Shown here: piece after piece, positions 1 to 57,552 of the stretch
How the letters are laid out: every line of letters begins with the position of its first letter
How positions within the stretch are numbered: the first letter of the stretch is position 1
From: Poseidonia sp.
GTDB taxonomy: Archaea; Thermoplasmatota; Poseidoniia; Poseidoniales; Poseidoniaceae
Assembly: GCF_029250625.1 (NCBI RefSeq)
Contig: NZ_JAQXEX010000031.1
Reading direction: 5' to 3' (one strand)
Length of the DNA: 57,552 bases
Notes under the pieces: model-generated
What the model was told of the DNA's origin: nothing
Database searches by the model: none
What the model saw: only the letters and a program-made list of their open reading frames with translations
Translations under genes and position numbers: made by a program

Positions 1-3000
1 CTTGTTGACAGTGCTGGAGCGTTCGCAATCACCATGAATCTCAGTCAATTTGAAACCAAAGGAAATCTTTCAGCAACGCTTGGATATTCCGGCTGGCAGG
101 ACACATCAATCACCGGCATTCCTCTCGAGGCCTTCCATCTCAACCCCACGACGACCTCCATCGTCCTCAACGTGACCGATGCACCAAATCTAACAGCTGT
201 CATCGAAGGTCCTTTGACCAACAAGAGCATTCTCCTTCTTGAGGACAACATATGGGTGAACGGCTCTGCAGTTTCTGTGGGGGCGTCTCCAGTTCCTTTG
301 ACCGGGAACCTGCAATTTGCCATTCGGGGCAACAACAGTGGAGATGTTTGGTTTGAAGTGTTCAACACAAGCGTTACTGGGACGTTTTCAGTCCAACATT
401 TCCTTCCATCGTCCACAATGGTAGGCTCAGGCGAACTTGAAGTGCGTCTGCGCTTCTATCCAGACACACTCCCTGCAACAGATGACGCTAACGTGAGTAC
501 CAGCGTTCCGTACTTCTTGCGCGGTTTCCTTGGGTTCCAAGTGGGTGATTCTGCTCAAATGCGTGGCTTTGACGGAACCGTTGAAGTAGCGATTACTGAC
601 CATCGTGGATTTGTTCAAGACCTCGTTCTTTTGGGGGATTATGACTTCTCCTTCGACGGGACATGGTACAATACGACCACCGATCCTGCCGGCGACATCG
701 TTGAGTTTTCTTGGCCACTTGCGGCTGACCTCGTGGCGAACGACTATCCAATTGATATCGCTTTCAATGGTTCAGAATATTACCAGCCGTCAATTGGTAA
801 CGGTAGCATCCGAGTCCAGGCAGAGATTGGGTACAACCTGTCCATCGGACAGGATTGGACGCATATTGGTAACTCCACCTTCCTGTTCGGTGACATTTTC
901 GATGCATTTTACAACACACCAGTTTTGAACAACAGCACTCAGATTCGTGTAACTCTTAACCTCGAAGACGGGCCGGTTGACCTTGCTCAGTCCTCATTGA
1001 ACAATTCGACTGGGGCTTTCAACATACCAATCACCATGCCGACTACAATTGGCTCAGGTGTCTACGACTTCGTTGTTGAGTTTGACTTTGAATCTCAGGC
1101 GCCTATTGGAGGTGCTTACTACTCTTACCTCGACACGAGTGTACCTCCAAGTCCTCCAACATTGGTCTCTGCTCTCGGAGGTATTGAATCTGAAGTCGTC
1201 GTGACGGCTGAACGTCCGAACTACATCATTGAAATGAACAATACCGTTGATTTGATCGCCAAGATTACTGATGTTGCAGACGGTTCAAACGTCACTGGAG
1301 CATCAGTTGAGTACATTTGGGACTATGGAAACAGCAACACCTCATTGGGAACCGTCTCCTCCGATGCAGACGGGAACGCAACCTTCAGTTTCACACCTTC
1401 CAGTATCGCCCCTGGATACTACGACCTCATGGTCATCATTCAGGACGATATCAGTTCTCCATTAACTGCAGGAAATACCCGATACCTCGGCAACTCAACC
1501 TTGCTGAACATCACCATCCAAGTGACGAGTGACATCCAATTCAACAATGTCCCAACCACCATTGCAGCAGGAACTCCATTCAATGTAGTCGGGCAGGTCC
1601 TGGACGCAGAAAACAGTTCACGACCGTTGATCTCAGCAGTGCGCCTCAATGTCTTTTGGCTTGAATACCCTGACGAACTGCTTCTGAACGGATTCTCCAC
1701 TACCAACAACGGCAGTTTCAACATGAGCGTTCCAACCGATACCGCAAACAATGGAACTCAAAGAGGTCCACATACACTGGTCATCTCGGTTGTCAACGAA
1801 TCATCACCGTTCTATCTCACTGCAACAGCTCAAACACCCATCCAGGTCATGGGCGTCTCTCGATTAGAAAATCTGGTTCCGCTCAACGCCGTGGTCATCA
1901 ACCGAGGAAACACAGTCAATATGTCGGCTAAACTTGTTGAAGCATCGGACCTCTTTGCACCTCTTGCAGGATACGATGTTGGTCTTGAATTCCACGAAAC
2001 TTGGCTGCCATCCGCAACGACTGACGGAGCAGGCTTTGCGAATTTCTCGTACACGATCCCTTACGACCATCCGCTTGGTCTGATTGTGGTCCAAATGGTC
2101 TACAACGGTTCATCTGACCTCCTTTCAACCTCTGCAAACTTGACATCAATCACCGTTCGTTCATTGACGTTCATGGTGGTGGACAGCATCACGGACAATC
2201 CAGTCGCCGGTGATGAATTCAACATTTCCGGGCGCGTCACTTCTGACAACGGTTCAGGATTGACTCAACGCAATAACGTAACGCTGCCCAATGCCAATGT
2301 GCTCTTCTCTATCGATGGAGTTCCAACCGGATTTACGGTAACTGGCGGAGCAATTGGTACAGATGGATTCTGGAATGCAAGCTTGCGCCTCACGGAAACC
2401 TTCGGCGCTGGAACTCATGTTCTAGAAGCAACATATCTCCCCAATGTCAACTATTACACTGGGTCGGAAAACAACACAACGTTTGATTCCAGAGGGTTCT
2501 CCACGCTGGATTTCATCATACCAAGCCTTGACGGAATTGGTCAACCTTCGCTGAACGATCGTACAGACCGTGGAACCAACGTGTCCTTCCAAATTCTGTT
2601 GCGTGACAACCAAGGCGAGGCATTGGACAATCAATCACTAACAGTATCCCTCCCAGGAACCAGCGTGAGCGGCATTTTCGTAACTGCCCCTAACGGTAGC
2701 GCCTTTGGTACGCTCCTCGTACCGTTTGATTCATCGGTCGGTCCCTCAGACATTCAGGCATCTTTTGCTGGAATTTCAGGTACAACAGGAATCATTGGTT
2801 CAAACAGTACAACGCTCTTTGTCGTGTTGGCCACAACCAACCTTACCATTGCCGATGCTCCAACGGTGCTTACCGCCGGAGATTCATTAACGGTCAGCGG
2901 TACGCTACTTGACGACCTTGGAATGCCTCTCATGGAAGCAGGAGTGCCTGCAGGCGGCGTTGTTCATCTTACGATCGATGGTGTTCCAGTGGCCAGTATT

Positions 3001-5238
3001 GAGACCAATGCAACCGACGGTTCCTACACCCTCGGATACACGCTACCGGATGACACGGCAGCCGGACCTCACGTCATTGGGGTTGAATTCCGCGGTGGCC
3101 GCGACTGGGTCGATCCTGTCGGCTACGGTGACATTATCAATCCTGAATACTACAGGCCCAGTTCAGAAACCGTTGGTTTCAACGTCAGCGTCCCTACTGA
3201 GATTATTTTCTTGACTCCAACCGGTCAAGCAGACCGCGAGTCAACCATGACCCTTGAAGGTCAACTGGTCGACCTTGTTGACAACAGCCTTCCGAATTTG
3301 ACGATTGGAATCTGGCTCAATGGAGAATGGTTGACCAATACAACAACCGATGAAGATGGATACTTCATCGCCGTCCATCCGGTTCCTGCTGATGCACAAC
3401 TTGGTCCGCTTTCCGTTGAAGTTCGTTTCACAGGGACTGTGGCATACCTCCCGAGCAATGCAACAGGTGTTTGGGACATCTTCAGTCCGATTCTCGTGAC
3501 CGTTGATATGACCTCTCCAGTTGCCGTTAACGAAACGGTGACTGTCAGCGGAACTGTCGTAGATAACCAACTCCTTGGAGTCGCTGGCCATGAAGTTCAA
3601 TTGGTTGTAGAAGGAATCGTGATCACCTCAATCACGACCGATGAAAACGGGGCCTTTTCCTATGATTGGTTGGTTCCCGATATCTTTGCATTCGGTAACC
3701 ACACACTCGATGCCGACGTGGCTTCGCAAGGGTACTACCGCGCAGGAACAGGAAATGTGACCTTCTTCCTCTCGCACCGCTCTTGGGTTACGCTTCTGTT
3801 TGAAGACGGCATTGAGGCTACCCGTGGCGATTCATGGGAGGTCAACGGCCGTCTGTATGATTATGATACGGTCGAACGAGAGGGCCTTGTTGGAATGATG
3901 GTTGACATCTCAATGGACGGAGTTCCGTTGTTCTCAACCGTGACCGGGGCCGACGGATTCTGGTCCGCAAGCATCCCTGCAACAATGGACCTCGCTCGTG
4001 GAGAGCACACCCTCTCCGTAAGTTTCGAAGGTACAATGGCTCATCTCGCTGCTTCAACCAACAGCAATCTGTTGGTTTGGTCTGACGTGATCATTACGCT
4101 TGACCCAAGCTCTTCGACGATTGTGACACGTTCTGATGACGTGTTTGCACCTATCGTCTACACCGGTTCAATACAGGAAGTCGGTGGCGAAGGAGAAGTC
4201 TTTGAAGACCTCGTGTTAACCATCGGTAACGGAACAGAATGCAGCAGTGGTCGTGAAGGCGCTCAATGTTTCCCCACCATCCTCACGACATGGGCCAACG
4301 GAAACTTCTCAATAACCGCCACCGCACCTTATTGGCTTGGCGTTGGTTCCCAGTACTTTGCAGTCGACTCTGCTCGTAACGACTCAAACTATCTGAATGC
4401 AGGAACAATGAGCAAGGCAGTCTTTGTACAGGTTGACGCCAACATTGTGCCCACGGTTGAAGGCATCGTTGAAGGAGTCCAAGAAGAGATTGACATTGAA
4501 GTCCTCATCACTGCAAAGGATACCAAGAATGGAATTCCAGGCATTGACGTCGTGGTCTATCTCTACGATGAAAACAACAGTCAAATCGCATCCCAGCAGC
4601 GCCAAACCGACAATTCCGGTGAAGTACTCTTTGACTTCCCCGCCGACCCACCGTACGGCGACTATTCCTTCTGGGGCGAAGTTACGTTGGACATCGTCAT
4701 CAACGACCCACGTATTTCCAGTCAAAGTACACAAGACTTTGAAGCCCTGCGCAGCGAAGGATTTGAATTGAAATATTCCTACGCTGAAGAAGAATCACCA
4801 GTCTCTCTTTGGGCCTATGTCATGGTCTTGTTGCTTGGAGCTTTGATCGCTGGCGGAGTCGTCCTCTACCGACGCAAGGTTGCTTCAGACGACCTGTTGA
4901 AGGACGCCGCTGAAGTGTTTGCCTACACCGCTGAATTGCTTGCCGCAGGCGATGCCGTCCGTGAGTCCATCTTCACGTGTTATCAGGACCTCTGCGGTCT
5001 CCTCCAACAACGTGGATTCTTGAGGAGAGATTTCGAAACGGTTCGTGAGTTTGAATTTGCGATTCGTCAAGCGTTGCATGGTGTTTCCGATGAAGCCCTC
5101 ACAGCCTTGGACAACACCTTCGAAATGGCTCGTTACAGCCGGGAAGAAATGGGAAGTCAACATCAAGAAGTTGCCGTGCAATCATTGACACGAATGGGTA
5201 CTGAAATCGAACAGATTCAGAAGTTCCCTCAACGTTGA
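1..5238 (+). CDS. Very large membrane-anchored surface protein (5'-truncated) with repeated Ig-like/beta-sandwich modules, a C-terminal TM helix and a DUF4129-like cytoplasmic domain
   Basis: Frame is open from base 1, so the true start is outside the window. Repeated 'TDxxGxF' beta-rich modules and many N-x-S/T sequons. TM helix LWAYVMVLLLGALIAGGVVLYRRK, followed by 'ETVREF...LTALDNTFEMARYS', typical of DUF4129. Confidence 0.75.
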   Translation, partial: LVDSAGAFAITMNLSQFETKGNLSATLGYSGWQDTSITGIPLEAFHLNPTTTSIVLNVTDAPNLTAVIEGPLTNKSILLLEDNIWVNGSAVSVGASPVPLTGNLQFAIRGNNSGDVWFEVFNTSVTGTFSVQHFLPSSTMVGSGELEVRLRFYPDTLPATDDANVSTSVPYFLRGFLGFQVGDSAQMRGFDGTVEVAITDHRGFVQDLVLLGDYDFSFDGTWYNTTTDPAGDIVEFSWPLAADLVANDYPIDIAFNGSEYYQPSIGNGSIRVQAEIGYNLSIGQDWTHIGNSTFLFGDIFDAFYNTPVLNNSTQIRVTLNLEDGPVDLAQSSLNNSTGAFNIPITMPTTIGSGVYDFVVEFDFESQAPIGGAYYSYLDTSVPPSPPTLVSALGGIESEVVVTAERPNYIIEMNNTVDLIAKITDVADGSNVTGASVEYIWDYGNSNTSLGTVSSDADGNATFSFTPSSIAPGYYDLMVIIQDDISSPLTAGNTRYLGNSTLLNITIQVTSDIQFNNVPTTIAAGTPFNVVGQVLDAENSSRPLISAVRLNVFWLEYPDELLLNGFSTTNNGSFNMSVPTDTANNGTQRGPHTLVISVVNESSPFYLTATAQTPIQVMGVSRLENLVPLNAVVINRGNTVNMSAKLVEASDLFAPLAGYDVGLEFHETWLPSATTDGAGFANFSYTIPYDHPLGLIVVQMVYNGSSDLLSTSANLTSITVRSLTFMVVDSITDNPVAGDEFNISGRVTSDNGSGLTQRNNVTLPNANVLFSIDGVPTGFTVTGGAIGTDGFWNASLRLTETFGAGTHVLEATYLPNVNYYTGSENNTTFDSRGFSTLDFIIPSLDGIGQPSLNDRTDRGTNVSFQILLRDNQGEALDNQSLTVSLPGTSVSGIFVTAPNGSAFGTLLVPFDSSVGPSDIQASFAGISGTTGIIGSNSTTLFVVLATTNLTIADAPTVLTAGDSLTVSGTLLDDLGMPLMEAGVPAGGVVHLTIDGVPVASIETNATDGSYTLGYTLPDDTAAGPHVIGVEFRGGRDWVDPVGYGDIINPEYYRPSSETVGFNVSVPTEIIFLTPTGQADRESTMTLEGQLVDLVDNSLPNLTIGIWLNGEWLTNTTTDEDGYFIAVHPVPADAQLGPLSVEVRFTGTVAYLPSNATGVWDIFSPILVTVDMTSPVAVNETVTVSGTVVDNQLLGVAGHEVQLVVEGIVITSITTDENGAFSYDWLVPDIFAFGNHTLDADVASQGYYRAGTGNVTFFLSHRSWVTLLFEDGIEATRGDSWEVNGRLYDYDTVEREGLVGMMVDISMDGVPLFSTVTGADGFWSASIPATMDLARGEHTLSVSFEGTMAHLAASTNSNLLVWSDVIITLDPSSSTIVTRSDDVFAPIVYTGSIQEVGGEGEVFEDLVLTIGNGTECSSGREGAQCFPTILTTWANGNFSITATAPYWLGVGSQYFAVDSARNDSNYLNAGTMSKAVFVQVDANIVPTVEGIVEGVQEEIDIEVLITAKDTKNGIPGIDVVVYLYDENNSQIASQQRQTDNSGEVLFDFPADPPYGDYSFWGEVTLDIVINDPRISSQSTQDFEALRSEGFELKYSYAEEESPVSLWAYVMVLLLGALIAGGVVLYRRKVASDDLLKDAAEVFAYTAELLAAGDAVRESIFTCYQDLCGLLQQRGFLRRDFETVREFEFAIRQALHGVSDEALTALDNTFEMARYSREEMGSQHQEVAVQSLTRMGTEIEQIQKFPQR

Positions 5239-5260
5239 AGTTCCTCAGAGTTGGCGCCCC

Positions 5261-5734
5261 TCACCAGCGAAGATGAAGGCGACCGTTGCTGAATTCAGCA
5301 GTAAGGTTTGACGACACTTCTTTTGGAAGTGGAATTTCCTTGACCAAAGGTGGAAGGTCGCCATCATCGACTTGAAGTTGAACGACGGTTTGGTCGTTGA
5401 TGGTTTTGAATCTCAGATGGAGGCTGTCGTATGTTGTTCCCAACAGCGGAATCGTCAACCCGTCGGGGTTGATTCTTCCATTGATGGATTCAACAACCCA
5501 AGAAAGGGCACGTTCAGGTTCTATCTCTGCGAGTGATGTTTCGGGCAACATGCCTGCTGTGACCAAAACTTCTGAGTGCAGTTGGCGAACTTCTGATAGA
5601 TGTGTTGACTCGGTTTCAAATTGAGCCTGGAGCATCGATGCATCGGGTGAAAACCCGTCCATGGAAGGTTTGTCCGAATGAGGATTCTTCGTGCTTGGGG
5701 ATTGCTCAATTGCGAGAGGTGACCATTCGTCCAT
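5261..5734 (-). CDS. Hypothetical protein with a C-terminal HSP20/alpha-crystallin-like segment
   Basis: C-terminus KEIPLPKEV...AEFSNGRLHLRW resembles the sHSP 'A.f.NG.L.i' motif. Start placed at ATG 5734 because a TTCATG box lies at -29. Confidence 0.5.
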   Translation of the reverse strand: MDEWSPLAIEQSPSTKNPHSDKPSMDGFSPDASMLQAQFETESTHLSEVRQLHSEVLVTAGMLPETSLAEIEPERALSWVVESINGRINPDGLTIPLLGTTYDSLHLRFKTINDQTVVQLQVDDGDLPPLVKEIPLPKEVSSNLTAEFSNGRLHLRW

Positions 5735-5782
5735 GAGGTTTGGATACGACGAGCCCACATGAACCTTCGGTCGGCTCTTCCT

Positions 5783-7900
5783 TCATTCCAGAGTGGAGTC
5801 GGGGTGGATTTTAGAGAAAAATCTTCGAGCAAAATGCCCTGTTGATTCTGGCCCGCTTGATTCGTTCATTCGCAGGTCGTCTGGGAAACAAGAGGCATAC
5901 GTTCGCTCGGTAACTCGTCGGTCCAACAGGACGATGAGCGCCCTATCTCCAATCGAACGAATTGGACGTCCCATCGCTTGTAAAATGGAATTGATCGCCG
6001 GCTGAGAAACGGTATACCTCCACGCGAGATTCCTCCCAAAGCGCTCTTCAGCATGCGTCTTGAGCGCAGATGACAGTACCGAAGGCGGTGAATTTGGGAT
6101 GCCAATGCACGCCACTGCATCCAGTGCACCACTGTGATAGTCGACCCCTTCAGAAAGGCGGGCATTGAATACGCCAGCAAGTAAAATGCGCCGGCCTGCT
6201 TTTTTCTCCTCAAGGAGCGTTTCCACCACTTGGTCCAAATCTTGTTTGGTCCAGTTTCGGTCTTCAACCATCATCCGAACGCCAGAGAAATGAGCTTCAG
6301 CGACAGTGGAGTTGAGCAGTGCATAGGATGGAGCAAATACGGCTACGTTCCCCGGCGTCGTGTCGATGAGTGATTGAATGTGCTGACGCATCAAATCCGT
6401 GTTTTGAGGGGTCCGTTCGGTATACTTTGTCGTGACGTCAGAGGCCACCAATACAGGGCGTCGCATAGCGGCAAAAGGTGATGGGTATGCTACAGCAGTG
6501 GTCCTGGCAGTCGGTAGCGCCAAGATGTTGGCGTACATTGTAGGTGGATACAGCGTCCCGGACATCAGTATGGCTCCAGCCGAACCGGTGAGAACAGGCT
6601 TCGAGACCAATCCAGGGTCAAGCAAGTGGGTTGTGATTCGACCGTCCTTTCCCTTTGTATCGTACACCATCGTCATTGCAGTTGTGGATCCGAAACGGAT
6701 GAGACAATCCAAAATTTGGGCGACGCGATGTGCGTTTGGCTCCATTGGATTTCCATCATCTCCAGCATCCATGTCGACATCCACGGTTGAAAGGATATCT
6801 CGCAGTTGATGGATTCTGACGGCAGGGTCAATTCCATGCTTACTTTTTTGCACAGGGGGGGAATTCAAATTCTTTTGACCGACAATTCCGTCGACTTCAT
6901 CACAAGCACGGTGGAATACCTTGAGGAGGGTTTCAACCTGAACTTCACACTCTTCCTTGTCACCGGTTAAGGATGAGCGAAGCCGACTGAAAAAATCTGC
7001 AAAACTCTTTCTGGATGTTCGAATCACCTCAAATGCCCAGTAGGCCAAATCATGGGTCGCTGCAAGGGTTTCTCCCCCAGGCATGTTCATGGATTGTTGA
7101 AGCGTACCGACGTACTCTTCCAATTCAGCAAACGTGTTCCTGATCATGGTCTGTGTAAGTCGTTTCTCAAGCGTGAGCCGAATGCGGTCGGGAAGGTTGT
7201 GTGCTTCATCAACAACGATAATGATGTCCTCAAGGGAGAGGTCCATGGCTTTCAAACTTGAATCCCGAACGCCTTCATCAAAAAGGTGGTTGTAATCTCC
7301 GACGAACACATCTGCTCCGTTCACGGCTTCGCGGGCCACTTTCCAGGGGCATGCTTGGGTCACTTCACCGTTGACAGTGTGGGTTCGGGTAAGGGATACG
7401 AGTTCATCGACGTGGAGGGGTGATTCAAGGATTCGCTCCTTGAGCCCTGGTGCGGTGGTAATCCAAGGCCTGCATGACCTTGATTTACGTGCTTGGCTGC
7501 ACATGAGGGAAAACACAACTGACGATTCCTTGGCGAATTCCTGAACACACATCCCTGCCTGTCCGACCATATCCACGAGTCGGATGGGTGCCATTCCAAC
7601 CCGTTGCTGGTTGATTTTACGAACGGTATCAACCACGATTCGATGCTGGGTTTGTCGAGAGGTGAGGAAGAAGACGGTTTTCCTTTGAGGTTGTTGGCTT
7701 GCAACCTGAAGGGCTGCGGCGAGAGATGCCGCTGTCTTTCCGATCCCCGTAGGGGCTGCAGCAAGATGGTAGCCGCCTTGTTCAAGAGCCTTGATGGAAT
7801 CTTGAATCATCTCAAGTTGGCCAGGCCGTGGTTGTGTGTGGGCAAGAAACGGGAATTGCGGTGGTTGAATCACCTCAATCTCGTCGTTCATACCGCTCAT
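5783..7900 (-). CDS. xpd: XPD/Rad3/DinG-family Fe-S ATP-dependent DNA helicase
   Basis: Q motif RPGQ, Walker A APTGIGKT, four Cys of the Fe-S domain, DEAH box, SGTL, motif VI QAMGRPIR. The start may be ATG 7891. Confidence 0.9.
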   Translation of the reverse strand: MSGMNDEIEVIQPPQFPFLAHTQPRPGQLEMIQDSIKALEQGGYHLAAAPTGIGKTAASLAAALQVASQQPQRKTVFFLTSRQTQHRIVVDTVRKINQQRVGMAPIRLVDMVGQAGMCVQEFAKESSVVFSLMCSQARKSRSCRPWITTAPGLKERILESPLHVDELVSLTRTHTVNGEVTQACPWKVAREAVNGADVFVGDYNHLFDEGVRDSSLKAMDLSLEDIIIVVDEAHNLPDRIRLTLEKRLTQTMIRNTFAELEEYVGTLQQSMNMPGGETLAATHDLAYWAFEVIRTSRKSFADFFSRLRSSLTGDKEECEVQVETLLKVFHRACDEVDGIVGQKNLNSPPVQKSKHGIDPAVRIHQLRDILSTVDVDMDAGDDGNPMEPNAHRVAQILDCLIRFGSTTAMTMVYDTKGKDGRITTHLLDPGLVSKPVLTGSAGAILMSGTLYPPTMYANILALPTARTTAVAYPSPFAAMRRPVLVASDVTTKYTERTPQNTDLMRQHIQSLIDTTPGNVAVFAPSYALLNSTVAEAHFSGVRMMVEDRNWTKQDLDQVVETLLEEKKAGRRILLAGVFNARLSEGVDYHSGALDAVACIGIPNSPPSVLSSALKTHAEERFGRNLAWRYTVSQPAINSILQAMGRPIRSIGDRALIVLLDRRVTERTYASCFPDDLRMNESSGPESTGHFARRFFSKIHPDSTLE

Positions 7901-7915
7901 GCGATGACGACCCTC

Positions 7916-8215
7916 CTAAAGGATTGGGATTGAGCAGGATGGCTTACGCTGGTTCGAACTTGATGTGCCCAGATATGTGGGGGCTGGGCACGGGAACCAC
8001 CAACTCAGCAAGCTGGAGTGGAATCGGAGTCCCCCTGGCCGTCATCCAAGGGGGGGGTTGTGGGGTTTTGGTTGGGGTAACCAGGGCCAAGGCGTGCATG
8101 ACGGGCACGCTGACACAATGAGGCAAAGCCATGCAAGTTTGACCGAACTTGCTTGACCGTTGGGGTGGCTCCACTTAGGTTGTATCCAGAGTTTTGCCAA
8201 ATCATCCCATCCCCT
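7916..8215 (+). ncRNA. Unidentified highly structured non-coding RNA candidate (~295 nt)
   Basis: Intergenic, G-rich and without a credible ORF. Terminal helix 7921-7963/8175-8212, at least five hairpins with G-U pairs favouring the + strand, and complementary loops CCGTCAT (8039-8045) and ATGACGG (8098-8104). Confidence 0.6.
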
Positions 8216-8229
8216 CCGCTCTCTCACCA

Positions 8230-8604
8230 TTATTCTTGGTATTCACTGCGTCGTATCGTTGCTGCTCTGGACGCCTCCAGGACTGCATCGAGTGTGTTAT
8301 TGATCGGCGCCAAGGACGCTGTTGCCTTGGCGATGTAGAGTTTGATTCCTTCTTGAGCGGCGATTTCTGGAGTGACTCCAAGCAACTCGTAGAGTTTCCC
8401 AAGTTGTTGTTGGTCGTGGCGACCCAACGGAATTCGGATGGTTTCCATATCCTGCAGGAGTGGGCGGTTGTGGAGGTATTCTTGGATGGCCATTCTTACG
8501 ACATCCGAACGGTTCCTGGAACCCTTGAGCCCAACTTGAGCATCAAGCAGTGCAAGATCATCCTCAGTGATTCTGAGTGATACTGCTGTGGTTGGTTGGC
8601 TCAT
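8230..8604 (-). CDS. Ribbon-helix-helix (CopG/Arc/MetJ family) transcriptional regulator
   Basis: AVSLRITEDDLALLDAQVG...NRSDVVRMAIQEYL is an RHH signature; a second RHH-like segment (TIRIPL...) follows. GGAGG upstream of ATG 8604. Confidence 0.8.
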   Translation of the reverse strand: MSQPTTAVSLRITEDDLALLDAQVGLKGSRNRSDVVRMAIQEYLHNRPLLQDMETIRIPLGRHDQQQLGKLYELLGVTPEIAAQEGIKLYIAKATASLAPINNTLDAVLEASRAATIRRSEYQE

Positions 8605-8639
8605 CTTGGTCCCTCCGTTATCCATAGACAGATGCGGGC

Positions 8640-8697
8640 GACATATAAGTGTAACTGTATAATTACGATTTGTCATTAATTGTATTACAATTGAATT
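8640..8697. promoter_or_regulatory. AT-rich promoter/operator region with a 15-bp palindrome
   Basis: AATTGTA-T-TACAATT at 8678-8692 and GTAACT-GTAT-AATTAC at 8651-8666, between the divergent RHH and TerB-like genes. Confidence 0.5.
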
Positions 8698-8764
8698 CAG
8701 TCGCTCTCTGAGTTCATCGTAAAACGACCCAAGATTGAAAGAGAAGTGGGCGGAACCACGGTCC

Positions 8765-9211
8765 ATGCCTCTTGTTCCAAGCCGTGGCCTCTATCTTTAT
8801 CTTGAAGTTCTTAAAATCGCATATGACGATGCCATCGTTACAGAAGATGAAGCACAAATCCTCCACGTCCTTTCGCAATGTCTTGGAGTTGCCCCGGCAG
8901 ATACTGCGGAATGCCGCTCCGTAGTTTTAGGAGAAGTTCCCTCGCCGTTTGAGGACGATGACTCTTTTGGAGGGCACCACATTGGTGACGTTACAACGTA
9001 CCAATCCACTCTTATCGCCGCTCTTGACGATGATGTCATTTCTGAAGATGAATGGGCCATGCTTGACCATTTGCGACAAACGATTGGAGTCCAGGAAGAT
9101 CAGCACGCACTCATAGAGGAAGCAATCCGTGCTATGGGTGAGATTGACGCCAAAGGACGAAGGCGTATTGAACGGCTTGAGCGCTTCATCACCGTATGCC
9201 CTTATCGTTGA
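8765..9211 (+). CDS. TerB-like (tellurite-resistance domain) protein with two internal repeats
   Basis: Two copies of the motif: IAYDDAIVTEDEAQIL..L...LGV and AALDDDVISEDEWAML..L...IGV. Confidence 0.6.
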   Translation: MPLVPSRGLYLYLEVLKIAYDDAIVTEDEAQILHVLSQCLGVAPADTAECRSVVLGEVPSPFEDDDSFGGHHIGDVTTYQSTLIAALDDDVISEDEWAMLDHLRQTIGVQEDQHALIEEAIRAMGEIDAKGRRRIERLERFITVCPYR

Positions 9212-9266
9212 ATCCAATTGGCTCCTTGATTGGGGTTTGTTGAGGTGGACTAGGGACAACCATTAG

Positions 9267-10673
<1,407 letters not shown>

Positions 10674-10677
10674 TTCC

Positions 10678-10986
10678 CTAGTTCGCTTCGGTAGTCGAAC
10701 TTGGCTCTTTGTTGAACACATGCGGCCAGCGTCGCTTGAGTGCTCGGAAGAGAAGTCGAGAGAACACCATTGAGATGCCGAGGAAGACGATGGATGTCCA
10801 CCATGGCGCTTCTTCGCTGGTCACCAAGAAGTAGGTGACAACCAAAATTCCCATTCCATATACTGCTCGGAAGGCGGCGAAAAGAAGAAACCCCCTCACA
10901 AGAGGATGGTCAGTTGCTTGACTCATCCAGGATGTGGAATCAGATGCTTCACTCATTTCATGCACCAGTTGATCTTTCTGGCTCAT
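10678..10986 (-). CDS. Small two-TM membrane protein
   Basis: Two hydrophobic helices; ATGA overlap with the upstream gene stop. Confidence 0.65.
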   Translation of the reverse strand: MSQKDQLVHEMSEASDSTSWMSQATDHPLVRGFLLFAAFRAVYGMGILVVTYFLVTSEEAPWWTSIVFLGISMVFSRLLFRALKRRWPHVFNKEPSSTTEAN

Positions 10987-13900
10987 CCTCGGAACTCTTG
11001 GAAGTATTGTTGAGTGTAGGAAAGCGCTTCAGCATGAGGGTAGCCTTGGGCGAGCAGGCCGTTGTAGTAGTCACGAGCAGGGTCGGGCATCGCCATCGGT
11101 TGAGGTGCAACTTGTGCAACGGGCTGAGCTTGGAAGTTGGGCATAGCAACTTGTGCAGCAGGTTGTGCCTGGAAATTAGGCATAGCAACTTGGCCAGCCA
11201 CAGCATCTGCCCAGATCTTTGTTTCATCCTCGCCTTTTCTACGAACAACTACCAACACGGCAATTCCTGCGAGAATGAGTATACCTACTCCTCCGGCAAG
11301 ATAGGTCGTCATGGAGCTTGCACTCTCGGCTTCATCATCAGCCTCTTTGATCCATCGTGTTGGGTCTTTTGGATATGCATCGGCTCCTTCAGCGAGACCC
11401 CAACCGTCAGTTGGGTCGGAGTAATTATCACCATCTTGGTCAAGACATCCGATGCGGTCAGCGCTCGAGTTACCGTAAATCATTGGGCAAGCATCTGCTC
11501 CATTGGCGGTGGTCCACGTGTCATCAGGATCCGAAAGTCCATCGCCGTCGCTGTCAGTGCAGCCAAAGCGGTCAATCTCCGAAGAGTCACGAATCTGAGG
11601 GCATGCGTCAGGCTGGAAACCGAGAGGGTTGTCGCCGTATCCGTCAATGTCACTGTCCGCCCATTGAGTGGGTTCGTCAAAGAAAGCATCTGCACCATCG
11701 GAGACGAAGTAATTGGACGCTGGATCAGGGTCAGAGACCCCGTCCTCGTCGTAATCTCCACATCCAAATCGGTCTGTGTAAGAACCACCAGGTCGCTGAA
11801 TGCAAGCGTCCGGCGTTGTTCCAGATTGGTTATCGCCGTATCCATCACCATCTTCATCGCTCCATTGTGTATCGTCAACTGGGAATGCATCTTGGAGGTT
11901 GTACCATCCGTCACCATCAGCATCCGGGCATCCTGCTGTGTCATCCTTCCATGAAGTGCCTTCTCGTATAGGACATGCATCCTGATTGTAGGCATTGGCG
12001 ACGTAGATTCCAGGCCAATTTGGATTTCTGTCATCCCAACTTTGGTTTGCATAATTATCTCCAAAACCGTCAGCATCGAAGTCCGACCACTGTGTGCTGT
12101 CATCAATGAATGCGTCTGCTCCATCCTCCACATTCCATAATGCATCGGGGTTGGAATATCCATCTCCATCGGAATCAGCACAACCAATGCGGTCCATGGT
12201 TGAGGTTCCCGCTGAATTTGGACATGCGTCTGGGTTGAGCCCATCGGGTGAATCTCCGTAGGTGTCCATGTCGCTGTCAGCCCACTGTGTTGGTTCGTTG
12301 ACGAATGCATCATCAACGTCCGCCCATCCGTCTCCGTCGGTGTCTGGGCAGGCTATCTTTCCATTTTCAGAAGAGTTTCCGTATACATTTGGACAATCGT
12401 CAGAAGAATCTGCCCAGTCATCGCCATCCGTGTCAAGGCATCCGACTTCCCCAAGCGTTGAGGTTCCTGGAACGCTGGAACAATCATCGCTTCCGTCACT
12501 GAAACCATCTCCATCATCGTCGTTGTCCTCATCGACATCTCTGCATCCGTCACCATCAATGTCTGTTGTGGAATCAGAAATCCATGTGGGACGAGGTGGG
12601 CTGTATGATGTGCGAGGGCATGCGTCGACGTCATCGTTAACACCGTCGTTGTCGATATCATTGTCTTCAATATTGTCTCGACATCCATCGCGGTCCCAAT
12701 CCGTAGAGTTGGCTGGGTCGTTGAAGTCTTGGGTAGACGTCCAGTTGTATTGACCTCCACGCGCACAGTTATCCGGTGCGTTGTCAGTCAGTCCGTCGTT
12801 ATCATCATCGGGATCGCATTCATCACCGTTCTCATCGAAATCAGTATTGCCTTGGCCAGGGTTCGAGACGGTTGGGCAATTGTCCTCAAAATCAGGAACT
12901 CCATCGCTGTCAGAATCTTGTTTCATGGATGAGTCAAAGGCCCAAACATAGACGTCCCAGCCTCCAGTGCTGGTAACGGTCGTTGTCCCTTTTGTGATAC
13001 TTGGTGATGAGCCTTGACCAGCAAAGGCACCAACAACTGCGACGACATCAGTGCCGTTGATTGCAATGCCTCTTCCTGTTTCAAAATCTGGACTATCAGT
13101 CACATCCAACCATGCCCATGAGCCCGTTTTAGAAACACCACCAACGATCCCATCAAAATTACCATCCGGCGTAACTGCCTTATTCCCAGCGGTAAAGGTT
13201 CCTTGGAGGTAGCCCGTGAAAATCAATTCATCCTTTGATGTCATATCCATTCCTTCCAGTACGTCATTGGTGTTTGTTCCACCAATCACAGCCCAGTTGC
13301 TGTTGGCAACTCCGCTTCCTTTCTTAATGAAGAAGACATCAGTTCCACCCTTATTTGCGGTGATGGACCAACCGCTTTGGGCAAGAGTTCCCTCAAAGGT
13401 TCCGCCCAAATACAAGGCACCCGTTGAGTCAATATCCAGGTGCTGTACGGATACAACCTGAGATGGAATTCCATAGCCTGTAATTCCGGCAACAGAACCT
13501 GCGCTTGTCATTTTGACGATGAAGGAGTCTTGTGTGCCCGCTACGGAGTAACTCGTTGTCCCGAAAAGAACATTGTTTTGCGTAAGGCACGAAATGTGAT
13601 GGTCACCGTTCAGGTCAGTTACGACGTCGGTAACGATCTGTTGTCCAATGCCGCCTCCATTCGTTACCCATTTGAGCGCTCCATTAGCACCGTCAAGTTT
13701 GGCGATAAACACCTCCTCGTTTGAGACGTTAATTGCAGTTCCACCAAAATCGGTTTCACCTGAAAAATATCCAGCCACGACGATATCGCCCGCAGTGTCT
13801 ACGGATATTGCTTGAGGAATACTCGCATCAGTTGTGGTGTTTGGAAGCGTTTGGAACGCAGTAGCCCATATCCAATTTCCCGTTGGGTCTGCAACAGCGA

Positions 13901-14408
13901 CGAAACCGTCCAGCACCTGAGTGTTCAAGATGGTCTGGCCAAAACTCACTTGACCAAACATATAACCGGTGATGACCGCCATACCATTGACCGTTGAGAT
14001 ATCTGTGAGGAATGAAACACCACCCGTGCTGTGATCAGCTCCGGTCAGGAACGTCCACGAACCGCTTGAATCTATGCCTGCGATGTAGAATTCATTTCCA
14101 TTTGAGAAGGGAGATGTTGGTTGAAGTTGATGGGTTCCAAAGGTCATTGAGCGGTTAAAGTCACCGCCAACAAAGTACCCGTCAAGGCCAGTCGTGATCA
14201 TGGTGTCAAATTCCTCGCCGGTGGCTGAGCCTCCTGCAGAAAGAAAGATTTCAGGGGATGAAGCACGGCCTGAGGCTTCGTCGATGCTCTGGGGTGAAGA
14301 CAATTCCGTTGGTACCGGTTGTTGATAGATGGTAAGTGGACTGAGAACACTCAGAACAAACAATACGACCAAGAACAAGGGTAGGCGATGGCTACGAACA
14401 CTCTGCAT
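10983..14408 (-). CDS. Secreted, membrane-anchored protein: beta-propeller-like N-terminus, thrombospondin type-3-like Ca-binding repeats, TM helix, Q/P/A-rich tail
   Basis: Signal peptide, repeated 'D.FIAKLD..G...W' blades, many DxDGDG repeats, TM helix YLAGGVGILILAGIAVLVVVRRK. Confidence 0.85.
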   Translation of the reverse strand: MQSVRSHRLPLFLVVLFVLSVLSPLTIYQQPVPTELSSPQSIDEASGRASSPEIFLSAGGSATGEEFDTMITTGLDGYFVGGDFNRSMTFGTHQLQPTSPFSNGNEFYIAGIDSSGSWTFLTGADHSTGGVSFLTDISTVNGMAVITGYMFGQVSFGQTILNTQVLDGFVAVADPTGNWIWATAFQTLPNTTTDASIPQAISVDTAGDIVVAGYFSGETDFGGTAINVSNEEVFIAKLDGANGALKWVTNGGGIGQQIVTDVVTDLNGDHHISCLTQNNVLFGTTSYSVAGTQDSFIVKMTSAGSVAGITGYGIPSQVVSVQHLDIDSTGALYLGGTFEGTLAQSGWSITANKGGTDVFFIKKGSGVANSNWAVIGGTNTNDVLEGMDMTSKDELIFTGYLQGTFTAGNKAVTPDGNFDGIVGGVSKTGSWAWLDVTDSPDFETGRGIAINGTDVVAVVGAFAGQGSSPSITKGTTTVTSTGGWDVYVWAFDSSMKQDSDSDGVPDFEDNCPTVSNPGQGNTDFDENGDECDPDDDNDGLTDNAPDNCARGGQYNWTSTQDFNDPANSTDWDRDGCRDNIEDNDIDNDGVNDDVDACPRTSYSPPRPTWISDSTTDIDGDGCRDVDEDNDDDGDGFSDGSDDCSSVPGTSTLGEVGCLDTDGDDWADSSDDCPNVYGNSSENGKIACPDTDGDGWADVDDAFVNEPTQWADSDMDTYGDSPDGLNPDACPNSAGTSTMDRIGCADSDGDGYSNPDALWNVEDGADAFIDDSTQWSDFDADGFGDNYANQSWDDRNPNWPGIYVANAYNQDACPIREGTSWKDDTAGCPDADGDGWYNLQDAFPVDDTQWSDEDGDGYGDNQSGTTPDACIQRPGGSYTDRFGCGDYDEDGVSDPDPASNYFVSDGADAFFDEPTQWADSDIDGYGDNPLGFQPDACPQIRDSSEIDRFGCTDSDGDGLSDPDDTWTTANGADACPMIYGNSSADRIGCLDQDGDNYSDPTDGWGLAEGADAYPKDPTRWIKEADDEAESASSMTTYLAGGVGILILAGIAVLVVVRRKGEDETKIWADAVAGQVAMPNFQAQPAAQVAMPNFQAQPVAQVAPQPMAMPDPARDYYNGLLAQGYPHAEALSYTQQYFQEFRG
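11122..11199 (-). repeat. Two 39-bp tandem coding repeats (QVAMPNFQAQP..)
   Basis: QVAMPNFQAQPAA QVAMPNFQAQPVA in the cytoplasmic tail. Confidence 0.8.
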
Positions 14409-14464
14409 ACTTTACGGGCAGGGCTCAAAGGCCATCAAGGCTTTGTTTCCTTGACGGTACAACT

Positions 14465-14764
14465 TCACTCCATGTTGGAGTCAAGAGCAAGCAAATCACT
14501 GTCACCAGCGTCAAGGACGGTGATGGTAGACACTGAGAAAGGCTTACCACAGGCGATACCGAGTTCACGGTTCACCATTGCTGCACGGTACATGGTCACT
14601 TCAGGGTGACTTGCACGCAAAGCGTCGGTATATTCTTCAGGGCAGTTGGCAGCAACAAGCACCAACTTTGCCTCTCCTTTAGCACAAGCGTCGTTTGCTT
14701 GGCGTTGTCCAAACAACAGGTTTCCTGTTGCGATTGCATTTTTCAATTGTCGGCTTAGATCCAT
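14465..14764 (-). CDS. rpl30e: 50S ribosomal protein L30e
   Basis: AKLVLVAANCP, ELGIACGKPFSVS, LDAGDSDLL; canonical position after rpoA''. Confidence 0.95.
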   Translation of the reverse strand: MDLSRQLKNAIATGNLLFGQRQANDACAKGEAKLVLVAANCPEEYTDALRASHPEVTMYRAAMVNRELGIACGKPFSVSTITVLDAGDSDLLALDSNME

Positions 14765-14810
14765 TTTTTATTCCTCCATTCTCCACATGTGTTTCTCATG
14801 GTTGGGAAAG

Positions 14811-19551
<4,741 letters not shown>

Positions 19552-19555
<4 letters not shown>

Positions 19556-22500
19556 CTTCGGTCCTCCAGTTCAAGGCGCATGGCCACTCCTAAACTCTTC
19601 ATTTCGTCTAGAAGTAGCTTGAATGCATATGAAGTCTGCACCTTGTAGACTTCTGCTCCATCTCCATGGATGGGGCTCACGTAGGTTCCACGCTTCGGGT
19701 CGTACCATGCAATGTGTCCAGATTGGGCACAGACATACATGTCAATACCGTCGGACTCATCGAGCAAACGGTCTTTGATGACCATCGATGCTCCGTGAGC
19801 AATCAGACAGTCACGTTCCATCTCACCAAATCGCAGACCACCTTGTCGGGCACGCCCTTCAGTCGGTTGGCGGGTCAAGATTTGTACACGTCCACGGGAA
19901 CGAGCGTGAATCTTGGAGGAGACCAGGTGGTGCAATCGTTGGTAGAAGATACATCCAACGAAGATGTCGGCAGGGTATGATTCACCGGTTTCACCGTTGA
20001 TCATGGTTTCACGGCCAGTGTGGTCAAGTCCGTTACGGACCAAACCATCACGCAGGCTGGATTCCTTTTCTCCACGGAATGCAGTACCGTCAACACGGCG
20101 GCCTTCCATAGCTCCAACCTTTCCACCGATCATTTCCAGAACGTGGGCCACGGTCATTCTCGAAGGAATTGCGTGTGGGTTGATGATGAGGTCGGGGACG
20201 ACGCCATCAGGGGTGAACGGCATGTCTTCAGGTTCAACCAAGCGTCCAATGACACCCTTTTGTCCGTGGCGGGAGGCGAATTTGTCTCCAACTTCAGGGA
20301 TTTTGTGGCTTCGGACCATGACACGGACCAAGCGGCCCGAGTCAAGGGATTCGGTGACGTAAACGTTGTCGACCCATCCCTTTTCGCCGTGGCGAACGAG
20401 CATTGAAGATTCCCGGCGTTCTTGGGCCATCAAAAAGGCTCCACCCGACGTCTCTTCTAGGAAACGAGGGGGGCTGGTCTTTCCAACCAACACGTTTCCA
20501 CCGATGAGTTCGGTTTCAGGAACAGGCAGTCCGTCGTTCTCCAAGTGCATGTAAGCTTCTGGCGTCTTGAGGCCCTTGATTTCCTGCTTTGAGGAACCGG
20601 GCTTTTCGATTTCTTCTACTTGTCCACCAGGGAATCTGCGGCGTTCTGCATTGTAGGTGCGGTTGAAGGTGGATCGGCCTAGGGCTCGGTCGATTGAACC
20701 CTTGTTCATGATGACAGCGTCTTGCATATTGTATCCGTGCAGGGACATGATGGCGACAATGAAGTTCTGTCCACCTGGGCGGTCATCGAAGTTCGTAGTA
20801 GCCATTGCTCGGGTTTTGGTAATCGAGCGCTGAGGGTAGTGCAGGATGTGAGCACGTGTGTCAGGTCGCATTCGGTAGTTGGCACTCGGCAATCCAAGCG
20901 ATTGCTTGACCATTGCAGTTCCACCGGTAACACGAGGTGTTGAGTTGTGTTCTGGGTAGGGGATGAGCGATGCACATACTCCCAAGACCAGTTGTGGGTC
21001 GATCTCACAATGGGTGTGTTCTTCGGTGTACAAGAGCGGGATTTCGAACTCAGTCGTGTTCCAGTCGCCGTTGGGCATGCGGACGTTGGCTCGTAGGTGA
21101 GCTGTTCGTGCGCCTGGTTCTCCGAGGTTCATCCACTCAATGTCCTCGTTCTTGACGGTACGGCCGGCAAGGCCGGCAGAGTCGCCTTCTGGGACGGTTT
21201 CTGGAAGTACGAACGGGCGTGGGGCGATGTAGAGGTCTTCTTCTTCCTCTGCATCAATCCACTCAACGATTCCTTCAATGACCAAGGAGCGGAAATTCAT
21301 TTCGCCACTGGTCAACTTTGAAAGATGCTCCAGGGTTAAGCGAGGAGCACCGTCGTAGAGGATGAGGACAGGTCGCAAAATACGTCCTTTGTCAGTGTTG
21401 ATGAAAATGTCCTTGTTTTCCTTGTCGTGTCGGATGGAGACCTCAGATGGAATCACACCGCGACGTCGAGCAGACTTGAAGTGCATGACCAATTTCTGTC
21501 CCTTCTTGTGGATTCCGTAAATGTCACCGTTCACGTGGATACGGTCACCATCGGTCCAGTCATCAGGTTGGTAAACTTCCAACTCATCAAGTCGTTCTCG
21601 GATTTCCACTTCATCGATGTTTTCGGAAATGTCAATCATTTGTGCGGCGTTCTTTACCAGTCCACAGTTTTGACCTTCAGGGGTCTCGTTAGGGCACAGG
21701 CGTCCCCATTGTGTGGGGTGGAGGTCACGTGCTTCAAAGTGAGGCTGACTTCGAACGAGCGGTGATGTGACACGGCGCATGTGAGATAGGGCCGCAAGAT
21801 AGGTGGTTCGGTCGAGGAGTTGGCTTACACCAGAGCGTCCGCCGACCCAGTTACCTGTCGCAAGTGCGTGCATGATTTTTGAGGTCAACACGTCAGGGCG
21901 AAGGCAGGAAGTAATCTTGAGTTCACGCTTTCGGTTGTGGTGTCGCTCAAGTTGGTACTTGAGGTCACGAGAGAGTTGACCTGCGGAGACACGGAAGAGG
22001 TCTTCAATGAGGTCTCCTGCAAGACGAACACGCTTGTTGGCGTAGTGGTCCTTGTCGTTCGGGTCTCGTCCTTCAATGGCCATTTCTAGAACTTGGCGGA
22101 CAATTCGGCCCAAGTAAATGGCCTTCTTGTCACGGTCTTCTTGGTTGTCTCCCAAGTGAGGAAGAAGTTCACGGTCTAGGAGTTGGTTGACTCGAGCTTC
22201 ACGGTACTCTTTTTGTTGCCCAGCTGCGAATTTCTTCTGAAGCCATTCGTGGCTTTCGTCTTTGGTTTCGACGCCGTATTCTTCGTTGTCCTTGACTTCG
22301 TTGATGTTGGCAACAATAAACTTGAATGAATCGGTGTTTCCAGCGATCGCTTGGAAAATTTGTTGGTCGTTTTCAACGCCAAGTGCTCGCATAAGGAGGA
22401 CGACGGGAATTGCAGTGGTTCCAGCAGTGCTGATTTTGACCATGAGCATTCCATCACGACGCTTTTCGACGGTGAGTGGTTTGCGCATACCGTCTTTCTG

Positions 22501-23169
22501 GGAGAAGATTTTTGCAACCTCAGTTTGCTTAGCATACCGCTTGTTGATTTCAACAGTCACGCGGTTAGGAGCAAGGTCTTCCATTGAGATGAGGACTCGC
22601 TCGGTTCCGTTGATGATGAAGTAGCCACCGGGGTCAAGAGGGTCTTCGCCTTTCTTGCGCAGAAGGTCATGCCAGTTTGCCTTGTCTTCATCAGAGGTGG
22701 TTGGTGCGAGGACACGGTCTCCAGCAATGTGCTTGGGGTGGAGGTTGCATCGTTCTGAGCGGACCATGATCGGCATGGAACCAACTTGAACGCCCTTCTC
22801 GGTAGGAGACGGGACACCGTTTCGCTTGATGGTGAAATCCATCGAAACAGGGGACATGTAGGTGAGCTTTCGCAGTCGGCATTGCATTGGAGTGGAGTCG
22901 TTGAGGGCTCCGTTGGCTTCCTTGACCATTGGCTTGCCGAGTTTCACGTTCTTGATTCGGATGACAATGTCTTGGTCGGCTACGTCGAGTTTGATGTATC
23001 CGCCTTCATCGTCGTTGAAATCTTCGTCGGTTCCGACACGGATGTTACGAATGATTTTCTCCATGCGGGAGAGGGAGTTCTCTGTAGCTGGGATACAGTC
23101 GTCGTATGATGCGAGTTGGTGGTTGACCAAGCTGCGTTCTCTGAAAAATGATTGAATGATTTCTTGCAT
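19552..23169 (-). CDS. rpoB: DNA-directed RNA polymerase subunit B (Rpo2, unsplit)
   Basis: GGYFIINGTERV, GDKFASRHGQKG, RFGEMERD. Confidence 0.97.
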
Positions 23170-23181
23170 GTTATCCTCTCC

Positions 23182-23832
23182 TCAGTTCCCCTCCACAATC
23201 AGCCGGTAGGCAATTGTGCGTCCTGCCGATGGGGATTGGCGGACGACTTTCAACACTCGGTCAGCAATCCATCCAGCAGCCAGTGGCTTGTGGTCGGGGT
23301 TAGCCGCAAGCCGGGCCATGTCTTCTGCTTCTGCGAGTTCTTTGATGACCTGGACAACCGGGTCGGTGATCAGGACCTTGGGTAGCAATTCCTTGGCGAG
23401 ACGATCTTCACCGGTCTCGGCATCTGGTTGCACCATGTTCCACGGGGCGAGTTCGGACAATTCAATGGCGAGTTGGTCTTCGTCAGAGATATTTGGCTCT
23501 CCAATGAGTTCTTGGTGAGGTACGAGAATGTGATTGAGTGCGTTGAAGCGAGAAGTAATCTCAGGTCGGTCAAAGTCGTCAATAGCCTTTGAGCGGATGG
23601 TGATCTTCTTGCTCTTCTTGGCAGCACGTCGGCGGGAGCCTTGTTCTGCGATGATGTTCATTGTGGTGACGAATTCTTCTGCGTCTTTGGAAATACCGAG
23701 GACAGAGGCGACTTCGTCGTGGCCCAAGTTCTTGATGTCGGTCATGTTTCGGTCTGTGGCGAGTTTGTGAGCGTAATCCTCAGAAACTCCCAGTTCCATT
23801 AAGCGTTTTTTAGTTGCACTTTTTACTACCAT
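23182..23832 (-). CDS. rpoH: DNA-directed RNA polymerase subunit H (Rpo5) with a ~95-aa N-terminal extension and internal insertions
   Basis: HILVPHQEL, LPKVLITDPVV, KVVRQSPSAGRTIAYRLIV; first protein gene of the rpo operon; GGGGTG RBS before ATG 23832. Confidence 0.9.
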   Translation of the reverse strand: MVVKSATKKRLMELGVSEDYAHKLATDRNMTDIKNLGHDEVASVLGISKDAEEFVTTMNIIAEQGSRRRAAKKSKKITIRSKAIDDFDRPEITSRFNALNHILVPHQELIGEPNISDEDQLAIELSELAPWNMVQPDAETGEDRLAKELLPKVLITDPVVQVIKELAEAEDMARLAANPDHKPLAAGWIADRVLKVVRQSPSAGRTIAYRLIVEGN

Positions 23833-23881
23833 TCTGACACCCCGCGAACGCCCTTGCACATGAGCCGGTAGATTCAGCAGG

Positions 23882-23955
23882 CGGGCCTGACGGGGTTCGA
23901 ACCCGCGACCATCGGATTAAAAGTCCGACGCTCTACCTGACTGAGCTACAGGCCC
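23882..23955 (-). tRNA. tRNA-Lys(UUU)
   Basis: Reverse complement GGGCCTGTAGCTCAGTCAGGTAGAGCGTCGGACTTTTAATCCGATGGTCGCGGGTTCGAACCCCGTCAGGCCCG folds as a cloverleaf. Anticodon TTT, no intron, CCA not encoded. Confidence 0.97.
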
Positions 23956-24136
23956 AAAGTAGCAACTTGGGCTTTCCGTCCGACCTTCAAGGTGTTATTA
24001 TACGTTTCGGGGGGTGGGTGACCTGCACTCATCGACCCCGATAACACATGATTTCCGGCATAGGGTGATAAAAACTGCGTTTCGGCCTTGTATGGGCAAT
24101 CCTCGGGATTGATGGACGCATAGACTCTTGAGGCTG

Positions 24137-25609
24137 ATGGGTTTGGAGTGCCATGTGAAAACAGGGCCGAACTTCAGCGCCGAGGCCGCCGAGGAGGAAA
24201 TTATGCGGCTTCAACGACCCGCTCAAAAAGTGGTTTGGACCTCGCCAACGCGCCAGTCGTTTCAGTTCGATTTGCCCGTGACAGTTTATCCTCCAAGAGA
24301 AGATACTTCTCTTTTGGCGGGAGCACTTCATCGACTGGGATTGCCTCATGGAACATCTTGCCTTGAAATCGGTTGCGGCAGCGGGGCAGTGTCCCTTCAT
24401 GCCGCAACTCTGGGGTGGAGGGTTGTTGCTTGTGACATCAACCCGTTTGCAGTCGCTTGTGCGCGTCATCATGCCTCGTTGTACGGTCAAACAATTACGG
24501 TACTGGAAGGGGGACCTGGCCCCGAGCTCGATGGTGGAGCAAACCAGTGGGGTGGTGATGCTCACTACGACGTGGTCATGTGGAATCTTCCATATTTGCC
24601 TCAGCCGGCGGAGGATGAGGATGTTTTGGGGCCAATGGAGGAATCAGCACTCATTGATAGCGACGAAAGAGGCCTCTTCATTCGGTACGTGGAACGGCTT
24701 GCTCATGGACAGTTAATCAAACAACATGGAGTCGCCCTTGCAGTCGTCTCAAGTCTACTCGACGGCCGAGATGCATGTTCAACCGCATGGAGGCACGGGC
24801 TGGCTGCAAGGATCTTTTCAGAAGAGGTATTCGAAGACGGTGAATCGTTGGTTTTAATCGCTATGTGGCATCCATTTGCGGGCAAGGAACGCCTGCACGA
24901 ACCGGTTGTTCAGAGCACCAATTCCGTTTTGTTGGAGCATTCGTACCCTGTCGGTGTCCGTCAAACAGCAAACGTTCAGCAGCAGGGGCGGGGCCGGAGA
25001 GGGCGGACATGGGAGTCTCTGGAGGGCGCTTTGGCCGCCTCTTGGGTAGTCGATGCTGGAACCAATTCGCTTCACAAGCCGGCTGACCAAGTACATCTCG
25101 GATACAATCTCATGAAATTATTCCAATCGTATGGTTCAGACCGCATCTGTCTCAAGTGGCCCAATGACCTCTACATCCGTTCTTCATTGTCAACTCCTTG
25201 GAGAAAATGCGCTGGAGTTTTGTTTGAAGGCAGGACGATGGGCAGTGGGCAACGGACGGTTCTCGGAATTGGCCTTAATCTCGCAGCGCCTTCCGACTCC
25301 GAATTTGCAGGCCTTTCTGAATTGGATCAACGTGTTGATGCAGAGGGCGTTCTGCCTCAACTTCATGCGGTTGTGGCTTCAATGTTTGAAGTTCAAGATG
25401 CGCCTAACATCCCTTTGACTGCTCCGTCGGAACACGCACTTGATGAGGCTTTGAAATTCGGTTCTACTGCCTTAGGGCCTCTCTTCTATAGGGGCGCTAA
25501 GGTTGATGTAGACGGCTTGAATGACGCCGGTTCCCTCCGGGTCAGGACAGAGTTGGGTGAAACTGTTTTATTGGATGACCCCGATGAATTGGAATGGTCA
25601 AACATCTAA
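24137..25609 (+). CDS. Fusion of HemK/PrmC-like SAM methyltransferase and biotin-protein ligase (BirA/BPL)
   Basis: N-half: VYPPREDT, LEIGCGSG, NLPY. C-half: STNS, QQQGRGRRGRTW, LKWPNDL, KCAGVLFE, LGIGLN. Start uncertain (24137, 24155 or 24203). Confidence 0.85.
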   Translation: MGLECHVKTGPNFSAEAAEEEIMRLQRPAQKVVWTSPTRQSFQFDLPVTVYPPREDTSLLAGALHRLGLPHGTSCLEIGCGSGAVSLHAATLGWRVVACDINPFAVACARHHASLYGQTITVLEGGPGPELDGGANQWGGDAHYDVVMWNLPYLPQPAEDEDVLGPMEESALIDSDERGLFIRYVERLAHGQLIKQHGVALAVVSSLLDGRDACSTAWRHGLAARIFSEEVFEDGESLVLIAMWHPFAGKERLHEPVVQSTNSVLLEHSYPVGVRQTANVQQQGRGRRGRTWESLEGALAASWVVDAGTNSLHKPADQVHLGYNLMKLFQSYGSDRICLKWPNDLYIRSSLSTPWRKCAGVLFEGRTMGSGQRTVLGIGLNLAAPSDSEFAGLSELDQRVDAEGVLPQLHAVVASMFEVQDAPNIPLTAPSEHALDEALKFGSTALGPLFYRGAKVDVDGLNDAGSLRVRTELGETVLLDDPDELEWSNI

Positions 25610-26107
25610 TTCTGCATCAAGGATCTCATCATCGAGGTCTTCTTCGTCTTGAGGGCCGTCGCGTTGGTACAAGCCGTACGCCAAAATGAGCCCACCGATT
25701 GGGAAGGGGAGCATGTCAATCTTGTACTTGCGATCAATGTCGAGGTCTAATGTTGCGCTCGCTCCTTTGGTGTCGATCTCATAGGTGTAGTACCCTCCTT
25801 CTGTAATCTCTAAGGATGTCGACGTTTCAACACCGCTTACCATTGGGATGCTTTCGGCACTGACGATTGTTCCGTCTTCGGCTTTCAAGACCATTCGCAC
25901 GGTGGTGTCGTTGTCAACGGTGATGGCGATTTCAAACGAATCTCCCGCCCACATTGATGCACCGTTAACGTAGGGTGGGCTTTCCTCAGCGTGCTCCACG
26001 GGCGTGACCCATGCAACCATGAAGAGTCCTCCGAGCAAAACGGTGACTCCTGTGAGGATGAGCGCATCGCTCATCTTCATTTTTGGTGCTGTTCCTCCAC
26101 CGCCCAT
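25598..26107 (-). CDS. Membrane protein with two TM helices flanking a small beta-rich domain
   Basis: N- and C-terminal hydrophobic helices, acidic tail; TTCATG box at -29 of ATG 26107. Confidence 0.7.
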   Translation of the reverse strand: MGGGGTAPKMKMSDALILTGVTVLLGGLFMVAWVTPVEHAEESPPYVNGASMWAGDSFEIAITVDNDTTVRMVLKAEDGTIVSAESIPMVSGVETSTSLEITEGGYYTYEIDTKGASATLDLDIDRKYKIDMLPFPIGGLILAYGLYQRDGPQDEEDLDDEILDAELDV

Positions 26108-26144
26108 GAGGTGGCCAACCAATGACTGACCATGAAGGTTAGGC

Positions 26145-26549
26145 TCACTTACGTTTCCTTGCTGGCTTCGGGAGGGCCATCCGTTCCCGAACCAAACGAA
26201 TTTTCCCGCTGGTCGTGATGCATTTGATCTCCATCCTCTGGATGGCGTCTTCGGTTTCAATCAGCGCCCGTACTCCTTTGGTCAGTTCCAGCGGGACTTG
26301 CAAGATTGCGACTCCTAGGTTGCTAACGGTCTGTTCGTTCATTGTGTTGAGATGTTCCAATGCGGTCTTGGCAGTATCGCTTTCACTGGGATGGAACTCC
26401 ATCAGCTTGATGGGCCGTTCAGATTGAAATGTAGATGCTACGGAGCTGATGAGCCCGTTCAAGGATGACCGCGTTTGATACCGGCTGCTGACAAGAATGC
26501 CAATCCAACGACGCTTCCCTCTAAGCGCCTTGCTCAACCGTTTGGCCAT
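26145..26549 (-). CDS. Rpp14/Pop5-family RNase P protein component (divergent)
   Basis: N-terminal LRGKRRWIGI and C-terminal ITTSGKIRLVR match the Pop5 'LR.K.RYI.F ... SGTI' pattern. Confidence 0.7.
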   Translation of the reverse strand: MAKRLSKALRGKRRWIGILVSSRYQTRSSLNGLISSVASTFQSERPIKLMEFHPSESDTAKTALEHLNTMNEQTVSNLGVAILQVPLELTKGVRALIETEDAIQRMEIKCITTSGKIRLVRERMALPKPARKRK

Positions 26550-26602
26550 GGCAGTTCCAAACATTCCTGCTTCATGACCTTTGAGTCAATTCCTACCATA
26601 GT

Positions 26603-28039
26603 ATGAAAAAAGGTCAACCTCCACCAGCCTTTGTGGACGAAAGCCAAGTTGCGGCCTCCCCTTCAGCGCAAGAAGAGGGCGATGGCAACTCAACAAAACT
26701 CACCGAATTGAAGGGCAATGACCCGTCGTTGCGTGCTCTTATCAAGGTGCTTTTGGACGTAAAAACGCTGCCTCATGTCATTCTCATTTTCGTCATATCA
26801 GCCCTGTTGTACCTGTTGTCGACCCGAGGCGCCGAACGCCTCAGTGCGATGGGATTTTTGTCCCTCACAGGGGGCTATGTAGTTCAAGGGTTGCTAGCAA
26901 AGTACGAACGGGTTGACCGACTAACGCGCCTTCCAGACTTGAGCGATGCCGTCGAAGCGGGTCGAATCAAACGATTCTTTTTCTCGTTCCGTATCTGTTT
27001 ACTCCCCCTTGCCTTTTCGTTGGGTTGGTTGCTCCTGCTGCTCGCAGTACTGGGTGGGGACGGCTTTGGAAATAGCATTCTTGACTCTCTGCCGTTTGTG
27101 ATGGGGAGTTTGTTCATCTTTTGGGCGGTGATGCAAGGAAGAAGTTTTGGACACTGGTTGTCTTCTGTAGCGGCTCTCCGATTGCCCGATGATGGTCCAC
27201 GAAACGGAGGTTTGAATGCAGTGGTCGGCGTTCATCTTTTATTGCTGACTGTCCTTTCTGGATTGATTCTTGCTGGTGTTGAATTTCTTCAAGGAGACGG
27301 AGATGGGTTGGCTCAGGATGTTGCAGAAAATGGACTTTTCTTTATCGGCTTTGCAGGATTGTTTCTGGCGTCAACGTCCCTTACATGGAAGCATCGAATT
27401 ATAGCCTCAAGGCATCGCTCCCTGCATCGTTTTTCTTCACGCTGGTTCTTATTGACTCAAGCCTTGATCACATGGCATTTTTTGACCGTTTGGCGTCATA
27501 CTGTCATGTCGTCTGGCGGTCCAATTATGTTGGTTGAAGAATTGGTGTTGATGATATCTACGGTCTTTATGGCCATTTGGGGGCTGACTTCGCGTTCCTA
27601 CAAATCCACATTTCGCTTGGTGGATGAACACAATGCATTGCCGATTGGACTTGCCTTTGGCTATGCGTACGCCGGCAGTGTAGCCATGTTGACGACCGTT
27701 CTGGACGACATTCGATACGTCATGATCAGTGGTCACATTGTCGTTATTCTTACCTTCATGTGGATGCAACGAAGGGTCTTGCTGAGTGTGCTTGCAGACC
27801 ACGATTCGACCGTCGGGATTATGCGCACGGTTCGCAAAGTGCCCTCGGAGGAGACTTCCGATGCCGCTGGCGAGAATGATCAACCCGTAGCAATCCCCAG
27901 CATTTCTTCCGATGCGGAGGAGTTCGGTGAATCCGCTGGTATTTCCGTAAGCGAGGAATGGTCTGAGCACAATACAAAAGACATCGGTCAAGATGTTGAA
28001 TGGAATGCCGGAGACGTCATTGAGTTGATGGACGATTAA
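26603..28039 (+). CDS. Polytopic membrane protein of unknown function
   Basis: About 10 hydrophobic helices and an acidic C-terminal tail. Confidence 0.75.
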   Translation: MKKGQPPPAFVDESQVAASPSAQEEGDGNSTKLTELKGNDPSLRALIKVLLDVKTLPHVILIFVISALLYLLSTRGAERLSAMGFLSLTGGYVVQGLLAKYERVDRLTRLPDLSDAVEAGRIKRFFFSFRICLLPLAFSLGWLLLLLAVLGGDGFGNSILDSLPFVMGSLFIFWAVMQGRSFGHWLSSVAALRLPDDGPRNGGLNAVVGVHLLLLTVLSGLILAGVEFLQGDGDGLAQDVAENGLFFIGFAGLFLASTSLTWKHRIIASRHRSLHRFSSRWFLLTQALITWHFLTVWRHTVMSSGGPIMLVEELVLMISTVFMAIWGLTSRSYKSTFRLVDEHNALPIGLAFGYAYAGSVAMLTTVLDDIRYVMISGHIVVILTFMWMQRRVLLSVLADHDSTVGIMRTVRKVPSEETSDAAGENDQPVAIPSISSDAEEFGESAGISVSEEWSEHNTKDIGQDVEWNAGDVIELMDD

Positions 28040-28950
28040 GCTGGCTTAATTCCTGAAAGCAACGTGACGACTCGAATGGTGTCGACTAAATCTTCACTGA
28101 CTCGGGCGCCGAGAATGACTTGGGCGTCATCGTCGAGGGCTGAAGTAAACAATTCAGCTACTGCATCAACTTGGCCAATGGTCATTCCAAGTCCACCTTC
28201 TACCTGGATCAAACATCCTTTCGCACCGCCGACATCCAGCGCTGCGAGTGGTGCTTTGAGGGCTGATTCCAAAATGCCTTTGGGGTCATCTGGGCGGCCA
28301 ATTCCGACCAACATTGTGGCCATTCCTTCTTGGTCTACGATGGCCCTCAGGTCCATCAAGTCCAGATTGATGAGCCCCATTCGCATCAAGGTCCGAACCA
28401 ATCCGTCCACTAAGTCTTCAATCCACTCAGCGCCCATCTGCCAGCTTTGCCCTTTTTCTCGTGCTTGGCGAGCAAGGCGCTCCAGTGACAATCGGACGGT
28501 GACGTGTGCGATGCGTTCAAGCCGTTGAAATCCATCCTCGGCGAGGGCCAAGCGAGTGGCTTGGGCCTCAAACGGCAAGCCTGCTACCGCGAGGACGATG
28601 GCTCCAGATTGCCGCGCCTGGCGGGCAAACTCATGCGCTGCTCCGGTCCCGACTCCTCCTCCAAGGCCGGTGAGGAGGATGACCAGTTCAGTGTCTTTGA
28701 GGAGTTGCTGAGTCAATTTGTTGAGTCCTCTCATCCGTTGTTCGGCAAGCGGCGGTAAGGCGGCACAACCCATGCTGTCTAGGGCGTGTCCGAGGCGAAG
28801 GACATGAATGGTTTCGCCGGTTTGGAAACTGCTGTCATCTGCGTCAATTAGGGCAAGATGGGCTCCCTTTCCGCAGCGAAGGTAGGCTTGGTGTGCCCAT
28901 GAACAACCAATGCCTCCGACTCCAGCAATCAGGATGTTGGAAGGGTCCAT
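28036..28950 (-). CDS. Divergent FtsZ/tubulin-family GTPase
   Basis: IAGVGGIG, GLGGGVGTG (tubulin signature variant), LPFEAQ..R, T7 loop INLDLMDL, C-terminal VILGARV...IRVVTLLSG. Start 28950 or 28971. Confidence 0.85.
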   Translation of the reverse strand: MDPSNILIAGVGGIGCSWAHQAYLRCGKGAHLALIDADDSSFQTGETIHVLRLGHALDSMGCAALPPLAEQRMRGLNKLTQQLLKDTELVILLTGLGGGVGTGAAHEFARQARQSGAIVLAVAGLPFEAQATRLALAEDGFQRLERIAHVTVRLSLERLARQAREKGQSWQMGAEWIEDLVDGLVRTLMRMGLINLDLMDLRAIVDQEGMATMLVGIGRPDDPKGILESALKAPLAALDVGGAKGCLIQVEGGLGMTIGQVDAVAELFTSALDDDAQVILGARVSEDLVDTIRVVTLLSGIKPA

Positions 28951-29005
28951 GGGCGGCAATGGCCGAAGCATCTCCTTGAACTTTGGTGTGTGTGGTGTTG
29001 GAATT

Positions 29006-29305
29006 CTAATCCACGTAGCGAAGGTATCGGCGTCTTGCGTCCCTCGCCCAAGCGTTATCGGGCTCAAGGGCAAGAACCCGGTCGTAGTATTGAATTGCAT
29101 TTTCAAATTCCGAGAGGTATCGGCCGTACAAGTGCCCGAGGTTCGAAAGGACAGGAATGCACGCTTCGTCGCCTTTCAGCATGCTAAGGAGTATTTTCTC
29201 AGCAGCCCCAAGCGCTCCTTTGAGCATCAAATCCTCGGCCTCGTCGAGCAACTCGAGTTGTTTGTCGGAGAGATTGTATGTGTTGTCGAAGGTATGATTT
29301 CCCAT
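29006..29305 (-). CDS. Small tetratricopeptide-repeat protein
   Basis: LSNLGHLY...FENAIQYYDRVLALEPDNAWA matches the TPR consensus. Confidence 0.8.
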   Translation of the reverse strand: MGNHTFDNTYNLSDKQLELLDEAEDLMLKGALGAAEKILLSMLKGDEACIPVLSNLGHLYGRYLSEFENAIQYYDRVLALEPDNAWARDARRRYLRYVD

Positions 29306-29494
29306 GGGTCTCACACTCTCCGAACGGGTCGCCCTCCATCAAATCTCCCCCGCACTGAACCGGCTAAAATACGGCGTGGGGGGCTGTTGTTCATTTTTTG
29401 CAAACAAACGCTACACTGCGCCGCAATTTTTGTGGCGTTTTGCTGACAATGTTTAAGGAGTCCGTGCAAGTCGGAAACATGTAAGGGTGAGGCT

Positions 29495-30340
29495 ATGCTC
29501 AAAACTACACGAACGTCCCGAACTTCCCTGCTGGTTTTGGTGGGGCTTCTTCTGGTCATTCCAGCACTCGCATCTTCCTATCACGGGGGCATTGGTGGCC
29601 CTCAATCGCACCAAGGCTCAAACGGCGCCGTTGAAATTGATGATGTCGCCAAATCCGGCTGCCTCTGCCACAACGAGGTAGCCGACAACTCGGTCCAAAT
29701 TATCCTCGATGACGTTCCTTATGGATGGGTTGCAGGCGAAACTTACACGCTCCGCCTCCAATTGATCGGCGGACCTGATGCAACGGGAGTTTACACTGCT
29801 GGATTTGCAATGCGAGTTTCTCTTGGGACGCTGACCGGAGACGACGTCCAAAACTGGGAAATCGACGGCACGGTCGACGAACAGACATTGACTCACACGG
29901 AAGCATCAGCCGCAACCAGCGACCGTTCGTGGACCTTTGATTGGGTCGCTCCCGCTGAGGCGGAAGCTGGTGCAGCAACCTTCTGGATTTCGGGCAACTC
30001 GGTCAACGGAGACCAAGGGCCAGGTGTTGAGGACCGATGGAATCAACTCCAATTCGCACTCACAGAAGGCGACGACGCATCTACTGCACTCGGCACCCGC
30101 ACCCTCTTTGCCGGCGACGGAAACGTCAGTCCTCCCGAGCCCGACCATCACGGCGTTGACCTCCATCACATGGGTGCAAAGTTGCGTGCCCACTGGCTTG
30201 GATTGCTTGGATTCGGTGCAGTGATCGGCGTTATCGTCTTTGCTGGTCTGCTTCTCCGCTATGGCTTCTCAACGTCCTACAAGGGCCGAAGCAACCAACT
30301 CAGGTTGCGCTACAAACTCAATCGAAGAGGTGACCAGTGA
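29495..30340 (+). CDS. Exported Reeler/'choice-of-anchor V'-like protein with a CxCH motif and C-terminal TM anchor
   Basis: Signal peptide, GCLCH, 'SWTFDWVAP...ATFWISGNSVNGD' Reeler-like motif, His-rich linker, TM helix. Confidence 0.7.
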   Translation: MLKTTRTSRTSLLVLVGLLLVIPALASSYHGGIGGPQSHQGSNGAVEIDDVAKSGCLCHNEVADNSVQIILDDVPYGWVAGETYTLRLQLIGGPDATGVYTAGFAMRVSLGTLTGDDVQNWEIDGTVDEQTLTHTEASAATSDRSWTFDWVAPAEAEAGAATFWISGNSVNGDQGPGVEDRWNQLQFALTEGDDASTALGTRTLFAGDGNVSPPEPDHHGVDLHHMGAKLRAHWLGLLGFGAVIGVIVFAGLLLRYGFSTSYKGRSNQLRLRYKLNRRGDQ

Positions 30341-30783
30341 TGGACGACACAATCACAATCCTGTTGCGCGGTGTTGCAGACGGCTCAGTATCGGTAGATG
30401 ATGCGCGGACCGCTTTGGAAGACGTGGATTTGACCGAAGACCAAATGACGTCCGCCATCGACCATGGCGTGTTCAATTTGGCGGAATCAGGAACCATCGT
30501 TAGCGCTTCACTCGCCCCGTCTGGCGGCTCCTATCTCACCATGTTCTTCTTGGGATGGGGTCTGTTTTGGATTTGCTACTGGAGTTTCTCTATGATTTAC
30601 GGACTCGCAAAGGGTTGGGATCAGCAACAACTTTCCTTCCACCTCGCCATGACCTTTACCACACTCATCATGGTCGGCGTAATCTATCTCAAATTTGTTT
30701 TGCCTGATACAATCATCGTAAAGCATTCTCAGAACAAGTTTGTTCCTGAGCACATGAAGGATTGGCGGGAGTACAAGTGGTGA
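30337..30783 (+). CDS. Two-TM membrane protein in the Rieske/cyt b operon
   Basis: GTGA overlap with the previous gene; two hydrophobic helices. Confidence 0.7.
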   Translation: MMDDTITILLRGVADGSVSVDDARTALEDVDLTEDQMTSAIDHGVFNLAESGTIVSASLAPSGGSYLTMFFLGWGLFWICYWSFSMIYGLAKGWDQQQLSFHLAMTFTTLIMVGVIYLKFVLPDTIIVKHSQNKFVPEHMKDWREYKW

Positions 30784-30789
30784 TGAAAC

Positions 30790-31635
30790 ATGGCGCGTGA
30801 ATACGAACTCAAACCAGCACCCAGCGAAGGCGCATCAGGCCTTCTTGATGCAGCCACAACCATCAATCGTCGTCAGTTCCTACGCTACGGTTTCAATACC
30901 GCTGCAGGTGTTCTCACCGCATCTCTAGGTATGCTCGGCTTTGCTGCTATTTTACTGCCCCCTGGTGGCGGTGGTGGCGGTGATTTGGCCGTTAAGTTCT
31001 GGGCAAAGGGTCGTGAAGACTCCGCCTGGTACGGTGCGCAACACCTTCAATCCATGACCAAGAGTTCCTTCGTGGCTGAGGCAGCAGCATCCTCAACGAA
31101 AACGGCTGGCGCCTCCGGCGTGTGGAACGGAGTTCCTGTTGTGGTCATGTACGTCGAACATTCAAAGTATGCAGGCACACCTGAAGCCAACGGTAAAGCA
31201 CGCTTCCAATTCACTGAAGGTATTGATGAAACCGGAAAATACGTCGGCCACTTTGATGACCTCGCTGAAGCAGACCCACGTTTGATGCCCAGCGAAGACC
31301 TTGTCATGGTATTCGGTCGTTGCACGCACTTGTGTTGCATCCCGGGATGGCAACTTGTTTCCAACTCCTACACAGAAGACTCATGGACGCCTGGCGGTGG
31401 AGACGACGGCGGGACGAAACTGTTCTGCATCTGTCACTCTTCTCGTTTCGACCCAACTGTTCTCGAAATGAATACGAACCGCAACCGTTCCAACGGTGCA
31501 ACATTCAACTATGCTGGAATCCGCCGTTCAGGTGGGCCAGCACCGGTGGGTCTCCCCATCATCCCCATTCAACTGAATGGCGATGTTTTGGAAGGTCTTA
31601 CCGACTACGTGGATTGGTACACATATTGTGACTGA
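30790..31635 (+). CDS. Rieske [2Fe-2S] subunit of a Rieske/cytochrome b complex
   Basis: Tat motif NRRQFL, TM helix, poly-Gly hinge, CTHLCC and CICHSSRF boxes, GPAP. Confidence 0.93.
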   Translation: MAREYELKPAPSEGASGLLDAATTINRRQFLRYGFNTAAGVLTASLGMLGFAAILLPPGGGGGGDLAVKFWAKGREDSAWYGAQHLQSMTKSSFVAEAAASSTKTAGASGVWNGVPVVVMYVEHSKYAGTPEANGKARFQFTEGIDETGKYVGHFDDLAEADPRLMPSEDLVMVFGRCTHLCCIPGWQLVSNSYTEDSWTPGGGDDGGTKLFCICHSSRFDPTVLEMNTNRNRSNGATFNYAGIRRSGGPAPVGLPIIPIQLNGDVLEGLTDYVDWYTYCD

Positions 31636-31641
31636 GGTGAT

Positions 31642-32511
31642 ATGATGACTACAATGTTCTGGATTCTTTGGTTCTTTATCGCCTTCTTGGTGGTTCTCGT
31701 TGCGTTTACTTTGCGCAAGGAAAACCAAGATATGCCCCGCCGTGACATTCTACGTGCTGTAGAATCGACCGGTAAGATGGGCGTGGCTGAACGGTCGTTT
31801 TTGTGGGTCTTTTCGTGGCTTGATACTCGATTCCGTCTTCAGGACTACTGGAACATGTCCAAAGGCGCATATTACAACATGCACCGACAAATGCCTCTTA
31901 CTCACGCTGAAAAGTACAAACTGCGTATCATTTGGTACTGGTACCCACTCTACTGCTTGGGAGGAATTTCGTTCCTATCGTTCATCATCTTGGTCATCAC
32001 AGGTACCGTTCTGGGAATTTACTATGTTCCTGGAGGAGAAGGAGATCCATCGCCAGCTTATGCGAGCATGGAATACATCATGACGCAACTTCCCTTTGGC
32101 TACATCCTCCGGGCAGTTCACCACTGGACGACTCACTTCATGGTCGCAAGCGTCTTTTTGCACATGTGTCGTGTTTACTTTACGGGTGCATACCGAAACC
32201 CTCGTGAACTTAACTGGCTCATCGGTGTTGCCTTGATGGCTCTGACCATTGTCTTTGGATATTCAGGATATCTTCTGCCGTGGGACAGTCTGGCATACGG
32301 TGCCGCAATTATTGGAATCAACTTGGCGAATTCAAGTCCGCTGGTTGGGAAGTACGTCGCAACATTGCTGTTTTCAGGCTCTGAATTGACTCCTTTGACG
32401 GTTACACGTATGTACTTCATTCACGTGTTCATCTTACCGGTTATTGTTACAACGCTTATCATCATACATTTGTTCATTGTCTGGGTACAAGGCATTGCGG
32501 AGCCGCATTGA
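31642..32511 (+). CDS. Cytochrome b6-like subunit (N-terminal half of split cytochrome b)
   Basis: YCLGGIS, heme ligands in RAVHHW...FLHMCR and FIHVF...IIHL, PRELNW, GYLLPWD, C-terminal QGIAEPH. Confidence 0.93.
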   Translation: MMTTMFWILWFFIAFLVVLVAFTLRKENQDMPRRDILRAVESTGKMGVAERSFLWVFSWLDTRFRLQDYWNMSKGAYYNMHRQMPLTHAEKYKLRIIWYWYPLYCLGGISFLSFIILVITGTVLGIYYVPGGEGDPSPAYASMEYIMTQLPFGYILRAVHHWTTHFMVASVFLHMCRVYFTGAYRNPRELNWLIGVALMALTIVFGYSGYLLPWDSLAYGAAIIGINLANSSPLVGKYVATLLFSGSELTPLTVTRMYFIHVFILPVIVTTLIIIHLFIVWVQGIAEPH

Positions 32512-32526
32512 TACGGAGGGTAAAAT

Positions 32527-35334
32527 ATGGGATTAATCGATAATTTTGGCAGAGTTGCCTCCATGTACATGGAGGAAAAGCAACACCTTCAGGAAGCTGA
32601 AGAGAAGCGTAAGCGCACCCGAACGGGACACGGATTTTGGCCACATGAAGTTCTTCGTGATAGCATCATTTTCGCATCGATGCTTGCGATTCTTCTGTTC
32701 TATGCATGGCTTATTCCGCCACCGCTTCACGGTGCGGCTGACCCCTATGCACAGGCAGGATTCGTTTTCCCTGACTGGTACGTTCTGTTCTCGTACGGAT
32801 ACTTGCGATGGGGCGAATATTTGCCTCAATTCGTTGTACCGACCGGTTTCATAGGCGAAATTGTGGGTCAGCCCATGTTCCCTTGGAACGCTGCATGGTG
32901 GGGCGCTGCACTTACTGGAATCCCAGTGGGTATTCTCGCTCTTCCTCCGTTCCTCGGTGGCCGTGAAAAGCGACCTGTAGAGGACCCATGGTTCGCTGCA
33001 GCAGGAGCAGTTTATCTCGCCCACATTTGGTTCATCTCTGTGTTTTCAATCAACATCTTCTTGGAACTCTACGGCAAAAACAGGTCTGATTTTTGTAAAT
33101 TAGATTCACACGGTGATTTACTGTGTGGTTATCGGGAACCGTGGATTGCAGAAGTCTTCAATTCCATACCGTGGGTGATGACCGGCGTTCTAATGTGGAT
33201 TGTAGTTTACTTTGTAGGTCGAGGACTCTTGGTCCGTGCATGGGGTACGAGTTTTAACGTTGCTAAGAGCCGTCAACTTTTGGTTGGAGCTCTTCTGATC
33301 TCAACTGCGGCAACCGTTGCTACCTTCGATACATATGACGATGGTTTTTGGGATGCAAAGGGACTCCTTACCATCAAAGATTACGGTGAACTGGAAGCAA
33401 TGCGAACCCAACCCGTTGACGTTCATGTCCATGATACCAATGAATTTACTGACGATCGGGGTTGGTCCGAGTCAGGAGTTGTTCCGACGACTGCATTCTT
33501 AGATTGGAACATTTACCAACCTGCAAGGTACATTATTACAGATTTTGCTGATGCAAACGGGCATCAGGACGCTGCTAACGGAATCAATGCTGCTGCAGGA
33601 TCACAAACCTTCAACGGAGGCGAAGGTTGGAGCACAAACGGTACCTTCTCCGTTACCGAAGATACTACCACTTTCCCCGATGGCCACCATGAGGAAGTAA
33701 CGTCCATCACATCGGATTTCTCATGTGAGTTCCGCTCCAGCGAGCGTAAAATCAACGATGTTTCAACTCAAAGCATGGTGACTACCACTCTTGTTGTGAC
33801 CAACGCCGCAGGCAATGAGGTTGTTTCCTTTTCCAATTGCGAAGGCGCTACGACCGAGTTGACTGTCGGAACGTACTCTTACACTTACGATGTTACCGTC
33901 AGCGGCGCCCTTGCTTTGAACGACAGCATTACGACCGAGACCAGTTTCTCGATGAAATCTTTCCAGCCACTTCTTGTCTGGAATGAAAATGCTCCAGCTT
34001 CGCTTGCAGGCCATACAGTGAACCTCTCCAATGCAGAAGAAATGGCCCTTGGTGGTTCTGCCTTCTCATCGATTGAAAACCCAACCTACCACACCAACCC
34101 CAAGTCACTGGATGCAAAGTTGACCTATGCAATGTTCATCCCTTGCGTTACCTTTGGAGCCCTTGTCTTTGTCCTGTTGCGATACATGGCCCGTGGCTAT
34201 GAGTTCGAGATGAACAAATGCTACGGCTGTGACCTTTGTGACGATGCGTGCCCAGTTCGATTGTTTAACGGTGGAGATAAATTGAACATCATCTACAACA
34301 CTTGGAATAACGAAGACGACGGTGTACCGATGTATTCCTGTCTCACATGCTCGGCATGTACCAATGCATGTCCACAACTTGTTGACTACGACTCATACGT
34401 TGATATCCGCCGCAGTCTCATCGTTGGCGGTCCACAGGCTGAGATTCCTCACACCGTTCTACAGGCAGTTCTTTCTGCGGAGGCTGACGAAGCAGCAGAC
34501 GTGGAATTCGTCGCAACCGAAGATTACCCCATCACATCAAACATCGGCTACTACCCTGGCTGTGTCGACTACCTTGACCAAGAAATGGTGTTCTCACACG
34601 TTAACGAAGGCACCATGAATTTGGGAGACTCCACTACTGCAGCGTTTACGCTCTTTGAAGAGATGGGCACCGACGTTTCTTACTTGGGCCGTGACTTCCT
34701 GAAATGCTGTGGTCACGACCAAAAGTGGCAGGGCCTTGATGAAGTCTTTGAGAAGCTCAAGGCGTACAACCAACGAAAGATCCACGAATCTGGAATCGAC
34801 ACCCTCGTTTCATCGTGTGCAGAATGTTTCAGAACGTTTGCCCGAGACTATGAGTTGGAAGACGTCAAAGTCATGCATACCACTGAATTCCTCATTGAAC
34901 AAGGCTTTGACATGAATCTAAAGTCCGAAGAAACCACGGTAACCTACCACGATCCATGCCGTCTTGGCCGCCAAATGGGAATTTACGACGAGCCACGTGA
35001 CCTCATCAATGCGGTTGAAGGTGTAGAAATTGTTGAGATGGAGCACCATGGAGAAGACGCCATGTGTTGCGGTGTTTCCAGTATGATGTCCTGCAACGAA
35101 GACGCACGCTCCTTGCGTGTATCTCGTATGGAAGAAGTTCGTGCAACGGGCGCCGAAACCATGCTCACGTCCTGCCCAAAGTGTGTTTCTCACTTTGAGT
35201 GTTTGAAGTTCGAAGGCGATGAAGCATACGAAGACATCGAGATTTTGGACGTCGTAACATTCCTTGCTCGCCAAGTTAACGAAAAGAAAGCACAGGCAGT
35301 TGAGTCCAACGTTGGCGAAACTGTTGAAGCTTGA
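32527..35334 (+). CDS. Cytochrome b6/f subunit IV-like domain fused to an external beta-rich domain, a 2x[4Fe-4S] domain and two CCG domains (HdrD/GlpC-like)
   Basis: FWPHEVLRD and FPDWY (PEWY equivalent); CYGCDLCDDACP and CLTCSACTNACP; YYPGC..CCGH..SSCAEC and YHDPCRLGR..CCG..TSCPKC. Confidence 0.9.
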   Translation: MGLIDNFGRVASMYMEEKQHLQEAEEKRKRTRTGHGFWPHEVLRDSIIFASMLAILLFYAWLIPPPLHGAADPYAQAGFVFPDWYVLFSYGYLRWGEYLPQFVVPTGFIGEIVGQPMFPWNAAWWGAALTGIPVGILALPPFLGGREKRPVEDPWFAAAGAVYLAHIWFISVFSINIFLELYGKNRSDFCKLDSHGDLLCGYREPWIAEVFNSIPWVMTGVLMWIVVYFVGRGLLVRAWGTSFNVAKSRQLLVGALLISTAATVATFDTYDDGFWDAKGLLTIKDYGELEAMRTQPVDVHVHDTNEFTDDRGWSESGVVPTTAFLDWNIYQPARYIITDFADANGHQDAANGINAAAGSQTFNGGEGWSTNGTFSVTEDTTTFPDGHHEEVTSITSDFSCEFRSSERKINDVSTQSMVTTTLVVTNAAGNEVVSFSNCEGATTELTVGTYSYTYDVTVSGALALNDSITTETSFSMKSFQPLLVWNENAPASLAGHTVNLSNAEEMALGGSAFSSIENPTYHTNPKSLDAKLTYAMFIPCVTFGALVFVLLRYMARGYEFEMNKCYGCDLCDDACPVRLFNGGDKLNIIYNTWNNEDDGVPMYSCLTCSACTNACPQLVDYDSYVDIRRSLIVGGPQAEIPHTVLQAVLSAEADEAADVEFVATEDYPITSNIGYYPGCVDYLDQEMVFSHVNEGTMNLGDSTTAAFTLFEEMGTDVSYLGRDFLKCCGHDQKWQGLDEVFEKLKAYNQRKIHESGIDTLVSSCAECFRTFARDYELEDVKVMHTTEFLIEQGFDMNLKSEETTVTYHDPCRLGRQMGIYDEPRDLINAVEGVEIVEMEHHGEDAMCCGVSSMMSCNEDARSLRVSRMEEVRATGAETMLTSCPKCVSHFECLKFEGDEAYEDIEILDVVTFLARQVNEKKAQAVESNVGETVEA

Positions 35335-35364
35335 ATGAATTTGACAGTAAGCGGTTGAATTCTT

Positions 35365-35381
35365 TGCATCCTCTGGATGCA
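35365..35381. terminator. Short hairpin between convergent operons (possible terminator)
   Basis: TGCATCC-TCT-GGATGCA, a perfect 7-bp inverted repeat. Confidence 0.3.
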
Positions 35382-35408
35382 GTAATGACGAAACGATGTG
35401 CTCCGGTT

Positions 35409-35699
35409 CTAATCATCGGATTCGTTTTCTTCATCCTCGTTCATACCTACGATTTCGTAGTTTGAGGGGAAGAGAGCAACGATAATTCCGGCCAGTAGAG
35501 AAATGAATCCCCACGTAAAGTTCTGATAATAAATCAGCAACTCTAGTGAAAGGGCCACCAAGAAGAGCCCTCCAATGTTCGAAGTCCAAACGAGCGTCTT
35601 GAACGTCGATAGGCTAACTCCAGTGGTGCCGGGGTTACGGTATGGACCGAATTCTCCTCCAAATCGTTGAGCTGATGGATCTTTTCCTTTCTTTGACAT
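35409..35699 (-). CDS. Small two-TM membrane protein
   Basis: Two hydrophobic helices, acidic tail, AGGA RBS. Confidence 0.65.
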   Translation of the reverse strand: MSKKGKDPSAQRFGGEFGPYRNPGTTGVSLSTFKTLVWTSNIGGLFLVALSLELLIYYQNFTWGFISLLAGIIVALFPSNYEIVGMNEDEENESDD

Positions 35700-35710
35700 A
35701 CTATCCTACC

Positions 35711-36043
35711 TCATCGGTCAATCATGGTGATTGCGTCCGTTGGACACGCAAGCACGCACAGCCTGCAACCCGTGCAGGAGTCTCGAATAATTTTGGCCTT
35801 ACGATTGCTTTCGACTGAAAGCAGTGGACTTTTCACATCAACAAAATAGAGTTCGATTGCGTCGTCATCACATACGATGGTGCATTGGTCACAACCGATG
35901 CATTTCCGTTCCTCAACAAAGGCTACGGTGGTTTCGCCACCTTTTGTATTGGCGCGTTGCTCCCCTCGTTGGCGATTGAGAGCCGTGCGGATTCGCATGG
36001 CTTCTTCTTCTCGCCGGCGACGCAACTCATCAGGGCTGGTCAT
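35711..36043 (-). CDS. 2x[4Fe-4S] ferredoxin with a charged N-terminal helix
   Basis: CIGCDQCTIVC and CTGCRLCVLACP. Confidence 0.9.
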   Translation of the reverse strand: MTSPDELRRRREEEAMRIRTALNRQRGEQRANTKGGETTVAFVEERKCIGCDQCTIVCDDDAIELYFVDVKSPLLSVESNRKAKIIRDSCTGCRLCVLACPTDAITMIDR

Positions 36044-36738
36044 GTTGTCACCACCGTTGGAGGTTCCCCTTCAAACTTGGCAACGGTCAAGTTGACCAAT
36101 ACGTCTCCTAGGCAATAGAACGCTCCTACAAGAAGAGGAGGATTCCAAGCGGTTAATCCAGTCCATGGGACCTCATTAGCCCACGTCCAATTTTGGAGGT
36201 AGGTTCCAAGCAATTCCATTGCAAGAGCCGCCCAGGCCATTGCTGCATAGAGACGAGGTTGTGGTCCCCACTGCGTGAATGCAAGGACAAGGAGGAGAAG
36301 GAATATTCCAGATGTATCTCCTCCAGTCCACAGACCGTACAACACCATGGGTACGAAGGGTAGCAAAAGGGGCATAGCCCATGAAATCTTGAATCGAAGT
36401 GCAGCTCGCCTGCCAAAATCAAAGAGAAAATAGTGACCTGCTGGAACAAACAGTGGCATGAGGTCCCGCTGATATTCATACACAAGCCAAACCTCTGAGA
36501 AAAACAACTCCATTGGTGTTGCGATCGCAACTACTGTAAGCATCTCAATTCGCTCTTTTCGGCCGGTGGACGCATAAATGCGTCCAAAGAGTGCCCAACA
36601 CCAAATGTTAACCGGCCATTCCGCCAGGGAGTCCGGGAGTAGGCCTCCAAGAGCCGTGGCTGAGATCCATAGGCCAACCGCAATGGTGCCAACGTACCAA
36701 AGCGAGCGGTTCATGGTATAGGCGATGAGGTTCTCCAT
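36040..36738 (-). CDS. Polytopic membrane protein of unknown function
   Basis: About 7 hydrophobic segments with an internal repeat (ME....W.Y/W); translationally coupled to its neighbours. Confidence 0.7.
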   Translation of the reverse strand: MENLIAYTMNRSLWYVGTIAVGLWISATALGGLLPDSLAEWPVNIWCWALFGRIYASTGRKERIEMLTVVAIATPMELFFSEVWLVYEYQRDLMPLFVPAGHYFLFDFGRRAALRFKISWAMPLLLPFVPMVLYGLWTGGDTSGIFLLLLVLAFTQWGPQPRLYAAMAWAALAMELLGTYLQNWTWANEVPWTGLTAWNPPLLVGAFYCLGDVLVNLTVAKFEGEPPTVVTT

Positions 36739-36739
36739 T

Positions 36740-37780
36740 TCAGTTTGACCGCTCAATATGGTGCTCAATTTTCACACCGTTTTTGACCATTAGAGAAAGG
36801 GCTCGGTCCAGGAATGGCGAGGGGAGTTCTTCGGGGGAGTAAACGCCTGGTGAGAGAACGTCAGGGTGTTCACACATGGTGAGGGCGGTTGCAAGAGTGA
36901 CCAGCCCGGTTGTTCGGGCCATGGACGAGTCGCCTTTGGAGCCGCTGTCCTCAACTCGCCAGATGAACCTCTGAACATCATTTTCCGCCTTGACTTCCAT
37001 CCATGTGAATTCACTGCGTGTTTTGTCAAGTGTCCATGATTCCAAGAGTGCATCCAGATTCAATTCTCCAGCGTCTCGCTCGTCAATGTAGCGTTGAATA
37101 TGGCCGGGCCAACGAACCGTATATTCAGACATTTCATCCGCTTTCATGGTGTAGAGCAGCGACCTTAGCCCGTCTGAAAGAAAGGCTTCCATCGAACCCT
37201 TTCCACTGACCTCAATGAGATGTCGTTCATCAAGAGCAGGAAGCGTCGCTACACTGGCCTGTCTGACTACACGGGCAGGTCGTGTGTACTCGGCGATGAC
37301 GTCTGCTGGCGAAAACGGTGCCATGTAGGACCAATCGTCATCGGGTTGAGAAGGGTTTCCGCCCACGCGGATTTCAGCATTTCTAAATGTTCCAAGTTTG
37401 GTTTGTGCTTCTGCAAGCAACATGTTCGAGAGGCCAGGGGCAATGCCAACATCCCACACAACGGTAGCGTTGGATTCTACTGCGAGTTCCTGAAGGCGGT
37501 CTGGAGTTTCTTCTGCAAAGGAAAGGTCCACAACGGTTCTACCAAGACGAACAAGTGCCTCGGTACATCCTCCTCCAATTTCGCCCGGCAACATGTTGAC
37601 CACCAAACCGTCAGGAAGTATGTTGAGCCTTTGAGTGATGTCTCCAACGTGCATGGTGATTCCTTGAATGGAATTCGGTTTGAGGTCGTACACGTGAACA
37701 TCGTGTCCGGATTCTACCAGATGCCGTACTACGAATGCCCCGACTAAGCCGCTTCCAAGGCAATGGATCGTTGTCATCAT
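36740..37780 (-). CDS. Saccharopine dehydrogenase / L-lysine 6-dehydrogenase family oxidoreductase
   Basis: Rossmann LGSGLVG, DVGIAPGLSNML, IAEYTRPAR, TVRWPGH, SSMARTTG. Confidence 0.85.
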   Translation of the reverse strand: MMTTIHCLGSGLVGAFVVRHLVESGHDVHVYDLKPNSIQGITMHVGDITQRLNILPDGLVVNMLPGEIGGGCTEALVRLGRTVVDLSFAEETPDRLQELAVESNATVVWDVGIAPGLSNMLLAEAQTKLGTFRNAEIRVGGNPSQPDDDWSYMAPFSPADVIAEYTRPARVVRQASVATLPALDERHLIEVSGKGSMEAFLSDGLRSLLYTMKADEMSEYTVRWPGHIQRYIDERDAGELNLDALLESWTLDKTRSEFTWMEVKAENDVQRFIWRVEDSGSKGDSSMARTTGLVTLATALTMCEHPDVLSPGVYSPEELPSPFLDRALSLMVKNGVKIEHHIERSN

Positions 37781-37783
37781 TGT

Positions 37784-38986
37784 TCACCGTTCTAGGTTTG
37801 ACTCAGCACCCATTGCCAGCATGCTCAATTCTGCGAGAAGTGCATGCCACCCGTGGGCGTGTTCTCCGTACATGTGGCCGGAGCTCGAGTAATCCTCAAA
37901 CCGTGCACTTGGTGAATTAAGGTTGTCCATATCTGATTTTTTAGGATTAATTCTGTAAAACCAAGCTGCAGCTTCCCCATCAACGAGGTACACTACCGGT
38001 TCTACGGGTTCGCCATCGTCGGTAAGCATGGAGGTGGGAATTCCTTCTTGGATGAGGTAATTGTCAACCGCAGCGCCTCCCTTTGCATAGCGAAGTTTGT
38101 TGATTTTACGATTTGAAAGATTCAATATAGCGTCTCCTGAAGTCAGCACCATGATTCCCAAACCATAGGTTCCGCGGTCGTTTTTCATGACCACCGCTGG
38201 CTTTCTATCAATTCCCAATGCATCGTATTTTGATTGAATGTTGGCGATGAATGAATCAATTTCACCAGCAAGTTTTGTACGGCACCCGGTTTCAGTCAGA
38301 CATTTGTCCTCCGAAACAAACCATTCAGGCATCAAATGCCACGGGTCTAACTGTAGAAGTTCTGCAATTTCGTTAACATATCCTTGCAAGCATGAATAAT
38401 GCTCAGATTTTCTTCGTTGGTGCCAACCCATCTCGGGAGGTGGAGAGATGTTGGGTGCGGTAAGTCCCGGTAATGTTCCGTTCGTAAGGTCGTTATTGAG
38501 GAGAATCAAATCTGGTTTCAGTCCTCCAACCAATAACTCACCGTCTTCGTCTAGAGTCACTAAGTCAAGCGTTAATGGACCTGAAATTCCTTTCAATGAG
38601 CCCATTTCATCCAGTTCAGGGGAGCCAATCGTACACTTGAATCCCGCCATTTGAATCAATCGTTGAATGGTCGCAATGTTTTCGATATATCCTTGGTTTC
38701 GCGTGTGGCTTTCAGGATATATGTGCACCCAGGTACAGTTTGGTTGTGTTCGCGTGATGTGAGTTTTGAACAGGTCCGAGAGGGCGCTAAGGTCTTCTTC
38801 AGCAACGTTGTTGAAACCTGCAGGGAAATGATTGGCATCAACAACACCTACTTTCCAACCAGCATCTCTGATGTCGACGCTTCCATAAATTGGAATCGGT
38901 ACTTCTTTTCGCTTCGCACTCATCCAATTCGTAATCAATTCACGCTTGGATTCAAGCAAGGCAGTTATGTCGTGTACATGGGTCAT
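37784..38986 (-). CDS. gshA: Glutamate--cysteine ligase, GshA family (PF08886-like)
   Basis: YGSVDIRDAGWK..VDANHFPAGFNN, PESHTRN, LILLNNDL, GWHQRRKSEH, GTYGLGIM, NLNSP. Confidence 0.85.
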   Translation of the reverse strand: MTHVHDITALLESKRELITNWMSAKRKEVPIPIYGSVDIRDAGWKVGVVDANHFPAGFNNVAEEDLSALSDLFKTHITRTQPNCTWVHIYPESHTRNQGYIENIATIQRLIQMAGFKCTIGSPELDEMGSLKGISGPLTLDLVTLDEDGELLVGGLKPDLILLNNDLTNGTLPGLTAPNISPPPEMGWHQRRKSEHYSCLQGYVNEIAELLQLDPWHLMPEWFVSEDKCLTETGCRTKLAGEIDSFIANIQSKYDALGIDRKPAVVMKNDRGTYGLGIMVLTSGDAILNLSNRKINKLRYAKGGAAVDNYLIQEGIPTSMLTDDGEPVEPVVYLVDGEAAAWFYRINPKKSDMDNLNSPSARFEDYSSSGHMYGEHAHGWHALLAELSMLAMGAESNLER

Positions 38987-40767
38987 GGTAAAACCTCGCT
39001 GAGTAGGGTGTGGATGTCTCCGCCCCTTTTGACTCTTCCACCATTAATGAGGTGCATGGATTCGAATAATCCAAGTCCGAGAGCAAGTTCAGACTGTCCT
39101 TTGAAGATCGGTGAGAGACTCTCATATTTGGTTACAAGTTGTTCTGTTTCGGAAGAAAATTCGTCAAGGAAAGTTTGCAGCATGGTCGGTGATGTTGCTC
39201 TTCCTGCCGGCATTTTTGGCCGCCTAACTATTTCTTTAGGAAGTCCAGTAAGATTTGCTGCTTCTCGTAGGGCAGCTTTTTCCTCCATGTTCGGAGGCAA
39301 TCTCCACTCCATCGGCAACGCGTTCGCAGCACTAAGATGAGGCGCTCCGAGGAACGGCACGCGCACTTCAAGCGAATGGGCCATGGAATGGCGGTCAACA
39401 AGGCGCAGTTGGAAATTGCTCAGTTGGCCGTGGTCCAATTCAAACTGCAGGAACGTGCTGAGGTCCTTGGTCTGTTCTTCTGGTCGTTGGTGGGGTGAAA
39501 ACCAGCCCTCTTCCTCGGTTAGCGGGCCGTTTTCAAGTGAGTTTTGGACGGTTGAGGGAAGGGATTGGAGCCGTTGACGAAGGAGATGAGCGTGTTGGGG
39601 AAGGTCCCTGTAGCGAGGATATCCTGCATGCAATTCGTCAGCACCCTGGCCACATAATCCCACTTTGACCTTTTTCGCCATCGTTTCGAAGAGGGGTTGG
39701 AAAAACAGAACCGTTACGTCAATGTCTTCCCCGTGCCAAATCAAATTTGGCAGAGCCCGTTCAAACGCATCGGGTTCGAGAATGTGTTGATGATGGCGAA
39801 GGTCAAAATGCGAGGCGACCAGTTCCGCCGCTTTCCAATCTGGATTGTCTTCGCTTTCCGCCACAGTCCAACACTCGGGTACGGGTTGTTCCGCTCGTGA
39901 AGCAGCTTCTTGAGCAACCGCTGCAACAAGACTTGAATCAAGTCCTCCGGACAGCACGATGCCAACCGGTACGTCCGCCATCAATCGCTGTTGGACGCTG
40001 GAAACGAACGAGTCAAGGAGCATCGGTCCTTGTGTTACAGGATTCCAAGAGGTCTCAGGGTCCACGATTTGTCGTCGAATCGTGGCTCTTCCAGACATAA
40101 AAGCCTCGCCCTCATCGTTGAGTTCCCACGTTTCAACCGTGCCGGGGCGTACTTGAGTGACTCCTTTGAGGAGCGTTGTGGCATCAAGAGGGTATTCCCA
40201 AACCATCCGTGCAGCGAGTGCAACCTCGTCCAGTTCGGGGACGTGTCGTTCATCAGCTCGCAGCGCTTTTACTTCACTAGCAAACAAGAGCGTTCCTTCC
40301 ACTTCAGTCTTTACCAGCGGTTTGATTCCAAGGGAGTCGCGGGCGAGTATCAGTTGTTGATTCAAGCCATCCCACAACGCTATGGCGTACATTCCGTCAA
40401 GTTGTTCCAGCCACGATGCATGGTCGCTTGCGCTTGGACTCTGGTGATTGTTTGCAAGATATTGCTCATGCAGTGCGAGAATGACCTCGCTGTCACCCGA
40501 GGTGGTGAACGGGTAGTTCGTGAGTTTTGAACGGAGTTGACGATGGTTGTAGATCTCTCCGTTCACGATGAGTGTATGTTCGTTTGACCCATGAATCGGC
40601 TGCTGGCTGCCGTGAACGTCCACAATTGCCAGGCGTGCGTGGGCAAAGGCGACGTGATCATTGGACCAGACATTTTGCCCGTCAGGTCCACGATGAACCT
40701 GCAGTTGATTCATTCGTTGAACAACGGCGGTGTCGGGGTTGCCTAGCATCCCACCAATACCGCACAT
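38983..40767 (-). CDS. asnB: Asparagine synthase (glutamine-hydrolysing) family amidotransferase
   Basis: N-terminal MCGI, HRGPD, NGEIYNH, LSGGLDSS, GQGADELHAGY, SLEVRVPFL. Confidence 0.9.
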   Translation of the reverse strand: MCGIGGMLGNPDTAVVQRMNQLQVHRGPDGQNVWSNDHVAFAHARLAIVDVHGSQQPIHGSNEHTLIVNGEIYNHRQLRSKLTNYPFTTSGDSEVILALHEQYLANNHQSPSASDHASWLEQLDGMYAIALWDGLNQQLILARDSLGIKPLVKTEVEGTLLFASEVKALRADERHVPELDEVALAARMVWEYPLDATTLLKGVTQVRPGTVETWELNDEGEAFMSGRATIRRQIVDPETSWNPVTQGPMLLDSFVSSVQQRLMADVPVGIVLSGGLDSSLVAAVAQEAASRAEQPVPECWTVAESEDNPDWKAAELVASHFDLRHHQHILEPDAFERALPNLIWHGEDIDVTVLFFQPLFETMAKKVKVGLCGQGADELHAGYPRYRDLPQHAHLLRQRLQSLPSTVQNSLENGPLTEEEGWFSPHQRPEEQTKDLSTFLQFELDHGQLSNFQLRLVDRHSMAHSLEVRVPFLGAPHLSAANALPMEWRLPPNMEEKAALREAANLTGLPKEIVRRPKMPAGRATSPTMLQTFLDEFSSETEQLVTKYESLSPIFKGQSELALGLGLFESMHLINGGRVKRGGDIHTLLSEVLP

Positions 40768-41013
40768 GACCTGCCGTTACGGGGCTTCCTTTTGAAGGAA
40801 TGTTCAAACCATCGTTGAAAAAATCACCAAAGTGGGTAACGGAACATTGTAATTACGAGGAAAATCATTGCAAGTCCAAAACCAACGTAGTAAGCGATTT
40901 GGGGCGGGTCGTTATGTTGGGACTCATCAGACATGGGCTCTCCTCAATTGAAACCAAGAATGCCCCCCATTTGAATATGTTGAGCGAATTCTTTGCAGAA
41001 AATAGTTTGTGTC

Positions 41014-41637
41014 TCACATTACTTGGGCAAATGGTTCCAATAAAAGAACCAAGGCAAGCGGTATGAGAAGCATGGTTGCATTGTCATCAATGTAACGCAA
41101 TCGCGGCCATTCAGCGATCATGCACACAGGCGCTAGGAGCAGGGCTATCCAGAGGGGCGTATCAAATTGTAAAGAGCTGACGAGCCATATTGCAAGGATG
41201 ACACCAGTTGATATCATCATGACTTGGCGTGTAGCGATTCCTTTTCTGCGTAATTCTCCCATGAGCGGGTCTCCAAAAGCCAATGAGACAATCAGTGGGT
41301 ATGCATATGCCTCATGCGGTACAAGCAGCAGGACCATTCCAATTCCAAATGCCCCCCATGCCAGAGCAGATACCTGCTTTGCCTCATAATCACGCTGTCC
41401 AAAAATGGTGATTCCATATCGCAACCGAAGGCTTTCGGCCACAAGTGCAAACAGGACGACAGAAGCAACGACTTGGTCCAAGTCCATGTTGACCTTTGAC
41501 GCTACATCCTCTCCGATACTAAAGTAGAGAAGTGGGATTGCTGCCATGCCTAAATGAATGACTCTGCGGAAGATGTGACCTGTCATCCCACCAACAGAAG
41601 TTTCGACCGGGTTTGTTAGTTCAACTTGACCGCTCAT
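41014..41637 (-). CDS. Polyprenol/diacylglycerol kinase-like (CTP-dependent) membrane protein
   Basis: RRVIHL, LAFGDPLMG and IDDN motifs; multiple TM helices. Confidence 0.6.
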   Translation of the reverse strand: MSGQVELTNPVETSVGGMTGHIFRRVIHLGMAAIPLLYFSIGEDVASKVNMDLDQVVASVVLFALVAESLRLRYGITIFGQRDYEAKQVSALAWGAFGIGMVLLLVPHEAYAYPLIVSLAFGDPLMGELRRKGIATRQVMMISTGVILAIWLVSSLQFDTPLWIALLLAPVCMIAEWPRLRYIDDNATMLLIPLALVLLLEPFAQVM

Positions 41638-42532
41638 CTGTATCCCCTAACAAGATACCCAATGCGTTCCCAATATCAATTGTGCCCTCCGTGAGAAGGT
41701 CAAGACATTCATTGTAGGATGGATGAGTCACAAGCCGTCGTTCATGACTCGCCAGTAATCGCTCTCTCATTCGTGCTCGCGTGGCTCGTCCGGATGGCTT
41801 GAGATGAAGCAACAGGTCTGATGCTGGTTCAATACCGATGTCATGTAGGCCCGACGTCAGCAACACTGGTGGAGATTCGCTTTGTCCAAGGTTGAAGGAT
41901 TCTTGAAGTTCCGAAGCATGTTTTTGTGCTCCGTCAAGGTCGGCTTTATTGACGAGTACAGCATCAGCCAATTCGAGCAATCCAGCCTTTTCAGCTTGTA
42001 TACCATCACCTCTGGCAGGCCCTTCTACAACGATGATTCGGTCGGCTACCGCAGCACATCGCAATTCAGATTGGCCGGAACCCACGGTTTCAATCAGGAC
42101 TCGGTTCCACCCGCAGGCGTGAAGAAACGAAGCCATGTCTTCAACGATCAGTGGTACGCTTCCAGATGCAGTCCGTGTTGCGATTGAACGAACATAGACG
42201 TGGTCTTTGATCTCGGGATCGTCCACTGAAGTCATTCGTACTCGGTCACCAAGAAGGGCTCCCCCGGTCCGAGGGGAACTTGGGTCAACGGCGAGAAGAG
42301 CAAGTTTGTGGCCTTGCTTCGCCCAACGTGTCATGAGAGCATCCACTAGGACCGATTTTCCAACGCCAGGCGCTCCAGTAATGGCCATGGTGCTCCATGT
42401 TGATTCGGTGGAATCCATTGTTGAGGGCGGGTTCACTTCCTCGTGAGTAAACGTCCCGTTCTCAATGGCGGATAAGACTCGGGCAAGGGCGCGACGTTCG
42501 CCGTTGAGCGCACGTGCAACTTCATCTTGCAT
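41621..42532 (-). CDS. meaB: MeaB/ArgK-family GTPase chaperone of methylmalonyl-CoA mutase
   Basis: ITGAPGVGKS, AVDPSSPRTGGALLGDRVRM, IETVGSGQSE, NKAD. Confidence 0.92.
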   Translation of the reverse strand: MQDEVARALNGERRALARVLSAIENGTFTHEEVNPPSTMDSTESTWSTMAITGAPGVGKSVLVDALMTRWAKQGHKLALLAVDPSSPRTGGALLGDRVRMTSVDDPEIKDHVYVRSIATRTASGSVPLIVEDMASFLHACGWNRVLIETVGSGQSELRCAAVADRIIVVEGPARGDGIQAEKAGLLELADAVLVNKADLDGAQKHASELQESFNLGQSESPPVLLTSGLHDIGIEPASDLLLHLKPSGRATRARMRERLLASHERRLVTHPSYNECLDLLTEGTIDIGNALGILLGDTDERSS

Positions 42533-42543
42533 GGAAGGTCACC

Positions 42544-42990
42544 TCATGCCTTGGATTCCCAATGCCAGTCGTTTCCTTGGCCAACTCCAGCATCGTCCAT
42601 ATTGTTAGCATGCTGGATGAATTCAAGAATTTCCGAGGTCGGCGTTCCAGGGCCAAAGATGGCCTTGATACCCGCGTTGAACAGTTCAGGCCGGTCTTCG
42701 TGGGGGATGATTCCTCCACCGAATACGATGACATCCTCTAAGCCCTCGTTGACGAGCAATTCGCACACTTTTGGAAACAGGTGGCTGTGGGCTCCAGAAA
42801 GGGAAGAAAGGCCCAAGAAGCGAGCGTCTTCGTCTCGTACGGTCTCAACGATTTGTTGCGCAGTCCGACGAAGGCCAGTGTAGATCACTTCATGGCCAGC
42901 GTCACGAAGCGTGCGGGCAACGACCTTGGCTCCACGGTCATGCCCGTCGAGTCCGGGTTTGGCGACAACAATACGAAGCGGTTGGGCCAT
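42544..42990 (-). CDS. Cobalamin-binding small subunit of methylmalonyl-CoA mutase
   Basis: KPGLDGHDRGAKVV (DxHxxG), LSSLSGAH, GGIIP, IFGPGT. Confidence 0.93.
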   Translation of the reverse strand: MAQPLRIVVAKPGLDGHDRGAKVVARTLRDAGHEVIYTGLRRTAQQIVETVRDEDARFLGLSSLSGAHSHLFPKVCELLVNEGLEDVIVFGGGIIPHEDRPELFNAGIKAIFGPGTPTSEILEFIQHANNMDDAGVGQGNDWHWESKA

Positions 42991-43125
42991 GAACTGAGGA
43001 ACAGGCGCCTCCCTATCAACACACCCCTTGGGTGAAACTTGAATCTGCCCTCAACAGCCGTTTTCACGGATTTACAAGAGCAACGCATAAGGGCGGCGTT
43101 TTCATCCATCCGAAGGGGGAAGTCC

Positions 43126-44679
43126 ATGTCAAGTACAGAAGACCGTCTAAAAGACCTCAGAAATCGAAAGTCTCGTAGTGAGGCTGGAGGAGGTCAAGCA
43201 CGCGTTGAAGCCCAGCATAATCGTGGTAAAATGACTGCTCGAGAGCGCCTTGAAATGCTTTTGGACGACGGAAGTTTTCAAGAAATTGATGCTTTGGTTG
43301 AACACCGATGTCGGGATTTCAATATGGACAAGAACGTGATTCCAGGAGACGGGGTTGTCACCGGTCACGGTACGATCAACGGAAGGCAAGTGTTTGCCTT
43401 TGCTCAGGATTTTACCGTCTACGGTGGTTCTCTCGGCGAAATGCACGGGCTTAAAATTTGTAAAGTCCTTGATATGGCTCTTAAAACCGGCCGGCCGGTC
43501 ATTGGAATGAACGATTCAGGTGGAGCTCGAATTCAAGAAGGGGTAGCTTCGTTAGGTTCCTATGCAGAAATTTTCTTCAGGAATGTAAGAGCCTCTGGCG
43601 TCGTCCCTCAAATCTCAGTGATTATGGGTCCGTGTGCTGGTGGGGCAGTTTATTCTCCAGCCATCACCGATTTTGTCATCATGGTCGACCAAACTGCTCA
43701 TATGTTCATCACCGGGCCAGAAGTCATCAAAACCGTCACCAATGAAGTCGTGTCGTTTGAAGACCTTGGAGGCGCCTCAACCCATGGGTCAAAATCAGGC
43801 GTATCCCACTTCACTGCCTCAGACGATGAGGACGCCATTTCGATGGCTCGTGACCTGTGCGACCTGCTCCCTCAAAACAACCTCGAGCGCCCGCCTATCA
43901 AGAAAACCAGCGACTCAAGAGACCGTTTGTGCGATGCACTGGACAGCATCATACCCGAAGATTCTTCAAAACCCTACGACGTTGTTGATGTGATTACCGA
44001 AGTCCTTGATGACGGTGGTTTCATGGAAGTTCAATCCGAATGGGCGCGGAACATCGTTATCGGATTTGGGCACTTGGACGGAAACACCGTTGGCGTGGTG
44101 GCCAATCAGCCAAAAGTTCTCGCAGGTTGCCTTGACATTGATGCAAGCGATAAGGCGGCTCGCTTCGTCCGATTTTGTGATGCGTTCAATATTCCAATTC
44201 TCACCTTTGAGGACGTACCTGGGTTCTTGCCTGGGACCAATCAGGAATGGGGAGGAATCATCCGGCACGGTGCAAAACTTCTCTATGCCTTTGCTGAAGC
44301 TACCGTTCCAAAGCTGACGGTTATTCTTCGCAAGGCGTACGGCGGAGCCTACGATGTTATGTCCAGCAAACACATTCGCGGTGACTACAATGTGGCTTGG
44401 CCCAGCGCCGAGTTGGCCGTGATGGGCGCTGATGGCGCCGTTGAAATCATTCATCGTCGTCGAATCGCCCATTCCCGCAACCCGGAACAGGAGCGAGAAC
44501 GGTTGACCGAGGATTTCAAAGAAACATTTGCGAACCCGTACAAGGCAGCGGCATTGGGGTATCTTGATGACGTCATTGAACCGAACCAAACACGTCAACG
44601 GTTGTGCAGGGCGCTCGCCATGCTGATGGATAAAGAAGAACTTCGTCCAGCCCGGAAACACGGAAATATTCCTTTGTGA
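43126..44679 (+). CDS. pccB: Acyl-CoA (propionyl/methylmalonyl-CoA) carboxyltransferase beta subunit
   Basis: [43 protein letters not shown]. Confidence 0.93.
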
Positions 44680-44688
44680 GTTGAAACC

Positions 44689-44880
44689 ATGGCTGGAAAA
44701 GACGATGAATTGCGAATGGCAGCCATTGCTGCTGTACTTGCTGCTACAAAGCAACAAGGCGAAGACCCAGCGGAAGTTGCTCGTCGGCCTGGGAAGCCCT
44801 GGTCACAAGATCACCGGCGGATGGTTACCGGCCGCTCGTCTCTTATGCACGCACGAAGCCAACGCTCACCATGGAGGTAA
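44689..44880 (+). CDS. Small acyl-CoA carboxylase accessory (epsilon-like) subunit
   Basis: DELRMAAIAAVLAA...W...RR pattern; fills the gap between the CT and BCCP genes exactly. Confidence 0.6.
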   Translation: MAGKDDELRMAAIAAVLAATKQQGEDPAEVARRPGKPWSQDHRRMVTGRSSLMHARSQRSPWR

Positions 44881-44884
44881 TCTC

Positions 44885-45295
44885 ATGTCAGAAACACGAA
44901 AAGTCATTGTCAACGGCACGGAATACGAAGTTGAACTCGAAGGGGAAGGCACATCTTGGAAAGCAACGGTAGAGGGGGTCACTTTCGACATAGAAATGCC
45001 TGATGCGCCTCCTGCACCAAAGCAACGTCGATCTGGTGGAGGTAAGAAAAAGAAGTCGGGAACGGTTTCAGCCAACATCCCTGGTAAAGTTGTCACCGTT
45101 GAGGTCTCCGTGGGTGATGAAGTCGCGGAAGGGCAAGTGATTCTCATTCTTGAAGCCATGAAAATGCAAAATGAAATCCAGGCTCCTGTCACGGGAACTG
45201 TCATTTCAGTCCATTGCGACGAAGGAGAGGCAATCGAGGCAAATGTCCCTCTCGTAGTCATCGAGCCTATTCCTGACCCCGAAGCAGAAGAATGA
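44885..45295 (+). CDS. Biotin carboxyl carrier protein
   Basis: LEAMKMQNEI biotinylation motif; GGAGGT RBS. Confidence 0.93.
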   Translation: MSETRKVIVNGTEYEVELEGEGTSWKATVEGVTFDIEMPDAPPAPKQRRSGGGKKKKSGTVSANIPGKVVTVEVSVGDEVAEGQVILILEAMKMQNEIQAPVTGTVISVHCDEGEAIEANVPLVVIEPIPDPEAEE

Positions 45296-45352
45296 TTCTT
45301 TTTCGCTGGGATGAGGCAAGAGTTAATCAAGCATAGAAGGATAGTTGCTCAC

Positions 45353-45592
45353 ATGCCGAACAAACCCGTTTGTGATTTACCCGGATGCGGAGAGGAAGGG
45401 ACCGTCGTTTCTCGGCTCTCTCCCGAAGGTTACCTCGTCGCAACGGGAAAGAAGGCGTATTCCTTCAGGGAAGCCTATCGTCGCTTCCACTATTGCTCTG
45501 GGCATCATGATGAACTCATGGGGGGCGTTTGGTCCCGAGTTCGCAAGCCCGATGACAAAAAGGACGGCCACGTCGCCCCAACTGCCATCTGA
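45353..45592 (+). CDS. Small putative Zn-binding protein
   Basis: CDLPGC...YCSGHH; TTAATC box at -30. Confidence 0.55.
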   Translation: MPNKPVCDLPGCGEEGTVVSRLSPEGYLVATGKKAYSFREAYRRFHYCSGHHDELMGGVWSRVRKPDDKKDGHVAPTAI

Positions 45593-45636
45593 TGGCTAGT
45601 GGTGATGCTGATATACCTACCACTCTTAGGAAGCCC

Positions 45637-48600
45637 ATGGCGCATCCAACGAAGGTTAGGAATCAACGGCCGGTCCGGTCCGTTTCAGTAGTGTTCATGC
45701 TGATTGTATCATCACTTGTCGCATTAAGTGCTCCAAGTGTTTCTGCAGTTGGAGCAAATCAAAATGACCTTAATTCAGGGGGCGATTTGCCTGACAACTC
45801 TACGGTGAATATTACGAATTACATTTTCTCTGGATCCTACAGCGGTAACGGTGAACTCGACTACGGTGATGATTCTGATTTACTGAAGGTCGCATTATCC
45901 GCAACTCAAGGCCTTTCTGCCTCCCTTTCATTCCCTGCTTCAACGACCTTCTCGAACGGAACAACAGTTAGCAATGATTTCGACTTGTTGTTTTACGACT
46001 CCTCGCTAAATCTTCTTGATGATTCATACGCTTCCAATCCTGAGACACTTACCACAAACACCACTGCGGCCACCGGGGGAATGGTCTACATCGAGATTTT
46101 CCGATATGATGGCGCAGGTACATGGAGTTTGACCTTGAACAAATTCACTGTAAGCAACGGCACAAGCGGAGGCGGTGGCGGTAGTTCCATCACAAATTGT
46201 TCAGGAAATGGGACAACTGCCCCAGACATTCTCGAACCAAACGATTCCATGACAGCAGCGACATCAGCTTCCTTGCTTCCGTTGTATTGCTCAGGCCTTT
46301 CCATTCATTCATCCATCGACGAAGACTTCTTTGAAATCGATATGATTTCAGGGGTCACCTATTATGTGAACTTGACTTTTACTCACGCTAACGGTGACAT
46401 TGATGGGCAGTGGATGGACTCCAGCGGCTCTTCTCTCAGTTTGAGTGGATTTGGTTCGCTTGGCTCTGGATCTGACAATGAAGCCGCATCATTTACAGCA
46501 ACCACGAATTTCACATCCTATCTGAGGGTTTTCCTGTACCAATTTAGCTCGGCAACATCAAACATATATGACATTGAACTTTCAACGGATAATCCAGGTG
46601 GCGGACAAAGCATGGAAACTGTTGATGTTAGCATCAATAACCGAACCTCAGCGACACTTTCATTCGCCGGGCTTACCACAGGTACGACGTATTCTTACAA
46701 CTCTTCTTACGGACAAATGTACATTGATGGCAACGAGGTTTGGGCCTCCTCATCCAACGGCACCTTCAATGCAACGAATACCACTTACATGGTGAACATC
46801 ACCACACAAGCAACCTATGATGAATCGATGATGATGGTCTCATCAACTCTCAGTGATGCCTCCGGAATGGCTTTGAACAGTGACGTTGATGAACTCCTCC
46901 TCGAAATGGTTCAGACCACTCAGACATCTTCAACAACCGGTGAAATCGCCCTGACCAACCTCTCCATTGGAACCGATTACTATCTGCGTTGGATTGTTCT
47001 TGATTACTCGGAATTCGAAAATAACATCACTGTTTCCAACGACACAAATGCCGCTCTCAACGCATCAATGATCGACTCTGATGACTGGACCTTTACCCCG
47101 ACCACATCTTCCATCAACTATCAGATTACATGGGCAGGACCAACTACGATGAACGACCATTTATTCTATGCTGAACTTTCGCTCAACAACTCTGTCGTGG
47201 ACATTGATACCAGTGATAACATCACAGGCCTTCACATCAGCGAATTTATTCCGCAACTTCCAGCCTTAGTCATCAACTCGTATTCCACAAGTTCAACTGC
47301 TGCAACAAATAATGTCCGTGCTGAAGGTTTGGACTTGGTGACCGGTGACAGTTACAAGTATCAATACCGAGTTGAAGATTCCTCCGGCGCAAACCTTGTC
47401 GTTTCAACCATGACTTCAATCACCGCAACAGCACAGAACATGTCCCTTCCATACTTCAACTATACAACACCTGCTTCATCCGGAACGTATTGTGTCTTTG
47501 CTGACCTCTACTCGTCTGCAAATGTACAACTTATCGGAGACTCGAACTGTTTCTCATTGACACTTGATGATGACAACGACGGCGTGGCCAATGAACTTGA
47601 CCAATGCCCAAACACTTCAACCGGCGCCACCGTGGACCAGTACGGATGTGCATTGGACCAGAAAGACAGCGACGGTGACGGATACAATGACGACATTGAC
47701 GCCTTCCCGTATGATTCAAGCCAGTATTCAGATATGGATGGAGATGGCTACGGAGATAACGCCAGCGGCAATTCTTCAGATGCCTTCCCTACAGATTCAA
47801 CACAATGGTCGGATGTTGACGGTGATGGCTACGGTGACAATGGAAACGGAAACTACCCGGATGCCTTCCCAACCGATTCAACTCAATGGTCAGATTCAGA
47901 CGGTGATGGCTATGGAGACAACGCCAGCGGCAACTATCCTGATGCCTGGCCAGCAGATTCCACTCAATGGGAAGACTCTGACGGGGACGGCTACGGTGAT
48001 AATCCGTCTGGAACAAATGGAGATGCTTTCCCTAACGACTCCTCTCAATGGTCCGATTCAGATGGCGATGGATACGGTGACAACCCTGCAGGGACATCAC
48101 CTGATGAATTCCCTTCGGATAACACCCAGTGGGAGGATGCAGACGGGGACGGTTACGGTGACAATCCAACCGGTACAAATGGCGACCATTTCCCTTCCGA
48201 TTCCTCGCAATGGTTTGATGATGACGGAGATGGCTATGGAGACAATCAAGCAGGTACCGATCCGGATGCATTCCCCAATGATTCCACACAGTGGAGCGAT
48301 GTCGATGGTGACAGCTACGGAGACAATGCAGCTGGACTGAATGGAGATGCTTTCCCGAACGAGCCAACGCAGCATGCCGACCAAGACAACGATGGTTATG
48401 GTGACAACGCAAGTGGCGTAAACGGTGATCAATGCCTCGGAACACCACCAGGACAAGTTGTGGATTCAACTGGATGCGCTGCTTCTCAACTGGATGCAGA
48501 TTTGGACGGAATTGATGACGCCGCTGATGCTTGCCCCGACACGCCAGCCGGTGAACAAGTCGACAATGTTGGCTGTTCTTCGAGTCAAGAAGACAGTGAT

Positions 48601-49725
48601 AACGACATGGTGATGAATGCGTTTGATGCATGCCCAAATACACCACTTGGCCTCCAAGTTGATGCTGCAGGTTGTGCTCTCAGTCAACTTGACACTGATA
48701 ATGACGAAATCACTGATGACCGTGATGATTGTCCAACAACAACGGCAGGTTTGCCGGTTAACGGTGTAGGCTGTGCAGCAAACGAGCGAGATACAGACGG
48801 AGACAACGTCGTTGATTCCAACGATATTTGCGATGCAACCCCGACCAATGAAATTGCAGATTCCGAAGGCTGTGCACCTTCTCAGAAGGATACCGACGGC
48901 GATGATGTAAGTGATGATATGGACACTTGCCCTGGGACCGGAAATGGATTGACTGTTGACATTCTCGGCTGCGCTACCAATCAACTGGATGCTGATAACG
49001 ACGGCATCTCTGACGCAAACGATTTCTGCCCCGTGACTCCAGCCGGTGAGCAACCAGACAACCAAGGTTGTTCATCGTCTCAAAAAGACGAAGACATGGA
49101 TGACATCATGAACAATATGGACCTCTGTCCAGACACTCCGGTCACTCAACCTGTGGACCTTGATGGATGTGCAGACCAGCAAAAGGACGATGATAAAGAC
49201 GGTATTAAGAATCATCTTGACAACTGTCCGAACACACCGGTCGGGGAACTGATCGATGCTAGCGGCTGTGCTTTGTTGCAATTGGATTCGGATGGCGATG
49301 GTGTGAGCGACGCAGAAGACGACTTCAAATTCGATTCAAATCTGTCAGTAGATACAGATGGGGACGGAGTTGCGGACAGCATGGATGCTTACCCCGAAGA
49401 CGGTACTCGCTCCGTTGCAGAGGTTGTTGAATCTGGAAACGGTATGCTCTACGCCATCATCACATTGTTGCTTCTTGCTCTCGTTGGCGGTGGCGGATTT
49501 ATCTTTGTGCGCAAGCCGAATGAAGCTTCAAACATGTTTGATTCCAACCAAACCACCGACGCTTCATCCGAACAGTTTGCTGCAGAAGAGGAAAAATCCC
49601 TTCCGTCCATTGATTCAACCTCTCAACAATGGGAGGAGGGCGGAGTTCATTGGTCCCGTGACGAGCAAGGAAACTTATCGTATTTTGATGCCTCCTCACA
49701 GGAATGGCTTCCATACGAATCTTGA
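45637..49725 (+). CDS. Large surface protein: PPC-like beta domains, thrombospondin type-3-like repeat stalk, TM anchor
   Basis: Signal peptide, EPND...DEDFF module, DxDGDG arrays, C-terminal TM helix. Confidence 0.85.
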   Translation: MAHPTKVRNQRPVRSVSVVFMLIVSSLVALSAPSVSAVGANQNDLNSGGDLPDNSTVNITNYIFSGSYSGNGELDYGDDSDLLKVALSATQGLSASLSFPASTTFSNGTTVSNDFDLLFYDSSLNLLDDSYASNPETLTTNTTAATGGMVYIEIFRYDGAGTWSLTLNKFTVSNGTSGGGGGSSITNCSGNGTTAPDILEPNDSMTAATSASLLPLYCSGLSIHSSIDEDFFEIDMISGVTYYVNLTFTHANGDIDGQWMDSSGSSLSLSGFGSLGSGSDNEAASFTATTNFTSYLRVFLYQFSSATSNIYDIELSTDNPGGGQSMETVDVSINNRTSATLSFAGLTTGTTYSYNSSYGQMYIDGNEVWASSSNGTFNATNTTYMVNITTQATYDESMMMVSSTLSDASGMALNSDVDELLLEMVQTTQTSSTTGEIALTNLSIGTDYYLRWIVLDYSEFENNITVSNDTNAALNASMIDSDDWTFTPTTSSINYQITWAGPTTMNDHLFYAELSLNNSVVDIDTSDNITGLHISEFIPQLPALVINSYSTSSTAATNNVRAEGLDLVTGDSYKYQYRVEDSSGANLVVSTMTSITATAQNMSLPYFNYTTPASSGTYCVFADLYSSANVQLIGDSNCFSLTLDDDNDGVANELDQCPNTSTGATVDQYGCALDQKDSDGDGYNDDIDAFPYDSSQYSDMDGDGYGDNASGNSSDAFPTDSTQWSDVDGDGYGDNGNGNYPDAFPTDSTQWSDSDGDGYGDNASGNYPDAWPADSTQWEDSDGDGYGDNPSGTNGDAFPNDSSQWSDSDGDGYGDNPAGTSPDEFPSDNTQWEDADGDGYGDNPTGTNGDHFPSDSSQWFDDDGDGYGDNQAGTDPDAFPNDSTQWSDVDGDSYGDNAAGLNGDAFPNEPTQHADQDNDGYGDNASGVNGDQCLGTPPGQVVDSTGCAASQLDADLDGIDDAADACPDTPAGEQVDNVGCSSSQEDSDNDMVMNAFDACPNTPLGLQVDAAGCALSQLDTDNDEITDDRDDCPTTTAGLPVNGVGCAANERDTDGDNVVDSNDICDATPTNEIADSEGCAPSQKDTDGDDVSDDMDTCPGTGNGLTVDILGCATNQLDADNDGISDANDFCPVTPAGEQPDNQGCSSSQKDEDMDDIMNNMDLCPDTPVTQPVDLDGCADQQKDDDKDGIKNHLDNCPNTPVGELIDASGCALLQLDSDGDGVSDAEDDFKFDSNLSVDTDGDGVADSMDAYPEDGTRSVAEVVESGNGMLYAIITLLLLALVGGGGFIFVRKPNEASNMFDSNQTTDASSEQFAAEEEKSLPSIDSTSQQWEEGGVHWSRDEQGNLSYFDASSQEWLPYES
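47698..49317 (+). repeat. Coding tandem arrays: 9 x 81 bp (47698-48426) then 9 x 99 bp (48427-49317)
   Basis: 27-aa unit DAFPxDxxQWxDxDGDGYGDNxxGxxx x9; 33-aa unit DxCPxTPxGxxVDxxGCxxxQxDxDxDxxxxxx x9. Confidence 0.9.
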
Positions 49726-49731
49726 GGCTTA

Positions 49732-50358
49732 TTGATGGGTGTTCCACAAGAGCATGTGGTGGACTCTGCAGGTTCCGATGAACTCTACATTGGCTTTGTT
49801 TGGAATGGCTTCCGGAAAGGATTGAGTGCCATTTCTTTTGCTGGCATTCTCGCCGTCTATATGCTTGAAACACCGTTTGCGGCTTATCGCACCCAGGTGT
49901 CCGGACTCTTGTTCCTTCTTCTCGCGATTTTTAGCACGGGAAAAACCTTCCACTTTGATGTCAAATCAGATCTCTTTCGATACCATCAAACGTTCATGCT
50001 TTTGTCATTATCATGGGTCGAAGCAGGACGTGTTTCTCAGATGCGTGTTGCAAAGTTTGTCACTGTTGAGTACACGGTGACTAACGATTCAGGAAAGTCC
50101 CAAGTAAAAACCTACGAAGTTCTTCATCTGGTCTTTGAGAAGGGAGAACCGTTCCATTTCGTGTCAATTTTTGGCCGGTCTCACTTGGAAAAGATAAAGT
50201 CGAAAATCAACCGATTTCTCTTTGAGAATCGCCAGCATGAACTCAATGTCAAATACGACCGTACCGACGCACCGCCATCGGATGGATCTCTTGTTCAACC
50301 GGACGATCAACCTACCCTTGGAGACTCTGAAGCGGACGAAATTTCCACCTTTTGGTAA
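49732..50358 (+). CDS. Two-TM membrane protein with a PH-like beta-rich soluble domain
   Basis: Two hydrophobic helices followed by a beta-rich region; directly downstream of the surface-protein gene. Confidence 0.6.
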   Translation: MMGVPQEHVVDSAGSDELYIGFVWNGFRKGLSAISFAGILAVYMLETPFAAYRTQVSGLLFLLLAIFSTGKTFHFDVKSDLFRYHQTFMLLSLSWVEAGRVSQMRVAKFVTVEYTVTNDSGKSQVKTYEVLHLVFEKGEPFHFVSIFGRSHLEKIKSKINRFLFENRQHELNVKYDRTDAPPSDGSLVQPDDQPTLGDSEADEISTFW

Positions 50359-50420
50359 ATGCAGATTTTTGATGAACCAGCGTAGGGAACAACTCTAAAT
50401 CCTTTTGAAAGAACATTCGC

Positions 50421-52259
50421 ATGGTGGTACAGATGTCAGAAGATGAGTTCGCAGAATTTGAAAATGTCGTGTGGCCCAAGGCAGCCCCTGAGGAAACCAC
50501 GGTAGAACACGTCGTTGTTTCAGACACGTCAGCAAAAAGTAACGTCATGCCTGTCCTTATTGTGGCTGGGCTCTTATTGGTAACCATCACTTTAGGCGGC
50601 ATCTACAGCCTTCTCAGTTCTGTTGTGGTTGATCAAGACGATGTTGACGAAGATGGAGTTTCCAATCTCATGGATTCGTGTTACGACGGTGAACGGGACT
50701 GGACGTCCTCGGTTGCGACCGACCATGACGGAGACGGATGCCGTGATGCTTCGGAGGATGAAGACGATGATAACGACGGGCTTCCCGATGTGAGTGATGA
50801 TTGCGCAACAGGCGACATGGATTGGCTGCGTAACTTTGAGACTGACCGTGATGTGGATGGCTGTCGGGATGCTGGTGAAGACCTTGACGATGACAACGAT
50901 GGCGTTACCGATTTGACCGACCTGTACCCATTGGACCCAACCGAGTGGGCGGATGCCGATGGTGATGGGACTGGAGATAATGCAGACCCGTTCCCTGACG
51001 ACGCCATGGAATGGCAGGATTCCGATGGGGATGGATACGGTGACAATTCAGACCAGTTTCCGACCAATCCTCTTGAGTGGGTTGACTTTGACCTGGACGG
51101 TCAAGGTGACAACGGTGATGATGATGATGATAATGACGGCGTTCTTGACCTCTATGACATGAACGATCATCGTGATTCTGCAATCTATATTCGCCTTGAA
51201 TCCTTTACTCTGCTTGACAATGTTGACCTCTTCGACAGTGTAGGTGAGATCTATTTCTGCACGAGCGTGAACAACATCTCCATTGGGTGCATGCCTTCGT
51301 ACATGTCAGACTACATTGAAGTTGAAACTGGAACCGAAGTACTCCTGAATGAAAATTATCACATCGACCTCGAAGAAAATCTTAGATACCATTTCATTGA
51401 AATTACAGCCCATGATTCAGATGCATTTTCAGACGATGAATTGGACCTTAATCCTCTTCCAGACGTAGAAGCCATTGAATTTACATTTGACAGCTTAACC
51501 ATGGTTGAAAATGTGAGTCTCGTAGGGAACGGCTCGGCTGATGGGGAAAAGGACGATGGAGTGTTGCAATTCTCTATTCAGCCCTTTGACAATCTCGTGA
51601 GTAATGTCCGTGACTACTATTGGGACTTTGAGGGCGGCTATTACAGCCTTTCATGGGTCCTCAACTACAGCACCTATGCATCGTACAGAACGATGAATCA
51701 TGCTATTGATTGGTCAAACGCAGTGACTTATGATGACATCATCCCTCAATATGCAGCCTTCTCAACTCCTAACGAACCTGCTATTGGTCAACTGGCTGTA
51801 GAGTTGCAATCCATGGCTCAAGAAAATGGATATACTTCAAACAACGATGTTGCTCGATTCATACATGCCTTCGTTGGTGATATCCCCTATCTGTACGATT
51901 TGGACAGTTCTCAAGAGCAAACAGAATACCCAAAGTACCCGATCGAAATGTTATGGGAAGAGGGTGGGGATTGTGAAGATGCAAGTGCTTTGTACATCAG
52001 TTTGGTAGAACATCTCGGCTATGATGCGGCCCTCATGCTCGGAGATACCAAATCAACTGCGGATGAAGACTGGGGTGGCCATGCTTGGGTTGTTATTGCC
52101 ATGGAGAACTTTTCTGGAGATGGATACGCTGGTGAAGGTCCAAAATCCAGTATCATGTATTACTTTGTTGAAACAACAGGCCATTACGACGGGTCATCCG
52201 ACATCGGAATCAATCCTTGGTACGATATGCAGAATGAAGTATTCTACGACGTTGAGTAG
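50421..52259 (+). CDS. Membrane-anchored protein with TSP3-like repeats and a C-terminal transglutaminase-like cysteine protease domain
   Basis: N-terminal TM helix, DxDGDG repeats, YPKYPIEML..GGDCED...GHAW...FVETT. Confidence 0.8.
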   Translation: MVVQMSEDEFAEFENVVWPKAAPEETTVEHVVVSDTSAKSNVMPVLIVAGLLLVTITLGGIYSLLSSVVVDQDDVDEDGVSNLMDSCYDGERDWTSSVATDHDGDGCRDASEDEDDDNDGLPDVSDDCATGDMDWLRNFETDRDVDGCRDAGEDLDDDNDGVTDLTDLYPLDPTEWADADGDGTGDNADPFPDDAMEWQDSDGDGYGDNSDQFPTNPLEWVDFDLDGQGDNGDDDDDNDGVLDLYDMNDHRDSAIYIRLESFTLLDNVDLFDSVGEIYFCTSVNNISIGCMPSYMSDYIEVETGTEVLLNENYHIDLEENLRYHFIEITAHDSDAFSDDELDLNPLPDVEAIEFTFDSLTMVENVSLVGNGSADGEKDDGVLQFSIQPFDNLVSNVRDYYWDFEGGYYSLSWVLNYSTYASYRTMNHAIDWSNAVTYDDIIPQYAAFSTPNEPAIGQLAVELQSMAQENGYTSNNDVARFIHAFVGDIPYLYDLDSSQEQTEYPKYPIEMLWEEGGDCEDASALYISLVEHLGYDAALMLGDTKSTADEDWGGHAWVVIAMENFSGDGYAGEGPKSSIMYYFVETTGHYDGSSDIGINPWYDMQNEVFYDVE

Positions 52260-52265
52260 TTCGTA

Positions 52266-53423
52266 TCACGTCAAAACTTCGAGCAAACGGTCTTGCTCAG
52301 CGGCCATTCGCAACTCCATTGCAATACGGCGTCCGCTTGACATTGGTTTTCTCCATGTAGCATTTCCATAGGGGTGGCCTACGCTAACGTGGACGTTGGT
52401 GCCTCCGCCCAGACGGGGTGCAACATCGTAGATGTAGTAGTTCATGTCCTTGTCAATGCAGGTTTGTAGGCAAAATGGACCCACAATTCCAGGGTCGTAA
52501 TGTTCTTTGCTTGCTTCAATGAATTTTTCTCCCAACTCAAAGGCTTTTTCGAGGAGTGATTCTCGGATGGTTGCCGTGTTGTGTCCGACAACTGTCATCT
52601 CAGGGATTTGTTGATGGAGAGGCATGGTCATCTGCTGTGGTGCAGGGAGTCTAACATGACCGTCAAGCGACGATTCAAATCGCCAGTCTACACCGAGAAG
52701 TTCCAAGCGCTCTCCTTTCTCAGCGAGAGGGCTGTAAAAGAAGTTCAAATTGAAGACAGGGCCGATCACATACCGTTCAATTCGGGCACCATCGAGAGAT
52801 TCTTGGTCGATGACGCCTTCTGCGAGAAGTGCAGCTGACTTTTCTTGGTATTCTTTGTAGGATGCGCACGTAAAGAATCCTCGTTCAAGTTTCTTTTGTG
52901 CGTGGTGGAGTTTGACGATCACCAAGCAATCAATGTCCTCGGGTGAAGGTATGGCTTCTGGATAAGGGAGTCCTGCTTTCTCCAAGATCCAGTAATAGTC
53001 TTGTTCTTCTGTTCGCTCTTCCATGCGGAGCATGTTTCTTGACCCAAACATAGGGACGCGGAAATTGTCTTCGATATCTGATATTTTAGAATACGAAGTA
53101 AACGAACGATTTGGGATGTAAATGACGTTTCTTTTCCTCATTTCAGCTTGCATGCTCGGCTTCATCACATCGTTAAACTCGTTGAGAACAATGGCTTTGT
53201 CAACCATTCCTCGAACGACACGACCCGATGAACTGCGGTGGGTTTTGAAGTAGTTTGCATAGGTCTTGTGACGCCCTTCCTTGCAATAAGCAACGGTTGG
53301 AAAGCCCTCTTCAATAGCACCGTCACAGATGTCCAAGGCAGAATGTGATGCAGTCATGCCGATCCGCAATTTAAGGCGGTCATACTCTTCTACAATTCCA
53401 GCAATTTCGTCGTTCTGAATCAT
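52266..53423 (-). CDS. purP: PurP-family ATP-grasp formate--AICAR ligase
   Basis: ASHSALDICDGAIEEGF, IPNRSF, FGSRNMLR, RESLLEKAF, GPFCLQ, MSSGRRIAME. Confidence 0.9.
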   Translation of the reverse strand: MIQNDEIAGIVEEYDRLKLRIGMTASHSALDICDGAIEEGFPTVAYCKEGRHKTYANYFKTHRSSSGRVVRGMVDKAIVLNEFNDVMKPSMQAEMRKRNVIYIPNRSFTSYSKISDIEDNFRVPMFGSRNMLRMEERTEEQDYYWILEKAGLPYPEAIPSPEDIDCLVIVKLHHAQKKLERGFFTCASYKEYQEKSAALLAEGVIDQESLDGARIERYVIGPVFNLNFFYSPLAEKGERLELLGVDWRFESSLDGHVRLPAPQQMTMPLHQQIPEMTVVGHNTATIRESLLEKAFELGEKFIEASKEHYDPGIVGPFCLQTCIDKDMNYYIYDVAPRLGGGTNVHVSVGHPYGNATWRKPMSSGRRIAMELRMAAEQDRLLEVLT

Positions 53424-53488
53424 CAGGCTCACCTTGCTAAACTGATTGCTGTTAACGGGGGTCTTTGAGGTGTTCCCCATTTCATTCT

Positions 53489-54364
53489 TCAATCAAAACG
53501 CTGAAGTTGCATCAATTCTTCTGTTGAAAGTGTTTCACCAGAGAGCAACTTTGCCATCAAATCTTGAGTTTCATTGCTTGCAGTCGGCCGTTGACCTTGT
53601 CCGGCACTTGCTCCTCGCATGGCTCGCAAGATGTCTTGAATTGAGTGGAGGCATCGAAGGGAGACAATGTACAAACTGTGTTCCTTGTCGGCTTCCTTCT
53701 TTGAAGTTCGCAATCGTCGGTGAGCGGCTTCGGCCTTCTCACGTTGTCGGTCAACTTCAGAATTCCATTCAATCATCAAATCGTGAGCACTCTGAGCCGC
53801 TTCAGCCGCTTCTTTGACGGCGTTGTGAGCATTGTCCTGCTTGGCCATGGCCTCTCGCAGTGCTTCGTTGCCTTCTGTTTCTCCGCTTGCGGTCTGAGAA
53901 TCCTTGAGTTTTCGGCGCTTTGCACTGAGTTCCTTCATTTTCTTGAAGTACTTGGTTTCGTTTTTACCTTGGTGCTTACCTTGTTCAAATTCTCGCTCAA
54001 GTCGTTCCATGGTTCGAGTCAGAGACTGCACGGTATCAGGGCGGATCGGTCGTCCACGCTTGTCCAATTGTGGGGGTGCTTCAGGTTGTGTGCCCCTGAT
54101 TGTATCTTTTGCATCCCGAACCATTTGATTTGCTTCTTCTCGCTCCTTCTTCTTGTCACGGACTCGCTCATTCATGTTGTCTCTGAGTTCACGTTGTTCT
54201 CGAACCTGCACAATCAGTTCACGGACTTCGTTGTTGAGTTCGTTTCGGGTTGAGGTGAATTCCTTGGTTTTCTCGTTCCAATCGTCTCGAATTTCGCGGT
54301 GATGCGTGGCCTTTTCGTCAACCATTTTTCGTCGCTCGTTCAGAAGATCTTTGAGTTCTGCCAT
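53489..54364 (-). CDS. Archaeal coiled-coil protein (COG1340-like)
   Basis: Long heptad-rich helix, RNELNNEVRE, C-terminal KLLSGETLSTEELMQLQ; GGTGA RBS. Confidence 0.8.
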   Translation of the reverse strand: MAELKDLLNERRKMVDEKATHHREIRDDWNEKTKEFTSTRNELNNEVRELIVQVREQRELRDNMNERVRDKKKEREEANQMVRDAKDTIRGTQPEAPPQLDKRGRPIRPDTVQSLTRTMERLEREFEQGKHQGKNETKYFKKMKELSAKRRKLKDSQTASGETEGNEALREAMAKQDNAHNAVKEAAEAAQSAHDLMIEWNSEVDRQREKAEAAHRRLRTSKKEADKEHSLYIVSLRCLHSIQDILRAMRGASAGQGQRPTASNETQDLMAKLLSGETLSTEELMQLQRFD

Positions 54365-54470
54365 TGTTCATCTCACCTGGTCGCAGAAGATTCCCATCTT
54401 CCCGCATCCACGGGGACTTTGCTCCCCCATTTAACCCTTCACGGACTGAATGACGCAGATGTGCTGCTGG

Positions 54471-54827
54471 CTAGGCCAGATTATGCAGTGATTCGTGGCA
54501 TCTTTCGGCAGTTTGGCGAACCTCTCCAAGATTGGTTGAGGGTCCGCAGTGCACGGCGAGGTGGAGGCGATCGCCACGGTAGAGAATCACCGTTCCATGC
54601 TCCATGATGAAGGTGAGACGGTTGGATTTTTCAGAGATGTCAAGGGCTGAAATCCAACGTGGCATTTGCCCGTCTTCATTGGTCGGGTCATCCTCGGAAC
54701 GGTAGATGACGAAACCATCGTTTTCAAACAGAGTGACGCTTTTTACTCCGGCTGTTTCCACTAGCGGCGTCATTGTTCGCTGGAGCATGAAGAAGCCATC
54801 AATTGCGACAGCGAATAAGACTTTCAC
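54471..54827 (-). CDS. Roadblock/LC7-like protein
   Basis: GVKSVTLFENDGFVI...EHGTVILY...LAVHC...NLGEVR. The start may be ATG 54788. Confidence 0.6.
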   Translation of the reverse strand: MKVLFAVAIDGFFMLQRTMTPLVETAGVKSVTLFENDGFVIYRSEDDPTNEDGQMPRWISALDISEKSNRLTFIMEHGTVILYRGDRLHLAVHCGPSTNLGEVRQTAERCHESLHNLA

Positions 54828-55325
54828 TCATTCAACGTGACGTAGAAGAGGCCCTCGCATCATGTATCCCAAACCGGATTGATAGTATCCTTCGAGTTTT
54901 TTCTGAACTGTCATGCCTCGTCGTTGATAAAATCGTTGAGCCCTCTTATTGCTGGCCTTAACTTCCAATTGGACACGTTTGTATCCTGCCTTGAGGGAAG
55001 CATCTACGAATCGATTCCAAGCCTCGCTCCCAAGTCCATTGCCTTGAAACTTCGAATGGATTACAAATGCTGCAACCCGAACGATGTCATCCATGAAGGG
55101 TGTGGCCCACAACAGTCCGATAATCGGACTCTCACCGCTTAGAGTTTCATCTTTCAGGATTAAATTTCCTTCCCAGTTTGGAATGGGTAAATGGCGCACA
55201 GATGCATCAGAATATTGCTCTCCTGTCTCGTTAAGAAACAGTGTGAGGACTTGGCGACATGCAACTGAAGTCATGTGTTGAGGTTCGATACCTTGGGTCC
55301 AAACGGGTGCCGGCACGAGTCTCAT
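54828..55325 (-). CDS. GNAT-family N-acetyltransferase (RimI-like)
   Basis: FQGNGLGS, LEVKASNKRAQRFYQRRG, GYY; ATGA overlap with the nucleotidyltransferase stop. Confidence 0.9.
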   Translation of the reverse strand: MRLVPAPVWTQGIEPQHMTSVACRQVLTLFLNETGEQYSDASVRHLPIPNWEGNLILKDETLSGESPIIGLLWATPFMDDIVRVAAFVIHSKFQGNGLGSEAWNRFVDASLKAGYKRVQLEVKASNKRAQRFYQRRGMTVQKKLEGYYQSGLGYMMRGPLLRHVE

Positions 55326-57343
55326 TCCCTCTTTGATTCGTTTTTGCCTTGGCCTCTTTTACCACGGCGAACTTGATAATTTGAGGATTTGTTCTTATTC
55401 CGTTTCCCTTTACGTTGTTTTCTTGGGTCGTCTTGACCAGCATTCATGTTGAGAACTCCCCCATGCTGCAGTAGCGTGCTCAAATCATCCATTGAAAGCG
55501 CTTCACCAGAATTCAGCTTCTTCTTAACTTCGCTTGGTTTTGGTCCACGAGGTTGACGTTTTCCGCGTCGGTCGTTCCGTCGGGTTTTTTTATCTCCGTC
55601 TTTGATACGAATCCACGACTCAAGCCGACCTTTTTCTCGCCGAAGTGACTTTGATTTTTTCCGATTAGAACGGATGTTCCGCTTGATTTTTTTCTCTGAT
55701 TTATTGAGATGCTTGATGTTGCCATGAAGGGGCTTCTTAATGTAATGAATTTCTCGATTAAGACGGTCCACTTCCTTTGCTATTGGGTGTATTTCTTGAA
55801 GTTCAAAGAAGAGTGATGCAAGCTCCTGTTCCCGCTCGAGCAGCGGAATGTTCATGACGTCCAATTGTTCTGTAATCCGGGCAAAAGTTTGTCGAAGAGT
55901 TTCGGAAACCTTAGGGGATGAAATGACGATATTGCTCACCAGCTCATCTCGTTTCACGATCAATTCATCCAGTTGGGATTTTGACTCGCTGATTTCGTTT
56001 GACACCGATTCTTCATCGTCGATGGGCCCTTCAGGGGGGGTTGTTCGTTTTCCAAGTGCAAATTGTATGGCTTGGCCTATGGACCGGCGTTGTGAACTCA
56101 ACTTTTTTCCATCTTCTTCAGACCGGTTGAGTTGGTCAACGGTTTCCTGATGGAGGGCATGAATCTTGTCCATTGGAACATCTCGTAAATCCTCAAAGAG
56201 GTCAAAAGGTTGAATCTCAGTACTCTTTTCTTTCTTACTTAGTTCGGTCCAGGTTGCACCATTGAGCATGCCGACCCAAGCCTTGAGAAATTCCTCTCGA
56301 ATGGTGAGGTATCCCGCTGGTCTCAATACCCGACTCAGGTCGTGGTTTAATGAAAATGGGTCTTCAATCGGCATGCTGTGCTCCCCAAGCCTCCGATCGA
56401 GGTGGTCGGGCAATAGAGTCCATGCATCGGGTTCTCCTTCAGCCCAGCCCTTTTCATTTCGTGAAACAGTTCCACCGTTTCGTATTGATACGACATCGTG
56501 CTCGAAGGGCCAATCAAAAACAAACCTTCGGATGAATGAAACAAAGCACGTCGCATGGTCCATGTTTGGGGTCCAAGGTGATGCTGGTTCTGAGTGGAAG
56601 CCCACATCGTATGTGTCATCCAAATTGAGAACATTTGGCTTGGCGCCTTTTTGCAAATTGGGCAGGTTAATGTGCGGGTCTGACTGCATGCTTCCTATCG
56701 CGAGAAGGGTCCATGCGTACGATGAAAGCGTACCCATGAACGCTTGATTGATGGCTCTAGAAGACGCCCAATATTTTATCGAAAGGACGCCGTTGCGAAC
56801 CATTGGGTGGGTGTCTGCGTAGGCCCGTATCAATTCAGTATTGTACAATGCAAGTTCATTGTTGACCGAGATGTCGATGGGAAGTCCAGTTTCAGGGTCC
56901 TTGAATTTAATGATGGGCACTTTCGCTCGGCCAATCACTTCAATTTCAGTCATGTCCAAATCATTCAAGATGTTCCTCACTTTGTTCAGGATTTTTCGTG
57001 GTGATGGCGCATCAACGACCAAGCACAGGTCCAAGTCACCCACTCCCAATGAAGTGCGAGATTGTGTTGACCCGAAGGCGTGGAGTTGGCTTCCGTTCAG
57101 TTTCCTTTCGATGTTCCGTTTCAGATGTTGAAAGATACGGTCTCTGGCTTTTGTTTCTTGTTTGCTCATTCTTGATGTACTGATGGAGGTTTTGATCTCT
57201 TCAGATAAGCCTTTCAAGTATTCGGGAGAGATTGATTCGATGTCTCCCAATTCAAGCGTCCCAAGCAGATGTGAATGCAACAATGGCCACTGCTTCTGCT
57301 GTGCAGTGGAAAATCCAGTGTGGGGGCAAATCTCACGATTCAT
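55322..57343 (-). CDS. Cid1/TUT4/7-like non-canonical poly(A)/poly(U) polymerase fused to a COG1340-like coiled coil and basic tail
   Basis: FGS..S......DLDL, AKVPIIKF, IDISVNN, GTLSSYAWTLL, IEDPFSLNHDL. Start 57343 inferred from overlap with the upstream stop. Confidence 0.88.
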   Translation of the reverse strand: MNREICPHTGFSTAQQKQWPLLHSHLLGTLELGDIESISPEYLKGLSEEIKTSISTSRMSKQETKARDRIFQHLKRNIERKLNGSQLHAFGSTQSRTSLGVGDLDLCLVVDAPSPRKILNKVRNILNDLDMTEIEVIGRAKVPIIKFKDPETGLPIDISVNNELALYNTELIRAYADTHPMVRNGVLSIKYWASSRAINQAFMGTLSSYAWTLLAIGSMQSDPHINLPNLQKGAKPNVLNLDDTYDVGFHSEPASPWTPNMDHATCFVSFIRRFVFDWPFEHDVVSIRNGGTVSRNEKGWAEGEPDAWTLLPDHLDRRLGEHSMPIEDPFSLNHDLSRVLRPAGYLTIREEFLKAWVGMLNGATWTELSKKEKSTEIQPFDLFEDLRDVPMDKIHALHQETVDQLNRSEEDGKKLSSQRRSIGQAIQFALGKRTTPPEGPIDDEESVSNEISESKSQLDELIVKRDELVSNIVISSPKVSETLRQTFARITEQLDVMNIPLLEREQELASLFFELQEIHPIAKEVDRLNREIHYIKKPLHGNIKHLNKSEKKIKRNIRSNRKKSKSLRREKGRLESWIRIKDGDKKTRRNDRRGKRQPRGPKPSEVKKKLNSGEALSMDDLSTLLQHGGVLNMNAGQDDPRKQRKGKRNKNKSSNYQVRRGKRGQGKNESKRE

Positions 57344-57551
57344 CCTGAGAACCCCCGTTTGATTTTTGTTGCCGTGAGAGGGCATAGCTTGAGGCTCCAC
57401 CCTGCTTGACCCTGTGTGCGTCAACCAGCAAATGGTCGAATCCCTGTTCTAAAACGGACTGCCAGTACTCAATTGAACGTTGACAGTCATTCAACGCCAT
57501 GGTAAGTCGCTTGGTGCGCGAATCACTTCTTCTGCGGAACAGTTCATTCTC
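57333..57551 (-). CDS. 3' end of an upstream helical protein (truncated by the window edge; absent from the ORF track)
   Basis: Open frame ENELFRRRSDSRTKRLTMALNDCQRSIEYWQSVLEQGFDHLLVDAHRVKQGGASSYALSRQQKSNGGSQDES*, whose end overlaps ATG 57343. Confidence 0.6.
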   Translation of the reverse strand, partial: ENELFRRRSDSRTKRLTMALNDCQRSIEYWQSVLEQGFDHLLVDAHRVKQGGASSYALSRQQKSNGGSQDES

Positions 57552-57552
57552 A

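What the first reader, a model, noticed from the sequence alone, without database searches (positions are those of the whole stretch)
7916..8215. Unannotated ~295-nt structured RNA with a perfect 7-bp kissing-loop pseudoknot
Seen: hairpins 7965-7972/7984-7991, 8031-8038/8046-8054, 8064-8073/8079-8088 (three U-G pairs), 8092-8097/8105-8110 and 8133-8140/8145-8152. Closing helices are 8057-8062/8114-8119 and 7993-8001/8164-8172, with a long interrupted terminal stem 7921-7963/8175-8212. The 7-nt loops CCGTCAT (8039-8045) and ATGACGG (8098-8104) are exact reverse complements. G-U pairs mostly favour the + strand, and a TTCATA box at 7887-7892 would place the start near 7916, divergent from xpd. 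I cannot find the SRP helix-8 motif or the RNase P CR-I/CR-V motifs. Inference: a new archaeal ncRNA class, or a very divergent known one.
Basis: partly seen in the sequence, partly recalled or inferred. Interest (0 to 1): 0.8.

Follow-up and report, generated by a model that had tools for sequence, protein, structure and literature searches.

The report
Folded small-ORF RNA of marine archaea
The gap between two genes of a Marine Group II archaeon holds a conserved, pseudoknotted RNA that also carries a conserved small open reading frame on the strand opposite to the one first proposed, so it looks like a structured, probably translated RNA and not a plain non-coding RNA.

Summary
The hairpins and the 7-nt loop-loop complementarity are real. 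On 59 orthologues, 48 pairs in 7 helices are 91.5% paired, against 84.7% in shuffles and 37-40% when partners are slid. No shuffle out of 500 reaches any of five covariation measures. The kissing loops occur in six fully compensated versions.

The "TTCATA box" is the xpd start-codon region.

No Rfam family matches. SRP RNA and RNase P RNA lie on other contigs.

The main correction is a conserved 59-69-aa ORF on the minus strand (8005-8205), preceded by GGAGG. It is open in every orthologue examined. Gap blocks are multiples of three in 11 of 12 cases inside it and 5 of 27 just outside. Peptide constraint is weak; nucleotide constraint is strong.

The unit sits directly downstream of an RHH gene in both main families of Poseidoniales. 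RNA-library contigs from three studies cover it. Its 5' module recurs in a second, non-coding locus.

It may correspond to "Tan1" (Hou et al. 2016), which I could not test here.

Verdict: a structured, probably translated (dual-function) RNA that is new to Rfam.

The parts
8230..8766 (-). RHH (ribbon-helix-helix) protein gene. The element always lies directly downstream of it.
   Evidence: Pfam RHH_1, E = 1.1e-4. An RHH homologue sits immediately upstream of the element in every locus where both could be seen. Contigs from two RNA libraries bridge its stop codon into the element.
8203..8228 (-). Conserved 5' module: GGUGAGAG (8228-8221), a short variable spacer, then GGAGGGGAUGGGAUG (8217-8203). 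It contains a Shine-Dalgarno-like GGAGG and the ORF start codon.
   Evidence: Almost invariant in 59 sequences. The pattern is found in 129 of 140 genomes of the family and 68 of 114 of the sister family, and a reversed-pattern control rarely matches. The same module occurs at a second locus with no conserved ORF.
8005..8205 (-). Small ORF, 66 aa here and 59-69 aa in the family, including the stop codon at 8005-8007.
   Evidence: Open in 19 of 19, 20 of 20 and 59 of 59 loci. The profile matches 135 of 149 family genomes, and no listed family match has an internal stop. Gap blocks are multiples of 3 in 11 of 12 cases inside it and 5 of 27 outside. In unpaired columns third positions vary most (p = 0.008).
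8133..8152 (-). Hairpin H5 (8133-8139 with 8146-8152).
   Evidence: 7 of 7 pairs change on both sides; 85.2% of cells paired.
8092..8110 (-). Hairpin H4 (8092-8097 with 8105-8110). Its 7-nt loop, 8098-8104, is one partner of the pseudoknot. It encodes the Arg-Ala-Arg-x-Ala-Arg stretch.
   Evidence: 95.5% of cells paired; 3 pairs invariant and 1 with a change on both sides. In genus g13 the stem shows a U-A to C-G compensation at two synonymous sites; I read this by eye from the sequences, and no script counted it.
8068..8084 (-). Hairpin H3 (8068-8073 with 8079-8084). It is deleted in some lineages.
   Evidence: 4 of 6 pairs change on both sides; 89.1% paired. Where it is absent, the deletions are in frame.
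8030..8054 (-). Hairpin H2 (8030-8037 with 8047-8054). Its loop, 8039-8045, is the other partner of the pseudoknot.
   Evidence: 5 of 8 pairs change on both sides; 96.0% paired. In genera g12, g16 and g19 a hairpin with different arm sequences appears at this place although the peptide there is not conserved; I read this by eye from the sequences.
8039..8104 (-). Kissing-loop pseudoknot: 8039-8045 pairs with 8098-8104.
   Evidence: 95.8% of cells paired. Of 75 sequences, 53 have a perfect 7/7 complement in six versions and 11 have 6/7. Of those 11, 9 have a G-U wobble when read in the minus (mRNA) sense, 1 an A-C and 1 a U-U.
7996..8169 (-). Possible closing helix C2 (8164-8169 with 7996-8001), enclosing most of the ORF.
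   Evidence: 84.7% paired, but only 1 of 6 pairs changes on both sides. Plausible, not shown.
7965..7991 (-). Hairpin H1, 3' of the stop codon, with a conserved C-rich loop (CCCCCACA).
   Evidence: 7 of 8 pairs change on both sides; 92.6% paired. The loop CCC is at least 90% conserved.
7926..7960 (-). Variable region containing a lineage-specific hairpin. Probably the 3' end of the unit.
   Evidence: The sequence varies and several lineages can form a hairpin here, some with GNRA loops in the minus sense (read by eye). Indels here show no multiple-of-3 bias. No formal pair count was made.
7908..7925 (-). Conserved motif just upstream of xpd. It is not part of the element and is probably the xpd promoter or ribosome-binding region.
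   Evidence: Conserved in all loci. It persists upstream of xpd in two sister-family genomes where the element lies about 3.4 kb away, after RHH.
5783..7900 (-). XPD/Rad3-type helicase gene. It is the downstream neighbour in this family only.
   Evidence: Pfam Helicase_C_2 5.6e-27 and DEAD_2 1.2e-17. It is not adjacent to the element in L134, L135, L166 and L167 of the sister family.

Best explanation
The gap holds one transcription unit on the MINUS strand. It starts at or just upstream of the RHH stop codon and ends before the xpd promoter region.

It is a compactly folded RNA made of:
- a conserved 5' module;
- hairpins H5, H4, H3 and H2 inside the reading frame;
- a 7-bp kissing interaction between the H4 and H2 loops;
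- a 3' hairpin, H1, with a C-rich loop.

The same RNA is the mRNA of a small protein (66 aa here). The model of that protein has one central Arg-rich helix with low-confidence tails at both ends.

Selection acts on both levels and is stronger on the RNA fold than on the peptide. I therefore read it as a dual-function RNA. I think it works mainly as a folded RNA particle, probably bound by a factor that recognises the shared 5' module and/or the C-rich loops. The fold also makes the transcript stable and limits ribosome passage.

Shown: conservation, covarying helices and pseudoknot, frame preservation, linkage to RHH, presence in RNA libraries, and a second non-coding copy of the module.

Inferred: the strand of the folded RNA (from the ORF, its leader, and the wobble pattern in the pseudoknot), actual translation, and any activity in trans or any binding partner.
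For: CONSERVATION. Identity in the gap is 0.65-0.92 per 50 nt against 0.40-0.81 in the coding flanks. By blastn the stretch is present in 23 of 24 other genomes of the genus and in 143 of 200 other genomes of the family.

STRUCTURE. See the counts under the observation check.

ORF. It is open in 59 of 59 aligned loci. It is also present in all 16 more divergent loci, one of them cut by a contig end, and in 5 of 5 genomes where the profile or blastn had missed it. The profile matches 135 of 149 family genomes with no internal stop in any listed family match. Gap blocks are multiples of 3 in 11 of 12 cases inside the ORF and 5 of 27 outside. Codon-position variability in unpaired ORF columns is 0.317/0.275/0.397, p = 0.008. 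SD-like motifs precede 14 of 51 long ORFs in the window against a 7.3% background.

RNA-LEVEL CONSTRAINT. pS is 0.40 against 0.62-0.79 in the neighbouring genes, and codon-position variability within the genus is flat at 0.22/0.27/0.29. Paired ORF columns show no periodicity (p = 0.23). By my reading of the sequences, hairpin H2 is kept in other genera where the peptide is not. In other lineages G-rich and C-rich hairpin arms dictate Gly/Arg and Pro/Ala runs of the peptide.

STRAND. In 9 of the 11 pseudoknots with 6/7 matches the odd pair is G-U in the minus sense, against 1 A-C. GNRA/UNCG tetraloop hairpins number 23 in the minus sense against 12 antisense.

EXPRESSION. 15 runs recorded as RNA hold part of the stretch; all the holding runs together come from 9 studies. 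Three contigs from three studies cover 8023-8292 with no differences, and two of them bridge the RHH stop.

SHARED MODULE. It occurs at a second locus with an 8-10-bp closing helix and no conserved ORF.
Against: - The peptide-level signal is weak: dN/dS is 0.42 against 0.09 and 0.23 in the neighbours, and two other frames give 0.53 and 0.67.
- Stops are scarce in every frame of this GC-rich stretch, 0-4 per frame.
- The peptide matches no Pfam or NCBIfam family. Its AlphaFold model is poor: mean pLDDT 57, one helix.
- There is no direct evidence of translation.
- Over all 48 pairs, wobble pairs do not discriminate the strands (91.5 against 90.6%; H3 and H5 lean to the plus strand). The tetraloop count is crude.
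- Contigs cannot show strand, ends or level.
- The loop-loop pairing is not evident in genera g21, g12, g19, g16 and g20.
- Single-sequence folding energy is not better than shuffles.
- The orthologues are related, so the shuffle counts are not probabilities.
Confidence: 0.58

Rival explanations
1. A pure non-coding RNA on the minus strand, possibly the MG-IIa counterpart of Tan1. The open frame would be a by-product of a GC-rich, conserved fold and would not be translated into anything useful.
For: Nucleotide constraint exceeds peptide constraint. Peptide segments follow the G-rich and C-rich hairpin arms. The peptide has no known family and a poor model. The same 5' module, including its AUG, heads a second RNA that has no conserved ORF. 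Hou et al. 2016 describe an abundant 229-nt MG-II ncRNA with a complex structure (passages read). In the sister family the unit measures about 240-260 nt.
Against: Gap blocks are multiples of 3 in 11 of 12 cases inside the frame and 5 of 27 outside. The frame is open in every orthologue across two families, although its length ranges from 58 to about 110 aa. Start and stop positions are kept. Where the module's second AUG is displaced, an AUG is still kept. Third positions vary more in unpaired columns (p = 0.008).
Confidence: 0.17
2. One reading: the folded, functional RNA is transcribed from the PLUS strand, antisense to a small minus-strand gene, and acts as an antisense or independent ncRNA.
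For: Watson-Crick helices exist on both strands. The wobble balance over all helices is a tie, and H3 (1 G-U against 18 A-C in minus sense) and H5 (8 against 18) fit the plus strand better. The orientation of the RNA-library contigs is arbitrary.
Against: No promoter-like feature supports a plus-strand start: the TTCATA box is the xpd start codon, and 7908-7925 travels with xpd. The pseudoknot wobbles favour the minus sense 9 to 1. Tetraloops lean to the minus sense. The conserved module with GGAGG and AUG, and the ORF, read on the minus strand. The module's second copy has its closing helix and T-rich tail in the same sense. H3 is the helix that some lineages delete.
Confidence: 0.1
3. An ordinary small-protein gene whose mRNA structure acts only in cis, for stability or to throttle translation of the small protein within an RHH-smORF(-xpd) operon. 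The RNA would have no function of its own.
For: The unit lies in an operon-like arrangement on one strand. Two contigs bridge RHH and the ORF. I saw no oligo-T terminator between the ORF and xpd when reading the sequence. Structured coding regions that regulate translation are well known; that is recalled, not tested here.
Against: The fold is more conserved than the peptide it would regulate. Hairpin H1 with its conserved loop lies outside the ORF. The 5' module recurs in a non-coding RNA. The stretch assembles in very small RNA libraries of 12-77 million letters, which hints at high abundance.
Confidence: 0.15

Closest known systems
Tan1 (Thalassoarchaea ncRNA 1), Hou et al. 2016, Sci Rep 6:35470 (PMC5069720). 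I read passages and the legend of Fig. 5; the figure and supplements were not available.
   Same: It is an RNA of Marine Group II archaea, abundant in metatranscriptomes (ranked 5th in their RNA-Seq), with a complex conserved secondary structure, absent from Rfam, and 229 nt long. The sister-family version of the present unit measures about 240-260 nt from module start to the end of the terminal hairpin, or 216-235 nt from the AUG. Small RNA libraries hold our element.
   Different: Tan1 was described as non-coding and only from Ca. Thalassoarchaea (MG-IIb), from six homologues. Neither its sequence nor its locus is given in the text, so identity is untested. Not in the passages I read: the ORF, the RHH linkage, the kissing loops, the order-wide spread and the second module-bearing locus.
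Bacterial dual-function RNAs such as S. aureus RNAIII/hld, B. subtilis SR1/SR1P and E. coli AzuCR/AzuC. The details are recalled; reviews PMC12612679 and PMC12310071 and paper PMC8915982 were seen only as a search listing.
   Same: One transcript combines a conserved small ORF with an RNA structure selected in its own right. The C-rich unpaired loops (CCCCA[AC] is 2.4-fold enriched and all 133 occurrences are in unpaired columns) recall the C-rich loops of RNAIII that pair with Shine-Dalgarno regions; that comparison is recalled, not tested.
   Different: This one is archaeal. The ORF is longer (59-69 aa), and the structured part IS the coding region, whereas in those RNAs the two parts are mostly separate. 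No target or base-pairing activity is known. There is no sequence or structural homology.
Type I toxin mRNAs of the hok/sok type, which have conserved long-range folds across a small ORF (recalled).
   Same: A small ORF sits inside a phylogenetically conserved fold, possibly with a closing helix that encloses the frame (C2).
   Different: The peptide is hydrophilic and has no transmembrane segment. The locus is inherited vertically at a fixed place across an order. No antisense RNA is known. There is no PADLOC match.
Archaeal SRP RNA and RNase P RNA
   Same: Similar size (about 300 nt), GC-rich, archaeal, multi-hairpin.
   Different: There is no Rfam match even at E up to 10. The genome's own SRP RNA (116.8 bits) and RNase P RNA (227.2 bits) lie on other contigs.

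Membership tests
Archaea_SRP (RF01857) | Match to the covariance model at or above the gathering score of 96.5 bits | tested here: not met
   No match in the window at gathering score or at E up to 10 in 7850-8280. The genome's SRP RNA is on contig C17 at 116.8 bits.
RNaseP_arch (RF00373) | Match to the covariance model at or above the gathering score of 84 bits | tested here: not met
   No match. The genome's RNase P RNA is on contig C92 at 227.2 bits.
Any Rfam 15 family (4227 models) | Covariance-model match | tested here: not met
   The only hit is a chance snoRNA match of 13.7 bits, E = 3.1. Five loci holding the second module-bearing RNA gave no match at the module; the two sub-threshold hits lie elsewhere in one locus.
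Tan1 (Hou et al. 2016) | Sequence or structure identity with the published Tan1 alignment | not testable with these tools
A search for Tan1 plus Thalassoarchaea returns only that paper.
Tan1 (Hou et al. 2016) | About 229 nt, MG-II, abundant in metatranscriptomes, complex conserved fold | tested here: inconclusive
   The sister-family unit measures 240-260 nt. 15 runs recorded as RNA hold part of the stretch, and three contigs were laid on it. The fold is supported by covariation. All of this is compatible with Tan1 but not specific to it.
Dual-function RNA (functional class) | A small ORF that is translated | tested here: inconclusive
   The evolutionary evidence is met: frame-preserving indels 11 of 12 against 5 of 27, open in all orthologues, SD-like GGAGG, third-position excess p = 0.008. 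There are no ribosome-profiling or peptide data.
Dual-function RNA (functional class) | RNA-level function beyond coding | tested here: inconclusive
   A selected fold is shown, as are constrained synonymous sites. No target, partner or trans activity was tested.
Toxin-antitoxin or defence pair (RHH antitoxin plus small toxin) | Match of either protein to known defence or TA models; patchy, mobile distribution | tested here: not met
   No PADLOC match for the RHH protein or for two versions of the small protein. The locus keeps a fixed position across an order, which is unlike a mobile module.

The most novel reading that the evidence does not exclude
All Marine Group II archaea (Poseidoniales) carry an abundant riboregulator or RNP of a new kind. 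It is a pseudoknotted RNA whose folded body doubles as the coding region of a small, largely disordered protein. Its invariant 5' module (GGUGAGAG ... GAGGGGAUGGGAUG) would be a recognition element shared with at least one other small RNA. That would define a lineage-specific RNA-protein or RNA-ribosome recognition system, with the neighbouring RHH protein as a candidate partner.
Probability: 0.3. Interest if true: 0.8.

Novelty: new variant of a known kind. Interest (0 to 1): 0.64.

Why it matters
Poseidoniales (Marine Group II) are uncultured (recalled). In one Red Sea sample they made up 24% of the 16S reads (PMC5069720 abstract). Almost nothing is known about their RNA biology.

This locus gives:
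- a covariation-supported RNA fold with a kissing-loop pseudoknot, present in both main families of the order and absent from Rfam;
- a rare case, and to my knowledge an unusual one in archaea, in which the folded RNA and a conserved reading frame occupy the same nucleotides, so two layers of selection can be separated site by site;
- an invariant 5' module shared with a second small RNA, which points to a common factor.

It also matters for annotation. The ORF is listed in public MAGs as a hypothetical protein with no hint of the RNA, while an RNA-only reading would miss the ORF.

If it is the same as Tan1, an RNA known so far only as an abundant transcript gains a locus, a partner gene, a structure and a coding capacity.

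Tried and rejected
- Complex prediction of the RHH protein (alignment A4) with the small protein (A2): verdict 'no answer', score 0.00. This is no evidence either way.
- Read laying: run X5 laid nothing. The three contigs do not cover 7300-8022 or 8293-8900. Parts without cover are not evidence of transcript ends.
- RNAalifold on the first 19-sequence plus-strand alignment gave a poor consensus that missed H4 and the pseudoknot. I replaced it with an all-pairs scan and explicit pair counts.
- Searching for loop complementarity from single-sequence MFE folds was too noisy. I replaced it with a motif-anchored table.
- Assigning the strand from wobble pairs: my early impression that they favour the minus strand did not hold over all 48 pairs.
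I repeated it with the single window protein.
- ESM Atlas: no usable hit.
- The RHH profile against the PDB gave only a faint NikR-type RHH match, E = 0.07.
- AlphaFold model of the peptide: mean pLDDT 57, too weak for a fold search.
- PADLOC: no match. The fourth query in that call was a mis-specified stretch of L134 and should be ignored.
- A first permissive helix scan produced mostly noise.
- ORF-profile hits in the sister family were marginal (E = 4e-4 to 9e-3), and 6 of the 8 had internal stops. I rejected them as homologues; the true sister-family copies were found through RHH and the module.
- The search of earlier findings returned nothing for this place.
Full report
WHAT IS THERE

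The finding lies in a 329-nt gap (7901-8229) between two minus-strand genes. One is an XPD/Rad3-type helicase (5783-7900; Pfam Helicase_C_2 5.6e-27, DEAD_2 1.2e-17). The other is a ribbon-helix-helix protein (8230-8766; RHH_1 1.1e-4).

Record titles of near-identical loci name the organism as Candidatus Poseidonia / Poseidoniaceae, that is Marine Group IIa archaea of the order Poseidoniales.

KNOWN RNA FAMILIES ARE EXCLUDED

- Rfam 15 gives only a tRNA in the whole window at gathering score.
- In 7850-8280 at E up to 10 it gives only a chance snoRNA hit of 13.7 bits.
- The genome's SRP RNA (116.8 bits, contig C17) and RNase P RNA (227.2 bits, contig C92) lie elsewhere.
- The single sequence does not fold better than dinucleotide shuffles on either strand (z = +0.84 and -0.82). 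Folding energy alone therefore gives no support.

CONSERVATION

- By blastn the gap is found in 23 of 24 other genomes of the genus at 69-81% identity, and in 0 of 16 genomes of other families.
- In a family-wide draw it is found in 143 of 200 other genomes: g1 42/42, g22 39/41, g14 33/37, g21 27/38, g18 2/2, and none in seven further genera.
- Identity to the window per 50 nt is 0.65-0.92 in the gap against 0.40-0.81 in the flanking coding sequence.

THE STRUCTURE IS REAL

I aligned 59 orthologous gaps from five genera in minus-strand sense. The alignment (A3) was made with MAFFT and was not fitted to any structure.

Forty-eight pairs in seven helices gave 91.5% paired cells, against 84.7% in column shuffles and 37-40% when partners were slid. 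Twenty-eight pairs changed on both sides against 13.2 expected. The covariation score was 0.227 against 0.118. No shuffle out of 500 reached the observed value on any of the five measures.

Pairs changed on both sides, by helix: H5 7 of 7, H1 7 of 8, H2 5 of 8, H3 4 of 6, loop-loop 3 of 7, H4 1 of 6, C2 1 of 6.

The sequences are related, so these counts are not probabilities. The slid control keeps relatedness, however, and it is far lower.

Over 75 sequences the loop-loop pairing is a perfect 7/7 complement in 53, in six versions:
- CCGUCGU/ACGACGG, 17 sequences
- CCGUCUU/AAGACGG, 15
- CCGUCAU/AUGACGG, 12
- CCGUCGC/GCGACGG, 5
- CCGCCUC/GAGGCGG, 3
- CCGCCGU/ACGGCGG, 1

It is 6/7 in 11 more, and 5/7 or less in 6 (g21 three, g12 two, g14 one). 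In 5 sequences (g19, g16, g20) my pattern found no H4-type hairpin.

- Closing helix 8057-8062/8114-8119: 9, 9, 48, 53, 10 and 34 of 59 cells canonical.
- The outer H3 pairs: 1 and 0 of 59.
- The long terminal stem 7921-7963/8175-8212: 57% canonical on either strand over 28 pairs.
- The claim that G-U pairs favour the plus strand: it is a tie, 91.5 against 90.6%.
- The TTCATA promoter: it is the reverse complement of the conserved xpd start region.

THE UNEXPECTED PART: A CONSERVED ORF ON THE OTHER STRAND

ORF 8005-8205 (minus strand, 66 aa) starts at an AUG that lies 7 nt after GGAGGGG. The evidence that it is a real reading frame:

- It is open, with the stop in the same alignment column, in 19 of 19 loci of the genus and 20 of 20 loci of four other genera, at 59-69 aa. 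That is 59 of 59 in all.
- A profile of it matches 135 of 149 family genomes, with no internal stop in any listed family match.
- It finds only 25 clusters among 1.84 billion protein representatives, 23 of them small proteins.
- Distinct alignment gap blocks are multiples of three in 11 of 12 cases inside the ORF. The exception is at the start codon. In the 79 nt just 3' of the ORF the figure is 5 of 27.
- SD-like motifs precede 14 of 51 long ORFs of the window against a 7.3% background, so the organism uses such sites.
- Public MAG records already list the ORF as 'hypothetical protein'.

THE PEPTIDE IS ONLY WEAKLY CONSTRAINED

- Within the genus, codon-position variability is flat at 0.22/0.27/0.29, against 0.24/0.15/0.61 in XPD and 0.29/0.24/0.52 in RHH.
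- pS is 0.40 against 0.62-0.79, and dN/dS is 0.42 against 0.09 and 0.23. Other frames give 0.53-0.93.
- Splitting the ORF columns resolves this. Unpaired columns show the coding signature (0.317/0.275/0.397; third-position excess p = 0.008). Paired columns show none (0.169/0.232/0.239; p = 0.23).
- Stops are scarce in all frames here, 0-4 per frame, so openness alone is weak evidence. The indel pattern is the strong argument.
- The peptide has no Pfam or NCBIfam family.
- Its model has one central helix (residues 16-38, the Arg-rich stretch) and low-confidence tails, with mean pLDDT 57.

SPREAD AND LINKAGE

- More divergent genera (g13, g19, g12, g16, g20 and a g22 subclade; 16 loci) all carry the ORF. 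One copy is cut by a contig end. In most of them the ORF follows the conserved module GGUGAGAG...GAGGGGAUGGGA...AUG, directly after the RHH stop codon.
- In five genomes where the ORF profile had found nothing (genera g15, g17 and sister-family g7), the unit is present right after the RHH gene. In g7 it lies about 3.4 kb from xpd.
- In the sister family, 3 of 5 genomes have the unit upstream of xpd: a longer ORF and GC-rich hairpins, several with UUCG loops. The RHH query matched the upstream gene in 2 of those 3. The motif next to xpd remains in the other two, so that motif belongs to xpd.
- Small-genome sister-family genera carry RHH, module, a 58-64-aa ORF and a terminal hairpin.
- The constant neighbour is therefore RHH, not XPD.
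- By pattern, the module occurs in 129 of 140 family genomes, 68 of 114 sister-family genomes, 1 of 1 and 2 of 2 genomes in two small families, and 1 of 43 in a further family of the class. The reversed-pattern control rarely matches.
- That the sister family is MG-IIb (Thalassarchaeaceae) is my recollection of the taxonomy, not a tool result.

A SECOND LOCUS

- Many genomes, including four of five checked in the window's own genus, carry the module a second time.
- There it sits inside an almost invariant core of about 65 nt, closed by an 8-10-bp helix. An upstream hairpin of variable sequence precedes it, and a T-rich tract follows.
- No conserved ORF is present: the frames differ between genera, and one version would encode only 4 aa.
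- Rfam has nothing at the module.
- The window's own 93%-complete assembly holds only the first locus.
- The module is thus an RNA motif in its own right and not only a ribosome-binding site.

STRAND

The ORF, its GGAGG and the module read on the minus strand. Among pseudoknots with one odd pair, 9 of 11 have G-U in the minus sense. GNRA/UNCG tetraloop hairpins are 23 against 12 in favour of the minus sense (a crude count). Against this, the wobble balance over all helices is a tie, and H3 and H5 lean the other way. I put about 85% on the minus strand as the functional RNA.

EXPRESSION

Twenty listed runs hold part of the stretch. Fifteen are recorded as RNA, and the holding runs come from 9 studies. 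Some runs are very small, 12-77 million letters. Contigs from three studies lie on 8023-8273, 8035-8292 and 8033-8227 with no differences, and two bridge the RHH stop codon. Contigs show presence in RNA libraries. They do not show strand, ends or level.

LITERATURE

Hou et al. 2016 (PMC5069720; abstract and passages read) report Tan1. It is an unknown 229-nt ncRNA of MG-II archaea, ranked 5th in their RNA-Seq, with five homologues in Ca. Thalassoarchaea and a complex predicted structure.

The text gives neither sequence nor locus, the figure is not held, and the supplements (Table S5, datasets) were closed. In the sister family the present unit measures about 240-260 nt. Identity is plausible, and I put it near one half, but it is untested.

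Searches for Tan1 plus Thalassoarchaea, for Marine Group II plus noncoding RNA plus metatranscriptom, and for Poseidoniales plus small protein found no other description. Papers on dual-function RNAs were seen only as a search listing.

HOW IT MOST LIKELY WORKS

Shown:
- One conserved unit after RHH, with a fold selected at the nucleotide level and a reading frame selected for openness.
- A hairpin with a conserved C-rich loop beyond the stop codon.
- C-rich CCCCA[AC] motifs: 2.25 per sequence against 0.93 in shuffles, with all 133 occurrences in unpaired columns.
- A module shared with a non-coding RNA.

Inferred: the RNA is made from the minus strand, is stable and abundant, is translated into a small and largely disordered protein with an Arg-rich helix, and acts mainly as a folded RNA or RNP. 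The module and the C-rich loops would be contact sites for a protein or for G-rich RNA such as Shine-Dalgarno regions. The kissing loops would compact the coding region and limit ribosome passage.

Rivals:
- A pure ncRNA whose frame is a by-product (0.17).
- A cis-only structured mRNA (0.15).

NOVELTY

The element is not in Rfam, and the protein is in no family library. Outside the possible Tan1 overlap, I found neither the fold, nor the pseudoknot, nor the ORF-fold overlap, nor the RHH linkage, nor the second module-bearing RNA in the papers I could search. I rate it a new variant of a known kind (dual-function or structured coding RNA), in a lineage where no such RNA is characterised.

Noticed in passing
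Second loci, for example L150:380-500 (+), L142:780-900 (+), L159:1460-1580 (+), L144:510-630 (+), L149:1490-1600 (+): A second, very conserved small RNA candidate carries the same GGUGAGAG...GAGGGGAUGGGAUG module inside an 8-10-bp closing helix. An upstream hairpin of variable sequence precedes it, and a T-rich tract follows. It has no conserved ORF and no Rfam match at the module. Many copies lie only 420-820 nt from a contig end. The window's own assembly lacks it.
   Followed up: partly
window 7973-7983, 8057-8066, 8074-8078, 8160-8168 (minus strand): C-rich CCCCA[AC] motifs recur in loops and linkers: 2.25 per sequence against 0.93 in shuffles, with all 133 occurrences in unpaired columns. 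Other genera show the same motif in an N-terminal hairpin loop. They could be contact sites for a protein or for G-rich RNA.
   Followed up: partly
window 8230-8300: The last ~20 codons of the RHH gene are unusually conserved at the nucleotide level (0.92 and 0.78 identity per 50 nt), including synonymous sites. RNA-library contigs extend into this part. It may hold the promoter or the 5' end of the element's transcript.
   Followed up: no
window 7908-7925: A conserved motif (CGACCCTCCTAAAGGATT on the plus strand) lies 8-25 nt upstream of the xpd start. It persists upstream of xpd in sister-family genomes that lack the element there. It is probably the xpd promoter (TATA-like TTTAGG) and/or its ribosome-binding site (GGAGG).
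   Followed up: partly
L118, L123: Two contigs that encode the small ORF sit in MAG records titled as bacteria (a Rhodobiaceae bacterium and Salipiger bermudensis). They are most likely archaeal contigs binned into the wrong genome.
   Followed up: no
L142:680-780, L150:270-330 and equivalents: Upstream of the second-locus RNA lies a further conserved block (GAGCATAYGATTTGTAAG) and repeated AATGTTAC-TTTT boxes that look like archaeal promoters. There may be yet another small transcript.
   Followed up: no
P0004, P0011, P0012, P0020, P0021: Several database versions of the small protein switch frame part-way and end in unrelated sequence. These are frameshifted copies or assembly errors. They are the only apparent exceptions to frame preservation, and I did not examine them at the DNA level.
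   Followed up: no
window 23882-23955 (minus strand): A tRNA gene at 76.2 bits, the only Rfam match in the window.
   Followed up: no

Follow-up and report, generated by a model that had tools for sequence, protein, structure and literature searches.

We studied a locus in a 57,552-nucleotide stretch of DNA (hereafter, the window) from Poseidonia sp., a member of the Poseidoniales (Marine Group II), archaea that are abundant in the ocean. Five ORFs lying in one direction encode, in this order, a Reeler-like anchored protein (g1), a protein with two transmembrane (TM) helices (g2), a Rieske protein (g3), a cytochrome b6 (g4) and a 935-aa fusion protein (g5) that ends in an Fe-S module (Table 1). 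The complex encoded here, a Rieske/cytochrome b complex or "complex III", has the split b6f organisation. A motif scan of the five proteins found no C..CH pattern in any of them, as expected from the original prediction that the operon encodes no CxxCH cytochrome. RNA-library contigs from three studies covered 27, 25 and 21 of 30 bins across positions 29400-36800.

Table 1 Genes and protein regions of the locus, with their positions in the window
Feature	Position	Strand	Description
g1, 281 aa	29495..30340	+	Signal peptide, extracytoplasmic beta-sandwich, C-terminal TM anchor; choice-of-anchor V / Reeler-like
g2, 148 aa	30337..30783	+	Two TM helices (two hydrophobic segments); weak DUF7318 likeness
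g3, Rieske [2Fe-2S] protein	30790..31635	+	Twin-arginine N-terminus RRQFLRY; boxes CTHLCC, CICHSS
g4, cytochrome b6-type subunit	31642..32511	+	Extra N-terminal TM helix and four-helix core
g5, fusion protein	32527..35334	+	935 aa
g5 residues 1-185, subunit IV part	32527..33081	+	Helices E, F, G; PDWY at 82-85
g5 residues 206-265, pair of additional TM helices	33142..33321	+	AF2 helices 206-242, 245-265; hydropathy
g5 residues 266-526, acidic domain, predicted extracytoplasmic	33322..34104	+	Beta-sandwich core 355-485
g5 residues 527-554, TM helix, predicted to return the chain to the cytoplasm	34105..34188	+	Hydropathy, AF2
g5 residues 560-620, HdrC-like 2x[4Fe-4S] domain	34204..34386	+	CxxCxxCxxxCP at 565 and 605
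g5 residues 673-895, two HdrB-like CCG domains	34543..35211	+	PF02754 9.1e-23, two stretches
d96, 96-aa small membrane protein	35409..35699	-	Always paired with fd110
fd110, 110-aa 2x[4Fe-4S] ferredoxin	35711..36043	-	Basic N-terminal helix; Pfam Fer4_21 1.9e-14

The g1 protein matched NCBIfam NF041895 (1.3e-24, above the cut-off), and the top Foldseek match of its AF2 model (pLDDT 67.6) was the F-spondin Reeler domain (E 1.3e-4). It carries a G-C-x-C-H-N motif in which G55, C56, C58, H59 and N60 were invariant (alignment A2, 20 sequences). Homologues of g1 also preceded the Rieske and cytochrome b genes at most of the loci fetched that have no Fe-S module; in Thermoplasmatota, g1 is conserved as the first gene of Rieske/cytochrome b operons. 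The g2 product matched Pfam PF24002 at E 6.5e-4, below the cut-off, and had homologues with conserved synteny in other families. The Rieske protein matched NCBIfam TIGR01416 at 3.9e-10, also below the cut-off, and gave no match in a Pfam search at E<=0.01.

Cytochrome b (g4) matched Pfam PF00033 (2.6e-40) and presented all four heme-ligand histidines together with a CxGG motif in the form YCLGG (Cys105); histidines and YCLGG were in register in the alignment with cytochrome b6 1vf5_A (1.6e-42). CxGG has been described as the marker of heme cn in b6-type cytochromes (PMC5600118), and judging from the motif a covalently bound heme cn is probably present in the g4 complex. The motif was kept in 7/7 representatives of the lineages that bear the Fe-S module and was present in each of the six module-bearing families sampled, and [T/S/A]xGS stood in its place in 8/9 module-less families; family f29 kept CxGG without an adjacent module at 5/5 loci. 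The CxGG-less families tested form one clade (support 100/99), so that few evolutionary events lie behind the co-distribution of motif and module.

The fusion protein g5 is composed of subunit IV, two extra TM helices, an external beta domain of ~260 aa, another TM helix, a 2x[4Fe-4S] domain and two CCG domains; this architecture, PDWY motif included, is the one originally predicted. Subunit IV was undetected by Pfam at E<=0.01 in the window's own protein and matched solved b6f subunit IV weakly (E 0.28), and PF00032 was found in shorter fused relatives (8.6e-10 and 1.4e-4) that align with g5 through PDWY. Hydrophobic segments were located at about residues 46-64, 122-144, 161-179, 213-235, 251-269 and 532-550, and the full-length AF2 model, with a pTM of only 0.51, presented helices at 39-62, 122-137, 154-184, 206-242, 245-265 and 527-554, with residues 355-485 modelled as a beta-rich domain. 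The external domain, with strands modelled at pLDDT 84-94 and a charge of 37 D+E vs 10 K+R, matched no Pfam family and was missing from the fused relatives in families f23, f25 and f31; it is specific to Poseidoniales. With six TM helices, inner loops rich in K/R and PDWY on the outer side, both termini would lie inside, and this TM parity, taken from hydropathy and the AF2 model, places the Fe-S module in the predicted cytoplasmic compartment, the side originally proposed for it.

The Fe-S module was the best-modelled region of g5 (AF2 pLDDT about 90). Its first CxxCxxCxxxCP motif (residue 565) starts exactly at nt 34219, where the original prediction had placed the beginning of the 2x[4Fe-4S] domain, about 10 residues past the TM helix, and the ferredoxin domain matched Pfam Fer4_9/Fer4_8 at about 3e-7. 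The two complete CCG domains that had been claimed were recovered as well, with CCG triplets at residues 727 and 847; their cysteines are C679, C727, C728, C764 and C767 in the first domain and C811, C847, C848, C883 and C886 in the second. In alignment A1 (55 sequences, down to ~30% identity) the eight Fer4 cysteines and the CCG cysteines of the second domain were at least 90% conserved, and C728 and C767 fell below 90%. A profile of the module (A3) matched EtfD (8e-56), HdrC (5odc_C, 2.6e-21) and HdrB (1.3e-10), in line with the HdrD/GlpC architecture first suggested, and Foldseek matched the CCG region with EtfD (1.6e-15), LutA (TMt 0.79) and HdrB (TMt 0.66). By these similarities, the module is assigned to the HdrC+HdrB (HdrD/EtfD) kind.

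The fusion was matched in 41/41 Poseidoniales relatives searched (25 with one full-length match, 11 with a pair of matches inside a single open frame and 5 cut by contig ends), and the family tallies were 42/42 for f1 and 21/21 for f3. More than 600 homologues of g5 were found; among the matches listed, those with full query coverage were 915-942 aa long. Internal stops were absent from 11/11 Poseidoniales loci fetched, and two stops flagged in locus L051 lie beyond the gene end. Shorter fused forms occurred in three other Thermoplasmatota families (f23, f25 and f31), and in the sister family f4 the gene was split between Fer4 and CCG with both parts still in the operon. Thus, when orthologues were inspected for the consistent splitting that an assembly artefact would imply, the fusion was found order-wide and a split in f4 only: the fusion is real. 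Note that eight related families had the core operon but no module, which makes the module an accessory and not a requirement.

Next to g5, on the opposite strand, lie the genes d96, whose product matched no Pfam family, and fd110. They were adjacent to each other in 12/12 Poseidoniales loci fetched that have an fd110 homologue; the pair was immediately downstream of the fusion gene and co-directional with it in 8/8 f3 loci, and inverted but adjacent in the window and in loci L010, L012 and L045. Exceptions among Poseidoniaceae loci were L043, with no fd110 within 3 kb, and L044, where fd110 was 2.4 kb away. The five co-directional ORFs of the predicted operon stand, but synteny shows that the unit is larger and that fd110 and d96 belong to it. 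In families f4 and f31 a polyferredoxin homologue came next, and HdrA-like and MvhD/FlpD genes were directly downstream in f23 and f25; a FlpD search of the present genome (93% complete) gave no match.

The predicted complex of fd110 with the CCG domains reached an ipSAE of 0.81 (runs 0.79, 0.81 and 0.81; best of three controls, 0.00), a mark attained by 58/80 solved complexes and 2/110 mismatched pairs, in a calibration that holds only roughly for a run on self-built alignments. The runs shared at least 82% of contacts, with fd110 at pLDDT of at least 79, and the cluster-I loop of fd110 was placed against module residues 856-866 and 892-898. fd110 is thus the predicted docking partner of the g5 CCG domains. 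LutA-LutB and Hdr assemblies likewise pair a ferredoxin domain with a CCG protein, and the score could stem from this likeness.

We propose that on the outer, Qo side the complex would function as usual with the Rieske protein, PDWY and heme bp, and without a c-type cytochrome. Subunit IV would lead, on the cytoplasmic side, into the HdrD/EtfD-type module, which would hold two [4Fe-4S] cubanes and a pair of CCG-domain clusters; fd110, encoded together with d96, would sit on its CCG domains as a dedicated ferredoxin subunit. This would make a wire of about six clusters that joins low-potential carriers of the cytoplasm to heme bn and, probably, heme cn on the n side, where quinone is reduced. 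The wire of EtfD, as described in PMC13083937, runs D1-D2-D3-D4-heme b-menaquinone; its gaps measure 7-9 A, and the cluster next to the heme is the cubane that comes after the last TM helix. The first cubane motif of g5 is similarly placed just beyond TM6. Within this scheme we infer the cofactor content, an electron-transfer distance between clusters and hemes, heme cn, the direction of flow and the ultimate donor. Electrons most likely flow inward. Coming in at ferredoxin level, they would reduce quinone at Qi, which would make the complex a ferredoxin:quinone oxidoreductase as well, and the quinol would be re-oxidised at Qo. Of the two directions first considered, we favour feeding over draining, and we give an even chance to an n-side wire supplying hemes bn/cn and the site of quinone reduction with low-potential electrons.

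An Fe-S wire is reversible in principle, and the low-potential branch (Qo -> bp -> bn/cn) could instead leave through it and reduce ferredoxin or another cytoplasmic acceptor; bifurcation at Qo would then serve to make low-potential reductant, an idea already put forward for the anammox bc complexes that carry NAD(P)H subunits. The PDWY motif, which we take to suggest a low-potential quinone, would agree with this outlet, as would, indirectly, the HdrA-like flavoprotein and MvhD/FlpD added in f23 and f25, parts of flavin-based bifurcating Hdr complexes. However, it is established bioenergetics that electrons going from Qo to the n side already move against the membrane potential, with the ferredoxin potential further uphill, and this genome gave no FlpD match. 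Poseidoniales have been described as aerobic heterotrophs (PMC6336850), which would obtain reduced carriers from their substrates and may have little need of such an outlet, and on the whole we regard it as unlikely. A thiol/disulfide enzyme of the HdrDE, DsrMK or TfrB kind, with disulfide reduction or thiol oxidation on a cofactor or protein taking place at the CCG clusters and the quinone cycle exchanging electrons with them, seems to us quite improbable. A catalytic disulfide site in g5 is possible, given that both CXnCCGXmCXXC motifs are complete and that Glu766 occupies the site of His583, the ligand closing the coordination of the non-catalytic EtfD cluster; moreover, the best NCBIfam match of g5 was TfrB (3.7e-33, below the cut-off), and C856, H889 and C892 were conserved across the module family. 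Against it, the first CCG domain has lost a cysteine in f23 (CVG) and f4 (CAEG), only one CCG triplet is present at one of the Poseidoniales loci, C728 and C767 are among the less conserved cysteines, and the predicted docking of fd110 on the CCG domains fits electron transfer better than substrate access.

Since the nearest solved relative of the module is EtfD (M. smegmatis), electrons might also enter from the electron-transferring flavoprotein (ETF) of fatty-acid and amino-acid oxidation, as in EtfD/EMO; the genome codes for EtfB and EtfA, and no ETF-QO ferredoxin domain (PF05187) was found in it. The same genome, however, holds a separate and much closer EtfD orthologue (702 aa, with its own TM domain; E 7e-97 to 9ojn_A vs 2e-23 for g5), so that ETF has its own route, and the syntenic partner of g5 is a ferredoxin rather than ETF, which leaves this entry with a very small probability. 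Finally, the families that manage without the module could mean that it has no electron-transfer role but senses redox state, serves assembly or structure as an appendage, or is a remnant in decay; the conservation of its cysteines, the quality of its model and the retention of a dedicated, conserved partner in fd110 make this the hardest reading to credit. We keep the inward flow of ferredoxin-level electrons as the preferred reading.

In the literature, we found only passing mentions of an association between complex III and such a module. In Angelarchaeales, hdrD-like and rnfB-like genes adjoin complex III, and entry from reduced ferredoxin was suggested (Diamond et al. 2022, PMC9038741). 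That locus likewise combines a Thermoplasmatota cytochrome b with HdrD-like and ferredoxin-like genes; its mention runs to two sentences, which state no fusion to subunit IV and give no analysis (PMC9038741). Compared with b6f and the b6-type Rieske complexes of Firmicutes and Heliobacteria, in which a split cytochrome b goes with subunit IV and heme cn, the present complex shares the b6 core, the four histidines, CxGG, a separate subunit IV with P(E/D)WY and the Rieske protein, but it lacks cytochrome f, c1 or any other c-type subunit, in whose place stand the Reeler-like anchored protein and the two-TM protein, and an additional TM helix is present at the N-terminus of its cytochrome b. The three extra TM helices of subunit IV, the external domain and the cytoplasmic Fe-S module have no counterpart in solved b6f or bc1. 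As in EtfD (PDB 9ojn) and EMO/DUF224, a membrane heme protein is followed in one chain by 2x[4Fe-4S] and two CCG domains; the membrane part, however, is here a Rieske/cytochrome b subunit IV instead of a five-helix heme b domain, and the first CCG motif is complete where EtfD has C-T-G and a linear [3Fe-4S] cluster, with Glu766 at the position of the EtfD ligand histidine. HdrDE, HdrABC-MvhD, DsrMK and QmoABC have in common with g5 the HdrC-like and HdrB-like domains and the coupling of the module to a membrane cytochrome b; here that cytochrome belongs to the b6/Rieske type, which has a Qo site, rather than to the NarI/HdrE type. The analyses also turned up no incidental hint of a CoM/CoB or DsrC-type substrate in this aerobic heterotroph. 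Hdr and Qmo complexes include HdrA-like and MvhD/FlpD parts, as do the f23 and f25 relatives, in contrast to this genome, which, going by the FlpD search, is without the HdrA/MvhD set. Should the preferred reading be true, ferredoxin-level electrons would reach the quinone cycle of complex III from inside the cell.

We analyzed an operon of five ORFs, g1 to g5, arranged head to tail on the plus strand of the window, which is contig C31 of a genome of 1.93 Mb, 93% complete. Homologues from the window are annotated under names such as Candidatus Poseidoniaceae, Thalassarchaeaceae and Poseidonia, which makes the source a Marine Group II archaeon. The product of g4 is a cytochrome b6 of the four-helix type; it matched the solved cytochrome b6 (1vf5_A) with E 1.6e-42, the alignment keeping both His pairs, the ligands of hemes bp and bn, in register, and it was the only match to this type of cytochrome b gene in the genome. 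The Rieske [2Fe-2S] subunit with its CxH and CxxH boxes is encoded by g3, which scored 3.9e-10 with TIGR01416, under the curated cut-off, and gave no match in a Pfam search. A separate subunit IV with the P(E/D)WY Qo motif of b6f-type complexes is found at the start of g5, where PDWY (from residue 82) follows the first TM helix; PF00032 was detected in aligned shorter relatives, and g5 itself against solved subunit IV reached only E 0.28. No c-type cytochrome (f or c1) was found in the operon as acceptor for the Rieske cluster: C..CH was absent from all five proteins, as the original prediction had stated. Elsewhere, the genome encodes two copper proteins of the plastocyanin/azurin type (G000:C95:345-605 and G000:C4:3019-3297), and both are candidates for electron transport from the complex to the oxidase.

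The place in the operon where cytochrome f or c1 would be is occupied by g1. Its protein has an invariant G-C-x-C-H-N motif just past the signal peptide and, beyond the TM anchor, a strongly conserved basic cytoplasmic tail; no recognisable cofactor site was found in it. Its fold was Reeler-like with weak scores, and the GCxCHN stretch was unmodelled (pLDDT <50). A heme or copper protein found no support, with nothing in Pfam and a cytochrome f match at rank 35 (probability 0.63) that was not significant. Divergently upstream of the operon lies a minus-strand FtsZ/tubulin-family gene (28036-29106; FtsZ_C 3.5e-17, Tubulin 4.6e-9), and very long ORFs (1734, 1061, 1205 and 1377 aa) occupy 34-5238, 16370-23169 and 45592-49725 of the window.

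Features of the operon, of the g5 protein and of related loci. Positions are in the window unless residues, a contig of the source genome (G000) or a fetched locus of a relative (L) are named.
Feature	Position	Strand	Description
g1	29495-30340	+	signal peptide, extracytoplasmic domain, C-terminal TM helix; NCBIfam 'choice-of-anchor V' 1.3e-24
g2	30337-30783	+	two TM helices
g3	30790-31635	+	Rieske protein; twin-arginine N-terminus, boxes CTHLCC and CICHSS
g4	31642-32511	+	cytochrome b6; PF00033 at 2.6e-40
g5	32527-35334	+	935-aa fusion
g5, TM helices	residues 39-62, 122-137, 154-184		subunit IV pattern; PDWY (82-85) between the first two
g5, TM helices	residues 206-242, 245-265		two additional helices
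g5, external domain	residues 355-485 (core)		acidic; beta-sandwich core
g5, TM helix 6	residues 527-554
g5, Fe-S module	from residue 560		CxxCxxCxxxCP at 565 and 605, then two complete CCG motifs
d96	35409-35699	minus	96-aa membrane protein, convergent to the operon
fd110	35711-36043	minus	110-aa 2x[4Fe-4S] ferredoxin, convergent to the operon
EtfD-like membrane Fe-S oxidoreductase, 702 aa	G000:C53:8369-10477 (L002:1492-3600)	minus	TM domain, 2x[4Fe-4S], 2x CCG
Cytochrome b with N-terminal fusion (families f23, f25, f31)	L021:9022-10872, L025:9564-12020, L022:1169-3802, L020:10086-11948

The layout of the AlphaFold2 model of g5 (mean pLDDT 78.8, pTM 0.51) agreed with hydropathy, and both bear out the order of parts originally predicted: PDWY, extra TM helices, an external beta domain, a TM helix, a dicluster domain and two CCG domains. 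Six TM helices put the N and C ends of the protein on the same side. Because PDWY has to lie on the outer side, and K/R are enriched in the inner loops, this topology places the Fe-S module in the cytoplasm, which supports the side proposed for it in the original prediction. For the external domain, the notable Foldseek matches beyond module-like folds were only weak ones (GOLD domain, phage tail fibre).

An assembly artefact or a split gene was rejected, because g5 is conserved in relatives, its frame is open and its junctions are bridged by contigs. The original prediction had asked whether orthologues are consistently split; the fusion gene was present in every one of the 41 Poseidoniales relatives searched, as a single full-length match in 25, truncated at contig ends in 5 and, in 11, as two matches that share an open frame of about 930-1340 aa. 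Among 301 sampled genomes of the phylum, g5 matched in 42/42 members of the window's own family (f1) and in 21/21 of a second Poseidoniales family (f3). Internal stops were absent from the 11 fetched loci, and those flagged by the search fall behind the end of the gene. Contigs from an independent DNA run (X2) and from the RNA libraries of three studies cover the operon; both kinds bridge the g4/g5 boundary, and the junction of TM helix 6 with Fer4 is bridged by an RNA-library contig. This cover shows contiguity; the part from RNA libraries is consistent with expression of the operon, although contigs are no proof of a transcript. The stretch 36316-36800, covered by the DNA run and with zero cover in three RNA libraries, carries no evidential weight.

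Beyond Poseidoniales the module was found in several arrangements. The sister family f4 had a match in 8/8 genomes, and in the two loci fetched the order g1, g2, Rieske, cytochrome b was kept and the last gene was split into a 430-aa protein (subunit IV, TM helix and Fer4) and a 365-aa protein with two CCG domains, the next gene encoding a 282-aa polyferredoxin. The fusion of families f23, f25 and f31 was shorter (600-790 aa): it had neither the external domain nor the two additional helices, and Pfam Cytochrom_B_C was detected in it. The cytochrome b6 gene of these three families encodes N-terminal plastocyanin-type cupredoxin or Big_5/Ig-like domains, so that the presumed acceptor of the Rieske cluster is built into cytochrome b. 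Eight other families (f10, f18, f26, f28, f32, f33, f34 and f48), and likewise f29, combined the core operon with a plain subunit IV; no module was fused to it or adjoined the operon in the fetched loci, which extended at most about 8 kb to either side and less at contig ends; two of these loci (L056, L061) gave only weak, unfused CCG matches about 5 kb off. The module is thus an accessory to an otherwise complete Rieske/cytochrome b complex. Six standalone HdrD-like loci of other Thermoplasmatota (L028-L033), none beside a cytochrome b or Rieske gene, were uninformative on the complex.

The genes following g5 suggest a partner for the module. In f3, fd110 and d96 come directly after g5 on the same strand in 8/8 loci. 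In f1 the pair adjoins the operon in the window and in three fetched loci (L010, L012, L045), lies 2.4 kb off in L044 and is absent within 3 kb in L043. The next gene in f4 and f31 encodes a polyferredoxin with a homologous domain, and the next genes in f23 and f25 are HdrA-like and MvhD/FlpD-like. The predicted complex of g5 residues 528-935 with fd110 had an ipSAE of 0.81 (runs 0.79, 0.81, 0.81; best of 3 controls 0.00). In the calibration, 58 of 80 solved complexes attained this mark, as did 2 of 110 mismatched pairs; the prediction was built on custom alignments, so the calibration applies only approximately. Contact agreement was at least 82% and the pLDDT of fd110 at least 79. In the model the N-terminal helix of fd110 sits on the first CCG domain and its cluster loops against 856-866 and 892-898 of the second, which supports predicted binding of fd110 to the CCG domains of g5.

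On the heme side, YCLGG of g4 was in register with YCLGG of cytochrome b6, giving it the helix A CxGG of the b6f type, the mark and attachment site of cytochromes b with heme cn (PMC5600118). CxGG was kept in 6/6 module-bearing families sampled; eight module-less families had [T/S/A]xGS in its place, and the module-less f29 retained CxGG. In the cytochrome b tree the four motif-less families tested formed one clade (100/99), the rest being unresolved, so the pattern amounts to few events; it would fit a functional link of the module with heme cn, but as evidence it is weak.

The best-supported reading, held with moderate confidence, is an electron wire on the n side, for which we favour input of low-potential electrons: these would pass from the ferredoxin subunit to the CCG clusters, the cubane clusters, hemes bn/cn and the Qi quinone. 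Over the opposite course, a drain by which electrons of the low-potential branch would exit via the wire and which we consider unlikely, input is favoured because the homologous EtfD wire runs inward, because the conserved partner is a ferredoxin, because the organisms are described as aerobic heterotrophs (PMC6336850) and because one paper proposed likewise, in passing, for a related order (PMC9038741). Disulfide chemistry proper at the CCG clusters would suit the complete CCG motifs of g5 and its Glu766, but f23, f4 and a single Poseidoniales locus have lost Cys of the first domain, and fd110 is predicted to dock on the CCG domains, so we regard it as quite unlikely. The locus in question (L049, contig C9 of genome G028, f3) has a g5 homologue with a single CCG triplet; the first CCG motif thus varies even within Poseidoniales.

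An electron-transferring flavoprotein as donor to g5 is made unlikely by a separate EtfD orthologue. The 702-aa paralogue matched mycobacterial EtfD at 7e-97, far better than g5, EtfB/EtfA have their genes at C39:10613-12376, and a search of the genome for the ETF-QO domain gave no match. ETF oxidation therefore has its own enzyme, and the 702-aa protein probably serves this archaeon as ETF:quinone oxidoreductase.

For b6f, the route by which electrons at ferredoxin level arrive at heme cn during cyclic electron flow has been debated for two decades (PMC5600118). Going further than the inward wire, we tentatively propose, as a possibility rather than an expectation, that the complex is a natural hard-wired form of this route: low-potential electrons would travel one at a time through the ferredoxin subunit and the HdrD-type chain directly to heme cn/bn, a single enzyme would act as ferredoxin:quinone reductase as well as quinol oxidase, and relatives with HdrA/MvhD genes would couple flavin-based with quinone-based bifurcation.

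Among the heterotrophs of the surface ocean, Marine Group II (MGII) archaea rank with the most abundant. Published reconstructions of them describe a cytochrome b and a Rieske protein without canonical bc1, and list an 'MGII specific complex III' and an orphan RnfB with no link drawn between them (PMC6336850). For Angelarchaeales, Diamond et al. noted that complex III has hdrD-like and rnfB-like genes in its vicinity (PMC9038741). No published description of the g5 fusion was found in the full text of open-access papers and preprints. If the wire works as proposed, electron entry into the MGII respiratory chain needs redrawing, the orphan ferredoxin gains a role, and the complex offers a natural model with an n-side redox partner covalently fixed to a b6f-type complex.

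Compared with known systems, the module is of the HdrD type in having two CxxCxxCxxxCP motifs (Cys at least 90% conserved; HdrC 2.6e-21) and two CCG domains of the form CXnCCGXmCXXC, with PF02754 (9.1e-23) in two stretches and both motifs complete. It matched HdrB at 1.3e-10 by profile and with a fold TMt of 0.62-0.66; the best structural matches of the g5 model were EtfD (1.6e-15), LutA and HdrB, and the module profile matched Mycobacterium smegmatis EtfD (9ojn_A) at 8e-56. The structure of EtfD shows a wire that runs through two CCG clusters and two cubane clusters to one heme b and menaquinone, with gaps of 4-9 A along it (PMC13083937). The match to 9ojn_A spans only 601-924 of g5, which lacks the five-helix N-terminal heme b domain of EtfD. 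The first CCG motif of EtfD is degenerate (C-T-G, with a linear [3Fe-4S] cluster), whereas g5 has C-C-G, and the second EtfD cluster is closed by a His ligand where g5 has Glu766 at the aligned place (PMC13083937). Four residues of the CCG region of g5 (34543-35211), E766, C856, H889 and C892, vary little or not at all across the module family and are different in EtfD; an extra metal site is one possible role. C856 and C892 fall in the predicted ferredoxin interface. HdrD-type proteins have an HdrE/NarI-type cytochrome b as partner, whereas the membrane part of g5 is subunit IV of a b6-type complex. The membrane partners of the HdrD/EtfD cluster chain extend, with g5, from NarI-type cytochromes to Rieske/cytochrome b complexes.

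What the first reader, a model, noticed from the sequence alone, without database searches (positions are those of the whole stretch)
55322..57343. Eukaryote-type terminal uridylyltransferase (Cid1/TUT4/TUT7-like) in an archaeal genome
Seen: the N-terminal ~370 aa carry the full motif series FGS-x10-DLD (57021-57080), AKVPIIKF, a third Asp in IDISVNN (~56870), GTLSSY and IEDPFSLNHDL (56335-56375). Established: this series marks the eukaryotic Trf4/Cid1/GLD-2/TUT family, not archaeal CCA-adding enzymes or minimal nucleotidyltransferases. The His in the nucleotide-recognition loop (Cid1 H336; TUT4/7 IEDPFDLNHNL) selects UTP, whereas adenylating members lack it. Inference: this archaeon may 3'-uridylate RNA, a mark I know only from eukaryotes. 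The gene is translationally coupled on both sides and fused to an archaeal domain, which argues against contamination.
Basis: partly seen in the sequence, partly recalled or inferred. Interest (0 to 1): 0.92.

Follow-up and report, generated by a model that had tools for sequence, protein, structure and literature searches.

The report
Eukaryote-type RNA uridylyltransferase in marine archaea
An abundant family of ocean archaea carries a gene for an RNA-tailing enzyme otherwise typical of eukaryotes, fused to one of the archaea's own proteins, which suggests that these archaea add U tails to RNA, although this has not been tested.

Summary
Window 55325-57343 (-) encodes a 673-aa protein. Residues 1-378 form a Cid1/URT1/TUT4/7-type terminal nucleotidyltransferase: Pfam PF22600, PF03828 and PF19088 score above their cut-offs, and the best solved relative is Arabidopsis URT1 (E 1.7e-35). 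The Asp triad is intact and the loop histidine aligns with URT1's.

It is not contamination. The same locus recurs in many Poseidoniaceae genomes, and contigs from independent metagenomes bridge every junction.

New here: residues 379-673 (coiled coil plus a +30 basic tail) are homologous to a stand-alone 320-410-aa protein found across Poseidoniales. PAP_assoc was found in only one family of the phylum (42/57 versus 0/343 sampled genomes). The archaeal sequences form one clade, and their nearest named relatives are all eukaryotes. This favours one eukaryote-to-archaeon transfer, a fusion, and later losses.

Uridylation is inferred from the histidine (90/95 family members), not shown. I found no paper reporting this. 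Novelty: a new variant of a known kind. Interest 0.7.

The parts
55325..57343 (-). Whole coding sequence, 673 aa (stop at 55322-55324). A TTG at 57424 is a possible but less likely start.
   Evidence: Homologues of 673-733 aa start at the same Met.
56210..57343 (-). N-terminal Cid1/URT1/TUT-type nucleotidyltransferase unit, aa 1-378 (palm plus PAP-associated domains).
   Evidence: Pfam. PDB phmmer: URT1 covers query residues 61-355, E 1.7e-35.
56816..57208 (-). Palm domain, aa 46-176 (PF22600). It holds the FGS-x10-DLD motif and the third Asp.
   Evidence: F90, G91, S92, D103, D105 and D157 are invariant in the 17-member alignment A1.
57029..57037 (-). Catalytic D103-L-D105.
   Evidence: The D-D-D triad (with D157) is kept in 93 of 95 archaeal family sequences.
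56873..56875 (-). Third catalytic Asp, D157.
56342..56548 (-). PAP-associated domain, aa 266-334 (PF03828).
   Evidence: One search places the same match at G000:C31:56342-56551.
56336..56368 (-). Nucleotide-recognition loop IEDPFSLNHDL, with His334.
   Evidence: Aligned to URT1 IEDPFETSHDL. His is present in 90 of 95 family sequences.
55325..56209 (-). C-terminal archaeal module, aa 379-673. It begins with DLFEDLR, continues as predicted coiled coil, and matches no Pfam family.
   Evidence: It is homologous to stand-alone 320-410-aa ORFs in other Poseidoniales.
55325..55708 (-). Basic tail, aa 546-673: 34% K+R, net charge +30.
55469..55510 (-). Conserved SGEALSMDDLSTLL motif inside the tail (G613, L624, L625 invariant). 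A similar motif ends the neighbouring DUF7121 protein.
57333..57551 (-). 3' end of the upstream gene, cut by the contig end. It overlaps the start of the NTase gene by 11 nt. In a relative it is a 179-aa ORF with no Pfam family.
   Evidence: Syntenic in all loci checked.
54828..55325 (-). GNAT acetyltransferase gene. Its ATG overlaps the NTase stop (ATGA).
   Evidence: Syntenic.
53489..54364 (-). DUF7121 coiled-coil protein gene, a possible distant paralogue of the C-terminal module.
   Evidence: (E 5.8e-19).

Best explanation
The gene encodes an active, template-independent RNA 3'-terminal nucleotidyltransferase of the Cid1/URT1/TUT4/7 class.

Origin. An ancestor of the Poseidoniaceae (Marine Group IIa archaea) acquired the catalytic unit once from a eukaryote. 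It became fused to the N-terminus of a native protein found across Poseidoniales. That protein consists of a coiled coil and a very basic tail.

Mechanism. The palm domain (D103, D105, D157) would bind two metal ions and transfer an NMP to an RNA 3'-OH. His334 in the nucleotide-recognition loop would favour UTP, so the product would be short U tails. The coiled-coil and basic module would supply oligomerisation and RNA binding (or binding to a partner), and so decide which RNAs are tailed.

Shown here: family membership, intact and conserved catalytic residues, the fusion, phyletic restriction, and archaeal genomic context.

Inferred: the direction of transfer, RNA as the substrate, U preference, and the role of the C-terminal module.
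For: Family membership:
- Pfam PF22600, PF03828 and PF19088 score above their cut-offs, and do so in 17 of 17 family members scanned.
- All 38 PDB sequence hits are TUTases or non-canonical PAPs; URT1 is best at 1.7e-35, and the NRM His aligns.

Conservation in 95 archaeal-type sequences:
- The Asp triad is kept in 93 of 95.
- N168, K190, S208 and Y209 are each kept in 94 of 95.
- His334 is kept in 90 of 95.

Literature on the histidine (passages read): inserting it into Gld2 switches ATP to UTP (PMC4931116), and His336 to Ala/Asn turns Cid1 into a poly(A) polymerase (PMC7498324).

The fusion:
- The A1 profile matches 368 of 401 genomes of the order.
- In 5 of 5 family f2/f3 genomes examined, the match covers only profile positions 372-709, as 320-410-aa ORFs.
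- Same-genus genomes G006 and G012 carry the C-only gene at the same locus: upstream gene / X / GNAT / DUF7121 / PurP.

Phyletic restriction:
- PF03828 occurs in 43 of 401 genomes sampled from the phylum, all in family f1 (42/57 without G000). It occurs in 0 of 343 genomes from other families and 0 of 14 control genomes.
- A scan of 185,579 species' genomes with the eukaryote-type NRM pattern confirmed none.
- A scan with the archaeal patterns confirmed 146. The best 80 all carry Poseidoniales-type labels except 3, and those 3 keep Poseidoniaceae synteny.

Phylogeny and relatives:
- The 21 archaeal rows plus P0224 form one clade with SH-aLRT 100 among 113 rows.
- Of 20 nearest non-archaeal representatives looked up, 13 are eukaryotic, 7 have no organism and 0 are prokaryotic.

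Authenticity: contigs from independent metagenomes bridge the GNAT/tail junction, the module/NTase junction and the upstream/NTase junction.

Tail composition: net charge +30. One stand-alone homologue carries an RGG-rich N-terminus.
Against: - No activity, substrate or tail data exist.
- The histidine is not sufficient evidence of U choice. By the passages read, Cid1 adds both U and A in vitro, and CutA, with a near-identical pocket, prefers C.
- 5 of 95 family members have R, L or I instead of His.
- The NTase domain appears dispensable. It is missing from most species of the window's own genus and from genera g16 and g20. One fused member has a degenerate triad, E-G-N.
- The placement of the archaeal clade among eukaryotes has only unstarred support (83-89), and the tree is unrooted. 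It lacks GLD-2, Trf4, MTPAP and TUT1 as outgroups. The direction of transfer therefore rests on distribution alone.
- No structure model could be made.
- The C-terminal module matches no family, so its RNA-binding role is inferred from composition.
- RNA-library contigs on the gene are few and short, and may be DNA carry-over.
Confidence: 0.6

Rival explanations
1. The same enzyme class, but it adds A or mixed tails. It would be a non-canonical poly(A) polymerase like Trf4/GLD-2, or a C/U tagger like CutA, marking RNAs for the archaeal exosome or the RNase R-like enzyme.
For: - Cid1 adds both U and A in vitro, and CutA, with a near-identical pocket, prefers C (passages).
- 5 of 95 family members carry R, L or I at the His position. 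Passages in PMC4931116 link Arg/Lys or Leu at this position to adenylating or unknown-specificity groups.
- The genome has exosome RNase PH subunits and an RNase R-like RNB protein.
Against: - His334 is present in the window's protein and in 90 of 95 relatives.
- The best-scoring solved relatives are uridylyltransferases: URT1, TUT7, TUT4 and Cid1. GLD2 (3e-21) and Trf4 (1.4e-15) score much lower.
Confidence: 0.22
2. The NTase domain does not tail RNA. It could make a nucleotide signal (OAS/cGAS/CD-NTase-like), nucleotidylate a protein or small molecule, or serve as a non-catalytic RNA-binding scaffold for the coiled-coil module.
For: - The fold class is shared with OAS/cGAS (recalled, not tested here).
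- There is a weak NCBIfam hit to CBASS_cyclase_b: E 0.0055, 16.3 bits.
- The domain has been lost repeatedly, and one member has a degenerate triad.
- Fixed neighbours (GNAT, coiled-coil proteins) do not point to RNA decay.
Against: - The CBASS hit is far below its 200-bit cut-off.
- There are 0 PADLOC families for this protein and three neighbours.
- All 38 PDB hits are RNA-tailing enzymes.
- Residues that align to conserved columns of the tailing enzymes are kept in 94 of 95 sequences. That these residues bind the triphosphate and the base in Cid1 is recalled, not tested here.
Confidence: 0.07
3. Artefact: eukaryotic DNA mis-assembled or mis-binned into an archaeal MAG.
For: - The gene lies within about 200-2200 bases of the end of a MAG contig.
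- Its nearest non-archaeal relatives are eukaryotic.
- Three MAG records with other labels carry it.
Against: - The same gene order (upstream gene / fusion / GNAT / DUF7121 / PurP) is found in loci from five other genomes, including a 2.06-Mb single-contig genome.
- It is also found in two records labelled as single-cell isolates (L098, L118).
- The protein is fused in frame to an archaeal module.
- It is only 27-36% identical to the eukaryotic sequences in alignment A2.
- Contigs from other studies bridge all junctions with no loose ends or joints.
- GC is even along the contig.
- The three oddly labelled contigs have Poseidoniaceae synteny.
Confidence: 0.01

Closest known systems
Arabidopsis URT1 (UTP:RNA uridylyltransferase 1; PDB 7xs4, 6l3f)
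   Same: Best solved relative: E 1.7e-35 over query residues 61-355. It shares the FGS/DxD palm, the third Asp, GTLSSYA, and an IEDPF..HDL loop with His followed by Asp. Plant URT1 sequences (Cocos, Selaginella, Ginkgo) are among the top non-archaeal hits.
   Different: In the URT1-type hits, the catalytic unit sits at the C-terminal end of a longer protein. Here it is N-terminal and is followed by an archaeal coiled-coil/basic module. The archaeal sequences form their own clade. The host is an archaeon.
S. pombe Cid1 poly(U) polymerase
   Same: E 5e-28 over query residues 58-361. It has the same two-domain core, and its loop His (His336) governs UTP choice (passages).
   Different: The solved Cid1 chains are 340-405 residues; that Cid1 lacks accessory domains is recalled, not tested here. 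The archaeal protein adds a conserved ~45-aa N-terminal extension (with a near-invariant Cys6) and a 295-aa C-terminal module. The loop reads HD here; Cid1 has His336-Asn337 (passages).
Human TUT4/TUT7 (TENT3A/B)
   Same: The catalytic module matches at 2e-32 (TUT7) and 4e-29 (TUT4).
   Different: TUT4/7 carry a second, N-terminal NTase-like module, which also matches the query, and zinc-knuckle domains (PF00098 is listed for animal hits). Neither feature is present here.
Trf4/PAPD5 and GLD-2 non-canonical poly(A) polymerases
   Same: Same superfamily and domain pair. Hits at 1.4e-15 (Trf4, 3nyb) and 3e-21 (GLD2). JGI labels some archaeal members 'DNA polymerase sigma', which I recall as the old name for Trf4.
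   Different: They score much lower than the uridylyltransferases. By PMC4931116, Gld2 lacks the loop histidine that is present here.
[quoted passage not shown]
   Same: They share the Pol-beta-type NTase fold family. The general PF01909 model hits at 23.7 bits.
   Different: No CCA-enzyme-specific family or structure appears in the Pfam, NCBIfam or PDB results. The PAP-associated domain is not part of those enzymes (this last point is recalled).
Stand-alone Poseidoniales coiled-coil/basic protein, and the neighbouring DUF7121 family
   Same: The C-terminal 295 aa align end to end with 320-410-aa ORFs in families f1, f2 and f3. Shared motifs are DLFxDLR, RDxIN, FFELQ, RRExGRL and SGxxLSxxxL.
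   Different: Those proteins have no NTase domain. The relation to DUF7121 itself is unproven: 0 of 17 members hit that model, hhalign gives probability 75%, and there is a language-model lead.

Membership tests
Cid1/URT1/TUT4/7-type terminal nucleotidyltransferases (non-canonical PAP/TUTase, TENT) | Pol-beta-type palm with hG[GS]-x9-13-DxD and a third carboxylate | tested here: met
   FGS-x10-DLD (aa 90-105) and D157. PF22600 scores 100 bits against a cut-off of 27. The triad is kept in 93 of 95 family sequences.
Cid1/URT1/TUT4/7-type terminal nucleotidyltransferases (non-canonical PAP/TUTase, TENT) | PAP-associated (PAP/OAS1 substrate-binding) domain after the palm | tested here: met
   PF03828 scores 30.5 bits against a cut-off of 22.6. 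It is present in 17 of 17 members of A1, best E 2.8e-14.
Cid1/URT1/TUT4/7-type terminal nucleotidyltransferases (non-canonical PAP/TUTase, TENT) | Significant sequence similarity to experimentally characterised members over the whole catalytic unit | tested here: met
   URT1 1.7e-35 (query 61-355), TUT7 2e-32, Cid1 5e-28 (query 58-361). All 38 hits belong to this superfamily.
Cid1/URT1/TUT4/7-type terminal nucleotidyltransferases (non-canonical PAP/TUTase, TENT) | Same three-dimensional fold (palm plus fingers) | not testable with these tools
Cid1/URT1/TUT4/7-type terminal nucleotidyltransferases (non-canonical PAP/TUTase, TENT) | Template-independent NMP addition to RNA 3' ends | not testable with these tools
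   Needs a biochemical assay.
UTP-selective subgroup (TUTases) | Histidine in the nucleotide-recognition loop at the Cid1 His336 position | tested here: met
   IEDPFSLNHDL aligns with URT1 IEDPFETSHDL. His is present in 90 of 95 sequences; R in 3, L in 1, I in 1. The role of the His comes from passages of PMC4931116 and PMC7498324.
UTP-selective subgroup (TUTases) | Measured preference for UTP | not testable with these tools
Archaeal class I CCA-adding enzymes | CCA-enzyme-specific domains, or similarity to solved CCA enzymes | tested here: not met
   Only the general PF01909 model hits. No CCA-adding enzyme appears among the 38 PDB hits, and no NCBIfam CCA family appears at E<=0.1.
CD-NTase / CBASS cyclases and other defence NTases | Match to CD-NTase models above the cut-off, and a defence-type operon | tested here: not met
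   CBASS_cyclase_b scores 16.3 bits against a cut-off of 200. There are 0 PADLOC families for the protein and three neighbours.
DUF7121 (PF23435) archaeal coiled-coil proteins (C-terminal module only) | Match to the family model | tested here: inconclusive
   - 0 of 17 A1 members and 0 of 6 stand-alone homologues hit PF23435.
- hhalign against 5 neighbour proteins gives probability 75%, E 2.6e-5, 12% identity. Coiled coils inflate such scores.
- Atlas lead: a hit set in which 21% of members carry DUF7121.
- A shared SGExLSxxxL motif, E 0.027.

The most novel reading that the evidence does not exclude
Poseidoniaceae, among the most abundant planktonic archaea (abstract of PMC6461757), would run a eukaryote-like RNA 3'-uridylation system, the first in a prokaryote. 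A TUTase captured from a marine protist was wired, by gene fusion, into a native archaeal coiled-coil RNA-binding protein. U tails would mark transcripts for decay or processing, possibly by the RNase R-like RNB exonuclease. That exonuclease is likewise almost confined to this family within the order (50/59 versus 2/60 genomes).
Probability: 0.3. Interest if true: 0.85.

Novelty: new variant of a known kind. Interest (0 to 1): 0.7.

Why it matters
RNA 3' uridylation by Cid1/TUT-type enzymes is treated in the literature I could search as a eukaryotic process (review PMC4442281). In eukaryotes it is also seen on their viruses' RNAs (PMC4858684, listing and abstract only).

If the archaeal enzyme is active, three things follow:
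- It would extend this mark to a prokaryote.
- It would be a clear case of eukaryote-to-archaeon gene transfer fixed across a globally abundant lineage.
- It would supply natural controls: sister species and a sister family that keep only the C-terminal module. These make the function testable in existing metatranscriptomes.

The fusion also points to the unknown function of a protein family found across Poseidoniales. A compact prokaryotic TUTase may also be useful as an RNA-tailing tool.

Tried and rejected

The Atlas did not hold the window's own sequence, so I used the stored 94%-identical homologue P0006, as the tool suggested. That result is a lead only.

Viral origin. A scan of viral contigs with A1 matched 24 pattern stretches, none of them a relative.

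Defence-system reading. Rejected.

C-terminal module as DUF7121. Not established.

Dis3L2-like partner. The RNB protein is closer to bacterial RNase R (1.1e-50) than to Dis3L2 (9e-32). Its species-level distribution does not track the NTase: genus g1 has RNB in 14/14 genomes but PAP_assoc in 1/14, and g13 has RNB in 2/9 but PAP_assoc in 9/9. A dedicated TUTase-nuclease pair is therefore not supported.

Single-protein search. The search of relatives with the N-terminal 378 aa found 2 of 41 genomes. It understated the family's spread because that draw was mostly from the window's own genus. The profile and family searches correct this.

Expression. Two RNA-library runs gave 6 and 2 short contigs on the stretch. 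The tool warns that DNA can be present in such libraries, so I do not count this as shown transcription. Parts without RNA cover mean nothing.

Tree limits. From 245 stored proteins, 9 were dropped for covering fewer than 230 profile positions and 123 as more than 65% identical to a kept row, leaving 113. Only the quick IQ-TREE search was run, and no AU test was done.

Literature. The following searches found no report of a Cid1/TUT-type enzyme or of uridylation in archaea:
- 0 papers
- 14 listed, none on this by title or abstract
- 0 papers each
- 2 papers
- 31 held, 12 listed
- 7 papers

Passages of PMC6461757 hold none of the words nucleotidyl, polymerase or uridyl. Subscription-journal papers were not searched.


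Full report
WHAT IS THERE. The window is a whole contig (C31, 57,552 bases) of a 1.93-Mb assembly in 105 contigs, 93% complete and 1.4% contaminated. On the minus strand an ORF runs 57424..55322. The ATG at 57343 gives a 673-aa protein, P0001, and homologues start at that Met.

The stop overlaps the ATG of a GNAT acetyltransferase gene (ATGA). The start lies 11 nt inside the upstream gene. Further downstream on the same strand lie a 118-aa ORF, a DUF7121 coiled-coil protein, and PurP (DUF1246/DUF1297).

FAMILY. Pfam places residues 46-176 in PF22600 (100 bits, cut-off 27) and residues 266-334 in PF03828 PAP_assoc (30.5 bits, cut-off 22.6). PF19088 TUTase and the general PF01909 model also score above their cut-offs.

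Against PDB sequences, all 38 hits at E<=1e-3 are terminal uridylyltransferases or non-canonical poly(A) polymerases. They are led by Arabidopsis URT1 (1.7e-35, query 61-355), TUT7 (2e-32), TUT4 and Cid1 (5e-28). GLD2 (3e-21) and Trf4 (1.4e-15) score lower. No CCA-adding enzyme and no cGAS-type protein appears.

The printed URT1 alignment puts the query's loop IEDPFSLNHDL on URT1's IEDPFETSHDL. NCBIfam gives only a 16-bit CBASS-cyclase hit against a 200-bit cut-off, and PADLOC gives nothing.

IS IT REALLY ARCHAEAL? Yes.
- Proteins 92-99% identical over residues 1-380 occur in many assemblies. Some are named Candidatus Poseidonia alphae, and one lies on a 1.6-Mb contig.
- The gene order (upstream gene / this gene / GNAT / DUF7121 / PurP) is kept in loci from five other genomes, including a 2.06-Mb single-contig genome.
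- The same order is kept in two records labelled as single-cell isolates (L098, L118).
- Logan contigs of two DNA runs from different studies bridge every junction. X5 has one 2,432-nt contig covering 54432-56860, which spans GNAT, the tail and the module/NTase junction, and another from 56837 past the end of the stretch. X2 has contigs 54704-55634, 55699-56403 and 57039-57552. There were no joints and no loose ends.
- Ten DNA runs hold at least half of the sampled words, and the 20 runs that hold any part of the stretch come from 14 studies.
- GC content is even along the contig.

THE SECOND HALF IS A NATIVE ARCHAEAL PROTEIN. Residues 379-673 match no Pfam family but are conserved across the family. 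The shared motifs are DLFxDLR, RDxIN, LTxExD, FFELQ, RRExGRL, SGxxLSxxDLxxLL and RGxRG. The last 128 residues are 34% Lys+Arg, with net charge +30.

A profile of 17 family members (A1) matched 368 of 401 genomes sampled from the order, but in two different ways:
- In most genera of family f1 (Poseidoniaceae by the labels), the match is full length.
- In families f2 and f3, in 5 of 5 genomes examined, it covers only profile positions 372-709, as a 320-410-aa ORF that begins at the DLFxDLR motif.

The printed rows for five species of the window's own genus (G284, G325, G006, G009, G012) show the same C-only pattern. In G006 and G012 the C-only gene sits at exactly the syntenic position.

None of six stand-alone homologues reaches a Pfam cut-off. 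One carries an RGG-rich N-terminus. A link to the neighbouring DUF7121 family is possible but unproven. The evidence is a shared C-terminal motif at E 0.027, hhalign probability 75% at 12% identity, an Atlas lead, and 0 of 17 members hitting the model.

DISTRIBUTION OF THE NTase PART. PF03828 was found in 43 of 401 genomes sampled across the phylum, all of them in family f1:
- 42/57 in f1 without G000. By genus: g12 20/21, g13 9/9, g14 8/8, g15 3/3, g17 1/1, g1 1/14, g16 0/1.
- 0/37 in f3.
- 0 of 343 outside f1.
- 0 of 14 control genomes.

In the own genus, one search shows matches starting at profile position 1 only for G000, G043, G010, G199, G232, G313, G339 and G169 (the last on short contigs).

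Across 185,579 species' genomes, a scan with the eukaryote-type loop pattern confirmed nothing. A scan with the archaeal patterns confirmed 146 loci. The best 80 carry Poseidonia, Poseidoniaceae, Poseidoniales, Euryarchaeota, Methanobacteriota or Thermoplasmatota labels, apart from two bacterial labels and one Thalassarchaeaceae label. Those three contigs have the Poseidoniaceae gene order, so I read them as mis-binned. Viral contigs gave no relative.

RELATIVES AND TREE. A full HMMER pass over 1.84 billion cluster representatives gave 6,357 hits at E<=1e-3. About 13 archaeal-type representatives score 189-824 bits, and the next hits start near 150 bits.

Of the 20 non-archaeal representatives I looked up, 13 are eukaryotic: Balamuthia, Cocos URT1, Basidiobolus, Pavlovales, Ginkgo, Phlyctochytrium, Phalansterium, Pharyngomonas, Rozella, Fabomonas, two MMETSP transcripts and one EukProt entry. 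Seven have no organism, and none is prokaryotic. One of the seven, P0224, has the archaeal architecture.

In a quick IQ-TREE of 113 catalytic domains (the rows dropped are given under Tried and rejected), the 21 archaeal rows plus P0224 form one clade with SH-aLRT 100. The nearest rows are protist sequences (Pharyngomonas, Pavlovales, MMETSP), with only unstarred support of 83-89. The tree has no outgroup.

A tree of the C-terminal module, rooted on f2/f3, gives an f1 clade (99). Within it, C-only proteins of g16/g20 sit beside a fused g22 protein (96), and the C-only proteins of g1 form their own clade. At least two changes of state are forced.

The simplest history is one acquisition and fusion at the base of Poseidoniaceae, followed by at least two losses of the NTase part. 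The direction (eukaryote to archaeon) is an inference. It rests on the family's breadth in eukaryotes and its restriction to one archaeal family.

IS IT ACTIVE, AND WHAT DOES IT ADD? In 95 archaeal-type sequences:
- The D-D-D triad is intact in 93. The exceptions are P0106 (T-D-D) and P0224 (E-G-N).
- N168, K190, S208, Y209 and D328 are each kept in 94.
- R196 and D335 are kept in all 95.
- The loop His is kept in 90; it is Arg in 3, Leu in 1 and Ile in 1.

This pattern indicates selection for catalysis.

The link between the His and UTP comes from passages I read. Inserting a His at the Cid1 His336 position switches Gld2 from ATP to UTP (PMC4931116). Changing His336 to Ala or Asn turns Cid1 into a poly(A) polymerase (PMC7498324). 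The same papers caution that Cid1 adds both U and A in vitro, and that CutA, with an almost identical pocket, prefers C.

I therefore rate 'RNA 3' tailing enzyme' as very likely and 'U-specific' as roughly even odds or somewhat better. That the basic coiled-coil module brings the enzyme to its RNA or partner is an inference from composition and from the fusion itself.

CONTEXT. The genome also encodes three RNase PH-domain proteins, two of them adjacent and exosome-like. It also encodes a 782-aa RNB protein closest to bacterial RNase R. Within the order, the RNB gene is almost confined to f1 (50/59, versus 2/60 in f3). It does not track the NTase species by species, so a dedicated pair is not supported.

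Two RNA-library runs have short contigs on the gene: 6 in X18 and 2 in X19. This is only weak evidence of expression.

NOVELTY. Sources annotate these proteins only as 'nucleotidyltransferase domain-containing protein', 'DNA polymerase sigma' or hypothetical. Seven full-text searches, together with passages of the Poseidoniales genomics paper PMC6461757 and of two uridylation reviews, gave no report of a Cid1/TUT-type enzyme or of uridylation in archaea. Supplements and subscription journals were not searchable.

The enzyme class is well known. What is new is its presence in a prokaryote, its fixation across an abundant marine archaeal family, and its fusion to a native module. I file it as a new variant of a known kind, with interest 0.7.

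Noticed in passing
G000:C66, locus L032 1069-3414 (-): A 782-aa RNB-domain exoribonuclease, closest to bacterial RNase R (5xgu, 1.1e-50; Dis3L2 9e-32). Within the order the RNB domain is almost confined to the same family as the NTase (f1 50/59, f3 2/60). It does not co-vary with the NTase at species level.
   Followed up: partly
P0224 (693 aa, on an unnamed 60.9-kb metagenome contig): A fused family member with an intact C-terminal module (E 7e-104) whose catalytic triad reads E-G-N instead of D-D-D. This looks like an inactivated NTase domain and fits the repeated loss of the domain.
   Followed up: partly
L021 1495-2724 (-): The stand-alone homologue of the C-terminal module in one family-f3 genome carries an N-terminal region of about 80 aa rich in RGG/GGR repeats. 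That composition is typical of RNA-binding proteins (this last point is recalled).
   Followed up: no
window 53489-54364 (-) and L023 519-1508 (-): The DUF7121 coiled-coil neighbour ends with a motif (LLSGETLSTEELMQL) like the one in the tail of the NTase fusion. In one f3 genome the two genes abut and overlap. They may be distant paralogues or share a partner.
   Followed up: partly
window 54471-54827 (-): A 118-aa ORF between the GNAT and DUF7121 genes, with only a sub-threshold Roadblock/LC7 hit (E 0.012, 15.8 bits against a cut-off of 23). By tblastn it was found only in the closest relative's locus (L018), not in L003, L016, L017 or L019.
   Followed up: partly
L094, L105, L083: Two MAG records labelled as bacteria (Salipiger, Rhodobiaceae) and one labelled Thalassarchaeaceae carry the fusion gene with the Poseidoniaceae gene order. 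These contigs are probably mis-binned.
   Followed up: yes
window 55600-55700 region; A1 columns 566-599: The fused proteins of the window's genus (P0001, P0006, P0018, P0020) lack a segment of about 30-35 aa in the C-terminal module that the other genera have.
   Followed up: no
window 50421-52259 (+): A 612-aa protein with an N-terminal membrane-like segment, many Asp-rich DxDxDG-type repeats, and a C-terminal part containing a GGDCEDxS motif (a transglutaminase-like core, by recall). Seen in the ORF list only.
   Followed up: no
window 57208-57343 (-), aa 1-45: A conserved N-terminal extension ahead of the palm domain (Cys6 nearly invariant, TG[FL]S..QQ.RWP.LH). It has no counterpart in the aligned parts of the eukaryotic enzymes.
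   Followed up: no
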